Source: Planctomycetota bacterium | GTDB lineage: Bacteria > Planctomycetota > B15-G4 > JADJEK01 | DNA length: 52,219 nucleotides | Direction: 5' to 3' | Assembly: GCA_044225365.1 (NCBI GenBank) | Contig: JBGAIQ010000042.1 | Coordinates: 1 to 52,219 of the forward strand | In this document: positions 1-52,219 of the stretch, piece by piece | How positions within the stretch are numbered: the first letter of the stretch is position 1 | Layout: each line of letters starts with the position of its first letter | Translations under genes and position numbers: made by a program | The notes under the pieces: model-generated | Told to the model about the DNA's origin: nothing | What the model saw: only the letters and a program-made list of their open reading frames with translations | The model's database searches: none

Positions 1-208
1 TCTCCAACTTCTTCTTCAGTTGGGGTCCCGTGATCGAGCCGTAGGGGACGATGCACAGCGCGGACGGATCGACGACGATCGCAGCGAACTCGTTGCGCGG
101 CTTGCGGGCCACGAATCGCAGGATCGAAGCGAGTCCCCGGCCGAAGAAGCTCTTGGCCTCGACGGCTGCAATCGGTACTCGGAAAGCGCTGTAACGGTCT
201 GCGGTCAT
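1..208 (-). CDS. Hypothetical protein, N-terminal part (runs off the left window edge)
   Basis: ATG at 208 on the minus strand opens a stop-free frame to base 1 (MTADRYSAFRVPIAAVEAKSFFGRGLASILRF...). Third codon positions are GC-rich. Divergent from the GT4 gene. Not in the ORF track because it is truncated. Confidence 0.5.
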   Translation of the reverse strand, partial: MTADRYSAFRVPIAAVEAKSFFGRGLASILRFVARKPRNEFAAIVVDPSALCIVPYGSITGPQLKKKLE

Positions 209-316
209 TCGTTTCCACCCGAGCGTGAGAGCCTACTGAAATACCGAATCCGACGTGCCGACGAAAGCACTCGTTCGGTTGGATCTGTCGGCCACGCCGC
301 TGGTATGAATGGGGCC

Positions 317-1480
317 ATGCGGATTGGCTTCCTCCACCTCGGCGACCCTTCCCATGGCGTTTCTCGCTATGGACGCATTCTCGCCGCCGAGTGCCGCCGC
401 CGCGGCGGGGAAGCGGCGGTCGAACTCCGCGAGGTCGAAGCCGACTTCTCGAATCACCGGCCGTCCGGAACCAGCGAGCCGACCCGCGCAGCAGCCGCTT
501 TCGACGGCTGCGACGTCGTCCATCTCCAGTTCAATCGCGCCCTCTTCGGCGACGGTCCGGCGCAGCGCGCGAACCTGCGGGAGTTCTTCGCGCGGTGCAG
601 CCCCCCGATCGTGGCCAACCTGCACGACGTCTACCTCGACGATCCCTGGGCCGGCTGGCGCAAACGAACGGGCGGGATCGCTCGGCGACTCGATCGCCTG
701 CGCCATTTCTTCGCCGCCACGTTGCCGACCCGCGCCGCCGTCGCCTACCTCGTCAAGAACGCCGCGCGGACGATCGTGTGCTTCGAGTACGAGAAGCTGC
801 GACTCGCGGGATTGAAGGGAGTCGAGCGCACTCGCGTCGTTCCACACTTCGTCGAGGAACGCCTCGCCTTGCCCTCGCGGGAAGCGGCGCGTGCGTCACT
901 GGGGATCGGCGCCGAGCGCGTCGTGGCGGTGCTCGGCTACATCCATCGAAGGAAGGGGCACGACCTCGTGGTCGATGCTCTGCCCCTCCTGCCTCGCGAC
1001 GTTCGGGTCGTCTTCATCGGGGCGCCGCCCTCTGGAGTCTTGGAGCACGAGGAGTACCTCCGGCAGTTGCGTCGCAAGGCGGAACGGCAGGGTGTCGGCG
1101 ACCGTTTGACCGTGACGGGCTATGTCGACGAGGCCACGCTCGATCGTTGGCTCGTTGCTACCGACCTCGCGGTGTGCCCCTTTCGCTTCTTCTCGGCTTC
1201 GGGCTCCCTCGCCACCTGGATCTCGGCGGAGCGGCCCATCCTCTGCCATGCACTCCCACAGATCGCGGAGTATCGCGCGCGCGCGCCAGAAGCGATCGAT
1301 ACCTTCGATCGATTCACCCCAAAGGATCTCGCCGACGCGATCACGCGATCCCTCGGGCGGGGAGATGCGACAAGCGTCCGCGAGGCTCTCACGCACCTTC
1401 GCACGGAATTCTCGGTCTTTTCGGTGACGGAGCGTACTCTCGAGGTCTATCGCGAGGCGCTCGTGGCGAACCGCAAGTAG
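317..1480 (+). CDS. Glycosyltransferase family 4 (GT-B fold)
   Basis: Start trimmed to MRIGFLHLGDPSHGVSRY. Motifs DVVHLQF, VANLHD, VLGYIHRRKGHD, VTGYVDE, DLAVCPF and SASGSLATWISAERPI. Confidence 0.85.
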   Translation: MRIGFLHLGDPSHGVSRYGRILAAECRRRGGEAAVELREVEADFSNHRPSGTSEPTRAAAAFDGCDVVHLQFNRALFGDGPAQRANLREFFARCSPPIVANLHDVYLDDPWAGWRKRTGGIARRLDRLRHFFAATLPTRAAVAYLVKNAARTIVCFEYEKLRLAGLKGVERTRVVPHFVEERLALPSREAARASLGIGAERVVAVLGYIHRRKGHDLVVDALPLLPRDVRVVFIGAPPSGVLEHEEYLRQLRRKAERQGVGDRLTVTGYVDEATLDRWLVATDLAVCPFRFFSASGSLATWISAERPILCHALPQIAEYRARAPEAIDTFDRFTPKDLADAITRSLGRGDATSVREALTHLRTEFSVFSVTERTLEVYREALVANRK

Positions 1481-1494
1481 CAGGAGTCGTTCGG

Positions 1495-2805
1495 ATGCGA
1501 CCGTCGAGAACCCCGTGCTTTTCCGCGTTGCTGTCCGTGGGCGTCGCGATCGTCGCTCCAGATGCGGCTCGTGCCGCCGAATTCGTCGCGAATCATCTGT
1601 TCGTGGGAGACGCCACGACGCACAGCGTTCGCGAACTCGATGCGAACGGCGCGGTGGTGCGGCTCCTCGGTTCGACGACCTTGGTCGATCCGGTCGCGCT
1701 CGCGTTCGGCCCCGATGGGGCCCTCTACGTGCTCGATGAACGATCGTCGCAGAGCGACGACGACAGCCTCGTCGTCCTGTCGCCGGAGGGAGACATCCTC
1801 GATCAGAAGAGTATCGGCCTCCCCGCCAGCTTCGACGCGACGGGCGCGCATCTCCTGTTCTCCTCGAGTGGAACGCTCTACGTCAGCGATGCGAATGGCT
1901 CCGAGGTGCACGAGTACGACCTCGAGAGCGAGACGATCCTGCAGACCTTCCCGGCAGCGGGCCTCTCCGGCGCGGCGAGCCTCTCGTCATCGCCCGATGG
2001 ACACGTATTCGCCGGCGCGGCCGGTAATCCCTCGACGATCGTCGAGTTCGAGAGCAACGGAGTGGCGGTCGCAACGCATTCGGGAACATCGACCGGCACG
2101 GCGAACCCGGTGCCCCTGATCGTGCGGGGACCGCGGGGAGCGCTCTACGTGCTCGACCAACCGAGCGGTCAGGCGGCCAAGTTGACGGCGATCGAACTGC
2201 CGACCTCGGGTCCGTCGAGCATCGATCTTCCCGACACTCCGTTCCGCGACATCACCATCGGTCCGGATGGCGACCTCTGGCTGCTCGGCGGTGGCGGCAA
2301 CAAGCTCGTGCGGGTCGCTTCCGATCTGACGAATTCGAGCGCGGTGCCCTTCGCGCCTGCCGTCCAGGGTCGAGCGATCGCGTTCGCTCCATTCCGATTC
2401 AAGATCACTCTCGACGGCAAGGTCGCGACGGTGGGAGCGAACCCCGTCTCTCTCGTCGAGAAGAACGACCGCCTCGTCTACTTCGCGGGTCAGGACCGTG
2501 GCTTCCTCGTCCTCCAGGACAAGCCGTCGCCGGACGATCTCGTCAGCCATTTCGAGATCACGAACCTCCTGCTCAGCGGGGTGACCGTGCCCGATCAAGA
2601 CGGCAACGTCGAGCGAGGGCATTGGTCGCTCGCGCACCGAGGATCGATCCTCACGCTGCGCGCCGACGTGGAAATCCGTGCCACGGGTGTCGTCAACTCG
2701 GACACGGGGTATTTCAAACCGAAGAGCCTCCTCGGCACCTTCTCGATCTCGAACGGCAGCCACTACTTCACGGGTGAGCTGAAATCCACCGAACTGCTCA
2801 AGTGA
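1495..2805 (+). CDS. Secreted NHL/Vgb-like beta-propeller protein with a C-terminal beta domain
   Basis: AGGAG RBS at 1482-1486, then ATG 1495. Signal peptide ends AARA. Repeats LAFGPDGALYV, FSSSGTLYV, SSPDGHVF, GPRGALYV and IGPDGDLWL. Confidence 0.75.
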   Translation: MRPSRTPCFSALLSVGVAIVAPDAARAAEFVANHLFVGDATTHSVRELDANGAVVRLLGSTTLVDPVALAFGPDGALYVLDERSSQSDDDSLVVLSPEGDILDQKSIGLPASFDATGAHLLFSSSGTLYVSDANGSEVHEYDLESETILQTFPAAGLSGAASLSSSPDGHVFAGAAGNPSTIVEFESNGVAVATHSGTSTGTANPVPLIVRGPRGALYVLDQPSGQAAKLTAIELPTSGPSSIDLPDTPFRDITIGPDGDLWLLGGGGNKLVRVASDLTNSSAVPFAPAVQGRAIAFAPFRFKITLDGKVATVGANPVSLVEKNDRLVYFAGQDRGFLVLQDKPSPDDLVSHFEITNLLLSGVTVPDQDGNVERGHWSLAHRGSILTLRADVEIRATGVVNSDTGYFKPKSLLGTFSISNGSHYFTGELKSTELLK

Positions 2806-3024
2806 CGCTACCTGCCGCACTGCAAGTGGCGGGCGCCTTGCTGCGGTGACTCGACATCTCCTTTCAAGTGCGACCTTCTCGGGGCCGATAGCGACAACCG
2901 CTTCACAACGTGCTTCCGTGTCGCCTGCCCCGAAAGCGGATCGCGTGTATCGTTCGCGGCCTCGTGCGCCCGATCGATCGCACGAGACCACGGGTCCTGC
3001 GACCGGTCAACCGGGACTCGCACC

Positions 3025-4410
3025 ATGTCAGGAAAGCCCTACTCGACTCGATCCTTCCGCGCCTCTCGCGTCGTCCTCGGCATCCTCCTCGGTGGGTGCG
3101 CAGCGCCGAGCCTCCTCGCAAGCACGCAGGACTTGCTCGTCCTCGACGACCAGAACCAGTTGTTCCGGATCGACGTGGACGATCCCCTGACGCTCTCCAC
3201 CGCGGTGACCATCACCGGACTCGCGCAGGGCGAACGAATCGTCTCGATCGCGATCGACCCGGCGACCGGGAATCTCCTCGGCTACTCGACCACGCAACAC
3301 TGTTACATCGTGGACAAGTCGAGCGGTGCGGCCACGGATCTCGGCCTCCTCAATCAGAGTGTCACGAGTTCCGACACCACGCGATTCATCGACTTCCAAC
3401 CGGTGAACGGCCATCTCCGCGTCCAGGGCAGCGAGCACACGAACGTCGAAATCGATCCATCGACGCTCGCCGTCCAGTCGGTCGGCTACGCGCCGAACTA
3501 CGTGAACGGCGACGTCCACGACAACGTCCAGCCCGAGCTCGCGGGTTCGGCGTTCATCAACAACTATCCGGGCTCGACGTCGACGCAGGCCTATGCACTC
3601 GACAGCGGGACCGACACGCTCGATTTTCACACCGAGACCAGCGGCCTCCTCTTCACGATCGGCGATCTGGGTGTCGATGCCAGCCTCGACAGCTCGCTCG
3701 CGGCCGACCTCACGGGTCGGATCGTGGCCTCGATCCGCGCCGAGGGCGATACCGTGAGTCGGATCTACTCCGTCGACCCGGAATCCGGAGCAGTGACGGA
3801 GATCGGCGCGCTGGGGTCGGGGATGGTTGCGAGCGACATCGCCTTCGATCTCGATCCGACGAGCGATGATCTCGACAACGACGGTTGGCCGAACGACATC
3901 GAGCTCGCCGGCGCGAGCAACTTCGCGGATCCGAGCAGCGTTCCGTTCCCAGGCGCGACGAAGGTTCCGAATCTCACGCTCGCTCCCGCGCTGGCGCAGA
4001 AGCTTCGCGTTCGCGTCGAGTTCGCCGCGAACGACAGCGATCGCATCGTGGTGAAGGGGAGGCTCCCGGTCGGCGAGTCGACGTTCGATCCGAATGGAAA
4101 GATGGTCATCGTCGACGTCGGCGGAGTCACGACGTTCTTCGTGCTCGACAAGAAGGGGCACGGCGTCTCGGCGGAAGGGTTCGTTCTCGATGTCGACCAC
4201 AAGGTCGGTCTCGGCGGCGTGAAGTACACGCTGCGGATGGAGCACGGCAACTTCCAATCGCACCTCTCGGACGAGGGCATCGTCGACGCGAACACGACCG
4301 CGGCTCCTCTTTCGATCGACGTCGACATTTGGCTGTCGAATCTCCACGCACGCTCGACCTTCCATGCCAGCTACTCGGCGACCAGCGGCGATCACGGCAT
4401 CGCGAAGTGA
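3025..4410 (+). CDS. Secreted DUF4394-like protein with a Ca-binding-type DxDxDG motif and a C-terminal beta domain
   Basis: N-terminal signal, with a possible lipobox LLGGC. DUF4394-like segments IAIDPATGNLLG, IDFQPVNGHLRV and AFINNYPGSTSTQAYALD. DDLDNDGWPNDIE motif. Confidence 0.7.
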   Translation: MSGKPYSTRSFRASRVVLGILLGGCAAPSLLASTQDLLVLDDQNQLFRIDVDDPLTLSTAVTITGLAQGERIVSIAIDPATGNLLGYSTTQHCYIVDKSSGAATDLGLLNQSVTSSDTTRFIDFQPVNGHLRVQGSEHTNVEIDPSTLAVQSVGYAPNYVNGDVHDNVQPELAGSAFINNYPGSTSTQAYALDSGTDTLDFHTETSGLLFTIGDLGVDASLDSSLAADLTGRIVASIRAEGDTVSRIYSVDPESGAVTEIGALGSGMVASDIAFDLDPTSDDLDNDGWPNDIELAGASNFADPSSVPFPGATKVPNLTLAPALAQKLRVRVEFAANDSDRIVVKGRLPVGESTFDPNGKMVIVDVGGVTTFFVLDKKGHGVSAEGFVLDVDHKVGLGGVKYTLRMEHGNFQSHLSDEGIVDANTTAAPLSIDVDIWLSNLHARSTFHASYSATSGDHGIAK

Positions 4411-4597
4411 ACCGGACGCACCGGTTTCGGGGGGCGGACGTGGGGCAAAATGCTACGGCCCATTTCGCCCCGTGAACCCTGTTTTCACTTTCGGCGCGTT
4501 CGCCGAGAATGCATGCTGGCGAGTCACACCCTCGTCCGCTCGTGACGAACCACTCGGCTCATGGGCGAAGGAACGTGGAGTGTCCTGAGGACTCGCC

Positions 4598-5560
4598 ATG
4601 GCCTCGACCTACTTCATGCCGGAACTGGTCAGCCCGCTGCAGCGCTTGCGCCTGCGGCTGTTCGACGGGAAGCGTCCCGTCCCGGACGCACCGAAAGCGG
4701 TGCAGATCCAAACCGTGTCGGGCTGCAACGCTGACTGCGTGTTCTGCCCGAACAAGAAGACCGAGCTCGACATCCCCGTCGGCAAGCGGATGGACTGGGA
4801 TCTCTATCGCTCGATCATCGATCAGGTCGTCGACATGGGCGTGCGGCGCATCTCGCCGTACCTCATGAACGAGTCGATGATCGATCAGGAGCTTCCGGAG
4901 CGCATTGCCTACGTCACGAAGAAGAAGCGAAGCTTCCAGTACACGAAGATCAACAGCCACGGCGCACTGTGCAACGAGCGCATGGCCAAGGGCATCCTCG
5001 ACGCCGGTCTCGACCGCATCAACTTCTCGGTGCAGGGCATCGACCCCGAGATCTATCACCGCATCATGAACCTGCGGTTCGATGTCGTCGTGAAGAACAT
5101 CGAGCGGCTGATCGAGATGCGCGACAAGGGCAACTACAAGACGCGCATTCGCGTCGTGATGCTCGATACCGCCGAAGTGCATCCGCAGCTACCCGCGATC
5201 AAGAAGTTCTGGAAGGAGCGAGGCGTTCATATCAACGTGAACAAGCTCGAGAACCGCGGCCATCACAAGAACATCAAGTCCGACGTGATCGCGGTGAAGA
5301 AGCTCCAGACCTACGATTGGTGCGTCCGCCTGTTCAATCAGGTCTACATCCTCTGGGATGGTCGTCTCGTTCAGTGCTGCGCCGATTGGGAACAGACGGG
5401 GATCATGGGCGACCTCACCAAGTCCTCGCTGCGCGAGATCTGGCAGGGTCCGACCTACAAGCAGTACCGGAAGAACTTCCTCACCGGCGAGGTGCAAGGA
5501 ACTGCCTGCGACGGCTGCACCAAGGACCCGGGCGACACGGGAAGCGAAGAGGACGACTGA
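4598..5560 (+). CDS. Radical SAM protein with SPASM/twitch domain
   Basis: CxxxCxxC motif (CNADCVFC). C-terminal WCVRLF...ILWDGRLVQCCADW...MGDL...EIWQG...ACDGC. GAGGA RBS. Confidence 0.9.
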   Translation: MASTYFMPELVSPLQRLRLRLFDGKRPVPDAPKAVQIQTVSGCNADCVFCPNKKTELDIPVGKRMDWDLYRSIIDQVVDMGVRRISPYLMNESMIDQELPERIAYVTKKKRSFQYTKINSHGALCNERMAKGILDAGLDRINFSVQGIDPEIYHRIMNLRFDVVVKNIERLIEMRDKGNYKTRIRVVMLDTAEVHPQLPAIKKFWKERGVHINVNKLENRGHHKNIKSDVIAVKKLQTYDWCVRLFNQVYILWDGRLVQCCADWEQTGIMGDLTKSSLREIWQGPTYKQYRKNFLTGEVQGTACDGCTKDPGDTGSEEDD

Positions 5561-5569
5561 GCGCGAGCG

Positions 5570-7231
5570 TCAGCTCGGCGCCATGACCTTCTCGCGGGCC
5601 TCGGCGCGCGCGGTGGTGGGCGCGGCGAGGAACTTCTCGAGCAATTGAGCACGCGCGTCGTGCGACCATAGTCGCACCGTCTCCTGCGCGTTCCTCGCGA
5701 GCGAGAGCGCGTATTCCGGATCGGCGAGCAAACGCTTCACGCCGGCAGCGAGCGCCTTCGCGTCGCCTGGCGGAACGATGAGTCCGTTGACGCCCGGCTC
5801 GATCAGCTCACGGATCGCGGGCAGATCGGTCGCGATGATGGGCGTACCGAGCGCCATGTATTCGAGGACCTTCAACGGACATGTGAAGATCCGCCACTCG
5901 CGCGAGCCCTTGCCGGCGAGCGGGTGAACCGCCACCTTCGCGGTGCGGACGCGCTGGAACAGCGACGACTGCGGCTCCCACGACAGAAACTTGCAGCGGT
6001 TGCGCACGCCCAGGGCGTCCGCCTGTTTCCGATACGGCTTCAAGTTGCCGTTGCGCGGTCCACCCACGACGAGGAGCCGCGTATCGCCGAGATACTGCAT
6101 CGACTCGACGAGGACTTCGGTGCCCTTCTCCTCGGCCGTCTTGCCCGTGTAGATCAGGTCGGTATCGCGCTTCTCCCACGGGAGCGGAGGGCCGAAGTCG
6201 TCGGGAGACGGGGCGCCGTTGCGCAGCAGGAGCGTCCGCGCCTCGGGCTCGAGCCGAAGTACATGGCGCTGCATCGCGTTGGTCGTGCACATCACGCCGT
6301 CGACGAGTCCGTAGCACTGGCGCTCGAACTCACGGTCCGCGCGCGCGAACTTGCGATCCGCCATGCGCTCGATCTTCACACCTTCGGTGAAGACCCGGCG
6401 GCGCGCCGAGCCCGCCCACGTGGTGTAGGCGCCGTGGACTTCGACGAAGACCTTGAGACCGCGTTCCCGCGCGGCCGGCACGAGCCAGGTCGAGATGCGG
6501 AGCTGGCGGTAGTACAGGATCGAGCATCCGCGGCGGACGAGTTCGTCCATCAGCGCGCTCATTGCGAGCACGGAGCGAACCTGTCGCTTCGCTGCGTTCA
6601 TTGGCAGGAAATCGATCCGCTGCCGTTCCTCCGCCGTCACTCCATGGATCGCGTCGAGCACCCGAGGGAAGTCGCGTTCCTTCAGGGGGGCGACGAGCGT
6701 GAGCTTCCAGCCGCGGCGCACCAGCGAGAGCGTGGTGTTGAGCGTTTGAGCGACGTGGGCTGCCGACCTCACGAGGCTCGTCTTCAGGACGATCGCGATG
6801 TGGCGTGGGTCGGCCGTCTTGGGATCGACTCGGACGATCGAAGCCGCGTATTCGGGCGGGAGTCCGTGGGCCTGTCGCGGCAATCGCAGGAGTCGTGCGG
6901 CAATTCGGAACGCCCGTCCGAACCGTCGACTGAGGATCACGACGCGGTCGGCGTCGAGTTCGCGGAGGAACTTCCGAGCGAGAATGACCTGCCCGAGGAT
7001 CGACTTGCGGCCGATCCCGCGATTCATGTACTCCCACTCGAGTCCGAGCGCGTTCGCGATCAGGGGGTCCTGCGGCTTGCCGCCGACCGAGAGCATCGTC
7101 CCGCGGCTCTTCGAATGATCGAGGCCTTTCACGGCGCGGACGACGGCGTCCGGGTCGTCGATCGTCGAATCGACGACGAAGACGACGTGCTCGTACTGTT
7201 CGCAGCCGAACGGTAGGGCGAAGAGAGACAT
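5570..7231 (-). CDS. Glycosyltransferase family 4 with an N-terminal extension domain
   Basis: Motifs VFVEVHG, LIYTGKTAEEKG, CPLKVLEYMALGTPIIATDLPAIRELIEPGVNGLIVPPGD. Confidence 0.88.
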   Translation of the reverse strand: MSLFALPFGCEQYEHVVFVVDSTIDDPDAVVRAVKGLDHSKSRGTMLSVGGKPQDPLIANALGLEWEYMNRGIGRKSILGQVILARKFLRELDADRVVILSRRFGRAFRIAARLLRLPRQAHGLPPEYAASIVRVDPKTADPRHIAIVLKTSLVRSAAHVAQTLNTTLSLVRRGWKLTLVAPLKERDFPRVLDAIHGVTAEERQRIDFLPMNAAKRQVRSVLAMSALMDELVRRGCSILYYRQLRISTWLVPAARERGLKVFVEVHGAYTTWAGSARRRVFTEGVKIERMADRKFARADREFERQCYGLVDGVMCTTNAMQRHVLRLEPEARTLLLRNGAPSPDDFGPPLPWEKRDTDLIYTGKTAEEKGTEVLVESMQYLGDTRLLVVGGPRNGNLKPYRKQADALGVRNRCKFLSWEPQSSLFQRVRTAKVAVHPLAGKGSREWRIFTCPLKVLEYMALGTPIIATDLPAIRELIEPGVNGLIVPPGDAKALAAGVKRLLADPEYALSLARNAQETVRLWSHDARAQLLEKFLAAPTTARAEAREKVMAPS

Positions 7232-7237
7232 CGAACC

Positions 7238-9679
7238 TCAGTAAGAGCGACCCGTCAGGTGTTGGTCGAAGAATCGCTCGATTCGTCGGTACTCGTCGAG
7301 CCAGCTGTCCTTGTCCGTGAAGCCGTGATCCTGACTCGGATACAGCATCACTTCGAAGCTGTCCTTGCGCAACTTGATCAAGGCCTCCACCAGCCGGATC
7401 GTATCTTGCACGAAGACGTTGCTGTCCTTCAAACCATGCAACAAGAGTAGCGGTTTCTTCAAGCCATCGGCATGGTCAATCGGGGAGGATCGCTGGTAGT
7501 TCTCGGGATCCTTCTTGGGGTCGCCGAGGCGGGCGTTGGTGTACCAGGAGTTGTAGGTTCTCCAATCGGTCACCGAGCGCAACGCGCATCCGGCGGCGAA
7601 GCGATCCGGCTTGGTGAACAACGCCATGAGCGTCATGAACCCGCCGTAGCTCCCGCCGTAGACCCCGACCCGTTCCTTGTCGACGATCCCCTTCTCGGCC
7701 AGGAAATCGATCCCCGCGACGACGTCGTCGAGGTCCTTGCCTCCCATGAAGCCGTAGATGTCCGTCCGGAACTTGCGGCCGTAGCCCTGGGAGTGCCGGT
7801 AATCGGGATCGAGCACCACGTAGCCTTTGCGTGCGAGTCGCTGATGGAACAGGTAGTTGGGCTCGTAGGACGTCATCGAGCGCTTGACCTGCTGCAAATA
7901 TCCGGCGCCGTGCACGAAGATCACGAGGGGGTACTTCTTTGCCGGGTCGAACCCCGGCGGCTTGTAGAGGAAGGCCCGAACCTTCGTGCCGTCGGCCTTG
8001 TTCTCGTACTCGATGACCTCGGGGGGTGAGAGTCCGAGGGCCGCGAGTTCGGGCGGCTGCGTCGTCGTCAATCTCACCGGCGCGGCCGGGGCTTCGAGGC
8101 TCACGCTGTAGAACTCCGCCGGCACTCCTAGGAACTGCTGACGATAGACGAGTCTCGTGCCTCGGATGTTCGCTTGAGGGCTTTCCGCGACCCCTTCGGT
8201 CGAGGTGAGCGTGCGCCGCGTCGCGGACGCGCCGTCGACCAGGTCGATCGCGTAGTTCGCGGGGTCGGACTGGTTGTGGCCGATCAGGAAACGATCGCTG
8301 TGCTCCAGGCGGTCGATTTCGGCCACCTCGCCGCGATCCCCGGGCTTCGCTGGCGGAGTCAGGCAGCGCCGGTCCTTCCCATTCGCGGAGATACGGTAGA
8401 GCAGGTTGTAACCGCCGTCCTCCGACGTGAAGTACACGATGCTGCCATCGGCCGAGAGATCGGCGAATTGCGTCGGACCGCCGATCCACGCTTCGTCGCG
8501 CTCGGAGTGCACGAGAGTCGTGGTCTTGGTCGTGAGGTTGGCGAGCAGGAGCTGCCGGACGTGGAAGTCGTCGCTGACGCGGTCGAAGAGCAGGACGTCG
8601 GCGCACTCGGCGAAGACCGCGTTCGCGGTCCAGTACCGGCTACCGGCGTCGAGTGGGAGGTCGAGCGACTTCCCAGCGTTGAGGTCGAACAGATCGAAAT
8701 CGACCTTGGCCGCATGATCCCCGGGTAGCGAGCTGCGCACCGGCATCGTCGAGACGGTCTCGGACAGGAAGTCCGCGATGATGAGTTGCCGTGGATCGGC
8801 GCGGTCGAATCGCTCGCGCAGCGCGAATCCTCCCGTGGGGGAGAGCTGGACCTGACCGCCCTCCTCGAACTTCGTCTCCTTCGGCGGTTCGGACCCGTCG
8901 AGTTTCACGAGGTAGAGGACGCGCTTCTGCGGAGACGCGCGGCCTCCTCGTTCGTCGGGTTTCTCGCCCTCAGGATCATCCGAATCACTGGCATCGGGCT
9001 TTCCCTTCGCGGGCTCGGCCGGCGACTCCTTCGGGCCGTCCTTGCCCGAGTTCGACGGGTCGGCGAACACCGCGAGACGCTGCTCGTCGGGAAGCACGCG
9101 GAACCACTGCGCCCGATTCTTCAGATCGGAGATGGGCGTGCGGCGGGATCCGTCCTCCAGGTCGAGGATGTAGAGCTGGGCGTTGTCACCTGCCTGGAAA
9201 GCGATCCGCTTGTCGTCGCGGAACTGGAAGACCTCGCCCCCGCGTGAACCGATCTCGAAGATCGGCTTCACGGTGACGTTGCCGTCGGCGGCGACGAGGT
9301 GGCTCTCGAGCCAGCCGTCGCGCACGACGAAGAGTTCGCTTCCGCGGCGACTCCAGAAGGCGCGGACGTTGGTCTTACCGTCGAAGAGCCGCTTCGGTTC
9401 GCCACCCGCACTCTTCACCAGGAACGTCTCGTTCTCGGGTTTGTCGGAGTCCGACAGCGCGCGGCGATAGAGGACCCACTCGCCATCGGCGGAGATCGTG
9501 GCGCCCTGCGGTCGCGTTCCGAGGAGGCGCGGCGGCACGAAGATCTGCTCGAGCGTCGGGCGAACGTCGTCGACCACCGCGACTCGCGGCGCCGCGGTCG
9601 TCTGCGCGATCGCTGGATGTCCCGTGAGAACTGCGGCCGCAGCCGCGCAGAACCAACTCGGGATCACGGGAATTCGCAT
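7238..9679 (-). CDS. Secreted S9 (prolyl oligopeptidase/DPP-IV-like) serine peptidase
   Basis: Start trimmed to MRIPVIPSWFC, with a signal peptide ending AIA. Beta-propeller followed by an alpha/beta hydrolase: YPLVIFVHGAG, GGSYGG nucleophile, DSNV (Asp), QDHGF (His). Confidence 0.92.
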   Translation of the reverse strand: MRIPVIPSWFCAAAAAVLTGHPAIAQTTAAPRVAVVDDVRPTLEQIFVPPRLLGTRPQGATISADGEWVLYRRALSDSDKPENETFLVKSAGGEPKRLFDGKTNVRAFWSRRGSELFVVRDGWLESHLVAADGNVTVKPIFEIGSRGGEVFQFRDDKRIAFQAGDNAQLYILDLEDGSRRTPISDLKNRAQWFRVLPDEQRLAVFADPSNSGKDGPKESPAEPAKGKPDASDSDDPEGEKPDERGGRASPQKRVLYLVKLDGSEPPKETKFEEGGQVQLSPTGGFALRERFDRADPRQLIIADFLSETVSTMPVRSSLPGDHAAKVDFDLFDLNAGKSLDLPLDAGSRYWTANAVFAECADVLLFDRVSDDFHVRQLLLANLTTKTTTLVHSERDEAWIGGPTQFADLSADGSIVYFTSEDGGYNLLYRISANGKDRRCLTPPAKPGDRGEVAEIDRLEHSDRFLIGHNQSDPANYAIDLVDGASATRRTLTSTEGVAESPQANIRGTRLVYRQQFLGVPAEFYSVSLEAPAAPVRLTTTQPPELAALGLSPPEVIEYENKADGTKVRAFLYKPPGFDPAKKYPLVIFVHGAGYLQQVKRSMTSYEPNYLFHQRLARKGYVVLDPDYRHSQGYGRKFRTDIYGFMGGKDLDDVVAGIDFLAEKGIVDKERVGVYGGSYGGFMTLMALFTKPDRFAAGCALRSVTDWRTYNSWYTNARLGDPKKDPENYQRSSPIDHADGLKKPLLLLHGLKDSNVFVQDTIRLVEALIKLRKDSFEVMLYPSQDHGFTDKDSWLDEYRRIERFFDQHLTGRSY

Positions 9680-10281
9680 CGAGGATCTCCAGTCCGGGGA
9701 GGCGGAGCGGGCGGTTCCGAGGGGCCGAAGAACGGATCCTCGTGGCCGGCAGCAAGAGCGGCAGCGCGAGTCTGCCTGGCGAGTTCGGTGTAGCGCCCCG
9801 GGGTGCGCAGGATGCGCTCGATCTCGGCGTCCGTGAGGGATCGCTTCACGACGCCGGGGACTCCGACGACGAGGGATCGCTCGGGAACGATCATTCCTTC
9901 GCGGACGAGCGCGCCCGCGGCGATCAGCGAGAGTCGGCCAATGCGAGAGCCATCGAGAACCCGTGCGCCGATGCCGACGAGGACGTCGTCCTCGAGGATC
10001 GCGCCGTGGACCATCGCGCAGTGTCCGATCGAGACGCGCTTGCCGACGATCACAGGCCACTCCCCGAGGGTGCCGTGGAGGACGGCGCCGTCCTGGACGT
10101 TCGAGTTCTCGCCGATGCGGATCGAATGGACGTCGCCTCGGAGCACGGCGGAGTACCACACGGAGACGCCGTCCTCGAGGACGACGTCGCCGACGACCGA
10201 CGAGGTGGGCGCGAGGAAGACATCGCGCTGGAAGGTCGGATGGTGGCCACCATAGGGCAGGACGAGGGCACGCATGATCAC
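9664..10281 (-). CDS. Gamma carbonic anhydrase family (YrdA/PaaY-like) hexapeptide-repeat protein
   Basis: Motifs VVGDVVL, VLRGDVHSIRIGENSNVQDGAVLH and IGHCAMVHGA. Start may be 10275. Overlaps the S9 start. Confidence 0.9.
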   Translation of the reverse strand: MIMRALVLPYGGHHPTFQRDVFLAPTSSVVGDVVLEDGVSVWYSAVLRGDVHSIRIGENSNVQDGAVLHGTLGEWPVIVGKRVSIGHCAMVHGAILEDDVLVGIGARVLDGSRIGRLSLIAAGALVREGMIVPERSLVVGVPGVVKRSLTDAEIERILRTPGRYTELARQTRAAALAAGHEDPFFGPSEPPAPPPRTGDPRCEFP

Positions 10282-10356
10282 CGAACACGATACGCGGCGT
10301 GGGACAGGGCCGCGAGTCCCTTCCTGTCCTCCCGTACGGCGACCTCTTGCGTTCTG

Positions 10357-10399
10357 TCAGGAAACCGAGAATACTATTTGGGTTTCCATGGTTTCCTGA
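10357..10399. promoter_or_regulatory. Candidate TetR operator overlapping an AT-rich promoter
   Basis: GGAAACC(10360-66)-N14-GGTTTCC(10381-87), a second GGTTTCC at 10390-96, and a perfect 10-bp inverted pair TCAGGAAACC/GGTTTCCTGA. TACTAT at 10372-77. Ends 20 bp upstream of the tetR start. Confidence 0.55.
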
Positions 10400-10419
10400 T
10401 TCGAGTCGGATCGAGATCG

Positions 10420-11049
10420 ATGCAACGAAAGCGCGACGACGCCCGCCCGGAACCGTCTTCGGACCTCGAGCAGCGGATCCTTGCCTGCGCGCGGCGCCCA
10501 TTCTTCGAGATGGGCTTCTCCCGCGTGACGATGAGCGAGATCGCGACCGAGCTCGGGATCAGCAAGAAGACGCTCTACGCCGCCTTTGCGAGCAAGCTCG
10601 ACCTGCTCCGCGCGATGCTGTCCGCGAAGCTCCGCGCGATCGAGAGCGACATGCGCGAGATCGCGGACGAGGCGCAATCCGACTCCGTCCATGCGATCGA
10701 CGCGCTCCTCGAGTGCGTGAGTCGACACACCGGCGAGATCACGCCGCGCTTCCTTGCGGATCTGCAGCGAAACGCGCCATCGGTCCTGGTCTGGCTCGAC
10801 GAAAGACGGCGTGAGATCCTGCAACAGAACTTCGGGAAGATCCTCCGCGAGGGTCGCCGTGCAGGGACGATTCGCGATGACGTCTCGGTCGAACTCGTGA
10901 TCGAGGTGCTGCTCGCCGCCGCACACGCGATCACGTCGAGCCCGCGCATCACGGAACTCGGCATCACGCCGAAGACGGGATTCGCGCCGCTCGTTCGCAT
11001 CGTCGTCGAAGGCGTGTTGGTTCGTCCGTCGCGGGGGAAGGCGCGATGA
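10420..11049 (+). CDS. TetR/AcrR family transcriptional regulator
   Basis: HTH RILACARRPFFEMGFSRVTMSEIATELGISKKTLYAAFASK. Start trimmed to ATG 10420. Confidence 0.92.
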   Translation: MQRKRDDARPEPSSDLEQRILACARRPFFEMGFSRVTMSEIATELGISKKTLYAAFASKLDLLRAMLSAKLRAIESDMREIADEAQSDSVHAIDALLECVSRHTGEITPRFLADLQRNAPSVLVWLDERRREILQQNFGKILREGRRAGTIRDDVSVELVIEVLLAAAHAITSSPRITELGITPKTGFAPLVRIVVEGVLVRPSRGKAR

Positions 11050-11999
11050 AGGCGCTGCACTACTCGGTCCTCCTCGCGATGATCACGTTCTTCTCGTGCG
11101 AACGTCCGCAGACTCGCATCCTGCAGGGCTACGTCGAAGGCCGATTCGTCTACGTGGCGTCGCCGCTTCCCGGCGCAGTTACGACGATCCCCGTCTCGCG
11201 TGGCGATTCCGTCGAATCGGGTTCGCTCCTGTTCGAACTGGAATCGGTCGCCGAACAGGCGGAACTCCGGGTCGCGGAGACGCGGGTCGTCGAGGCCAGG
11301 GCTCGAGTAGAGGACCTGCAGAAGGGGATGCGACCGGCCGAGATCGAGACGCTCGAGGCGACATTGCGCGAGGCCCGCGCTGCACTCGTGTTCGCCGAAG
11401 GCGAACTTCGTAGGCAGGAGGAACTCCTCGGCTCGTCGGCCGCGACCGATCGCGACGTGGAGCAGGCGAAGGCGACCCGCGACCAGAACCAGGAGCGCGT
11501 CACGAAGCTCGAGAAGGACATCGAGGTCGCGAAGCTCCCGGCGCGAATCGACGCGATCGCCGCCGCGAAAGCGAATCTGGAGGCGCTCGAAGCGGAGCAA
11601 TCGCGAGCGGCGTGGAACCTCGACCAGAAGCGGCAGAGGGCACCATGCGACGGCGTCGTGTTCGACACGCTGTATCGCGAGGGTGAATTCGTTGCCGCCG
11701 GTCGTCCGATCGTCGTTCTCCTTCCGCCGGCGAACATCGAGGTCCGTGCGTTCGTGCCCGAGTCGCGCCTTGCCGCGGTCCATCTCGGAGATCGTGTCGC
11801 CGTGCGAGCCGACGGCGCTCCGACGGCGAGTTTCGGTCGAATCACGTTCATCTCGCCGAAGCCCGAGTACACGCCGCCCGTGATCTACAGCCTCGGTAGC
11901 CGCGAGAAGCTCGTCACGATGATCGTGATCGAGTTCGCCGCCGACGTCGCTGCGCAGATGCATCCCGGCCAACCGGTCGACGTCGCGCTCGAGGAATGA
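11046..11999 (+). CDS. HlyD-family membrane fusion protein (YbhG-like), probable lipoprotein
   Basis: Lipobox FFSC, QGYVEG, coiled-coil hairpin, APCDGVV, ITFISPKPEYTPPVIYS and HPGQPVDV. ATGA overlap with tetR. Confidence 0.9.
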   Translation: MKALHYSVLLAMITFFSCERPQTRILQGYVEGRFVYVASPLPGAVTTIPVSRGDSVESGSLLFELESVAEQAELRVAETRVVEARARVEDLQKGMRPAEIETLEATLREARAALVFAEGELRRQEELLGSSAATDRDVEQAKATRDQNQERVTKLEKDIEVAKLPARIDAIAAAKANLEALEAEQSRAAWNLDQKRQRAPCDGVVFDTLYREGEFVAAGRPIVVLLPPANIEVRAFVPESRLAAVHLGDRVAVRADGAPTASFGRITFISPKPEYTPPVIYSLGSREKLVTMIVIEFAADVAAQMHPGQPVDVALEE

Positions 12000-12002
12000 T
12001 CG

Positions 12003-12935
12003 ATGCTCGGTGAATTCGCGATCGACGTCTGCGGGATGACGAAGCGCTTCGGCGCGATGACGGCGGTCGCCGGCATCGACCTGCGGGTCCGGACCGGCGA
12101 GATCTGCGGATTCCTCGGTCCTAACGGCAGCGGCAAGACGACCTTCATTCGCATGCTCTGCGGCCTGCTTCGTCCCGATGGCGGAAGCGGGCAATGCGTC
12201 GGATTCGACGTGATCCGCGAGAGCGAGTCGATCAAGCGGCAGGTCGGCTACATGACCCAGCGCTTCAGCTTCTACGAGGATCTCTCGATCGAAGAGAACC
12301 TGTCGTTCGTCGCGCGGATGTACTCGATCCCCAATCCTCGCGGAGTGGTCCGTGAGAGCCTCGAGTCGCTAGGGCTCGTCGCCCGCAAGGATCAACTCGC
12401 CGGCACGCTCTCCGGCGGCTGGAAACAGCGTCTCGCGCTCGCGGCGTGCCTGCTCCACGATCCGAAACTCCTGCTGCTCGACGAACCGACGGCCGGCGTC
12501 GATCCGAAAGCGCGCCGCGACTTCTGGGAGCAGATCCATCGCCTCGCAGGGCGCGGGCTCACGTTCCTCATCGCCACGCACTACATGGACGAAGCCGAAC
12601 GGTGTCATCGCCTCGCGTTCATCAGCAAGGGACACCTCCTCGCGTTCGGGACGACGCAGGAGGTCGTCGCCGGCGCTCATCTCACGACGTACTCGGTCAC
12701 GGGCCACGACCTCGTCGCTCTCGGGGATCGTCTTCGCCTGGCCCCGGGCGTCCGTCAGGCCGTCGCATTCGGCAATTCGCTCCACGTCAGCGGTGACGAC
12801 GAGGCGGCACTTCGCGCTGCGATCGCGCCGTTCGAAGCCGCCGATCCCAGTCATCGATTCCGCCGCATCGAGTCCGGACTCGAGGACGTCTTCATCCATC
12901 TCATGCAGGCCAACGCGGAAGGGGCTGCACGATGA
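12003..12935 (+). CDS. ABC transporter ATP-binding protein
   Basis: Walker A GPNGSGKTT, signature LSGGWKQR, Walker B LLLLDEPT, H-loop THYMDEAE. Confidence 0.95.
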   Translation: MLGEFAIDVCGMTKRFGAMTAVAGIDLRVRTGEICGFLGPNGSGKTTFIRMLCGLLRPDGGSGQCVGFDVIRESESIKRQVGYMTQRFSFYEDLSIEENLSFVARMYSIPNPRGVVRESLESLGLVARKDQLAGTLSGGWKQRLALAACLLHDPKLLLLDEPTAGVDPKARRDFWEQIHRLAGRGLTFLIATHYMDEAERCHRLAFISKGHLLAFGTTQEVVAGAHLTTYSVTGHDLVALGDRLRLAPGVRQAVAFGNSLHVSGDDEAALRAAIAPFEAADPSHRFRRIESGLEDVFIHLMQANAEGAAR

Positions 12936-14080
12936 CGCCTCGACCCGCGCGCGGGCTTTCGCTCGATCGCTTCCTCGCGATCGTCGTGAAGGAATTCATC
13001 CAGATGCGCCGCGATCGAATGACGTTCGGGATGATGATCGGGATTCCGATCATGCAACTCGTACTGTTCGGATTCGCGATCAACTCCGATCCCAGGAACC
13101 TGCCGACCGCCGTGTATCTCGAGGACCCGGGTCCCTTCGCTCGACGGGTGATGACGGCGCTCGAGCACACTCGTTACTTCCGGTTCACGCGAACGGTCGC
13201 GACGGAGCAGGAAGCGCGCGACGTGCTCGCTCGCGGTGAGGTGCAGTTCGTCGTGACGGTTCCCCGAGACTTCGATCGCACGCTGCTGCGGGGTGAACAT
13301 CCGCAGATCCTCGTCGAGGCCGATGCAACCGATCCGGCGGCGACGAGCGCCGCAGTCTCGGCGTTGCGAACGGCGGTCGAGACGGCGTTGGATCACGACA
13401 TCGATGGCCCCCTCGCGCACATTCGCGGTGAGGAGGGCCCCGTCCGCATCGAGGTCCACGCGCTCTACAACCCCGAAGGCATCACGCAGTACAACATCGT
13501 CTCGGGTCTGCTCGGCGTCGTGCTGACGCTGACGATGGTGCTGATCACGGCCCTCGCGATCACGCGGGAGCAGGAGAGCGGGACGCTCGAGAACCTGCTC
13601 GCGATGCCGACGAGACCACTCGAGGTGATGGTCGGAAAGATCGTGCCGTACGTATTCGTCGGCTACGTCCAGGTCAGCTTGATCCTGCTGATCGCCCATT
13701 ACGTGTTCCGGGTGCCGATCGTCGGGAGTCTGTCGCTTCTGCTCGCGGCGGCGCTGGTGTTCATCTTCGCGAATCTCGCGATGGGGATCACGTTCTCGAC
13801 GATCGCGAGGAATCAGCGCCAGGCGATGCAGATGGGAATGTTCTTCTTCCTGCCGTCGATGCTGCTGTCGGGCTTCATGTTTCCGTTTCGCGGAATGCCG
13901 ATCTGGGCGCAGCGCGTGGGGGAGATGTTTCCCCTGACGCCGTTCCTGCGCATCTGCCGTGGGATCCTGCTGAAGGGCAACGGCCCAAGCGATATCGCGC
14001 CGCACGTCGGCCAGATCGCGCTCTTCGCGGCGATCGCTCTCGCGATCGGCGTCACGCGCTACCGGCGAACGCTCGATTGA
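12932..14080 (+). CDS. ABC-2 type permease (YbhR/YbhS-like)
   Basis: Motifs KEFIQMRRDR, YNPEG, REQESGTLENLLAMP, GKIVPY and LLSGFMFP, plus multiple TM helices. Confidence 0.93.
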   Translation: MTPRPARGLSLDRFLAIVVKEFIQMRRDRMTFGMMIGIPIMQLVLFGFAINSDPRNLPTAVYLEDPGPFARRVMTALEHTRYFRFTRTVATEQEARDVLARGEVQFVVTVPRDFDRTLLRGEHPQILVEADATDPAATSAAVSALRTAVETALDHDIDGPLAHIRGEEGPVRIEVHALYNPEGITQYNIVSGLLGVVLTLTMVLITALAITREQESGTLENLLAMPTRPLEVMVGKIVPYVFVGYVQVSLILLIAHYVFRVPIVGSLSLLLAAALVFIFANLAMGITFSTIARNQRQAMQMGMFFFLPSMLLSGFMFPFRGMPIWAQRVGEMFPLTPFLRICRGILLKGNGPSDIAPHVGQIALFAAIALAIGVTRYRRTLD

Positions 14081-14137
14081 TCCCAATCACTCTTTGCCGC
14101 AGAGACCGTGGTCCTCCGTGGGAAATGATCTCGCTGG

Positions 14138-14626
14138 CGTCGAAGGACAGCCGCGCAGTTCGCTGCGGCGTTCCCGTGTTCAGGGATGGGGAACGATCCG
14201 GAATTTGCCACGGAGATTCACGGAGGTCAGATGAGGCCCACGGAGGGCATGAAGCATGAAAGGGGCCGCCTTCGGCATTCGGACCGCCGCGCTCCAGCGC
14301 GGCCACGCCAGCGCAGTCATCGTCGAAGGACCGCGGCGAGGCTCGCTGCGGCGTTCCCGTGTTCAGGGATGGGGAACGATCCGGAATTTGCCACGGAGGT
14401 TCACGGAGGTCAGAGGAGGCCACGGAGGGCATGAAGCATGAAAGGGGCCGCCTTCGGCATTCGGACCGCCGCGCTCCAGCGCGGCCACGCCAGCGCAGCC
14501 ACAGTTGAAGGACCGCCGCGCAGCTCGCTGCAGCGTTCCCGCGTTCGGTGATGGGTAATGATCCGGAGTTTGCCACAAAGGTTCACGGAGGTCAGAGGAG
14601 GCCACGGAGGGCATGAAGCATGAAAG
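14138..14626. repeat. ~182-bp tandem repeat, about 2.7 copies, containing REP-like hairpins
   Basis: GCATGAAGCATGAAAG recurs at 14247, 14429 and 14611. Units carry the hairpin GCCGCGCTCCAGCGCGGC and CACGGAGG sub-repeats. Confidence 0.9.
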
Positions 14627-14758
14627 TGCCTCGGCGGTCCAGGCGAACGCGAGTGCGAACGAGATTGCCTCGCGTGCGGCGGACGGCCCCTTTTGGAATC
14701 TCCGTTCTTCTCCTTCCTCCGTGGTCCTCCGTGGTCCTCCGTGGTCCTCCGTGTGAAA
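14569..14758. mobile_element. MITE/REPIN-like element, copy 1
   Basis: Left arm of CACGGAGG repeats faces a right arm (TCCTCCGTGG)x~4 at 14715-14758. The interior GAGATTGCCTCGCGTGCGGCGGACGGCCCCTTT is shared with copy 2. Confidence 0.55.
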
Positions 14759-14836
14759 CGAACGACTTCGTCCTCACGGACGTCCGCGCGGCTTGCTTCT
14801 GCATTCACGCGTGTACATGCGGGGAAAGATCCGGAG

Positions 14837-15011
14837 TTTTCCACGAAGGACCACGGAGGTCGGAGGAGGCCCACAGAGGTCAGGAAGTATGAATAGGGGC
14901 CGGCTCGGTGGTCCTGACGAATGCGGGCGCCAAGGAGATTGCGTCGCGGGCGGCGGATGGCCCCTTTGAAAGATCCGATCTTCTCCGACCTCCGTGGTCC
15001 TCGGGGGAAAA
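14837..15011. mobile_element. MITE/REPIN-like element, copy 2, with 32-bp imperfect terminal inverted repeats
   Basis: 14837-14868 (TTTTCCACGAAGGACCACGGAGGTCGGAGGAG) matches the reverse complement of 14980-15011 at 28/32 positions. No coding capacity. Confidence 0.65.
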
Positions 15012-15028
15012 TCGGGCGTTCGCGTCGT

Positions 15029-18000
15029 TCAAGGTTCGCGGCGGCGCGCGTCGAGGCGCGCGAGCTTGGCGACGAGCGTGAAGGACATCGGGACGAGGAA
15101 GATCGCAAGGCAGGTCGCCGCGAGCATTCCGCCGACGACCGCACTGCCGAGGATGCGGCGCGCCGCGGCGCCGGCACCCGTTGCGAACCACAGGGGCAGG
15201 CAGCCCAGGATGAATGCGAACGCCGTCATCAGGATCGGGCGGAAGCGGATCTTCGCTCCGGCGAGAGCGGCGTCGATCAAACTCGATCCACGCTCGAACT
15301 CCGCCTTGGCGAACTCCACGATCAAGATGGCGTTCTTCGCCGAGAGCCCGATCAACATCACGAGTCCGATCTGCGCGAACACGTCGTTCTCGAGATGGCG
15401 GTAGTGCAAGGCTGCGAATCCGCCGAGCGCGGCCACCGGGGTTCCGAGCAGAACGCTGAACGGCAATGACCAACTCTCGTACTGCGCGGCGAGGATGAGG
15501 AAGACGAACAGCAGGGAGAGCAGGAAGATCTGCGTCGCGGTCACGCCTTCCTGTGCGCGCTTCTCCTGGTAGGACATGCCCGAGTAATCGAAGCCCATGT
15601 CCTTCGGCATCGTCGCCGCGAATACTTCTTCGAGAGCATTCATCACGTCGCCCGAGCTGTAACCCGGAGCGGCATTGGCGTTGATCTGGGCCGCGCGATA
15701 CAGATTGTGCCGCATCGTGAACTCGGGACCGCTCGTCGGCCGCGACGTCACGAGCGACGCGAGCGGCACCGACTGACCCTGATCGTTCCGCACTGCGAAC
15801 TCCGCGACCTGATCGGCGCTCTTGCGATACTCGCCGTCCGCCTGCACGTAGACCTGCCACTGCCGGCCGAAGCGATTGAAGTAGTTCACGAACGATCCGC
15901 CCATGAACGTCTGCAAGGTGAGGTAGACGTTCGAGAGATCGATGCCCTGCTTCAGCACCTTGTCGCGATCGACGTCGAAGAACACCTGCGGAACGGCCGG
16001 TACCCACGGCGAACTGGCGCTCGCGATCTCCTTGCGCTTGCGGGCGGCCTCGAGGAACTTCTGCATGTTGTCGCCGAGGAACGGAACGTCGTGTCCGCCC
16101 CGATCCTCGAGGACGAAGGTGACACCGCCCGCGGTGCCGACGCCGGGGATCTGCGGCGGTGAGAATGCGAACGCCGCCGCGCCCGAGAGTTTCCCGAGCT
16201 CGCGGGTGATGTGCGCCTTGATCGCATCGAGCTGCTCCTCCGGTTTCTTGCGATCCTCCCAGTTCTTCAAGTTGACGAACGAGAACCCGGCGTAGGTCAT
16301 TCGCGCGCCGCCCGACACCAGGTTGAGTCCACCGACCGTCGTCGCGTGGAGGACGCCCGGCGTGTGCAGGAGGATGTCGGCGAGCTGCTGGCACACGGCG
16401 TCGGTTCGCTGCATCGACGAGTCGTTCGGCAACGTCGCCTGGACGTAGAGGTAGCCCTGATCCTCCTCCGGCAGGAAGCTGGTCGGCAGCTTCTTCCCGT
16501 AGAAGACGGCGAGGGCGGAGAGGCCGGCGAGGAGGATCACTCCGATGAAGCTCTTCCGCACCAGCCCGCCCGCTAGAGCGACGTAGCCCCTCGTCGCCGC
16601 GCCGAACGATTTGTTGAACAGACCGAATAGGAAGGCGATCGGTCCGCGCGAGGGTTTGCGCGGCTTCAGGAGCAGCGCGGCCAGGGCCGGACTGAGGCTG
16701 AGTGCGTTGAACGCCGAGAGGATCACCGAGATCGCGATGGTGACCGCGAATTGCTGATAGAGGCGCCCCGTGATCCCGGGGATGAAGATCGTCGGCACGA
16801 ACACCGCGGAGAGGATCAGTGCGATCGCAATGACCGGACTCGCGACCTCCGACATCGCCTTGATCGCGGCGTCGCGAGGCGACAGACCCTTCTCGATGTG
16901 GTGCTCGACGGCTTCGACGACCACGATCGCATCGTCGACGACGAGTCCGATCGCGAGCACGAGACCGAACAGCGACAGCGTGTTGATCGAGAACCCGAGC
17001 AGGGGGAAGACCGCGAACGTTCCGATCAGCGACACGGGCACCGCGAGCAGCGGGATCAGCGTCGCGCGCCAATTCTGCAGGAACAGGAACACGACGAGGA
17101 TCACGAGGCCGATCGCTTCGAGCAGCGTGTTCACGATCTCGTGCATGCCCTGCGTCACGGCTTGCGTCGTATCGAGGGAGATCGCGTAATCGAGGTCCTC
17201 GGGAAAGGTGGGCTTCAGATCGGCCATCAACTGCTTCGCGCCGTTCGCGGCGTCGAGCGCATTGCTACCGGGGAGCTGGTAGATCGCGAGGATCGCCGAC
17301 GGCTTGCCGTCGAGTCGGCCCTTCAACGCGTAGCCCTGCGCTCCGAGTTCGACGCGCGCGACGTCGGAGAGGCGGACGATCGCGCCGTCGGAATTCGCGC
17401 GCACCACGATGTTGCCGAATTCCTCGGGCGTGCTGAGTCGTCCCTTCGCGCGAGCGGAGTACGTGAAGTCCTGACCAGCGGGCATCGGCTCACCGCCGAT
17501 CTGCCCCGACGGATTCACGGTGTTCTGCGCTTTGATCGCGGCGACGATCTCGGGGACCGTGATGTCGAGCTTCGAGAGCAGATCGGGCTTCACCCAGCAG
17601 CGCATCGCGTACTGATCGGCGCCGAAGATCAACGCCTGACTGATTCCCTTCACGCGCGTGATCGGATCGATCAGGTGGATGTATCCATAGTTCGCGAGGA
17701 ACGTAGGATCGTACGATCCCTTCGGCGAGTACAGCGCGATCAGCATGAGTGGCGCGGAGTACGACTTGTTCACGATGACGCCGAAGTTGCGAACGTCGAC
17801 CGGGAGTTGCGCCTGGGCCTGCGCCTGGCGGATCTGCGTCAGCACCTGATCGGTGTTCGGATCCGTCTTCACGTCGAAGTTGACGCGCAAGCGCATCGTG
17901 CCCGCGTTCGAGTTCAGCGAGTACATGTACGCGAGGTTGTCGACACCGCTCATCTGCTGTTCGAGCGGAGTGGCGACGGAGCTCTCGATCGTTTCGGAGT

Positions 18001-18157
18001 CCGCGCCGACGAACGTGGTGTCGATCACGATCTCCGGCGGGACGATGTTCGGGAACTGCGCGACAGGGAGCCCGACGACCGAGACCGCCCCGACGAGCAC
18101 GAGGAGGATCGAGATCACCATCGCGACGATCGGGCGGTCGATGAAGAAGCGACTCAT
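15029..18157 (-). CDS. RND efflux transporter permease (HAE1/AcrB family)
   Basis: 1042 aa. [17 protein letters not shown] start, proton-relay motifs [23 protein letters not shown] and RFRPILMT. Confidence 0.96.
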
Positions 18158-18167
18158 GACGCGCTCC

Positions 18168-19373
18168 TCACTTCGTCCCGGACTTGCTGTCGGCGGCCGC
18201 GGCCTGCGGATCCACGTACGGCTGCGGACTCACGACCGCGCCCGCAGCGGCCTTCTGGAAGCCCTCGACGACGACGAGGTCGTCCGCGGCGAGTCCGCTC
18301 GCGATGAGGCGCATCGAACCCACGCGATCTCCCGGCACGACGTACTTGAAGGCGAGCTTGTTGCCCTCGGTCACCGTTGCGACGCGGTACTTTCCCTGCA
18401 GATCGCCGACGGCGCGATCGGGGACGAGGAAGGCGTCCTTCCGCGTCTCCGCCGCCCAGCGCACTTTCACGAACTGGCCCGGGCGCAGCACATTGTTCGG
18501 ATTGTCGAAGAGCACGACCCCGCGAATCGTTCCGGTCTTCGGGTCGATGCTGCGATCGACGAACGCGAATCGTCCACGATGGGCATAGCTGCGCCCGTCG
18601 GCGAGCACGAGATCGAAGTCGTCCGGTCGTTGATCTTGCGGCGTGCCCTCGAGGACCTTCAGGGTTTCGCCAAGCGCGAGATACTGTTGCTCGGCGAGCG
18701 GGAAGTAGGCACGGATCGGATCGACCGTCGACATGGTCGCGAGCGGCGTGGTCGCCGAGACGAGGTCTCCGATCTGCGCTTCGGCGATGCCCACGATGCC
18801 GTCGATCGGTGCGAGGATGCGCGTGTGGGCGAGGTCGATCTTCGCTTGCTCGACGACGGACTCCTGCATCTTGACCGCGGCCTTCAGCGACAGATTGGCC
18901 TGCACCGCGGCGTCGAGCGATGCCTGCGTCTCCGCCTGTTCGGGGACGAGCGGCTCGATGCGCTTGACGTCGAGATCGGCCTTCACCTGATCCGCTCTCG
19001 CCTTCTCGAGTTCGCTCTTCGCGTGATCGAGCGCGACGGAGTACGAGTCCGCTTCGATCTCGAAGAGCGGGTCGCCGGCCTTCACGAACGAGCCGTCGCG
19101 ATAGTCCTGACGCCGGAGGTAGCCGCTGACTTGCGCACGGATTCGCGCGTTCGACGAACCATCGAGGCTGCCGACCCATTCGCGAACGAGGGGGACGTCG
19201 CGAATGACGATGTGCGTGACGAGGACCGTCGGCGGCGGGGGAGGCGAGCTCACGGTGGCGGCCGCCTGGCCTTCGAGTCTGTCGCACGCCGCGATCGCGA
19301 GCAATGCGGCGCCGACCGCGATGGCCAGGAGGATCCGCGCGATCCCATGACGGTATCGGTTCGACGGGTTCAT
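18168..19373 (-). CDS. RND periplasmic adaptor (AcrA-like MFP), lipoprotein
   Basis: Start trimmed to MNPSNRY. Lipobox IAAC. Motifs [37 protein letters not shown] and VVEGFQK. Confidence 0.93.
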
Positions 19374-19645
19374 GATGCTTCTCCCGGCGGGTTCGAATCC
19401 CGTCGCTTCGAGCCGCAGAGCGCGGCCTTTCGCAGACGTGGATCGATCGCGTCCGCGATCGACATCAGCGACTTGACGTCGGTGGCGACGAGGCAGTTCA
19501 CCTCGCATTCGTTCAGCTCGAACCCGTCGCGCCCTTCGGCGATGAGCGCTCGAAGCGTGGGCGCGGGAGCGGCGGCGAACTGCTGCAAGAAGGCCTCGTC
19601 CGTGACGAGGCGGCCGATCACTCTTTCGACATCACGTTGGCACAT
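19370..19645 (-). CDS. Small NHLP-clan (Os1348-like) protein, 91 aa
   Basis: [31 protein letters not shown]...FELNECE...IDPRL resembles the nitrile-hydratase-leader-peptide pattern (xxxDxxFRxxxxxDP). AGGAG RBS 8 nt upstream. ATGA overlap with the MFP start. Confidence 0.75.
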
Positions 19646-19754
19646 TGGCGGCACTCCTGCGCGCTCCGGCCCATGCGACCGACCGCGCCTTCTTTCCCCA
19701 AGCACAGGCGTGCCGCGAGCGGGAAGGGGGATTCGTGCTAGAAAATCGTGCAAA

Positions 19755-19772
19755 GTGTCCGGATTCGGACAC
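19755..19772. promoter_or_regulatory. Candidate enhancer (UAS) for the adjacent sigma54 activator
   Basis: Near-perfect palindrome GTGTCCGGATTCGGACAC (TGT-N10-ACA) in the divergent intergenic region, about 110 bp upstream of the small ORF. Confidence 0.55.
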
Positions 19773-19806
19773 CTCGTACCGGGCACCCGGCAGGAACCTT
19801 CCGTCG

Positions 19807-21447
19807 ATGAAGAATCCGGGCATTCGCGCCGAAGGCGATCTCACCCCGCTTCCGACCTCCCGAGAGATCGGGAATCTGCGCCGGTTGCAGCGGCTCGACT
19901 CGCTGCTCCCGGCTCTCGCCGCCGCGCTCGACCTTCGAACGGTGTTCGAGCGCGTCTCGGAGCTCGCCCGCGAAGTGCTGCCGCACGATCGTCTCTCGCT
20001 CGGCCTCATCGACGAGGCGCGATCGACATTCGTGCTCCACGCCGCCGCGGGAGATCGCTGGCTCGCCGTTCCCGATCTCCATCCGATCCAGTCGATCGTG
20101 TTGCCCGAGGAACCGTGGGTCTACGAGATCTTCGCCGACATCCAGGCGAAGGACAGTCCGTTCCTCGCCCTCCGAGACCCGTCGCAGAGCGGCGATCTCC
20201 ATGCGCTCCTGCGAGTTCCGATCCATCTCGAGGGAAAGCTCGTCGGGACCGTGAACTTCGTGTCGCGCGAGGTCGGCGCGTACGACGAGGACGACGTTCT
20301 CGTCGCCTCGCGGATCCGCGATCATCTCGCGCTCGCGTTGTCGCACTGGCGGCTCGCGGAAGAATCGCGCAAGGCCGAGATCGAACGCGAGCGCGCCGCC
20401 GTGGCGGAGGAACGCGTTCGGTCGTTGACCGAACAACTCGCCGCGGTCGGCGGGCGCAATCGAGCGCTCGGCGAATCGCCGGCGTTTCGGGACGTCCTGT
20501 CCCAGGCGACGAAGGTCGCGAGCGCACCGACCACGGTGTTGATCACGGGCGAATCGGGCACCGGCAAGGAAGTGCTCGCGCGGTTCATCCATCGCGCATC
20601 GGCGCGGCCGGACGGGCCCTTCATCGCCATCAACTGCGCGGCGCTACCCGAGACGCTCCTCGAGTCGGAACTCTTCGGCTTCGAGAAGGGCGCGTTCTCC
20701 GGCGCGACGGCGAGCAAGCCCGGTCGCATCGAAGAGGCCGCCGGGGGCGTGCTCTTCCTCGACGAGATCGGGGAGATGAGTCTCACCGTGCAGGCGAAGT
20801 TGCTGCGTTTCTTGCAGGAGCGCGAGTTCCAACGCCTCGGGTCGACGCGACTCCAGAAGGCCGACGTGCGAGTGATCACGGCGACGAATCGGGATCTCAA
20901 ACTCGCGACGGAGCGTGGAGCGTTCCGCGAGGACCTCTTCTATCGAGTCTCCGTGTTCGAGATCCGCGTTCCTCCGCTACGAGCACGCGGTGATGACGTG
21001 CTGCTGCTCGCCGACGCGTTCCTGAAGGACATTGCGCGTTCGCTCGGACGGCCGGCGGCAGGGATCTCGGTCGATGCACGGGAGCGGCTCCTCGGCTATC
21101 GCTGGCCGGGGAACGTGCGAGAGCTGCACAACGTGTTGGAGCGCGCGTCGATCCTCTGTGAAGGCGGCCTGATCACGAGCGAGCATCTCGCGATACCGGC
21201 TCCGTCCGTCGTGCCCGCCGTCCTCGCCGCATCGCCGAATCCGGCCACGATCGCGTCGTCTCCCTTCGCGGCTTCGCGCGGCGACGATCTCCTCGCACTC
21301 GAGCGAGCGACGATCGAGCGCGTCCTCATCGAGTCGCGTTTCAACAAATCTCGAGCGGCGAAGCGACTCGGGATCAGTCGCGGTCAGCTCTACTCGAAGC
21401 TCGAGAAGCACGGACTCGACTCCAGGATCGATCCCGAATCGAAATGA
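19807..21447 (+). CDS. Sigma54-dependent enhancer-binding protein (GAF + AAA+ + Fis HTH)
   Basis: N-terminal GAF-like region, [47 protein letters not shown] and [20 protein letters not shown]. Start trimmed to ATG 19807. Confidence 0.93.
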
Positions 21448-21483
21448 AAAGGCGCCGCGGACTCTTGGCAGTCCAACGGCGCC
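21442..21483 (-). terminator. Probable intrinsic terminator of sod, in the convergent gap
   Basis: GGCGCCG...GGACT-loop-AGTCC...CGGCGCC hairpin (21451-21483) followed by TTTTCATTT on the minus strand. Confidence 0.55.
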
Positions 21484-21506
21484 ACCCTGCTTCGTCGCGT
21501 TATGTC

Positions 21507-22097
21507 TCAGCCGAGGCGTCGATCGCAAACGGACCAGTCGACGTTCGACAGGAAGGCCTCGATGTACTTCGCCTTGTCGGCCGGCTTGTAGTCGACCATG
21601 AAAGCGTGCTCCCACATGTCGAGCACCATCACGGGACGGAACCCAGCGGGATGACCGATCTCGTGCTCGGTGATCCAGTGGTTCGTGAGCTGGCCGTTCG
21701 ACGGATCCTGATACGTGATGACCCAGCCGATTCCGCGCATCGTCGCGTTGCTCGTGAGCGCCTTCTTGTAGGCCTCGAATCCGCCGAAGCACTCGATCAC
21801 CTTCTTGCCGAATCCCGAGCCCTCCGAGAACGCCTTCGGGCTCTTCGAGAGGTTGCCGAAGTAGAGCTCATGCAGGATCTTCCCGTTGTACTCCCAACCA
21901 GCGCGGCGCTTCAGTTCGGCCCAGATCGGCGTGCCGGCCTTGCCGTCGGCCTCGAGCTGCGAGAGCGTGTCGTTCAAGGTGTTGGTATTCGCGACGTAGC
22001 CGGCGTAGAGCTTGAAATGCACCGCGAGCTGGGCGTCGGAGATCCCATTCAGGCCCGAGAGGTCGAACGTCAGCTCTGGATACTTCTGGATCGGCAT
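21507..22097 (-). CDS. Fe/Mn superoxide dismutase (ChrC/SodF-like type)
   Basis: Metal-ligand motifs HFKLYAGYV, LHELYF and DMWEHAF. GGAGG RBS before MPIQKY. Confidence 0.9.
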   Translation of the reverse strand: MPIQKYPELTFDLSGLNGISDAQLAVHFKLYAGYVANTNTLNDTLSQLEADGKAGTPIWAELKRRAGWEYNGKILHELYFGNLSKSPKAFSEGSGFGKKVIECFGGFEAYKKALTSNATMRGIGWVITYQDPSNGQLTNHWITEHEIGHPAGFRPVMVLDMWEHAFMVDYKPADKAKYIEAFLSNVDWSVCDRRLG

Positions 22098-22275
22098 CGC
22101 TGCCTCCTTCGTTGTGATTGAGTTCTTGTCGATTCGTGCGTCGATCGGTTCGATTCTGATCGCGCGCTGCGTCCGACGCAAGCATTCAGGTCGCGACGCT
22201 CGACCGGATGGATAGCACGGCTACCACGGGGCGAGGATTCGCTACGCTCGGTCACCCTCGAATTGGAGCGAGCCC

Positions 22276-22938
22276 ATGCCTTCGAAAGCGAAAGTCGCAG
22301 TGATCCTGTCCGGTTGTGGCGTCTACGACGGCGCCGAGATCCACGAGTCGGTTCTCACGCTCCTCGCGCTCGATCGGCGCGATTGCGAGATCGTGTGCGC
22401 CGCTCCGAACGTCGCTCAGATGCACGTGGTCGACCACTCGACCGGCAAGGAGATGGCGGAGCAACGCAACGTCCTGGTCGAAGCGGCGCGCATCGCGCGC
22501 GGCAAGATCCGTGATCTGAAGACTCTGCGCGCGAGCGACGTCGACGCCGTCGTCCTGCCCGGCGGATTCGGTGCGGCGAAGAACCTCTGCGATTTCGGCA
22601 AGGGCGGCGCCGACTACTCGATCGAGCCGGAGACCGCGCGCTTCCTGAAGGAGATGCATGGAGCGAAGAAGCCGATCGCGGCGCTGTGCATCGCTCCGGC
22701 GATCGTCGCAAAGGTGCTCGGCCGCGAGCACGTGACGCTCACGATCGGGAACGAGAAGGACACCGCGGCGCGACTCGAGCACGCGGGATCGAAGCACCAG
22801 GTCGCGCGGGTCGACGAGATCGTCGTCGATGAGAGGAACCGGGTCGTCACGACTCCGTGCTACATGTACGACGCGCGCATCGGCGAGGTGTGGGGCGGCA
22901 TCGAGAAGGCCGTGAACGCGTTGCTCGAACTTCTCTAA
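22276..22938 (+). CDS. elbB: Glyoxalase ElbB (ES1/DJ-1 superfamily)
   Basis: Motifs VAVILSGCGVYDGAEIHE, RNVLVEAARIARG, PGGFGAAKNL, CIAP and VTTPCYM. Confidence 0.93.
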   Translation: MPSKAKVAVILSGCGVYDGAEIHESVLTLLALDRRDCEIVCAAPNVAQMHVVDHSTGKEMAEQRNVLVEAARIARGKIRDLKTLRASDVDAVVLPGGFGAAKNLCDFGKGGADYSIEPETARFLKEMHGAKKPIAALCIAPAIVAKVLGREHVTLTIGNEKDTAARLEHAGSKHQVARVDEIVVDERNRVVTTPCYMYDARIGEVWGGIEKAVNALLELL

Positions 22939-23035
22939 TCATCGCGACCGTTTGCATTCGCGCCGGGATCGCGTTTACTTGCGGAGCGCGCGTTCGCGAA
23001 CCGCGTCGAGCACAGCGCAATCCTTGTGAACCACC

Positions 23036-24169
23036 ATGGGCTTCAAGACTTCTCGCCGCGCCATCGATGCTCTCTCGCTCGCGATCGCCACGGGCGCACC
23101 GCGTGCGGCGCGCGAGCGCATCGCGTCGCGGCCCGATCTCGCGAAGCACTGGCGTCCATTGCACGAGGCGTGCTTCCACGGTCGCGGTGAGCTCGCGCGA
23201 TTGCTCCTCGAACACGGCGCGGATCCGAACGCGGTGTCGCCCAAGACACCCCCGCATTACGCGATGCTCCCGCTCCACCGCTCGATCGAGCAGAACGCGA
23301 CCGTCCCACGAGGGCCCGAGCACGAGGGCGTCGTGCGTCTCCTCCTCGAACGCGGCGCAGATCCCAACGCTCGCGGCGGCGAACTCGATCTCGCCCCGTT
23401 GCCGCTCTCGGCCTTCGCCGGCGTGCGGCGGTTCGCGGCGCCGCTGCTCGGCGCGGGCGCAAAGCTCGACGTCTACTCGACCGCGGCGCTCGGCGACGTC
23501 GAGGGGCTCGAGGTCCGACTCCGCGAAGTCCCTCACGTCGATGTTCCCGATCAGAATGGCCTCACGGCGTTGCACTACGCCGCCGCATCGGCGTTCGGCG
23601 GCGGCGACCTCACCGTGCGCCGCCAACTCCGCGCAGCCGCGGCGAAACTCCTCGAGGCCGGTGCCTCGCTCGAACTCGCACCACCGCCCACCGCAGCGGT
23701 TCCGGAGCATCCCTACCTCCGCAAGACCGCGCTCGAGTGGGCCGTTCTGTGCGGCGGCAACATCGATGTCGTTCGTCTCCTGCTGGAGCGCGGCGCCGAT
23801 CCGAGCGTGGGAGATCTCCTCCTCTTCACGTTGATGCGGGAGGAGACCGGACTCGCATCGCTCCTGCTCCACTACGGCGCCGACGTCGATCGCCTGACCG
23901 AGCGCGGTGCGCCGCCGATCGTCGTCCTGTCGCATTGGGGCCGCGGCTCGATGGTCGAGTGGCTGCTCTTCCACGGCGCCGACCCCAACGTCCGTTCGAC
24001 GTCGGGAGACACCGCGCTGCTCGCCGCCGTTCGCCGTGGCTTGACACCGCGCACGGTGAAGGCGTTGCTCGCCCGGGGAGCCGACCGTGAGCTGCGCGAC
24101 GCAAAGGGTCGTACGGCTCGGGATCTCGCGCAATCCCTCGAACGTGGGGACCTGTTCGAGATTCTGTGA
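23036..24169 (+). CDS. Ankyrin repeat protein
   Basis: Multiple ankyrin units: PLHEACFHG...LLLEHGADPN, GLTALHYAA, KTALEWA and GDTALLAA...GRTARDLA. Confidence 0.9.
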   Translation: MGFKTSRRAIDALSLAIATGAPRAARERIASRPDLAKHWRPLHEACFHGRGELARLLLEHGADPNAVSPKTPPHYAMLPLHRSIEQNATVPRGPEHEGVVRLLLERGADPNARGGELDLAPLPLSAFAGVRRFAAPLLGAGAKLDVYSTAALGDVEGLEVRLREVPHVDVPDQNGLTALHYAAASAFGGGDLTVRRQLRAAAAKLLEAGASLELAPPPTAAVPEHPYLRKTALEWAVLCGGNIDVVRLLLERGADPSVGDLLLFTLMREETGLASLLLHYGADVDRLTERGAPPIVVLSHWGRGSMVEWLLFHGADPNVRSTSGDTALLAAVRRGLTPRTVKALLARGADRELRDAKGRTARDLAQSLERGDLFEIL

Positions 24170-24288
24170 TTGCGCGCGTTGTCCCGGGCCACGTCCGATT
24201 GTCCTGCTTCCATCGCGGGCTCCTTGCGCTATCCTGAAGCCTTCGCCGCGAGGACCGGCACCCTCCTTCTGCGGACGAGGTAGATCGC

Positions 24289-27200
24289 ATGCGCAAGCCG
24301 CTCGTGATCGGCGGAGCTCTCATCGGGCTCTTCGCCGTGGTGCTGTTCCTGTTGTTCCATTCGCTCTCGGGCGCTCCCGACGCGGTGTCGGTCGAGCGCG
24401 CAAAGGCACCCGATACGCCGGCACCCGAGGCGCCGAAGGTCGCCGAGGAAGTCGCCCCCGCGCGCGAGACGATCGCCGCGGCGGAGAAGCCGGCCGCTCT
24501 CGAAGCCCCCCCGGTATACGCCAAATTCCTTGGTGGGGTGAAGGGCCGGCTCGTCGAGCAGGACGGCACTCCGGTGCCCGGCACTCGCATCGACGCGCTC
24601 ACGATCAACATCGAAGAGCTCTTTCCGCAGTTGGATTCGATGTTCTCGGACGAGCCCATCGACTTCCAGGAAGTGAAGGGCACCACGAAGACGAAGGACG
24701 ACGGCACGTTTCTCTTCGAGAAGCTCGAGCCGCGTTCCATCTACGTCCTCGGCGTCGATCCCGTCGGTCCGCGTTCGACCGTTCGCATGGTCGACAAGGC
24801 GCCCAATGCCGGCGAAGTCGTCGACCTCGGCGACGTGGTGCTCGATCCGTTCGTCATCTTCACGGGCCGCGTCGTCGACAAGCGCGGCACTCCGATCGCC
24901 GATGCGCGGGTACGGGCGTCGAATCTGCCTTCGATCGCATTCCAGTTCGGCGTGCAGGACCTGAAGCCCGGATTCTCCGTGGCGTTCCAGGAGAACTTCC
25001 GCGGCAGCGAGGAGTGGCGCGTGGCGCGCGTTCCGACCTGGGCGTTCCGTTTGCTCGAGAAAGTGCCGCTGCCGCAGACCAAGACGAAGGAAGACGGCTC
25101 GTTCCGACTCGAGGGCGTGCCCACCGGGCTGGCGACCGTGCTCGTCGACCACGACGGATTCCTTTCGCTCACGCACGGACCGGTGTCGACGTCGAACGTG
25201 AAGGAGAAGGAACTCGGCACTCTGAAGCTCGACGACGGCGAGACGATGACGGGTATCGTGGTCGACGCCAGTGATCAGCCGATCGCAGAGGCCGAGGTCC
25301 TCGCGGGTCCGATCCAGGATCTCGCGCCGGTCGCATTGATGGTGCCCGTCGGCAAGACCGACGCGTCCGGCCACTTCACCGCAAAGGGTCTGCGAGACGT
25401 CGATCACGCGGTGGCCGCGCGAACCAAGACCGGAGTGGAATGGACGCTCGTGAAGGGCATCACTCCCGGCTACGACGAAGCGAAGATCGTCCTCGGCGAT
25501 ACCTTTCAGGTCGAGGTCACGGCGCTCGCCGACGGCGGGATGATCGCAAGACCTCAACTCGTCGTGCAGCGCAAGAACGAGCTGCCACTGCATCCCTTGC
25601 TCGTGCCGCCGATCCCGCTCGGTGGCCGTCTGCGCTACACCGACAAGGGCACCGCGATCGTCTCCGACCTCGCGAAGGGCAAGTATTCGTTGCTCGTTCG
25701 CGGTCCCGGGTACGCGGCGTCCCAGGTCGAGGCGGATCTCACGAAGGGTTCGACCAGCGTCGTCGCCGAACTCGAGAAGGAGTTCACGGCGAAAGTGACG
25801 GTCGTCGAGAAAGGCACGAAGACCCCAGTGTGGTGGGCGACCGTGGGCATCTTCGCCGACGATTCGGGAGACGGTGAATCACGTCGCAATCGCGACACGC
25901 AGGCGATCCCGCTCGCGAACAAGCGCACGGGCGAGGACGGCATCGTCACGGTCAACGGCCTGAAGAAGGGCAAGTACAAGGTCGTCGTGCTGCATCCGGG
26001 TTACGCGGAGACGTTCTCCAGTCTCGAGGCGCCAGGTGAGCCCGTCGTCGTCGAACTGCCGGCGGGCGGATCGCTCGCGGGTCGCGTCCATGAGAAGGGC
26101 CAGCCACCGAATCCCGACCGCTTCATCGGAATGGGACTGTCGGGTCGAGGCGAAGGCTTCCCGCGATTCAACGTCACCGACAAGGACGGCAACTTCCATA
26201 TCACGCACCTCGCACCCGGCGAGTATCAACTCGTCGTGATGCGGCGCTTCGCGAATCAGGGCCTCGGTGAACTCGTCGACGGCGCTGCGAAGCAGAGCTA
26301 CTTCCCCGAGCGCTTCGAGAGCGTGACGATCGAGGAGGGCAAGGAGGCCGTCCTCGACATCGATCTGCTCGGGGTCGACGCCGACGCGCCGACCGCGAAG
26401 CTCTCGGGTCGCTGCATCATCAACGGCCGGCCCGCCGGCGGCGTCCCGCTGCGCTACAACGTGAACTCCTCGGCGGGCGACGCAGCCTCGCGCAATCGGC
26501 CGCGTAATCCCCGCGCGATGATGGCGCGGATGAAGAGCACGATCACGAACGAGAACGGAACCTTCGACTTCGGCGACGTCGTCGCGGGAGATGGTTCGAT
26601 CGAAGTGAGCCAGCCCGGCGAGAAGGGCGGCATGAATTTCGGGCGTATCGCTCGCGTCAAGGTGCAGACCGCCGCGAACGACAACAGAGAAATATCGATC
26701 GATCTGAAGGTTGGCGCGATCCACGGTCGCGTGCTCGCCGATCGAACCGGCCAGCCCCTCGCCTTGGCCGAACTCCGGCTGCATGTCGAACCGCAGCCGC
26801 CCAAGCCCGGAGAGTCCGCCAACGCAGTTTCGTTCGGCGATTGGAACGCCGACGTCCGCATGAACGAGATCACCGACAAGGACGGGCGATTCCATTTCGA
26901 TTACGTGCCCGCAGGGCGATACGAGATCAACGTGGATCGCAAGGACTACGCCGCGGCCAAGGTCGGCGGAATCGTAGTGCCGGCGAATGGCGACGCGCCC
27001 GACGTCGATGTGCGCCTCATGACCGGGGTCACGGTCCGTGGCAAGATCGTTCTCCCGCCGGCTGCGCCGGGCGAGGACGCCGACAATCGCAGGTTTGCGT
27101 TCATCTCGTTCAACGGCCGCGATGGTCAGGTCGGGAACAACGGCTCGCGGGTCGACACCGAGAAATGGACGTTCGAGGCGAAGGAGCTGATGCCCGGCAA

Positions 27201-27342
27201 GTACGACGTGAACTGTTGGACCGGCAATCAGAGTCTGAAGCCGCTTCAGATCGACGTACCGAGTCAAGGCCTCGACAACGTGACGCTCACCTTCGAGGCG
27301 ATGCCGCCGCCCGAGCCGCCGAAGGCGCCCGGTTCGAAGTGA
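24289..27342 (+). CDS. Membrane-anchored carboxypeptidase-regulatory-like (transthyretin-fold) repeat protein
   Basis: N-terminal TM anchor, Pro/Ala linker, repeated GRVVDxxGxPIxxAxV...TxxDGxFxxxxxxxGxY units. Confidence 0.8.
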   Translation: MRKPLVIGGALIGLFAVVLFLLFHSLSGAPDAVSVERAKAPDTPAPEAPKVAEEVAPARETIAAAEKPAALEAPPVYAKFLGGVKGRLVEQDGTPVPGTRIDALTINIEELFPQLDSMFSDEPIDFQEVKGTTKTKDDGTFLFEKLEPRSIYVLGVDPVGPRSTVRMVDKAPNAGEVVDLGDVVLDPFVIFTGRVVDKRGTPIADARVRASNLPSIAFQFGVQDLKPGFSVAFQENFRGSEEWRVARVPTWAFRLLEKVPLPQTKTKEDGSFRLEGVPTGLATVLVDHDGFLSLTHGPVSTSNVKEKELGTLKLDDGETMTGIVVDASDQPIAEAEVLAGPIQDLAPVALMVPVGKTDASGHFTAKGLRDVDHAVAARTKTGVEWTLVKGITPGYDEAKIVLGDTFQVEVTALADGGMIARPQLVVQRKNELPLHPLLVPPIPLGGRLRYTDKGTAIVSDLAKGKYSLLVRGPGYAASQVEADLTKGSTSVVAELEKEFTAKVTVVEKGTKTPVWWATVGIFADDSGDGESRRNRDTQAIPLANKRTGEDGIVTVNGLKKGKYKVVVLHPGYAETFSSLEAPGEPVVVELPAGGSLAGRVHEKGQPPNPDRFIGMGLSGRGEGFPRFNVTDKDGNFHITHLAPGEYQLVVMRRFANQGLGELVDGAAKQSYFPERFESVTIEEGKEAVLDIDLLGVDADAPTAKLSGRCIINGRPAGGVPLRYNVNSSAGDAASRNRPRNPRAMMARMKSTITNENGTFDFGDVVAGDGSIEVSQPGEKGGMNFGRIARVKVQTAANDNREISIDLKVGAIHGRVLADRTGQPLALAELRLHVEPQPPKPGESANAVSFGDWNADVRMNEITDKDGRFHFDYVPAGRYEINVDRKDYAAAKVGGIVVPANGDAPDVDVRLMTGVTVRGKIVLPPAAPGEDADNRRFAFISFNGRDGQVGNNGSRVDTEKWTFEAKELMPGKYDVNCWTGNQSLKPLQIDVPSQGLDNVTLTFEAMPPPEPPKAPGSK

Positions 27343-27371
27343 GTCCGTCTCTTGCGTGGTCGCACAATTCA

Positions 27372-27445
27372 CCGGGGCGCACGCCTGTGCGCCCGGTTTG
27401 GCGCACCGCAAACGCCACGACGGGCAGACAGCCGTCTGCCCCTAC
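27372..27445. repeat. GTAG-type REP doublet
   Basis: Hairpin GGGCGCAC-GCCT-GTGCGCCC, then the inverted copy GGGCAGAC-AGCC-GTCTGCCCCTAC (reverse complement starts GTAGGGGC). A third degenerate GTAGGGGGCG starts at 27488. Confidence 0.65.
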
Positions 27446-27530
27446 ACGACCCACGATTCTTTGCTGAATGCGCTTCTCGCGGTTGACGTAGGGGGCGCGT
27501 CGGTGGTGGGCACCCTCGACGGAGCGACGC

Positions 27531-30500
27531 ATGCGCCGCATACTTCCCATCGTGCTCGCGGTCGCCGTGGTTGCCGCGGTGATCTTCTTCCTGCGGTCGG
27601 GTTCGACGACCGACCCGCCCGATTCGGAGGCGAATCGGCTCGAAGGGCGAGCCGCGATACCGGAGAACCCGGACACCCCGCCGACGCCCGAGGCCCCGAG
27701 CGGAATTCGCGAAGTCGTACCGCAGGCCCCAACCGACCCGAACGCGCCACCCAAGTCCTACCTTGCGGCACTCGGGACGATCACGGGTCGCGTCGTCGAT
27801 GCCGATCACACGCCGATGCCGGACTTTCCCGTCGCACTTCTCGGTGCGCCGATCGAAACGCTCGTGCCGACGCAGGCGTCATGGCTCGAGCAGCCTGACT
27901 TCGATCTCGCGCTGACGAAGCATGAGACGACGACCGACAAGACCGGGCGCTTCACGATCGATCAGGTCGATCCTTCCGCATATCACCTCTTCCGTCTCGG
28001 TGCGGGAACGAATCGAGAGAAGTTCGACGTCTGCCTCGCGCAGCCGGATCCCGGCAAGGTCTCGGACGTGGGCGATCTCGAACTCGACAAGTTCGCGGTC
28101 CTCACAGGCCGGGTGGTGGACAGCAAGGGCGTTCCCGTCGCCGCTGCACGCGTGCGTGCGACGCAGATGCCGGAAGAGTTCTTCAAGTTCGGCGGACACC
28201 GTCTCGTGCGCGGATCCGCCGTCGCGTTCAAGATCCCTGGCACCGATGGTTGGCAGGTCTACGACCTCCCGCCGATCCTCTTCCGGCTGCTCGATCTCCT
28301 GCCCTATCGCGAAACGAAGACCGGCGACGACGGCGCGTTCCGACTCGAGGGAGTGCCGCTCGGCATGATCACGATCGCCGCCGACAAGGAGCATTTCCTG
28401 CTCAACGTGCGTGGCCCGATCAACACCCAAGCCGGCGGCGAGAAGGCGATCGGAGACGTGAAGATCGGCACGAGCGAGACTCTGAAGGGACGCGTGATCG
28501 ACGGCTCGGACAAGCCCGTCGAGGGCGCAAGGGTGCTCGCGGGCAACGTCCTCTCGATCTTTCCGGTCGCCTTGCTGACGCCTTTGCCTTCGACGACTTC
28601 GCTCGGTGAATTCGCGTTCGATGGATTCACCGACGAGGCGCATGTCGTCGCCGCGCGGCGCAAGGGGGCGAGCACGTACAAGACCGCGGACGACGTGGTC
28701 CCCGGCATCGACGAGCCCGAGATCCGCGTCGACGAAACGACGACGCTCACCGTTCGCGCCACCGATGAAGCGAATCAACCGATCGCGGGCGTCACCGTCC
28801 TCGTGCAGCCGCAGAACGAGATGTCGGAGATGCCGCTGCTCCAGCCTCCGCTGCAGACGGCTGCGCAGACGCACGGAAAGGAAGACGGCAGCGTCGAGGT
28901 CGAAGGCCTGTCGCGCGCCAAGTTCAAGCTGTTCGTGAAGAAGGACGGCTACGCGATCGGTAAGGCCGACGCGGACCTGACGCAGGGTCCCGCGAGCGTG
29001 GACGTCAAGCTCGAGAAGGAGCGGGTCGGTACCGTTCGCGTCGTCGCCAAGGGATCCGGCAAGCCGATCGAGCACGCGCTCGTCGTCGCACTCGATCGCG
29101 ACAAAGACGGTGAGCATCCTTCGCCGATCCCGATCGCGCCGATCGCGACGGCTCGCACCGACAAGGACGGCATCGCACTCTTGAAGGGACTCGAAGCCGG
29201 GCCGACGTTCGTGCGCGCCGTGCACCCGTCGTACGCACAGATCGACGGCGAGCTCACGGTGCCCGGAAGTCCCATCACGCTCGAACTCACGGGCGGCGGC
29301 AACCTGAAGGGCAAACTGCTGCGCGATGGCGTCGTCATCACCGAGACGCACTTCGTCCTCGCGATTCCGAAGGACATCGACAAGTCGCTCCCGCGCCTCA
29401 CGCTCGCGAGCGCCAAGGACGGCACGTACGAGTTCACGCGCTTGCCCGCAGGCGAGTACTTCGTGCAAGCAGCGAAGAAGACCGAAGAGTTGTTCATGCG
29501 CATGGGCGGCGGCGCGCAGGGCAACATGATGATGGGCAACCCGCTCGGCATGGGGCTCGGCTCGTTGTTCGCGGGCACGGCGGTGCGCAGCACGACGGTC
29601 GTCGACGACTCGAGCGAGGACTCAGCGGGCGGCGCGGAGGAACCGCCCAGATCCGAAGCGAACCGCGAGGGGAATGGTGTCCACGTCACGATCGGAAACA
29701 AGGATCGACGCCAGGACACCGTAGCGAACAAGCCTCCGGCCGATGTCGACCCCGGCTATCGCGCCGTCGTGAAGGAAGGACAGGACACCTACCTCGAGAT
29801 CGATCTCGCACGGCTGCCGGGCGACTTCGAGAAGGGACGCCTGTCGGGTCTCGTCACGATCAACGGCGAGCCCGGTGCCGACCTCATCGTGAGCTGCGAG
29901 CAAACCGGCGGCGGGACCGCGAAGAGCGAGCGAACGGCCGCAAATGGCCGATTCGACCTCGGTGAAGTGCCGGCCGGAGCATTGCGGGTGCACGTCATCA
30001 AGGCGCATGGCGAATCGACGTCGGATCTCTCCGTGACCAAGGTCACCGTCGAACCGAGCGATGCGAAGCAACTCGAACTGCGAATCGAAGCCGGGCGGCT
30101 CGAAGGCGCGGTTCGCGCCGCGAGCAATGGGCGAACCGTCGAGGAAGCCCGCGTTCGGATCGTGCCCTTGACCGGCAAGGACGAGACCGATCCCGAAGGC
30201 TGCTTCCTGCTCGATGCGACCGATTCGACCGGACGATTCCATTTCGACGTGGTGCCGGGCGGTCGCTACCGACTCGAGGTGACGAAGCAGGGCTTCGCGT
30301 CCGCGTCGACGACGGCATTCGAAGTGCCGCAGCGCGGCCTGGCTCCACGCCAGGAAGTTCGCCTCATCGAGAACGTCCCCGTCGATGGCACGGTCGAGCT
30401 ACCGCCCGAGTGTGGCGTCCCGGAGATGCTCTTCGTGCGTTTCCCCGGCAAGGCCGAGCTCGATTTCACGAGCTTCGTGTTCGTCGATCCCAAGACGAAG

Positions 30501-30704
30501 AAGTTCGAAGTTCCCGGAGTCGCTCCGGGCGAATACGACGTCGAGGTCTATGGCAGCAAGCGCGAGCTGAAGCCCGTGCGAGTCACGGTTCCGGTCAACG
30601 GCCTCAAAGGATGCGTGCTGCGTCCCGAGCTGAAGCCCGAGCCGCCGCCGCTCGACTCGATCCCGACGACGGATCCGAAAACCGATGCCCCCGTGAAGAA
30701 GTGA
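27531..30704 (+). CDS. Membrane-anchored carboxypeptidase-regulatory-like repeat protein, paralog of the upstream gene
   Basis: Same architecture and colinear motifs, e.g. FRLLDLLPYRETKTGDDGAFRLEGVPLG versus FRLLEKVPLPQTKTKEDGSFRLEGVPTG. Confidence 0.8.
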   Translation: MRRILPIVLAVAVVAAVIFFLRSGSTTDPPDSEANRLEGRAAIPENPDTPPTPEAPSGIREVVPQAPTDPNAPPKSYLAALGTITGRVVDADHTPMPDFPVALLGAPIETLVPTQASWLEQPDFDLALTKHETTTDKTGRFTIDQVDPSAYHLFRLGAGTNREKFDVCLAQPDPGKVSDVGDLELDKFAVLTGRVVDSKGVPVAAARVRATQMPEEFFKFGGHRLVRGSAVAFKIPGTDGWQVYDLPPILFRLLDLLPYRETKTGDDGAFRLEGVPLGMITIAADKEHFLLNVRGPINTQAGGEKAIGDVKIGTSETLKGRVIDGSDKPVEGARVLAGNVLSIFPVALLTPLPSTTSLGEFAFDGFTDEAHVVAARRKGASTYKTADDVVPGIDEPEIRVDETTTLTVRATDEANQPIAGVTVLVQPQNEMSEMPLLQPPLQTAAQTHGKEDGSVEVEGLSRAKFKLFVKKDGYAIGKADADLTQGPASVDVKLEKERVGTVRVVAKGSGKPIEHALVVALDRDKDGEHPSPIPIAPIATARTDKDGIALLKGLEAGPTFVRAVHPSYAQIDGELTVPGSPITLELTGGGNLKGKLLRDGVVITETHFVLAIPKDIDKSLPRLTLASAKDGTYEFTRLPAGEYFVQAAKKTEELFMRMGGGAQGNMMMGNPLGMGLGSLFAGTAVRSTTVVDDSSEDSAGGAEEPPRSEANREGNGVHVTIGNKDRRQDTVANKPPADVDPGYRAVVKEGQDTYLEIDLARLPGDFEKGRLSGLVTINGEPGADLIVSCEQTGGGTAKSERTAANGRFDLGEVPAGALRVHVIKAHGESTSDLSVTKVTVEPSDAKQLELRIEAGRLEGAVRAASNGRTVEEARVRIVPLTGKDETDPEGCFLLDATDSTGRFHFDVVPGGRYRLEVTKQGFASASTTAFEVPQRGLAPRQEVRLIENVPVDGTVELPPECGVPEMLFVRFPGKAELDFTSFVFVDPKTKKFEVPGVAPGEYDVEVYGSKRELKPVRVTVPVNGLKGCVLRPELKPEPPPLDSIPTTDPKTDAPVKK

Positions 30705-30789
30705 GCGTCGGCTCCTGTCCACGCTCGCCCACGGCGGGTACGATCTCGCCCCGAATCGCCATCGCTTCGAGGCCATTGGACCGCCGATC

Positions 30790-31605
30790 GTGCACAAGGA
30801 CGCCTACCAGGTGCTCGCCGAGACGAGCCGCACCTTCTTCCTCCCGATCCAGCGACTGCCGGTCGGACTGAAGGACGCCGTCGCCGCGGCCTATCTCGGC
30901 ATGCGCGCGATCGACGAGATCGAGGACGATCGCGCGGCATCGGGCGCGGCGCGCGCCAGCCTGCTGCGATCGATCGCGCGCGCGCTCGAGATCGGCGACA
31001 CCGGAGCGTCACCGTACGGACTGCGGACCTTGATGCGCTCCGATTCGCTGCGCATCCCGGAAGTCACGCAGCGCCTGCCCGAGTGGCTCGAACTCGCGCC
31101 GGCGCCGATTCGCCTGCGGGTATTCGATTCGATCGGCGCGATGGCGGAGCGCATGGCCCACTGGGTCGAGCGCGATTTCCGCATCGACAGCGAGGACGAT
31201 CTCGATCGCTACACCTATGCCGTCGCCGGCGCGGTCGGACTCCTGCTCGCGGACCTGTGGCAGTGGTGGCAGGGAATCGAGACCGACCGCACGCTCGCTG
31301 TCGGATTCGGTCGCGGGCTGCAGGCCGTCAACATCGCGCGCAATCGGAACGAAGACCTCATGGCCAGCGTCAACTTCTATCCGCCCGGCTGGACCGACCG
31401 CGACGTGCGCGAGTACGCGCGCCAGAAACTCTCGCTCGCCGATCGCTACACGCGCGCTCTGCCCGTGGGCCCGATCCGCGAGTTCTGCGCGATCCCGCTC
31501 GCGCTCGCGCACGGCACCCTCGGCGCACTCGACGCCGGCCGCGAGAAGCTCTCGCGCGGCGAAGTCGAAGCGATCCTCTCCCAGCTCGCGTTGTCTTCGC
31601 GCTGA
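30790..31605 (+). CDS. sqs: Squalene/phytoene synthase family protein, resembling single-enzyme cyanobacterial squalene synthase
   Basis: Motifs ETSRTFFLPI, AYLGMRAIDEIEDD, DLDRYTYAVAGAVGLLLADLW, GFGRGLQAVNIARN and FCAIPLALAHGT. Closely matches my recollection of Synechocystis Sll0513. Confidence 0.8.
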   Translation: MHKDAYQVLAETSRTFFLPIQRLPVGLKDAVAAAYLGMRAIDEIEDDRAASGAARASLLRSIARALEIGDTGASPYGLRTLMRSDSLRIPEVTQRLPEWLELAPAPIRLRVFDSIGAMAERMAHWVERDFRIDSEDDLDRYTYAVAGAVGLLLADLWQWWQGIETDRTLAVGFGRGLQAVNIARNRNEDLMASVNFYPPGWTDRDVREYARQKLSLADRYTRALPVGPIREFCAIPLALAHGTLGALDAGREKLSRGEVEAILSQLALSSR

Positions 31606-31700
31606 GCCGAGGGCCGAGGGACCACGGAGAGAATTCGCTGAACGCTTGGCGAGACGAGTACGTAAGAGACTCGCGTGGAGAATCGGAATCGAGGGCGAGC

Positions 31701-33374
31701 ATGCTTCGACAGTGCATCGTCGGTGTTGGCCTTGGAGTGCTCTTTGCTCTCGTGTCTTGGATCGCGTGGATCCTTCTCGCAGGCACTGATGAAGCCCGGG
31801 TGCTGGCACGATCGCATCCTGCGTCCGTGGGAGGATCGAACGACGCGCCGATCGTGATCGAGTCGAAGTCCCCTTCGATCGAGAACAGTTCGGAGATCGA
31901 ACGAATCCCGACGGGCGAGAACCCAAGCGTTCAAGGGTACGTCAGTTTCGAACCCGCAACGCTCGAGGGTCATGTCTACGATCTCCTCGCGGGCACGCCG
32001 ATCGCGGGCGCGCGAGTTGGCCTTGCCGGAACTTCGGGAGGTGCCTTTCGTGCGACGATCACGGACGGAGCAGGTGCGTTTCGTCTGACACCGCTTCTGC
32101 CGGGTCGATCCTTCTACGCCCATGTCCACGTCCAGGGCTTGATCGAGACCCTCGTTCGACTCGATCCGCTCGATTCGGGCACTCAGAACAAGGACATCCA
32201 GGTCGATCGCCGGGGCAAAATCCACGTGCGAGTCGCCGATTCAGAATCTCGCACCGGAATCCCTCATTTCGCCATCCGGCTGGAATGGGCATCGGGTCGG
32301 ACCAAGATCGAAACGGACGAATCCGGGACGGCTTCGATCAGCGGGGGAGTATCGATCGGAAGTGGGGACATGCGCCTACGAACCGAGGAGTGCTCCGGAT
32401 TCGGATCTTGTCGCTGGCTCGCGCCGCTCGAGATCGCGGGTGATCCGGAAGTCCTCCTCGTGATCGGAGCGAGCGGTTTCATCACCGGTCGAGTCGTCGA
32501 CGTGGCGGGACAGCCGATTCGCGGCGTCGGATTGTCGTTCGACGTGTCGCGAGACTTCTCCGTGCCACCTTGCGTGGACGACTTGGCCGAGTCGTTGATC
32601 ATCGTGGCTCCTCGGATTGCCAAGGCGAAGACGGACGACGACGGGCGATTCGAACTCTGGGGCGTCCTTCATGGAATGAAGGGGCGTCTCGTACTCGAGT
32701 TGCCAGATCGATCGCCCGTGACGGTGGACATACCGCGAATCCTAAAATGCGGAGAACGTCGAGTCGTCGACATCGTCGTACCCGAAGGCGCCGCCACGAT
32801 CGATGGACGGTTGTCGTTCGAGGGTCGCCCGACAGCGGGAGTCGTGTCGTGGCGGACGGATCGAATCGGGGTGACGACTCGCTCGCGCGAGGATGGCTCT
32901 TTTCGACTCGAGGGCATTCCCGCGGGAACGGGCCTTCTCGTAGCTGAACTCTTCCCCGGATCAGCGAGCGCAAACGTGAAGATGTCGATCGACCCACAGA
33001 GGTCGCGTACGCAGGATCTGAACATTCGCTGCGACGGCATCATCCGTGGCACAGTCTTCGACGGCCAGGGTCAGCGCGTTTCGAATGCAAGGGTCCTGGC
33101 GACCTCGATCGAACGGATTCAGCAGGGCTCCGTCCGGGAACTCGGCAGCATGGATCTCGATTCGCTCTCTTCCCGATTGCCCGATTTCGACACGGTTACG
33201 GACTTCCGAGGAGAGTTCGCAATGAGGGTCGAGGACGTTCGGCAGGTCTACAGCATCGTCGTGACGAGTCCCACGGGGGAGTCCTGTCGCTGTGATGCGG
33301 TTCCCGGCACCACGAAGTTCATGATGGTGCGGCAACGTTCGAATCGTGCGTTCACATCTTCGTCTGCGCGATGA
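31701..33374 (+). CDS. Membrane-anchored carboxypeptidase-regulatory-like repeat protein
   Basis: Start trimmed to MLRQCIVG. TM anchor, then units LEGHVYD...PIAGARV, ITGRVVDVAGQPI, TDDDGRFEL and IRGTVFDGQG. Confidence 0.7.
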   Translation: MLRQCIVGVGLGVLFALVSWIAWILLAGTDEARVLARSHPASVGGSNDAPIVIESKSPSIENSSEIERIPTGENPSVQGYVSFEPATLEGHVYDLLAGTPIAGARVGLAGTSGGAFRATITDGAGAFRLTPLLPGRSFYAHVHVQGLIETLVRLDPLDSGTQNKDIQVDRRGKIHVRVADSESRTGIPHFAIRLEWASGRTKIETDESGTASISGGVSIGSGDMRLRTEECSGFGSCRWLAPLEIAGDPEVLLVIGASGFITGRVVDVAGQPIRGVGLSFDVSRDFSVPPCVDDLAESLIIVAPRIAKAKTDDDGRFELWGVLHGMKGRLVLELPDRSPVTVDIPRILKCGERRVVDIVVPEGAATIDGRLSFEGRPTAGVVSWRTDRIGVTTRSREDGSFRLEGIPAGTGLLVAELFPGSASANVKMSIDPQRSRTQDLNIRCDGIIRGTVFDGQGQRVSNARVLATSIERIQQGSVRELGSMDLDSLSSRLPDFDTVTDFRGEFAMRVEDVRQVYSIVVTSPTGESCRCDAVPGTTKFMMVRQRSNRAFTSSSAR

Positions 33375-36072
33375 TGACGATCGCGTTGTAGGTCGCGTGC
33401 GTGAGCACCGACGCGAAGAGGAGGCCGCTGCGCGCGAAGACGAGCGCCGTCGCGAGGCCGAGTACGAAGACGGGTGCCACGGACAACGGCGGGTGGATCG
33501 CGGCGAAGATCGCGGCGCTGAAGACGATCGCGCGGGGCGTATGGAGCGCGCGCTCGAGCCCGCGGAAGAGGAGCCCGCGAAACAGGAACTCCTCGCACAA
33601 CGGCGCGGCGAAGACGGCGAGGCCGATCATCCACAGCTTGCTGCTCGCGGCCGTGCTGAAGTCCGAGGCGTCGATCGAGTCCGCCATCGAGGGCAGGTTC
33701 CGCACGCTCTTCAAGTAGACGACGCCGAACGCGCCCGCGACACCGCCTGCCGCGACACCGAGCACGAGATCCTTCAACGTGCCGACGAGTCCCTGCGCTC
33801 CGGAAGGATGACCCTGCGGCCGTTCGAAGCCGACGATGCGCGTCCAGTCGACGACCTTGTGGTGATGCAGGAGATAACACGAGAGCAGCGCGATCACGAT
33901 GCCCGCGAACGAGTACGCGAGGACGAGGGAGCGCAGCACGTCGGCGTCGTGCCGGCCGAAGAGGATCATCAGGACGCCCTGCAGCACGAAGAAGCCGAGC
34001 GCGGCGAGCAGACCCTCGACGACTCCGATTCGCGTCGGCGGCGAATCAACCGGGTCGAGCATGTAGGGCAGGCGTTCGCCCAGCTTCTGCCACAGCGCGA
34101 GAGCGAGCAGGGTCGTCAACAGGATCTGCACGCACTTCGACCACCACGACGGGTCGTAGAGCGCCTTGCCGAACAGCGTGGCGACGAACATGTAGAGATA
34201 CAGCGTGCTCGGCGGAACTCGCTTGCGGCCGTCCGCCTCGAGCGGATCCGAGCCGAGCGCGCCGATCGCGGCGGCGATGTAGGCGTGGATCGCGACGCCT
34301 CCGATCACGAGCATCCCGAGCGGAATCCACTCGAGTCCCATCTCGTCGCCCTGGAACCCAAACGTCACGAACGCGCATCCCGAGTAGATCGCGGCAACGA
34401 TCGCCCAGACGGTCGTCACGCCGCGCAGGTTGCGATGCAGGGGCTGCGGAAATCCGAACTGGAGCCAGAGCGCGGGTCCCTCCGCGGCGAATGCGCGGGC
34501 CGCGCCGAAGATCAGCATGTACGCGCCGATCCCGAAGGCGAGCGCGGCGGCGTGATTCGCGCTGGACCCGACGCCCGACAGAGTGCGCTGATTCACCGCG
34601 AGCTGCGAGATGACGAGGACGATGGGAAGCAGCATCACCTGCGCGAGCGTCGTGCGCTCGCGCAGGAGCATGCGGGCGTCCTTCCAGATGGCGACCGTGA
34701 GTGGTGCCCGTGGCGCGCTCTCCGTCAGTCTCATTCCGGCCGCGCCGAGCTCTCCGTTGCGCAGCGAGCGCTTCTTGCGTTCACCGGCGAACTCGCCGGA
34801 ACCGCCGCGCAGGCCCGTCGCGATCTTCGACCTTGCGAATCGCACCGCTGCGACCGATACGAGGAAGGCTCCGAGGAACTGCGCACCGACGAGCACGAGG
34901 ACGTTGGGATTCGCGCGCAGGAGCAACGTGACGGCCGCCGCGGGGTGGAGGTAGAGCGGCCAGTGCGCGCCGAGTCGAGTGAGGCAGAGCGGCAGCGACG
35001 CGCGATTGCTGAGCCAGATGAAGCCGATGAAGCCGATGGAACCGAGGATCGAGATGAAGGCCTGTGCATTGCGCGGCCGCGTGCCTCGCGAGGTGAACCG
35101 CATCTCCACCATGAGTCGCAGTGCGCCGATCACGGTCGACATCGCGAGCGTCGCGGCGATCGAGAGCCACCATGCCGTACTGCCGAAGCCACGCGCGAAG
35201 AACAGGGCGAGATGGAACGGAAGCGCGATGATCCACAGCGTCGGATTGAGGAGCGCGTAGCCGAGGAGGCGCGACGAGAACAGGGCGCCGGCGCGCGCAG
35301 GCAGCGTGAACAGCCATTCGAAGTGGCCGGGGAGCGTTCCGAAGTCGGCGGCCGCAGCGGCGAGGCTCAGCACGAACAGCATCGCGTAGAAGATCGTGAG
35401 CACGAGGCCGAGCGTGCGAAGGGCGGAGTCCTCGTACTTGCGTTCCGGCCACGGCTCGTCGAAGACCGTGCGGATGCTGCCGACGAGCGGATCGTCGACG
35501 CGGAATCCCCTCACGCCCGAGCGCTCGAACTCCGTGAGGATGTCCGTCGCTCGCTGCCAGCGCTCGGCTTGATTCCAATTGGCGTTTCGCGCTTCGCTCG
35601 CAAGCGCGTCGTAGATTCGCTTTCGATTCGCTTCGGTCGCGTTCTCGGCAGCGGCCTCGTCGGGAGGCGGCGACGGTGCCGGCTCGAGCGCGAGGTCGGA
35701 GAGGACGTCTCCGACGCTCGCCGGAATCGAGAGCCGTATGTGCTGCGCCGAGATCGAGATGCCGATCAATCGCTTGGCGCTCGAGTAGGCCGCGAGCATC
35801 CAACTCGGCGAGACGAGGAGCAGCAGGAGGAGGATCGCGATGCCGCCCTTCTTCGGCGTCGCCCGACGTTCGTGGGCGCGCCCGAGGAGGAGGATCGCGA
35901 TGCCGCCCTTCTTCGGCGTCGCCCGACGTTCGTGGGCGCGCCCGATCGGCAGATCTCTCGCCTTGCGCTTGAACCGTAAGCCCGACGAGATCCGGTGGAC
36001 GAATCGCCGTGCGATGAGCGTGAGGACGAGGCGGAACTGCCGAGCCGTCGAGATCGGAGTCGAGAAGGTCAC
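33352..36072 (-). CDS. ABC-type permease fused to a C-terminal CPBP (Abi/CAAX) intramembrane glutamic protease
   Basis: Many TM helices, permease-like EWLFTLP and IWKDARMLLRER. CPBP motifs APLCEEFLFRG, FAAIH and HATYN. GTG start overlaps the ATPase stop. Confidence 0.8.
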   Translation of the reverse strand: MTFSTPISTARQFRLVLTLIARRFVHRISSGLRFKRKARDLPIGRAHERRATPKKGGIAILLLGRAHERRATPKKGGIAILLLLLLVSPSWMLAAYSSAKRLIGISISAQHIRLSIPASVGDVLSDLALEPAPSPPPDEAAAENATEANRKRIYDALASEARNANWNQAERWQRATDILTEFERSGVRGFRVDDPLVGSIRTVFDEPWPERKYEDSALRTLGLVLTIFYAMLFVLSLAAAAADFGTLPGHFEWLFTLPARAGALFSSRLLGYALLNPTLWIIALPFHLALFFARGFGSTAWWLSIAATLAMSTVIGALRLMVEMRFTSRGTRPRNAQAFISILGSIGFIGFIWLSNRASLPLCLTRLGAHWPLYLHPAAAVTLLLRANPNVLVLVGAQFLGAFLVSVAAVRFARSKIATGLRGGSGEFAGERKKRSLRNGELGAAGMRLTESAPRAPLTVAIWKDARMLLRERTTLAQVMLLPIVLVISQLAVNQRTLSGVGSSANHAAALAFGIGAYMLIFGAARAFAAEGPALWLQFGFPQPLHRNLRGVTTVWAIVAAIYSGCAFVTFGFQGDEMGLEWIPLGMLVIGGVAIHAYIAAAIGALGSDPLEADGRKRVPPSTLYLYMFVATLFGKALYDPSWWSKCVQILLTTLLALALWQKLGERLPYMLDPVDSPPTRIGVVEGLLAALGFFVLQGVLMILFGRHDADVLRSLVLAYSFAGIVIALLSCYLLHHHKVVDWTRIVGFERPQGHPSGAQGLVGTLKDLVLGVAAGGVAGAFGVVYLKSVRNLPSMADSIDASDFSTAASSKLWMIGLAVFAAPLCEEFLFRGLLFRGLERALHTPRAIVFSAAIFAAIHPPLSVAPVFVLGLATALVFARSGLLFASVLTHATYNAIVIIAQTKM
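35825..35945. repeat. Perfect 60-bp in-frame tandem duplication
   Basis: 35825-35884 is identical to 35885-35944 and encodes GRAHERRATPKKGGIAILLL twice. Confidence 0.95.
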
Positions 36073-36929
36073 GCCGGCCCCGTTCCCGGATCCATTCGTG
36101 GGGCGGTGTCCTCGTGAGACGTACCCTCCGTCATCGCGAAGAAGATCTCCTCGAGCGTGGCGTCGCCCGACTCGACCTTCGCTCGTAACGATTCGAGCGT
36201 GCCGTCGGCGACGAGGCAGCCATGGCGAAGGATCCCGATTCGATGCGCGAGCTTCTCCGCCTGGTCGAGGAGGTGGGTCGAGAAGAATACCGTGCGTCCG
36301 CGCTGCGCCTCATCGCGGAGGATCTCGTGGAGTGCGCGAGTCGCGTGAGGGTCGAGGCCGTAGGTCGGCTCGTCGAGGATGAGGAGTTCCGGGTCGTGGA
36401 GCAAGGCGCAAGCGAGCGCGAGCTTCTTCTTCATTCCCTTGCTGTAGTTCACGGCGTATTCGTCGAGTGCATCGGAGAGATCGAAACGGGCGATCAACGC
36501 GTCACCCCGTTCCGTGATCGAGCGACCACTGAGGCCGTGCATCTCGCCGACGAATCGCAAGATCTCGCGACCCTTCAGGTAATCCCAGAACACGGGTTCG
36601 TCCGGCAAGTAACCGACGTGGCGCATTGCTTCTTCGCGTTGCGAGAAGCAGTGGAAACCGCAAATGCTCGCGTTACCGGAGGTCGGCGCGAGCATGCCCA
36701 TCAACATCTTGATCGTCGTGGTCTTGCCGGCGCCATTCGGACCGAGCAGGGCGAAGATCTCGCCCTTCGCGACCGAGAGCTCGATCGCGTCGACGGCCTT
36801 GAAGTCGCCGTAGGTCTTCGAGAGCGAATCGATCGCGAGAACGGAATCGTCCAAGTCGAGTCTCCGCGGTGACGGCGAGGGAAGGTCGGCATTCCGATCG
36901 ACTCGCGCCCGCGGACCCAAAATACGCAA
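36069..36929 (-). CDS. ABC transporter ATP-binding protein (NatA/CcmA-like); true start probably nearer 36855
   Basis: Motifs GPNGAGKTT, YSKGMKKK, LILDEP and STHLLD. Confidence 0.92.
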   Translation of the reverse strand: MRILGPRARVDRNADLPSPSPRRLDLDDSVLAIDSLSKTYGDFKAVDAIELSVAKGEIFALLGPNGAGKTTTIKMLMGMLAPTSGNASICGFHCFSQREEAMRHVGYLPDEPVFWDYLKGREILRFVGEMHGLSGRSITERGDALIARFDLSDALDEYAVNYSKGMKKKLALACALLHDPELLILDEPTYGLDPHATRALHEILRDEAQRGRTVFFSTHLLDQAEKLAHRIGILRHGCLVADGTLESLRAKVESGDATLEEIFFAMTEGTSHEDTAPRMDPGTGPA

Positions 36930-36987
36930 AGATGGGCTGACAGGTGGTCAGGAACTCGTCGCTCGAGGGACCCGGCAATTCAAACGC

Positions 36988-37029
36988 CGACTCCGACGAA
37001 CGGCGCGCCTTCACCGTTCGTCGGAATCG
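36988..37029 (-). terminator. Strong stem-loop downstream of the secreted-protein pair
   Basis: Perfect 12-bp stem TCCGACGAACGG/CCGTTCGTCGGA (36992-37025), extendable to 16 bp with a G-U pair on the minus strand. Weak U-tract. Confidence 0.5.
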
Positions 37030-37049
37030 ATTCGGGCTAGAGGCCGCCG

Positions 37050-38219
37050 TCAGGAGATCGTGACGAAGACGCCGTTGCTCACGGCGGCGCCGAGCGGGAC
37101 GCCGGGGTCGACGCAGATCGCCTGCGTCGTGAAGGTCACGCCCGTCGTGGTGGCGGGTAGCGTCGCCGACAGACTGAAGCCGCCATTACCCGGTCCGACA
37201 CCAGAGAGCGGCACGACGAGGATCGCGGGCGAGATCGGAGCGACGACGACGAAGCAGCCGAGCCCGAGCGGAATCGACGCCTGCGTGACGCCGAAGAGCA
37301 CGAGCGCCGAGGACCCGCCGAGTCCGTTGTTCAGCTCGAGGCCGAACGTGGCCTGCGCCGCGGCGCAGCCCGTTGCGGCGAGATGCGGAGTGAACCCGCC
37401 GCTGCCGGGACACGGTGTTCCGTACTCGATCGTCGTTCCGCACGCCTGCGTTTCCATGTCGATCAGGATCGGCGAGACGGGCGCGAGGCCGGAGATCAGC
37501 GTCGCGAGTCCTGTGTTCTCATCGACCGAGAACAACCGACCCTGCGAGTGTTCGATGGCGACGAGCTTCTGGAGCCCCTTGTCGTAGAACAGTCCACCGC
37601 CGTTGCTGAGGTCGATCGTCGCACCGAGCGAGCCGACCGCAGTCGACGAGCCGGGCGTCGTCTTGTTGATCAGGGTGAGGGTGTTCTTGCTGCGATTGAG
37701 CGCGTAGAGCTTGCCGTTCGGCGTGAACGCGAGGCCTTGCTGATCGTCGCTGATCGAGGCCGAGATGTTCCCGAGGAACGTCGCGTGCCCGGTGTTGATG
37801 TTCACGCGGTAGAGCTGCGGAAAGGGCACGAACCCGAACGTGTTCGTGAAGTACATGAGCCCGCTCGTGGGATCGACGGCCGCACCGTGCGCCGCGACCG
37901 GCCCGCTGTCGATCGTCGAGACCGGAATTGCCGCCGCGGTGTGTTCGTCGAACCGGTAGATCTGCGATGCCGCCACGGAACTCGCGATCCCGTAGAGCTT
38001 GCCGTCGTTGCCGCGCGCGAGCACGGGGATGTTGAACTCGCCCGCGCCGCTCACGGTGTACGAGCCCACGAGCGTCGTGAGTCCGGTCGTCGAACTCACT
38101 CGATAGAGCTCGTTCGTCTGATACGCCGTGCCGATGTAATCGGCCGCGAGTGCGAGCGGCGCGAACACGGCGGGGAGGAGGAATCCGAGAGAACCAGCGA
38201 TGCGTCGGAGGAGGCTCAT
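37050..38219 (-). CDS. Secreted beta-propeller protein with a conserved C-terminal domain
   Basis: Start trimmed to MSLLRRIAG, signal peptide ending ALA. Repeats LYRVxxxTGxxTxxG. C-terminal YGTPCPGSGGFTPHL...QAICVDPG...SNG. Confidence 0.75.
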   Translation of the reverse strand: MSLLRRIAGSLGFLLPAVFAPLALAADYIGTAYQTNELYRVSSTTGLTTLVGSYTVSGAGEFNIPVLARGNDGKLYGIASSVAASQIYRFDEHTAAAIPVSTIDSGPVAAHGAAVDPTSGLMYFTNTFGFVPFPQLYRVNINTGHATFLGNISASISDDQQGLAFTPNGKLYALNRSKNTLTLINKTTPGSSTAVGSLGATIDLSNGGGLFYDKGLQKLVAIEHSQGRLFSVDENTGLATLISGLAPVSPILIDMETQACGTTIEYGTPCPGSGGFTPHLAATGCAAAQATFGLELNNGLGGSSALVLFGVTQASIPLGLGCFVVVAPISPAILVVPLSGVGPGNGGFSLSATLPATTTGVTFTTQAICVDPGVPLGAAVSNGVFVTIS

Positions 38220-38393
38220 TTCTTGTCTCCATCGCGCGCGAGGTGCAGCGTTGCCCTCGTGGTCGGGGAGAAGGCGGGATGGAGTGGCCTCCCGCATTCC
38301 CTGCGCGGTGTGCGATCGATCATGCCAGAAAGACCGCGGTTGTCGATGCGGGACCGGGCGCCGAATCGTAACTCCGGCGCCCGTCCGCCGCAC

Positions 38394-39827
38394 TCACTGC
38401 GCGACCATGAGCAATTCGTTCGAGGCCGAGAACGAGCCGTTCGGCGCGCCGGGATCGAGCGCGATGAACTGCGAGTAGATCTTGGTGCCCGACGGAACAC
38501 CCACGGGGAACGGCGCGCTGAGCGTGATCGCGCCGGCGCCGTTCAGCGGCAATGCGATCGGAGACAGCACGATTCCTCCGAGCAGGAAGGTGCAGCCCAT
38601 CACGGGAACGGACGCCTGCGCCGTCGCGAAGAACAGCAGGCCCGACCCATTGTGCGGCCCGTTCACGATCTGAATACCTGTGGTCTGATTCGGCAGCGGA
38701 GTTCCGAAGCCGCTGAGCTTCGGAGTGAGACCGCTCGCACCGACGCAGCCAACTCCGTGATCGAAGAAGGCCTGGTTCCAGATCCCGATGTTGCCGACAC
38801 CCACGCTCCCGGCCGATAGGAAGATGCCGCCTGCCGCGAGCGAATTGCCGTACGGAGTGAGCGTGTAGACGCCGCCCGCCGTTCCGCCGCTGAAGACGCC
38901 GCCGCCGACGACCGACCATTCCGAACCATTCCAGCGGGCGATGCCATTCGCGCTGATTCCGCCGATCGAGGAGAAGAGTCCTCCCGCGAAGATGTTGCCG
39001 CCGTAGCTCGCGAGCGCGAGCACGTAGGGATACGTGCCGCCCAATGGGCCGCCGTCGAGCATGGACGTCCAGGCATTTCCATTCCACGACCAGCAGCCCG
39101 CGAGACATCCCGCCGCGAGGACGTTGCCGTTCGTCGCGAGCGAGTAGACGATTTGATTCACACCTGGACCGAGCGCCGACCACGTCGTGCCGTTCCACTT
39201 CGCGATGTGGTTCGTCGGCACGCCGCCCGCGCTCGAGATGAAGCCGCCGGCGATGAGATCATTGCCGTACACCGCGAGCGCCATCACCTGACCCTGCGTT
39301 CCGCCCGCCGTTCCGCTTCCGAGCGGATACCACGCGTGACCATCCCACCGCGCGATGTTGTTCGCGGGACCGTTCGCGGAGTGGAAGTAACCGCCTGCGA
39401 TCAAGGAGCCGTTGTAGACGGTGAGCGCCACCACGCGATTGTCCATGCCGCCTTCGAGGTCGATCCACGACGAGCCGTCCCACTCGGCGATGAACTTCAC
39501 CTCGAGACTTCCCGAGAACACGAACGCGCCGCCCGCGATGAGCTTGCCGTTGTAGACGGCGAGGGCCTGGACGTCGTTGTCGAACCCAGGGCCGAGCGCT
39601 TGCCATGCGTGCGTCGTGGTATTCCACATGGCGACGTGATTCGCCGCGACTCCGCCGACGGACGTGAACTTGCCGCCGATGACGAGGTTGCCGTTGTACA
39701 CCGTCGACGCGTACACCCAGTCCGTGGCGCCGCCGTTCAATCCCGACCATTCGTCGGCGTGGGAAACGCTTGCGAATGCAAGCGCGACAGTCAAAACGGT
39801 CGATCTCCGGAATGACGTGACGTTCAT
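38394..39827 (-). CDS. Secreted beta-propeller repeat protein (GGxFxSxGGVxANxIAxWxGxxW repeats) with a conserved C-terminal domain
   Basis: GGAG RBS, start MNVTSFRRS, signal peptide ending SHA. About 6-7 repeats. C-terminal HGVGCVGASGLTPKL...QFIALDPG...SNEL. Confidence 0.8.
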   Translation of the reverse strand: MNVTSFRRSTVLTVALAFASVSHADEWSGLNGGATDWVYASTVYNGNLVIGGKFTSVGGVAANHVAMWNTTTHAWQALGPGFDNDVQALAVYNGKLIAGGAFVFSGSLEVKFIAEWDGSSWIDLEGGMDNRVVALTVYNGSLIAGGYFHSANGPANNIARWDGHAWYPLGSGTAGGTQGQVMALAVYGNDLIAGGFISSAGGVPTNHIAKWNGTTWSALGPGVNQIVYSLATNGNVLAAGCLAGCWSWNGNAWTSMLDGGPLGGTYPYVLALASYGGNIFAGGLFSSIGGISANGIARWNGSEWSVVGGGVFSGGTAGGVYTLTPYGNSLAAGGIFLSAGSVGVGNIGIWNQAFFDHGVGCVGASGLTPKLSGFGTPLPNQTTGIQIVNGPHNGSGLLFFATAQASVPVMGCTFLLGGIVLSPIALPLNGAGAITLSAPFPVGVPSGTKIYSQFIALDPGAPNGSFSASNELLMVAQ

Positions 39828-40086
39828 CTTGGGTCTCCTCCAGAAGGGGTACAGCGAGCGTGGAGGCCCTTCTGCGAAGAAGTCGCAGACGCCTCGCCGA
39901 CGCACTCCTTCGGGCGGCGCGCAAGGCGAATGCCGCCCTGCGATCGCACGGGTGTGGGATTCGTCTCCCGTCGTGTGTCGGCGTAGTGCGACACCTTTCA
40001 CGGTGGACGGGGAACTGCTCCCGCGTGCGAGTTTTCAGAATGTAGCGGACGCAGGGCAAGGAAGGCGCCCGCGGATGACGAGTCGG

Positions 40087-40959
40087 TCAGCCGTTCGTCC
40101 AGCGGTAGAAGCCCTCGCCCGTCTTCTTCCCGAGCTTTCCGGCGCGAACGAGTCGGCGCAGGATCGACGGTGGGCGGAACTGGTCGCCGATTTCCTTCTG
40201 GAGATGCTCCGCGATGGCGAGTCGCACGTCGAGGCCGACGAGGTCGGTGAGGCGCAGCGGGCCCATCGGATGGCCGTACCCGAGTTCCATTGCGCGATCG
40301 ATGTCCTCCGCCGATGCGACGCCGGCTTCGAGCATGCGCATCGCCTCGAGGCCGATGACGAGTCCGAGTCGACTCGTGGCGAAACCGGGCGAGTCCTTGA
40401 CGACGATCGACGTCTTGCCAAGTCGCTCCGCGAAGGCGCGCGCGGCCGCGAGTGTGGGCACGTCCGTCTGCTCGGCGACGACGATCTCGAGCAGCTTCAT
40501 GATGTGGACCGGATTGAAGAAGTGCAGGCCGATCGTCTTCGTCGGGCGACCGCCTTTCGCCGCGATCGCGGTGAGCGAGAGCGAACTCGTGTTCGAGCCG
40601 AGGATCGCATCTGGCGGCGCGGCGGATGCGATCTTGCCGAGGAGTTCGCACTTGAGCTCGAGGCTTTCCGGAACGGCTTCGACGACGAGGTCGATGTTCG
40701 TGCTCGACGCGAAGAGATCGGTCGACGTCGTGATGCGGGCGAGCGTCTGATCGCGCTGTTCGGGAGTGACCTTCGCCTTCGCGACTCCGGCGTCGAGGTT
40801 CTTCTTGATCCGGTCGAGACCGTTCTTCGCGAAGTCGGCGCTGACGTCGAACAGAGTGACGGTGCATCCCGCGGCCGCTGCGACGTGGGCGATGCCGTGG
40901 CCCATCGTGCCGGCGCCGAGGACGAGCACGCGATCGATCGAACGGACGGAGTCGGTCAT
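40087..40959 (-). CDS. 3-hydroxyacyl-CoA (3-hydroxybutyryl-CoA) dehydrogenase
   Basis: Motifs VLGAGTMGHGIA, VVEAVPE, GSNTSSL, GLHFFNPV and HPMGPLRLTDLVGLDV. Start trimmed to MTDSV. Confidence 0.93.
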   Translation of the reverse strand: MTDSVRSIDRVLVLGAGTMGHGIAHVAAAAGCTVTLFDVSADFAKNGLDRIKKNLDAGVAKAKVTPEQRDQTLARITTSTDLFASSTNIDLVVEAVPESLELKCELLGKIASAAPPDAILGSNTSSLSLTAIAAKGGRPTKTIGLHFFNPVHIMKLLEIVVAEQTDVPTLAAARAFAERLGKTSIVVKDSPGFATSRLGLVIGLEAMRMLEAGVASAEDIDRAMELGYGHPMGPLRLTDLVGLDVRLAIAEHLQKEIGDQFRPPSILRRLVRAGKLGKKTGEGFYRWTNG

Positions 40960-41144
40960 GGCGATTCTCGAAGCGAAGGGGTGTTTCGAAGCCGACTTTC
41001 GTAGCAGCAACACGCGGTTCAAGGAACAGGAATTCGCGAGACGGGGGACGCCAATTACGGATTCTGCCGTCGTGTTATGATCCGAAAGGCTGCGTCGGCG
41101 GTGCTGCGACCGGTCCTACCCATTCCATCGTCGAGGAGATCTGA

Positions 41145-42134
41145 ATGCGATTGCGTGCGCTCGTCGGTTGTATCGTCGTCACGGCTCTGGCGTCGTCGTC
41201 GGTTCACGCGACGGACGCGGTGCTTCGTCAGGACGCCTACTTCTTCACTTCGGGGGCGAAGTCCGGCAAGTCGTTCGGGAAGAAGCCCGAGCTCCTGGTG
41301 AAGGAGGGCCGGACGGGGATCCTGGCTTTCGACACGATGACTTTGCCGCCGATCTCGCAACCGTCGCAGATTCTGAAGGCGTCGCTGTGGTTCTACGCGA
41401 AGAAGGTGAAGAGCGGCGGCACGTTCTCGGTCCATCCCGCCGCGAACACCTGGTCCGAGGATTCGGTGACCGGTCAGAATCAGCCGGGATTCACGACGAA
41501 CATCTTCGACGCGTACAGCGTCCTCGTCGGTGACGATCAGTCGGGCGATTTCATCGTCGCCGACGTGACGCAACTGGTGCAGGCCTGGTACTCCGGTGCC
41601 GTGCAGAACTCGGGGTGGGTCGTCCTCGCCGATGCGGGCAGCGGACTCGATGTGGAGTTCGTCAGTCGCGAGGGTGAGCCTGCGAATCGGCCGCGGCTCG
41701 AGATCACGATCGGTCCCCCGAGCACGGGAGGATTCATCAAGGCGATGAGTTCCGCTGCAGGCGGCGCTGGCACGCTCTCGCCGACCCAGAGCAATTTCGC
41801 ATTCGTTCCGGGGAGCAAGGCGGTCATCACCGTGAATGCTGGAGAAACCGTCCTCGTCTTCGCGAGTTCCGCGATCGGAGTGAACGTGGGCCTGGTGACT
41901 GCGAATTTCGACATCGGATACAAGAAGGTCGGGGATGTCGCTGGGCCAGCGTCGACCGGCGAATACCAGGTCTGCTCCTTCGCGTCGGGAGCGCGCACTC
42001 CAATCGTGCTCTTCCGCAGGATTACCGGGCTCGCCCCGGGCAATTACGAGGTCGGACTCACCTACAGCACGACCGGGACGCTGACCAACAACGATTGGAG
42101 TCGCTGCCTCGCGATGACGATCAGTTCGCCCTGA
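41145..42134 (+). CDS. Secreted DNRLRE-domain (CBM96-like) protein
   Basis: GAGGAG RBS, signal peptide ending VHA. Motifs QDAYF, ILKASLWFY, WSEDSVT, DVTQLVQAW and FVSREG...RPRLEI. Confidence 0.75.
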   Translation: MRLRALVGCIVVTALASSSVHATDAVLRQDAYFFTSGAKSGKSFGKKPELLVKEGRTGILAFDTMTLPPISQPSQILKASLWFYAKKVKSGGTFSVHPAANTWSEDSVTGQNQPGFTTNIFDAYSVLVGDDQSGDFIVADVTQLVQAWYSGAVQNSGWVVLADAGSGLDVEFVSREGEPANRPRLEITIGPPSTGGFIKAMSSAAGGAGTLSPTQSNFAFVPGSKAVITVNAGETVLVFASSAIGVNVGLVTANFDIGYKKVGDVAGPASTGEYQVCSFASGARTPIVLFRRITGLAPGNYEVGLTYSTTGTLTNNDWSRCLAMTISSP

Positions 42135-42843
42135 GCGCCGAAGACTCGACCAGAGCGGCGAGTTCGGCGAGCGAGGACACCGTGAGATCCGGTCGCGCAT
42201 CGCAATCCGGCGTCGCGCCGCCTGGCCGTCTCCGACGATCGACCCAGACGCTCGGGATCGAGAGCCGATTCGCCGGCGCGATGTCGTGAAACAGACTCTG
42301 AGCGACGTGCAGCAGCGCGCCCGGCACGATGCCGAGGCGCGCCGCTTCCTTCTGCGCGGCTTCGAACATTCGCACGTCGGGCTTGTAGGCGCCGACGTCC
42401 TGAGCCGTCACGATGCCGTCGAACTTCACGCCCATCGCCGACTCGCTCCTCGAGAACGACTCGCGATCGACGTTCGATACCACGATCAGCTTGAAACGGC
42501 GCTGGAGTCGGACGAGCGCGTCGTGCGTATCCGCGAACGGCGGCCAGTCCCCGATCGAGGCCCCGAAGCGCTCCGCGTCGCTTTCGTCACAGGGCAGTGC
42601 GAAGTCGAGCGCGAGTCGTCGAAAGAGCGCCGCAAGGACCCTGGGATAGGGCCACGTCGGATTCGTCTGCTGGATCGCGGTCTCGAGGCGGCCGAATGCA
42701 GCGAGGAATGCTTCGAGATCGGGCTTCGCGACGGCGTGTCTTCTACAGTGGGATCTCAACGCGGTCTCGATCCCGGCCTCCCAATCGATCAGGGTCCCGT
42801 AGCAATCGAAGGTCAGCGCATGGAAGGGATCGAAGGCGAACAT
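42121..42843 (-). CDS. HAD superfamily hydrolase (type II haloacid dehalogenase-like)
   Basis: Motifs LTFDCYGTLIDWE, VSNVD, YKPD and HVAQSLFHDI. Confidence 0.9.
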   Translation of the reverse strand: MFAFDPFHALTFDCYGTLIDWEAGIETALRSHCRRHAVAKPDLEAFLAAFGRLETAIQQTNPTWPYPRVLAALFRRLALDFALPCDESDAERFGASIGDWPPFADTHDALVRLQRRFKLIVVSNVDRESFSRSESAMGVKFDGIVTAQDVGAYKPDVRMFEAAQKEAARLGIVPGALLHVAQSLFHDIAPANRLSIPSVWVDRRRRPGGATPDCDARPDLTVSSLAELAALVESSALRAN

Positions 42844-43000
42844 CCCGCGATCGTACCCGAATCCGTTTGCGCCGAGTCGAAAGGCAGTGGCCCCCGATGC
42901 GATCGTCGGGCGTTCTGTGCGAATGGATCCGTGGAGTCACGGCGCGCGAGGCGTAGGAAGCTCGCGATGTCCTCTTGAAGACCCCGAAGGAGAAGTACTC

Positions 43001-44275
43001 GTGAAGCAGTCCATCGTCGCTGCCCTCGTCCCGTCCCTTGGAATCGTTGCCCTCGCTTCCCTGACTTCGCAGGCCGTCGCGGGTGGCGGCGACTACTACC
43101 TGTCCTCGCCCGCGGCGGGTGCGATCTGGAAGGTGGACAAGGACACACTGCAGGATGGGCCGTTCGCTTCCGGGACACTGATTCCGCACTACGGAACGTT
43201 CGCGAAGGACGGCACCCTCTACATGCCGGATCGCGGCTGGCCGGCGATGCTCCGCATCTCGCCATCAGGCACGATCACCGCGCTGTCGGCGGGTGGCTAC
43301 TTCGTGAAGCCGGTCACGTGCATTCCGTCGCTCGATGGCAAGGCGCTCGTCGTGAGCGATGGCGGCGCCGATCTCATCCTCCGCGTCGACCTCGCCACCG
43401 GCGCGCAGAGCGTGATGTTCGACAACACGTCGGCGAACGGTCTGCTCAGTTCGCCGGACGGACTCGCGTATGACGATGCCGGGAACCTGTACGTCGCGAA
43501 TCTCACGAACGATACCGTCGTGAAGGTCGAACCGAACGGCCACACGACCGTGTTCGCGGGGAGCCCGAACATCCAGCAGCCCGGCGGGCTTGCGATCGAC
43601 GGTGCCGGGAATCTCTTCGTCGCAAATTATGGAGCGTCGAACCTCTGGCGCTTCGATCTGGCGACGGGAGAAGGGCAGTTGTTCGCATACGACACCACGA
43701 AGATGTCGAGCCCGAACGACATCAAGCTCTCGCGTTCGGGGGGCATCATCACTTCGACGCGGAACAGCAACGTCGATCGGATCGACGCGCTCGGCAACAT
43801 CGTCGTCGAGTACCACAACGCGGCGCTCGGCGAGATCGTCGGCGTGTCCGCGCCGGAGGATGCCACACCGTGCTCCGGTCGCTTCACCTATGAACTCTCG
43901 GGCATTCCCGGCAGCGGCGGCTTCACGCCGAAGTTGCGCTCGATCTACTCACCGTGCCCGGGCCAGTGGGTGGGGATGGAGTTCAAGGACTTCCCGGGTG
44001 GCGCGCCGACGTTCCTCTTCATCGGTCTCGCTCCCGGAGACGTGAAGGTGGCCGGCGCGCATCTTTTCATCGATCCTGCGGCCCCGTTCTGGGTCATCTC
44101 GTTCCCGATGACGGGGGTCGGCCCGGGCAACGGCGATCTGGTGCTCCAGTTCACGGTCCCGGACATGCCGGGGATCTCGGGCCTCAACCTCTACTACCAC
44201 GCCATCGCGGCGGACGTCGGCGGCGTCAACGGGGCGGTATGGTCGAACCGCATGCATGAGGTCATCGGGAACTGA
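43001..44275 (+). CDS. Secreted NHL/SMP-30-like beta-propeller protein with a conserved C-terminal domain
   Basis: AAGGAG RBS, GTG 43001, signal peptide ending AVA. Repeats PDGLAYDDAGNLYVAN and PGGLAIDGAGNLFVAN. C-terminal PGSGGFTPKL...GVGPGNG...WSN. Confidence 0.8.
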   Translation: MKQSIVAALVPSLGIVALASLTSQAVAGGGDYYLSSPAAGAIWKVDKDTLQDGPFASGTLIPHYGTFAKDGTLYMPDRGWPAMLRISPSGTITALSAGGYFVKPVTCIPSLDGKALVVSDGGADLILRVDLATGAQSVMFDNTSANGLLSSPDGLAYDDAGNLYVANLTNDTVVKVEPNGHTTVFAGSPNIQQPGGLAIDGAGNLFVANYGASNLWRFDLATGEGQLFAYDTTKMSSPNDIKLSRSGGIITSTRNSNVDRIDALGNIVVEYHNAALGEIVGVSAPEDATPCSGRFTYELSGIPGSGGFTPKLRSIYSPCPGQWVGMEFKDFPGGAPTFLFIGLAPGDVKVAGAHLFIDPAAPFWVISFPMTGVGPGNGDLVLQFTVPDMPGISGLNLYYHAIAADVGGVNGAVWSNRMHEVIGN

Positions 44276-44279
44276 TCCC

Positions 44280-44304
44280 ACGCGGCTCGCCGCGTTCGTT
44301 TTCT
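44280..44304 (+). terminator. Possible intrinsic terminator
   Basis: ACGCGG-CTCG-CCGCGT hairpin followed by TCGTTTTCT, just after the stop codon. Confidence 0.45.
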
Positions 44305-44374
44305 CTCGCTCGAATCCGTTCGCGGTCCGTCTCCGCCCATGGCGGCGGCGGACCGCGTCCGTTCGTTCCGAGAA

Positions 44375-44922
44375 CGGCGGCGGCGGCTGCGATCCGTGAC
44401 CGCCGTGACCGCCGAAACCGGCGGAGTCGGCTGCGATGCGTGACCGCCGAAACCGGCGGCGGCTGCGATGCGGCGGCGACGGCTGCGATCCGTAACCGCC
44501 GAAAGCGGCGGCGGCGGCTGCGATCCGTAACCGCCGACTTGGGCGCGATCGGATGGCGGGGCGCGCAGGGACGCGTGGTTGGCTGCGGGCTGAAAGCGGC
44601 GGCGGCGGCTGCGATGCGTAACCGCCGAAACCGGCGGCGGCGGCTGCGATCCGTAACCGCCGAAAGCGGCGGCGGCGGCTGCGATCCGTAACCGCCGAAA
44701 GCGGCGGCGGCGGCTGCGATCCGTAACCGCCGAAAGCGGCGGCGGCGGCTGCGATCCGCCGAAAGCGGCGGCGGCGGCTGCGATCCGTAACCGCCGAAAG
44801 CGGCGGCGGCGGCTGCGATCCGTAACCGCCGAAAGCGGCGGCGGCGGCTGCGATCCGTAACCGCCGACTTGGGCGCGATCGGATGGCGGGGCGCGCAGGG
44901 ACGCGTGGTTGGCTGCGGGCTG
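44375..44922. repeat. 35-bp tandem hairpin array with a duplicated 57-bp insert
   Basis: Unit GGCGGCGGCGGCTGCGATCCGTAACCGCCGAAAGC. CTGCGAT occurs 13 times, with a regular 35-bp period over 44609-44848 apart from one 29-bp unit. An identical block lies at 44536-44592 and 44866-44922. Confidence 0.92.
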
Positions 44923-44956
44923 TGGTACGCTCCGCCCGATTCGAACGGTATGCGAG

Positions 44957-45484
44957 ATGAATGACACGGGATCGACTTCGACGACCGCGCACGGCAACCC
45001 CCGGCGTATCGATGACGACGCGCGGGTCCTGCGGCTGTGGGTGCGTCCCGAGCCGAAGGTTCCCCCGGTCGAGGTCGACGCCATCGAACTCCTGGCGGAC
45101 GAAGGAATCGTGGGTGATCACACTCGCAATCGAATGCGCCACGTGACCTTTCTGTGCGAAGGGGATTGGGCCGCCGCGGCGGAGGAACTCGGTCATCGGA
45201 GGGGAGCGATCGACCCCGTCGGAAGGCGCGCCAATGTGTTGCTCTCAGGTTTGGGGGCAGGCAAGCTGTTGCGTCGAACGGTCGCGATCGGCTCGGCAAC
45301 GATCCAGATCCGCGGGGTCACCGCGCCTTGCCCGACGATGGATCTCGCCGCGAACGGAATGAAAGAGGCTCTGAAACCCGCAGTTCGATCGGGAGTCTGG
45401 GGCCGGGTCCTCACGGGCGGCATTGTTCGCCGTGGAGATCCTCTAGTGATCCTTCAAGAGCCCGAAGTCCGTGGAGTAGGATGA
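44957..45484 (+). CDS. MOSC domain protein
   Basis: Motifs GIVGDH, RHVT, RRANVLLSG, TAPCPTMD and GVWGRVLTGGIVRRGD. Confidence 0.85.
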   Translation: MNDTGSTSTTAHGNPRRIDDDARVLRLWVRPEPKVPPVEVDAIELLADEGIVGDHTRNRMRHVTFLCEGDWAAAAEELGHRRGAIDPVGRRANVLLSGLGAGKLLRRTVAIGSATIQIRGVTAPCPTMDLAANGMKEALKPAVRSGVWGRVLTGGIVRRGDPLVILQEPEVRGVG

Positions 45485-45488
45485 CCGG

Positions 45489-47426
<1,938 letters not shown>

Positions 47427-47505
47427 GCTCTCGCGAGTTCTCGCAGTCGCCGTTCGCGACCTCTAACTTATCGCCTCGTCCAGAGGCCTCGCCGAGAAGA
47501 TCTCC

Positions 47506-48651
47506 ATGTCCCACACTCTTCGCGTCGCGTTGATCGGTCAGAAGTTCATGGGTCGGGCGCACAGCAACGCCTGGTCCCAGGTGAACAAGTTCTTCACGCT
47601 TCCACGCACCGTCGAGACCACGCTGATCGCCGCACGGGAGCCATCGGAGCTCGCGGAGTTCGCGATGCGATGGGGCTGGCTGCAGCACACGACCGATTGG
47701 AAGACGATCATCGGCGACGCTCTGATCGATCTCGTCGACATCGGCACGCCGAACGACGTCCATGCCGAACAGTCGATCGCGATGCTCGAAGCGGGCAAGC
47801 ACGTGGCGTGTGAGAAGCCGCTCGCAGGAACTCTCAAGGACGCGCGGGCCATGCGCGACGCCGCCAAGAAAGCACGCGGCAGCAAGACGTTCGTCTGGTT
47901 CAACTATCGACGATGCCCGGCCGTCGCACTCGCCCATCAGCTCGTGAAGGAAGGGCGGATCGGCAAGATCCTCCACGTTCGCGCCACGTATCTGCAGAGC
48001 TGGGGATTCGAGGACACGCCCCTCGTCTGGCGTTTCCAGAAGAAGATCGCGGGCAGCGGCGCGCACGGCGATCTCAATGCGCACATCATCGACATGGCAC
48101 GCTTCGTGACGGGGGACGAGATCGTCGAGGTCAACGGCGCAATTGCGAAGACCTTCATCCCGCAGCGGAAGATCCCGGGCACGAACAAGCTGGGCAAGGC
48201 CGACGTCGATGACGCGGTCCTTTTCCTCGCGAGCTTCAAGGGCGGCGCCGTGGCGAGCTTCGAGGCCACCCGCGTCGCGCACGGCCATCAGAATCGCTGC
48301 ACGCTCGAGGTCGACGGCGAGAAGGGCTGCTTGAAGTTCGACTTCGAGGACATGAACCTGCTGTGGTTCCTCGATGCCTCGGACGATCCTCGAACCTACG
48401 GCTGGAAGCGGATCATGTGCACGGATCCGAAGCATCCGTACGCGGGCAACTGGTGGCCTGCGGCGCACGTCCTCGGATACGAGCACGGCTTCGTCAACAT
48501 GGCGGCCGACATCTGCCGCGTCGTCGGGGGCGAGAAGCCCGTCGTTCCGCTGCCGGATTTCGCCGATGCCTACGAGACGCAGCGAGTGCTCGAAGCGGCG
48601 CTCCTCGCCGCGAAGCACCGCACGACGGTCAAGCTCTCCGAAGTGAAGTGA
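47506..48651 (+). CDS. Gfo/Idh/MocA family oxidoreductase
   Basis: Motifs IGQKFMGRAHS, DIGTPNDVH, GKHVACEKPLA, FNYRRCPA and GDLNAHIID. Confidence 0.92.
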   Translation: MSHTLRVALIGQKFMGRAHSNAWSQVNKFFTLPRTVETTLIAAREPSELAEFAMRWGWLQHTTDWKTIIGDALIDLVDIGTPNDVHAEQSIAMLEAGKHVACEKPLAGTLKDARAMRDAAKKARGSKTFVWFNYRRCPAVALAHQLVKEGRIGKILHVRATYLQSWGFEDTPLVWRFQKKIAGSGAHGDLNAHIIDMARFVTGDEIVEVNGAIAKTFIPQRKIPGTNKLGKADVDDAVLFLASFKGGAVASFEATRVAHGHQNRCTLEVDGEKGCLKFDFEDMNLLWFLDASDDPRTYGWKRIMCTDPKHPYAGNWWPAAHVLGYEHGFVNMAADICRVVGGEKPVVPLPDFADAYETQRVLEAALLAAKHRTTVKLSEVK

Positions 48652-48655
48652 GTCG

Positions 48656-49510
48656 ATGGCTCCTCGCGGCGGGACGGTCGTTTCGATCGGCGATGTCGGA
48701 GCAGCGCTCGAAGCGATCGCGCCGCTTTGCCTCGCGGAATCATGGGACAACGTCGGCTGGCTGATCAGCTCGAAAGAGCATTCAGCACCCGCTTCGCGTA
48801 TCGGGCTCGCGATCGATCTCACGGAGCGAGTCCTCGACGAGGCGATCGCGGCGCGGTGCGGCGTCGTGGTGACCTACCATCCGCCGATCTTCGAACCGCT
48901 GAAACGACTGACTCCCGACACGCGCGCGGGACGAGTCGCGATTCGTGCGATCGAGGCTGGCATCGCGATCTACTCGCCGCACACGGCGCTCGATTGCGCG
49001 CCCGGTGGAGTGAACGACTGGCTCGCCGACGGCTTGGGTTCGGGACATCGCCGCGCGATCGCGCGACCGAATGCACGAATGCTCGTTGGAACCGATTCGA
49101 TCGGCGACGTCGACGGCGCGCCCCTCGTGGGCCAAGGTCGATTCGTCGTGCTCGACGAGACGACATCGCTCGCGACGATCGCGAAGCGATGGAAGCGCCA
49201 TCTGCGCTTGAAGTCGCTGCGCATCGCCGCGACGCCCGAGCACGAGGCGAACGGCGTCGAATCGATCGCCATTTGCGCGGGCGCGGGCGGCGACGTGGTG
49301 CTCGACTCCGGCGCGGATCTTCTCGTGACCGGCGAAATGAGTCATCACAAGGTCCTCGCCGCAATGGCTCGGGGTTCGAGCGTGTTGCTCTCCGAGCATT
49401 CCCACACCGAGCGGGGATTCCTGCCGCGCCTCGCGACGATGTTGCGCGATCGCGTCGCGATCGACACGATCGTTCTGACTTCGGACGTCGACCCGTTACG
49501 GTCGATCTGA
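48656..49510 (+). CDS. Nif3-like dinuclear metal center protein (YbgI/NIF3)
   Basis: Motifs LAESWDNVG, YHPPIF, YSPHTALD, GGVNDWLA, TGEMSHH and HSHTERG. Confidence 0.92.
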   Translation: MAPRGGTVVSIGDVGAALEAIAPLCLAESWDNVGWLISSKEHSAPASRIGLAIDLTERVLDEAIAARCGVVVTYHPPIFEPLKRLTPDTRAGRVAIRAIEAGIAIYSPHTALDCAPGGVNDWLADGLGSGHRRAIARPNARMLVGTDSIGDVDGAPLVGQGRFVVLDETTSLATIAKRWKRHLRLKSLRIAATPEHEANGVESIAICAGAGGDVVLDSGADLLVTGEMSHHKVLAAMARGSSVLLSEHSHTERGFLPRLATMLRDRVAIDTIVLTSDVDPLRSI

Positions 49511-49582
49511 GCACAGGCTAGTCCCCTCGGGCCTCTCACCGCTTCGCTATCCTGTCCGTCCCGACTCCTCGTAGGACCTTCC

Positions 49583-50767
49583 GTGCACGATCGAACCCCG
49601 CCCTGGCCGCGTCTCGATGCCTGGGAACTGGAAGACTTCTTCCGTTCCCTGCGCGCGGCCGTCCTCGAATACGAGGAGGGATTCCGGACGGGTACGCTCG
49701 CAGCCAAACTCGCCGATGTCGATCTGACGGAACGGGTCGGACCCGACATTGCGCAGACCTACGAACGACTCGCCGCGGAAGGATCGGATCGGCTGATCGA
49801 ACTGCGCCAGAGTGCGGTCCACGCATTGATCGATCAAGCGCGTCAGGAGATCTTCGAACTGCGGGAGTTTGCCTCGGCGCGGGTGATCGCGACGGCACGC
49901 GGCGCGCGGGCCGAACCGAACGGAAACCCCACGCCGACCGACGATGCCGAACACTCGCACGATACGCGTCCCCCGCGAATCGTTGCCGCGTCGCTGCGGG
50001 ACGGTCCCGAGGAGTTCGTGCGACTCGACCAAGTGCTCGCCGCGCGCTTCTGGGGCATCGGATTCGTCTTCGACGATCCGCCGACGACGACGGAGGTCGC
50101 GCGCGAGGTTGCGCGGGAGACGGCGTCACGGCTCGGTCGGGATCTGCGCCATCTCCAGAAGGTGCTGCTCCGTTTTCGTCCGAACGACGTCTCCGCCGTG
50201 ACTCGGATGGTGCCGCGCCCCGAGGAGCGTGGATTCGAACAGCTCATGATCGACATCCTCAACGAGGAGCGACCGTGCTCGCGCGCGGCGCCGCTCTCCG
50301 AGGACTTCCTCGAGAAGACGGACTTGCGCGTGCGCTATCCGGGCCTCGAGCGCAAGCGTGGCGGTCGCGTCCAGGTCACGCAGATCACCGACGAGACGAT
50401 GCACCGCGAGAAGCTCGAGCGCATCCGTCACGTGAATCAGTTCGTCGTGCTCTCGCCGCTCACGCTCGCACGATTCGTGAACGGAGAACTGCATCAACGC
50501 GGCAATGGTCCTCGGGCGCTCGAGCACTTCGATCTCGACGCGTTCTGGCACTGCCTGCCGGACCTTCCGACCGACGTGCCGTCGCTCGCCGCGTCGATCA
50601 AGCGCCTGCTCATCGGTGCGCTCCGAAAGCCCGTCACGAGCCCGCGCGGTCCGCTCGCGCACGTGCCGTGGGCGCTCCGCAACGTGATCCGGATCTACGT
50701 CCGCAACGACGTGTTCCGAGCCACGCGCGAACTGCGCGACCATCTGTCGCGCGAGGACGACGACTGA
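49583..50767 (+). CDS. Hypothetical protein, possible PD-(D/E)XK-like C-terminal domain
   Basis: 394-aa ORF with host-like codon usage filling the gap. Segment GFEQLMIDILNE...EDFLEKTDLRV...RVQVT. Confidence 0.65.
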   Translation: MHDRTPPWPRLDAWELEDFFRSLRAAVLEYEEGFRTGTLAAKLADVDLTERVGPDIAQTYERLAAEGSDRLIELRQSAVHALIDQARQEIFELREFASARVIATARGARAEPNGNPTPTDDAEHSHDTRPPRIVAASLRDGPEEFVRLDQVLAARFWGIGFVFDDPPTTTEVAREVARETASRLGRDLRHLQKVLLRFRPNDVSAVTRMVPRPEERGFEQLMIDILNEERPCSRAAPLSEDFLEKTDLRVRYPGLERKRGGRVQVTQITDETMHREKLERIRHVNQFVVLSPLTLARFVNGELHQRGNGPRALEHFDLDAFWHCLPDLPTDVPSLAASIKRLLIGALRKPVTSPRGPLAHVPWALRNVIRIYVRNDVFRATRELRDHLSREDDD

Positions 50768-50785
50768 TCCGCGATCGCGGGTCGC

Positions 50786-52219
50786 TCAGGGAGCGGGCGG
50801 CGTCGGCGAAGCAGGAGCGTCGGTCGACGGGGCATGCGGCTTGCCGCGCGCTGCGAGCAGCATGAACAGCATGAGCGCCACCATCACGATCAGCGCCCAC
50901 GCGTCGCTCGAAGCGAGCTTCCAACCGAGCCACTCGGTGTCGCGCAGCACGGCGAACTTCGGGTGGTTCCCCTTGTCGAAGTCGTAGCCGTCCATGAAGG
51001 TCTGCATCGCGGCGAGGATGCCAAGGATCGACGCACCGGCAATGAGTCCGGACGAGAAGAGGACGCCATGCGGCTCGTCCTCGGCGTCGGGCACGCGCTT
51101 GTACCACTTGTCCGCGAGCTTGCGGACGAGGCCGCCGAGGAAGACCGGCATCGTCGACGACAGCGGCAGGTACACGCCGACCGCGAACGTCAGCGAGCCG
51201 AAGCCCATCAACTCGATGAACAGCGCGATCGCCGCGCCGAGCAGGATGAGGTCCCACGGCAGCGTGCGATTGAGCAGCCCGTCGATCACGACCGACATGA
51301 GTCGCGCCTGCGGCGCCGAGAGTCCGCCCGAGCCGATCCCGTCGAGTCGTCGAATCTTCGCCTCGTGCGTCGTGGGATCGACGAGGTAGTTGCCGCCGAT
51401 CACGCCTTCGAACTCGCCGTCGCGCACACGAACGAACTTGTAGGTCGCGGCGACGTCGAGGATCGCCGCGCCCGGCGCAGCCGCGGTCGGCGTAGTGTCC
51501 GTCGTCGCCTTCTTGCGCGGAGTGAAATCGACCGACTCCGCCTGTTCGACGCGATCCGCGGGCAGCACGAGCGCCTTCGTCACTGGCTCGTACGTCGTCT
51601 TCGACTCGTTCAAGAGGTACGCCGTCCAGCCGACGGCGAGCACCGAGCAGATGACGCCGATGAGCAGCGTGCCCTGCTGGCGCACGGGGGTCGAGCCGAC
51701 GAGGTAGCCCGTCTTCAGGTCCTGGGAGCAGGTACCGGCGTTGCTGATCGCGACGCAGACCACGGCACCGATGATCAGCGCGAGGCGACTGTACTGGATG
51801 CCCGCGTAGCCCTGGTAGAGGAACGCGGCGCAAACGGCCATCAGCACGCCGATCGTCATGCCCGAGAGCGGGCACGACGAACTGCCGACCTCGCCGGTGA
51901 TGCGCGAACTCACGACCGCGAACAGGAAGCCGAGCGCGAGGATGAGCGCCGCGCCAAGCAGGCTCATGTGGAACATCGGGACGGCCCAGATGATGCCGAC
52001 GATGAGCAGGGCGCCGACGGCGAGGACGAGCGCGGGAGTGTCGCGATCGGTGCGTTCGCCGGAGCTCTTGCCGCCGCCACCGAGCGCCTTCATCGACGCG
52101 AACAGCGAGGAGAAGATCGCGGGCAATGCGCGCAGGAGGCCGATGATGCCGCCCGTCGCCACCGCGCCGGCGCCGATGTACTTGACGTAGTTGCTCCAGA
52201 TCTCGTCGGCCGTCATCTG
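50786..52219 (-). CDS. OPT-family oligopeptide transporter, C-terminal part (start lies beyond the window)
   Basis: Motifs YIGAGAVATGG, GEVGSSSCPLSGMTI, SQDLKTGYLVGSTPVRQQ, APQARLM, FAVGVYLPL and GVLFSSGLIAG. Confidence 0.93.
   Translation of the reverse strand, partial: QMTADEIWSNYVKYIGAGAVATGGIIGLLRALPAIFSSLFASMKALGGGGKSSGERTDRDTPALVLAVGALLIVGIIWAVPMFHMSLLGAALILALGFLFAVVSSRITGEVGSSSCPLSGMTIGVLMAVCAAFLYQGYAGIQYSRLALIIGAVVCVAISNAGTCSQDLKTGYLVGSTPVRQQGTLLIGVICSVLAVGWTAYLLNESKTTYEPVTKALVLPADRVEQAESVDFTPRKKATTDTTPTAAAPGAAILDVAATYKFVRVRDGEFEGVIGGNYLVDPTTHEAKIRRLDGIGSGGLSAPQARLMSVVIDGLLNRTLPWDLILLGAAIALFIELMGFGSLTFAVGVYLPLSSTMPVFLGGLVRKLADKWYKRVPDAEDEPHGVLFSSGLIAGASILGILAAMQTFMDGYDFDKGNHPKFAVLRDTEWLGWKLASSDAWALIVMVALMLFMLLAARGKPHAPSTDAPASPTPPAP

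Follow-up and report, generated by a model that had tools for sequence, protein, structure and literature searches.

Domains of the NHLP clan are mostly leaders of RiPP precursors, and we asked what such a domain might do as the product of the first gene of an RND efflux operon, next to the gene for a sigma54-type activator. The locus lies in a contig of a Planctomycetota bacterium (JBGAIQ010000042.1, assembly GCA_044225365.1); the whole stretch of 52,219 nucleotides was analysed and is called the window below. The sequencing runs in which this stretch occurs are DNA runs from bioreactor or sludge metagenomes. A first-pass annotation, made from the letters alone, had proposed that the small protein may be a pump accessory, a metal or redox sensor, a regulator of the activator, or cargo.

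A leader-like protein encoded ahead of an RND pump

The small gene (19370..19645, minus strand) encodes 91 amino acids and, as the first-pass annotation had noted, opens the operon and has a ribosome binding site of its own, with the Shine-Dalgarno sequence AGGAG (19654..19658, minus strand) 8 nt before the ATG. The described ATGA overlap with the MFP gene, formed by the TGA stop and the MFP start codon, was also read in the sequence. The MFP gene (18168..19373, minus strand) encodes an RND periplasmic adaptor lipoprotein of 401 amino acids, matched by TIGR01730 (236 bits) and carrying the lipobox LAIAAC in its translation. It is followed by the gene for an RND permease of the HAE-1/RND_permease_1 type (15029..18157, minus strand), which was matched by NF000282 (1243 bits), TIGR00915 (1101 bits) and PF00873 (1033 bits). 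An outer-membrane factor gene was not found within the window operon.

The membership in the NHLP clan that had been suspected was borne out by an HMM search. The 91-aa protein matched NF038399 (Os1348 family NHLP clan protein) with 56.9 bits (E = 1.6e-15; 56.7 bits in the genome-wide search) against a curated cut-off of 40 bits, with residues 4-71 aligned to positions 1-62 of the model's 63. A match of this strength lies well outside what chance would give. Spurious ORFs are many in high-GC DNA, and a non-functional ORF or a chance adjacency could in principle account for the locus. We give this explanation next to no credence and consider it refuted by the E value, by the 1153 representative clusters that match the subfamily profile, and by conserved position and linkage. 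The matching clusters are mostly acidobacterial and share a 12-letter motif.

In the AF2 model (pLDDT 81.9), the protein has five helices, with residues 1-71 predicted to be all-helical and a tail of 15-20 residues predicted to be disordered. The best structural match was Os1348 of Pseudomonas sp. Os17 (PDB 6LK7), with a Foldseek probability of 1.0 and TM scores of 0.60-0.72. In the VIA fold search, the same structure reached Z = 7.0 over 75 residues, compared to Z = 4.5 for the runner-up, and a profile comparison with the 6lk7 sequence gave E = 2.9e-5, at a profile identity of only about 21-24%. The small protein thus has the multi-helix, comma-shaped domain of the family founder, which forms a homodimer in its crystal. 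Matches to LigA/DesB, borosin, Nif11 and proteusin domains had Z scores of only 3.0-4.5, with SonA, the MppE Nif11 leader and a proteusin precursor at 3.0-4.1; they are suggestive of the clan and were not used as proof of it. A signal peptide, a transmembrane segment or a core peptide was not found in the protein, which has a pI of 5.07, a GRAVY of -0.17 and no hydrophobic stretch. The small ORF is genuine and encodes a soluble, mildly acidic protein of five helices, a stand-alone leader domain of the NHLP/Os1348 type without a core; family membership, fold and missing core are all directly supported.

Os1348 is the founder of NF038399, and its gene is followed by genes for a GNAT, a HEXXH peptidase and a SagB-type protein, under Gac/Rsm control (PMC7726476). 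The likeness to the window protein comprises the family, the fold, the size (about 80-90 aa), solubility, and an adjoining RND pump. The window module differs from the founder's locus in lacking the GNAT, HEXXH and SagB genes, in having a dedicated sigma54 activator, and in placing the small gene as the first cistron of the pump operon.

Absence of a core peptide and of maturation enzymes

NHLP, Nif11, proteusin and borosin leaders (TIGR03793, TIGR03798, TIGR04509; PF14407) share with the small protein the clan signature (I/V..x..TDxxF..DP) and a helical fold, and a vestigial GG near the C-terminus of its relatives recalls NHLP-type leaders. The small protein could thus be a RiPP precursor or cargo, modified by enzymes encoded elsewhere and exported via the pump. 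Scores against the leader models fell below the thresholds, with 21.2 bits for TIGR04509 (cut-off 34), 13.8 bits for TIGR03798 (cut-off 32.3), and 35.6 bits for PF14407 Frankia_peptide (E = 1.1e-8; gathering score 48). PF14407 is nevertheless listed for homologs in the precomputed table of the protein collection.

The first-pass annotation had seen four cysteines, no obvious core and no GG cleavage site in the window protein, which is accurate: GG is absent, and the tail of 14 residues is not conserved. Among 95 homologs, 62 are 78-79 aa long. The closing motif was located in 94 of them, with a GG in 58, followed by 2 residues in 48 cases, 3 in 9 and 5 in one. A precursor of the NHLP/Nif11 type would have a core of roughly at least 15 residues past a GG or GA leader site. 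At a length of 78 aa and with just 2-3 variable residues past the GG, most members of the subfamily have no core peptide, and a role as cargo is unlikely for the same reason.

Neighbouring genes gave a concordant picture. The statement that no YcaO, LanM, radical SAM or C39 gene is adjacent was upheld by a Pfam scan of the window's other 28 called ORFs, which revealed no YcaO, Lan or C39 family and no adjacent radical SAM gene, and no GNAT, HEXXH peptidase or SagB-type dehydrogenase on either side of the module. For the relatives, we scanned 48 of the 76 ORFs that a crude, GC3-based script had called across 14 long loci, and 20 neighbour ORFs picked by hand at 9 loci, including three outer-membrane genes of pumps. 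Neither set contained a maturase family or a GNAT, HEXXH or SagB gene, in agreement with the expectation that homologs lack a dedicated maturase. The small-protein module therefore differs from NHLP/Nif11 RiPP systems in the lack of a core peptide, a maturase and a C39 transporter.

Against this stand the predominance of RiPP leaders in the clan and the B12-radical SAM genes that adjoin 3 of 9 non-subfamily NF038399 loci of the same phylum. The window itself has a radical SAM/SPASM gene at 4598-5557; it is 14 kb off, unrelated operons lie in between, and it scores under every NCBIfam cut-off. No RND pump is known to export folded proteins of 8-10 kDa. The founder's GNAT, HEXXH and SagB neighbours, and the higher level of Os1348 in an RND mutant (PMC7726476), would also fit a modified and exported product. 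On balance, a RiPP precursor or cargo role appears very improbable.

The cysteines are found at positions 2, 47, 51 and 77. C47 is present in 23 of 37 aligned relatives, and each of the other three in only 3-6 of the 37. We dropped the proposal of a thiol-based metal or redox sensor, which is unlikely because none of the four cysteines is conserved. A search for a conserved Cys or His cluster in the relatives was also negative.

The pump is interchangeable

The linkage sample consisted of 67 loci, which fell into 44 sequence clusters. Of the 37 clusters whose flank extends for 400 nt or more, 33 have a pump gene immediately behind the small gene, in the same orientation. The pump is not the same one, however: the window permease is only 29-32% identical to the RND proteins downstream of the small gene in relatives, and at least four RND lineages, mutually no more than 33% identical, are headed by the small gene. 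The common pump has no ortholog in the genome to which the window belongs. The OMF-MFP-RND gene order in relatives had prompted the idea of a heavy-metal (CzcCBA-like) pump. This was rejected on the RND scores, which were 1124-1138 bits for multidrug RND_permease_2/PRK09579 versus 317 bits for CusA/CzcA.

Some RND pumps have small accessory proteins, such as AcrZ, YajC and MexG, all of which are membrane proteins. By this precedent, the small protein could be a cytoplasmic helper of the RND pump in assembly, gating or substrate handover, with translational coupling fixing its ratio to the pump. Apart from the frequent adjacency, the overlaps speak for such a role, since genes for subunits of the same complex are typically coupled in translation: the small gene and the next pump gene overlap by 4 nt in the window and at loci L052 and L059, and at L107 the MFP gene begins 6 nt inside the end of the small gene (tblastn offset -6 nt). 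The likeness to AcrZ, YajC and MexG lies in being encoded with an RND pump, but the window protein is soluble and acidic, and has no transmembrane helix or hydrophobic segment. Attachment to four RND lineages with no more than 33% identity also argues against a dedicated subunit, as does the distribution of the common pump. An RND protein of the L052 type (at least 74% identity) is encoded in 68 of 201 genomes, 21 with the small gene and 47 without it. Furthermore, the small gene occurs without a pump (L005, L031-37) and as a monocistronic, sigma54-driven gene (L116-118).

For the founder, a functional link to its pump was reported. Deletion of the RND gene beside Os1348 raised the cellular level of Os1348, which the authors read as export (PMC7726476); the adjoining EmhABC pump is conserved without Os1348. 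The raised level counts against a purely regulatory role. Taken together, we consider an accessory role unlikely.

The small protein is inherited with its activator

The small gene's tighter partner is the activator, rather than the pump. Of the 18 clusters with 2.5 kb or more of flank, 16 have an orthologous activator gene upstream, in the same orientation. In one of the remaining two, the activator is 9.3 kb upstream. Among 201 genomes from a single class, 32 have the small gene, 33 the GAF domain of the activator, and 32 both; the genomes are related, and these counts are hence not independent. The locus numbers of the two genes are roughly matched (2:2 in three genomes, 3:3 in one), with two genomes, G479 and G475, departing from matched copy numbers. 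Such co-occurrence is also expected from plain linkage of a regulator to its target and does not require binding. The conserved linkage to RND and bEBP genes required by the first-pass annotation is thus seen both over the 44 clusters and in the class sample. The small protein and an activator of its own are kept together in many bacteria of soil and sludge, in most cases with an efflux pump behind them.

The linkage of the genes, the joint occurrence of small gene and activator across genomes, and the swapping of pumps are direct observations. Together with the monocistronic copies, they identify activator and small protein as the constant pair, and the pump as interchangeable. Natural N-terminal fusions of the domain to Usp, an alpha/beta-hydrolase and a LuxR-type HTH show that it forms a stable module inside the cell. 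A search for longer homologs revealed no fusion to a bEBP, which is weak evidence given that just 8000 candidates were scored.

The activator and its predicted promoter

The activator gene (19807..21447, plus strand) is divergent from the small gene-MFP-RND operon, with a palindrome between them, just as originally described. Its product has a GAF domain, Sigma54_activat (PF00158, 233 bits), AAA_lid_14 and HTH_8 (42 bits), and with its GAFTGA-type loop in the AAA+ domain and its Fis-type HTH it is a sigma54 enhancer-binding protein. It is 50-58% identical, from GAF through HTH, to the activators adjoining the small genes of relatives. Its loop is GAFSGA, where relatives have GAFTGA, and it has a single GAF domain instead of their two (GAF-GAF).

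The palindrome TGTCCGAATCCGGACA (TGTCCG-AATC-CGGACA, 16 bp, 19756..19771) is predicted to be the UAS, based on the TGTC-N8-GACA layout that it shares with the palindromes of relatives (TGTCGA-N4-TCGACA), which were found at 17 loci, 145-190 nt upstream of the small gene. Relatives also have a TGGCAC-N5-TTG(G/A) element in 50 of 64 upstream regions. In the window, we could read only a sigma54-like element of uncertain function, cGGCACG-cctg-TGCT (19701..19715, minus strand), with GG-N9-GC spacing, one base under the canonical GG-N10-GC. A matrix built from the relatives' promoters scored at best 1.9 in the window, compared to 17.8-29.2 for 38 of 40 distinct sites in relatives (the others scored 4.8 and 10.9). 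The window's genome does contain rpoN.

Other signals were sparse. A scan of 14000-21600 found no sigma70 promoter-like sites and a single terminator-like site, within the MFP gene, which is fewer than in shuffled sequence. An Rfam scan of 10 loci, including the start of the window operon, detected neither a riboswitch nor another known RNA in the 5' regions; its sole match across the 10 loci was Acido-Lenti-1 at L029. RNAalifold gave no consensus structure for the conserved 5'-UTR motif of 14 relatives, and the composition profile over the module was free of a GC anomaly.

The single GAF, the divergent orientation and the GG-N9-GC spacing make the window copy a derived, atypical member of the module. 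Because of these features, the module may work differently in the window or be decaying.

A possible role in a sigma54 circuit

We propose that the leader-like domain, having no cargo, binds a protein in the cytoplasm, as an output or a modulator of a sigma54 circuit of its own. We put the probability of this reading at somewhat under one half (about 0.45); which partner is bound, and whether the effect is positive or negative, are inferences. A GAF-type enhancer-binding protein would bind the TGTC-N8-GACA palindrome and fire a -24/-12 promoter. The small protein would be the product of the first gene behind this promoter, sometimes the sole product, and its gene would usually be translationally coupled to a tripartite RND pump of interchangeable lineage. 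The protein itself would not be the precursor of a RiPP, nor a subunit that the pump requires, but most likely a cytoplasmic protein-binding adaptor that tunes the circuit. This fold acts as a protein-binding adaptor in RiPP leaders, NHase alpha and LigA.

In the form that we favour, the small protein would feed back on its cognate activator, by analogy to HycA acting on FhlA or ArmR on MexR. HycA-FhlA, PspA-PspF and HrpV-HrpS are pairs in which a small or first-gene product modulates its own sigma54 activator, and ArmR is a small protein acting on the MarR-type repressor MexR, a regulator of efflux. The window module may resemble the first group in its logic only, with a first gene of a sigma54 operon and an adjoining, co-inherited, GAF-containing activator; Pfam and NCBIfam searches with the small protein gave no match to the HycA, PspA or HrpV families, and neither sequence nor fold revealed a relationship to them. 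With ArmR-MexR it has in common that an RND pump is controlled by, or encoded together with, a small protein. Prediction of a complex between the full-length activator and the small protein, run with custom alignments, scored 0.29 against a mark of 0.32, a value that speaks neither for nor against binding.

Alternatively, the small protein could be an independent stress effector, a protective or signalling product such as a ligand- or protein-binding sponge, induced together with the pump by a stimulus sensed by the GAF domain. The monocistronic, sigma54-driven copies, the fusions to universal stress proteins (P0196, P0211) and the status of the small protein as the most constant output of the circuit are consistent with this view. 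On the other hand, no ligand-binding family or motif was detected in the protein, a conserved Cys/His cluster is missing, and the invariant residues of the family are the fold signature of the clan. We therefore regard an effector role as doubtful.

Modulation of the sigma54 circuit might also be cast in evolutionary terms. A RiPP-leader fold could have been exapted as a free signalling protein that acts in trans on its own GAF-GAF sigma54 activator, as either an anti-activator or a co-activator, with the pair forming a portable cassette. Such a cassette would have been placed in front of four or more unrelated RND pumps across Acidobacteriota and phyla close to them. This version is more tentative than the general proposal, and we hold it to be rather less probable than its negation. 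The reverse order, with such regulators ancestral and NHLP-type RiPP leaders derived from them, is possible.

Implications

Of the roles suggested at the outset, regulation of the activator is thus the one we favour, while the sensor and cargo roles have lost ground. Three outcomes had been named beforehand as refuting (no NHLP match, no linkage, a maturase), and on all three the results favoured the interpretation in the first-pass annotation. A literature search found no efflux regulation by a sigma54 activator with a small, co-inherited protein, and nothing relevant on NHLP domains with efflux or RND pumps, or on Franean1_4349.

NHLP/Nif11-clan domains serve as flags for RiPP natural-product clusters in genome-mining tools. 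Here, a large subfamily (hundreds of clusters at 50% identity) has neither core nor maturase and is instead found alongside a sigma54 activator and efflux pumps, so that calling its genes RiPP precursors would be a systematic mis-annotation. With this subfamily, it also becomes possible to test how a leader fold works as a protein on its own, and the higher level of the founder Os1348 after loss of the RND pump can be read in another way. A conserved small protein with its activator, usually ahead of a pump, points to an undescribed regulatory module, and would give RND pumps of the little-studied Acidobacteriota a regulatory cassette of a new kind.

The small gene belongs to the Os1348 family

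The small gene, a 91-aa open reading frame on the minus strand (19370-19645), carries an AGGAG 8 nt upstream of its ATG. Its TGA stop shares an ATGA overlap with the start of the gene for an RND adaptor (MFP) lipoprotein (18168-19373, minus strand; 401 aa; TIGR01730, 236 bits), and after a further ten bases follows the RND permease (15029-18157, minus strand; 1042 aa; NF000282, 1243 bits; PF00873, 1033 bits). Divergently, and 161 bp from the small gene, starts the gene of a 546-aa activator with matches to GAF, Sigma54_activat, AAA_lid and HTH_8 (19807-21447); in the spacer, 19756-19771 forms the palindrome TGTCCG-AATC-CGGACA. The small protein matched NF038399 (Os1348 family NHLP clan protein) with 56.9 bits (E = 1.6e-15, cut-off 40) and stayed under the cut-offs of TIGR04509, TIGR03798 and PF14407. 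The first-pass annotation had described a small ORF with pump genes, a divergent activator and a palindrome; genes, overlap and NF038399 match confirm this observation as written and place the small gene firmly in the Os1348 family.

An AlphaFold2 model based on 37 aligned homologs (mean pLDDT 81.9) has five helices spanning residues 3-66 and a tail that is disordered from about residue 72. The top structural match was Os1348 itself (6LK7; Foldseek probability 1.00, TM 0.60-0.72). VIA gave Z = 7.0 over 75 residues for this comparison and 4.5 for the runner-up, and the sequence profile matched 6lk7 with E = 2.9e-5. Weaker matches (Z 3.0-4.5) were to LigA/DesB, the borosin SonA, a Nif11 leader and a proteusin precursor, all instances of the NHLP-type helical domain. 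By its composition the small protein is acidic and soluble (pI 5.07, GRAVY -0.17; median pI of the subfamily 5.4).

In the window, no outer-membrane factor (OMF) gene follows the RND permease gene; there is a non-coding repeat array of about 950 bp instead (14055-15010), bounded by an ABC-2 permease gene and the stop codon of the RND gene. It consists of three to four tandem units of about 182 nt and many inverted repeats on CCGTGGTCCTCCGTGG-like words, looks REP/MITE-like, and occupies the position of the OMF gene in related operons. Immediately beyond the activator gene, 21510-22935 encodes a superoxide dismutase of the Fe/Mn type (minus strand) and a DJ-1 family glyoxalase of the ElbB type (316 bits), oxidative/electrophile stress genes that adjoin the module and are not conserved in the relatives' loci. 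Two adjoining proteins of about 1000 aa, built of CarboxypepD_reg-like repeats, lie at 24289-30701. At 3025-10501, a radical SAM/SPASM gene (4598-5557), scoring under all NCBIfam cut-offs, accompanies genes for a DUF4394 protein, glycosyltransferases and a 1087-aa S9 peptidase with a weak match to the lasso isopeptidase Atxe2. This region lies 14 kb away from the small gene, has no counterpart in the relatives' loci, and may be a separate peptide-modification cluster.

The small protein of the module lacks a core peptide

A word-indexed search returned 95 homologs, 37 of which were hand-picked across the identity range for alignment. Most (62/95) are 78-79 aa long. The invariant residues in the alignment (V6, E7, I10-D16, F23, L44, E48, L52 and P69) are the clan signature, also present in nitrile hydratase alpha. 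The Os1348-family small protein of the module is without a core peptide. Only 8-9 residues follow the last conserved motif, AIDPRLQK, in 68 of 94 homologs; a GG occurs in 58 of the 94 and is followed by 2 (48 cases), 3 (9) or 5 (1) residues, all variable. The window protein and P0002, a homolog 80% identical to it, are without the GG and have a non-conserved 14-residue tail instead. None of the window protein's four cysteines is conserved, C47 being present in 23/37 aligned homologs and the others in 3-6/37.

An exhaustive profile search yielded 1153 representative clusters (50% identity) at E<=1e-3 and 419 at E<=1e-10. In rare natural fusion proteins the domain forms the N-terminal part, ahead of universal stress protein domains (P0196, P0211), an alpha/beta hydrolase (P0098) or a LuxR-type HTH (P0099).

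Relatives keep the small gene with an activator and a pump

Public contigs that encode the peptide VERVIGRLV provided 13 confirmed loci from genomes and 52 from metagenomes. After leaving out one locus with a 16-residue match (L067) and adding three from a phylum search, 67 loci fell into 44 clusters at 90% identity, and neighbours were assigned by tblastn. Where the downstream flank reached 400 nt or more (37 clusters), the gene directly 3' was a same-strand pump gene (OMF, MFP or RND) in 33, the others being L005, the L031-37 group, L051 and L099. At many loci, the gene between small gene and MFP is an outer-membrane factor (PF02321). The four-base start/stop overlap with the next gene recurs in L052 and L059, and in L107 tblastn placed the MFP 6 nt inside the end of the small gene.

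Of the 18 clusters whose upstream flank reaches 2.5 kb or more, 16 have an activator 5' of the small gene and on its strand; one is also present in 14/26 clusters with shorter flanks. The two exceptions are L003, where it lies 9.3 kb upstream on the same contig, and L012, where it is convergent downstream. These upstream activators are 44-71% identical to that of the window from GAF to HTH; a divergent arrangement as in the window was found in no relative examined. Linkage with RND and activator genes is conserved across the clusters, and flanks beyond the module are unrelated from locus to locus.

We scanned the longer 48 of 76 script-called flanking ORFs (14 long loci) and 20 hand-picked ORFs (9 loci; three of these ORFs are the pumps' outer-membrane factors). 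None of them matched YcaO, Lan, radical SAM, C39, ATP-grasp, GNAT, HEXXH or SagB. By contrast, among nine NF038399 loci of this phylum that fall outside the subfamily (50/77 called ORFs scanned), three adjoin genes for B12-binding radical SAM proteins, frequently with several copies of the precursor, two adjoin alpha/beta hydrolase and TPR genes, and four have nothing telling beside them.

Two sets of loci have particular arrangements. L013 and L014, on two contigs of one MAG, each carry the complete activator-small-OMF-MFP-RND module in nearly the same sequence, as a result of either a genuine duplication or an artefact of assembly. In L031-L037, of lower GC, F420-type oxidoreductase, nitroreductase, SDR and SnoaL-like genes stand between the activator and an 85-aa small protein, with no pump within 1.8 kb 3' of the latter's gene.

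The activator, rather than the pump, is the constant partner

The RNDs behind the small gene belong to at least four lineages with at most 33% mutual identity: the common L052 type (members 76-87% identical, scoring as NF033617/PRK09579), the L097 and L107 types, and the RND_permease_1 type of the window. No ortholog of the common type was found in the window's genome, where the top match was the window RND itself (32%).

We then counted these genes in 201 genomes of the class that holds the genome of L003; the genomes are related to one another, and the counts are descriptive, with no statistical test. The small gene was present in 32 genomes (profile A1, E<=1e-10) and the activator's GAF region in 33 (profile A3, E<=1e-15), the two together in 32. 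G489 had the activator alone, with no small gene even at E<=0.01. Copy numbers were roughly equal (2:2 loci in G511, G543 and G551, 3:3 in G599; unequal in G479, with two small genes and activator matches on three contigs, and G475, with two small genes and one activator), and in about a third of carriers the two genes lay on separate contigs. The L052-type RND (>=74% identity) occurred in 68/201 genomes, 21 with and 47 without the small gene, and 11 small-gene carriers were without it. Omitting four unpublished genomes (G407, G538, G578, G582), none of which has the small gene, it occurred in 64/197.

Sixteen additional loci comprised ten of the order small-OMF-MFP-RND (L097 type) with the activator unlinked; two with MFP-RND (L052 type), then activator, then small gene and OMF, the OMF being followed in one of them (L121) by MFP and an L107-type RND; one activator-small-MFP-RND; and three (L116-118) with a monocistronic small gene behind a sigma54-type promoter and a convergent gene downstream. 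In L005 and the L031-37 group, too, the small gene is followed by no pump. The pump behind the small gene is interchangeable and exists without the small gene too. The small gene is part of a conserved cassette that includes a dedicated activator and, in relatives, a sigma54 promoter.

Regulatory sites, and a derived copy in the window

A TGGCAC-N5-TTG(G/A) element lies 28-147 nt 5' of the ATG in 50 of 64 upstream regions of relatives, and another five contain TGGCAG in its place, with GG-N10-GC preserved. A palindrome, TGTCGA-N4-TCGACA, is located 145-190 nt upstream in 17 loci; that of the window, at -126, has the same TGTC-N8-GACA layout. The window's genome has rpoN. The sole -24/-12-like element of the window, cGGCACG-cctg-TGCT (19701-19715), has GG-N9-GC spacing, and with a matrix built from the relatives' promoters the best window score was 1.9, versus 17.8-29.2 for 38 of 40 distinct relatives' sites (4.8 and 10.9 for the other two). 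The relatives' activators are about 690-770 aa long with two GAF domains, that of the window has one, and its sigma54-contact loop reads GAFSGA versus GAFTGA in relatives. Spacing, matrix score, single GAF domain and altered loop together indicate that the window copy is a derived form, with putative sigma54 dependence.

Between the sigma54 promoter and the small gene, 45-51 nt before the ATG, a conserved half-site pair, TGTCGA...N17...TTCG(A/T)C, occurs in L003, L004, L006, L010, L011, L013, L018, L020, L023, L025, L026, L028, L038, L044 and L052. It has a fixed distance to the start codon and shares its half-site with the upstream palindrome; it gave no RNAalifold consensus structure and no Rfam match, and is missing from the window. 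The pair may be a second activator site or a repressor site. In L029, two Acido-Lenti-1 RNA (RF01687) matches on opposite strands (1228-1338; 39.4 and 36.0 bits, gathering score 37) sit a few hundred bases 5' of the small gene.

Proposed role and significance

We give a probability of roughly 0.85 to the module-level statement that small gene, activator and, usually, RND pump belong together. The fold acts as a protein-binding adaptor in RiPP leaders, nitrile hydratase alpha and LigA, and by analogy the small protein may do the same. That the cognate activator is its specific binding partner seems less likely than not. The mechanism that we prefer is one in which the small protein would exert feedback modulation on this activator, a logic that resembles HycA-FhlA and ArmR-MexR. 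Three points weaken feedback on the activator: the recurrent translational coupling of the small gene to the pump; the higher Os1348 level upon RND loss reported for the founder (PMC7726476); and the co-occurrence of activator and small gene, which would also follow from plain regulator-target linkage.

The protein family is already known, being curated and having a founder with a structure. In the CC-licensed papers searched, we found no description of a subfamily without core peptide that is linked to sigma54 activators and RND pumps. Such a subfamily carries practical weight for RiPP genome mining, and the module is of interest for efflux regulation in Acidobacteriota.
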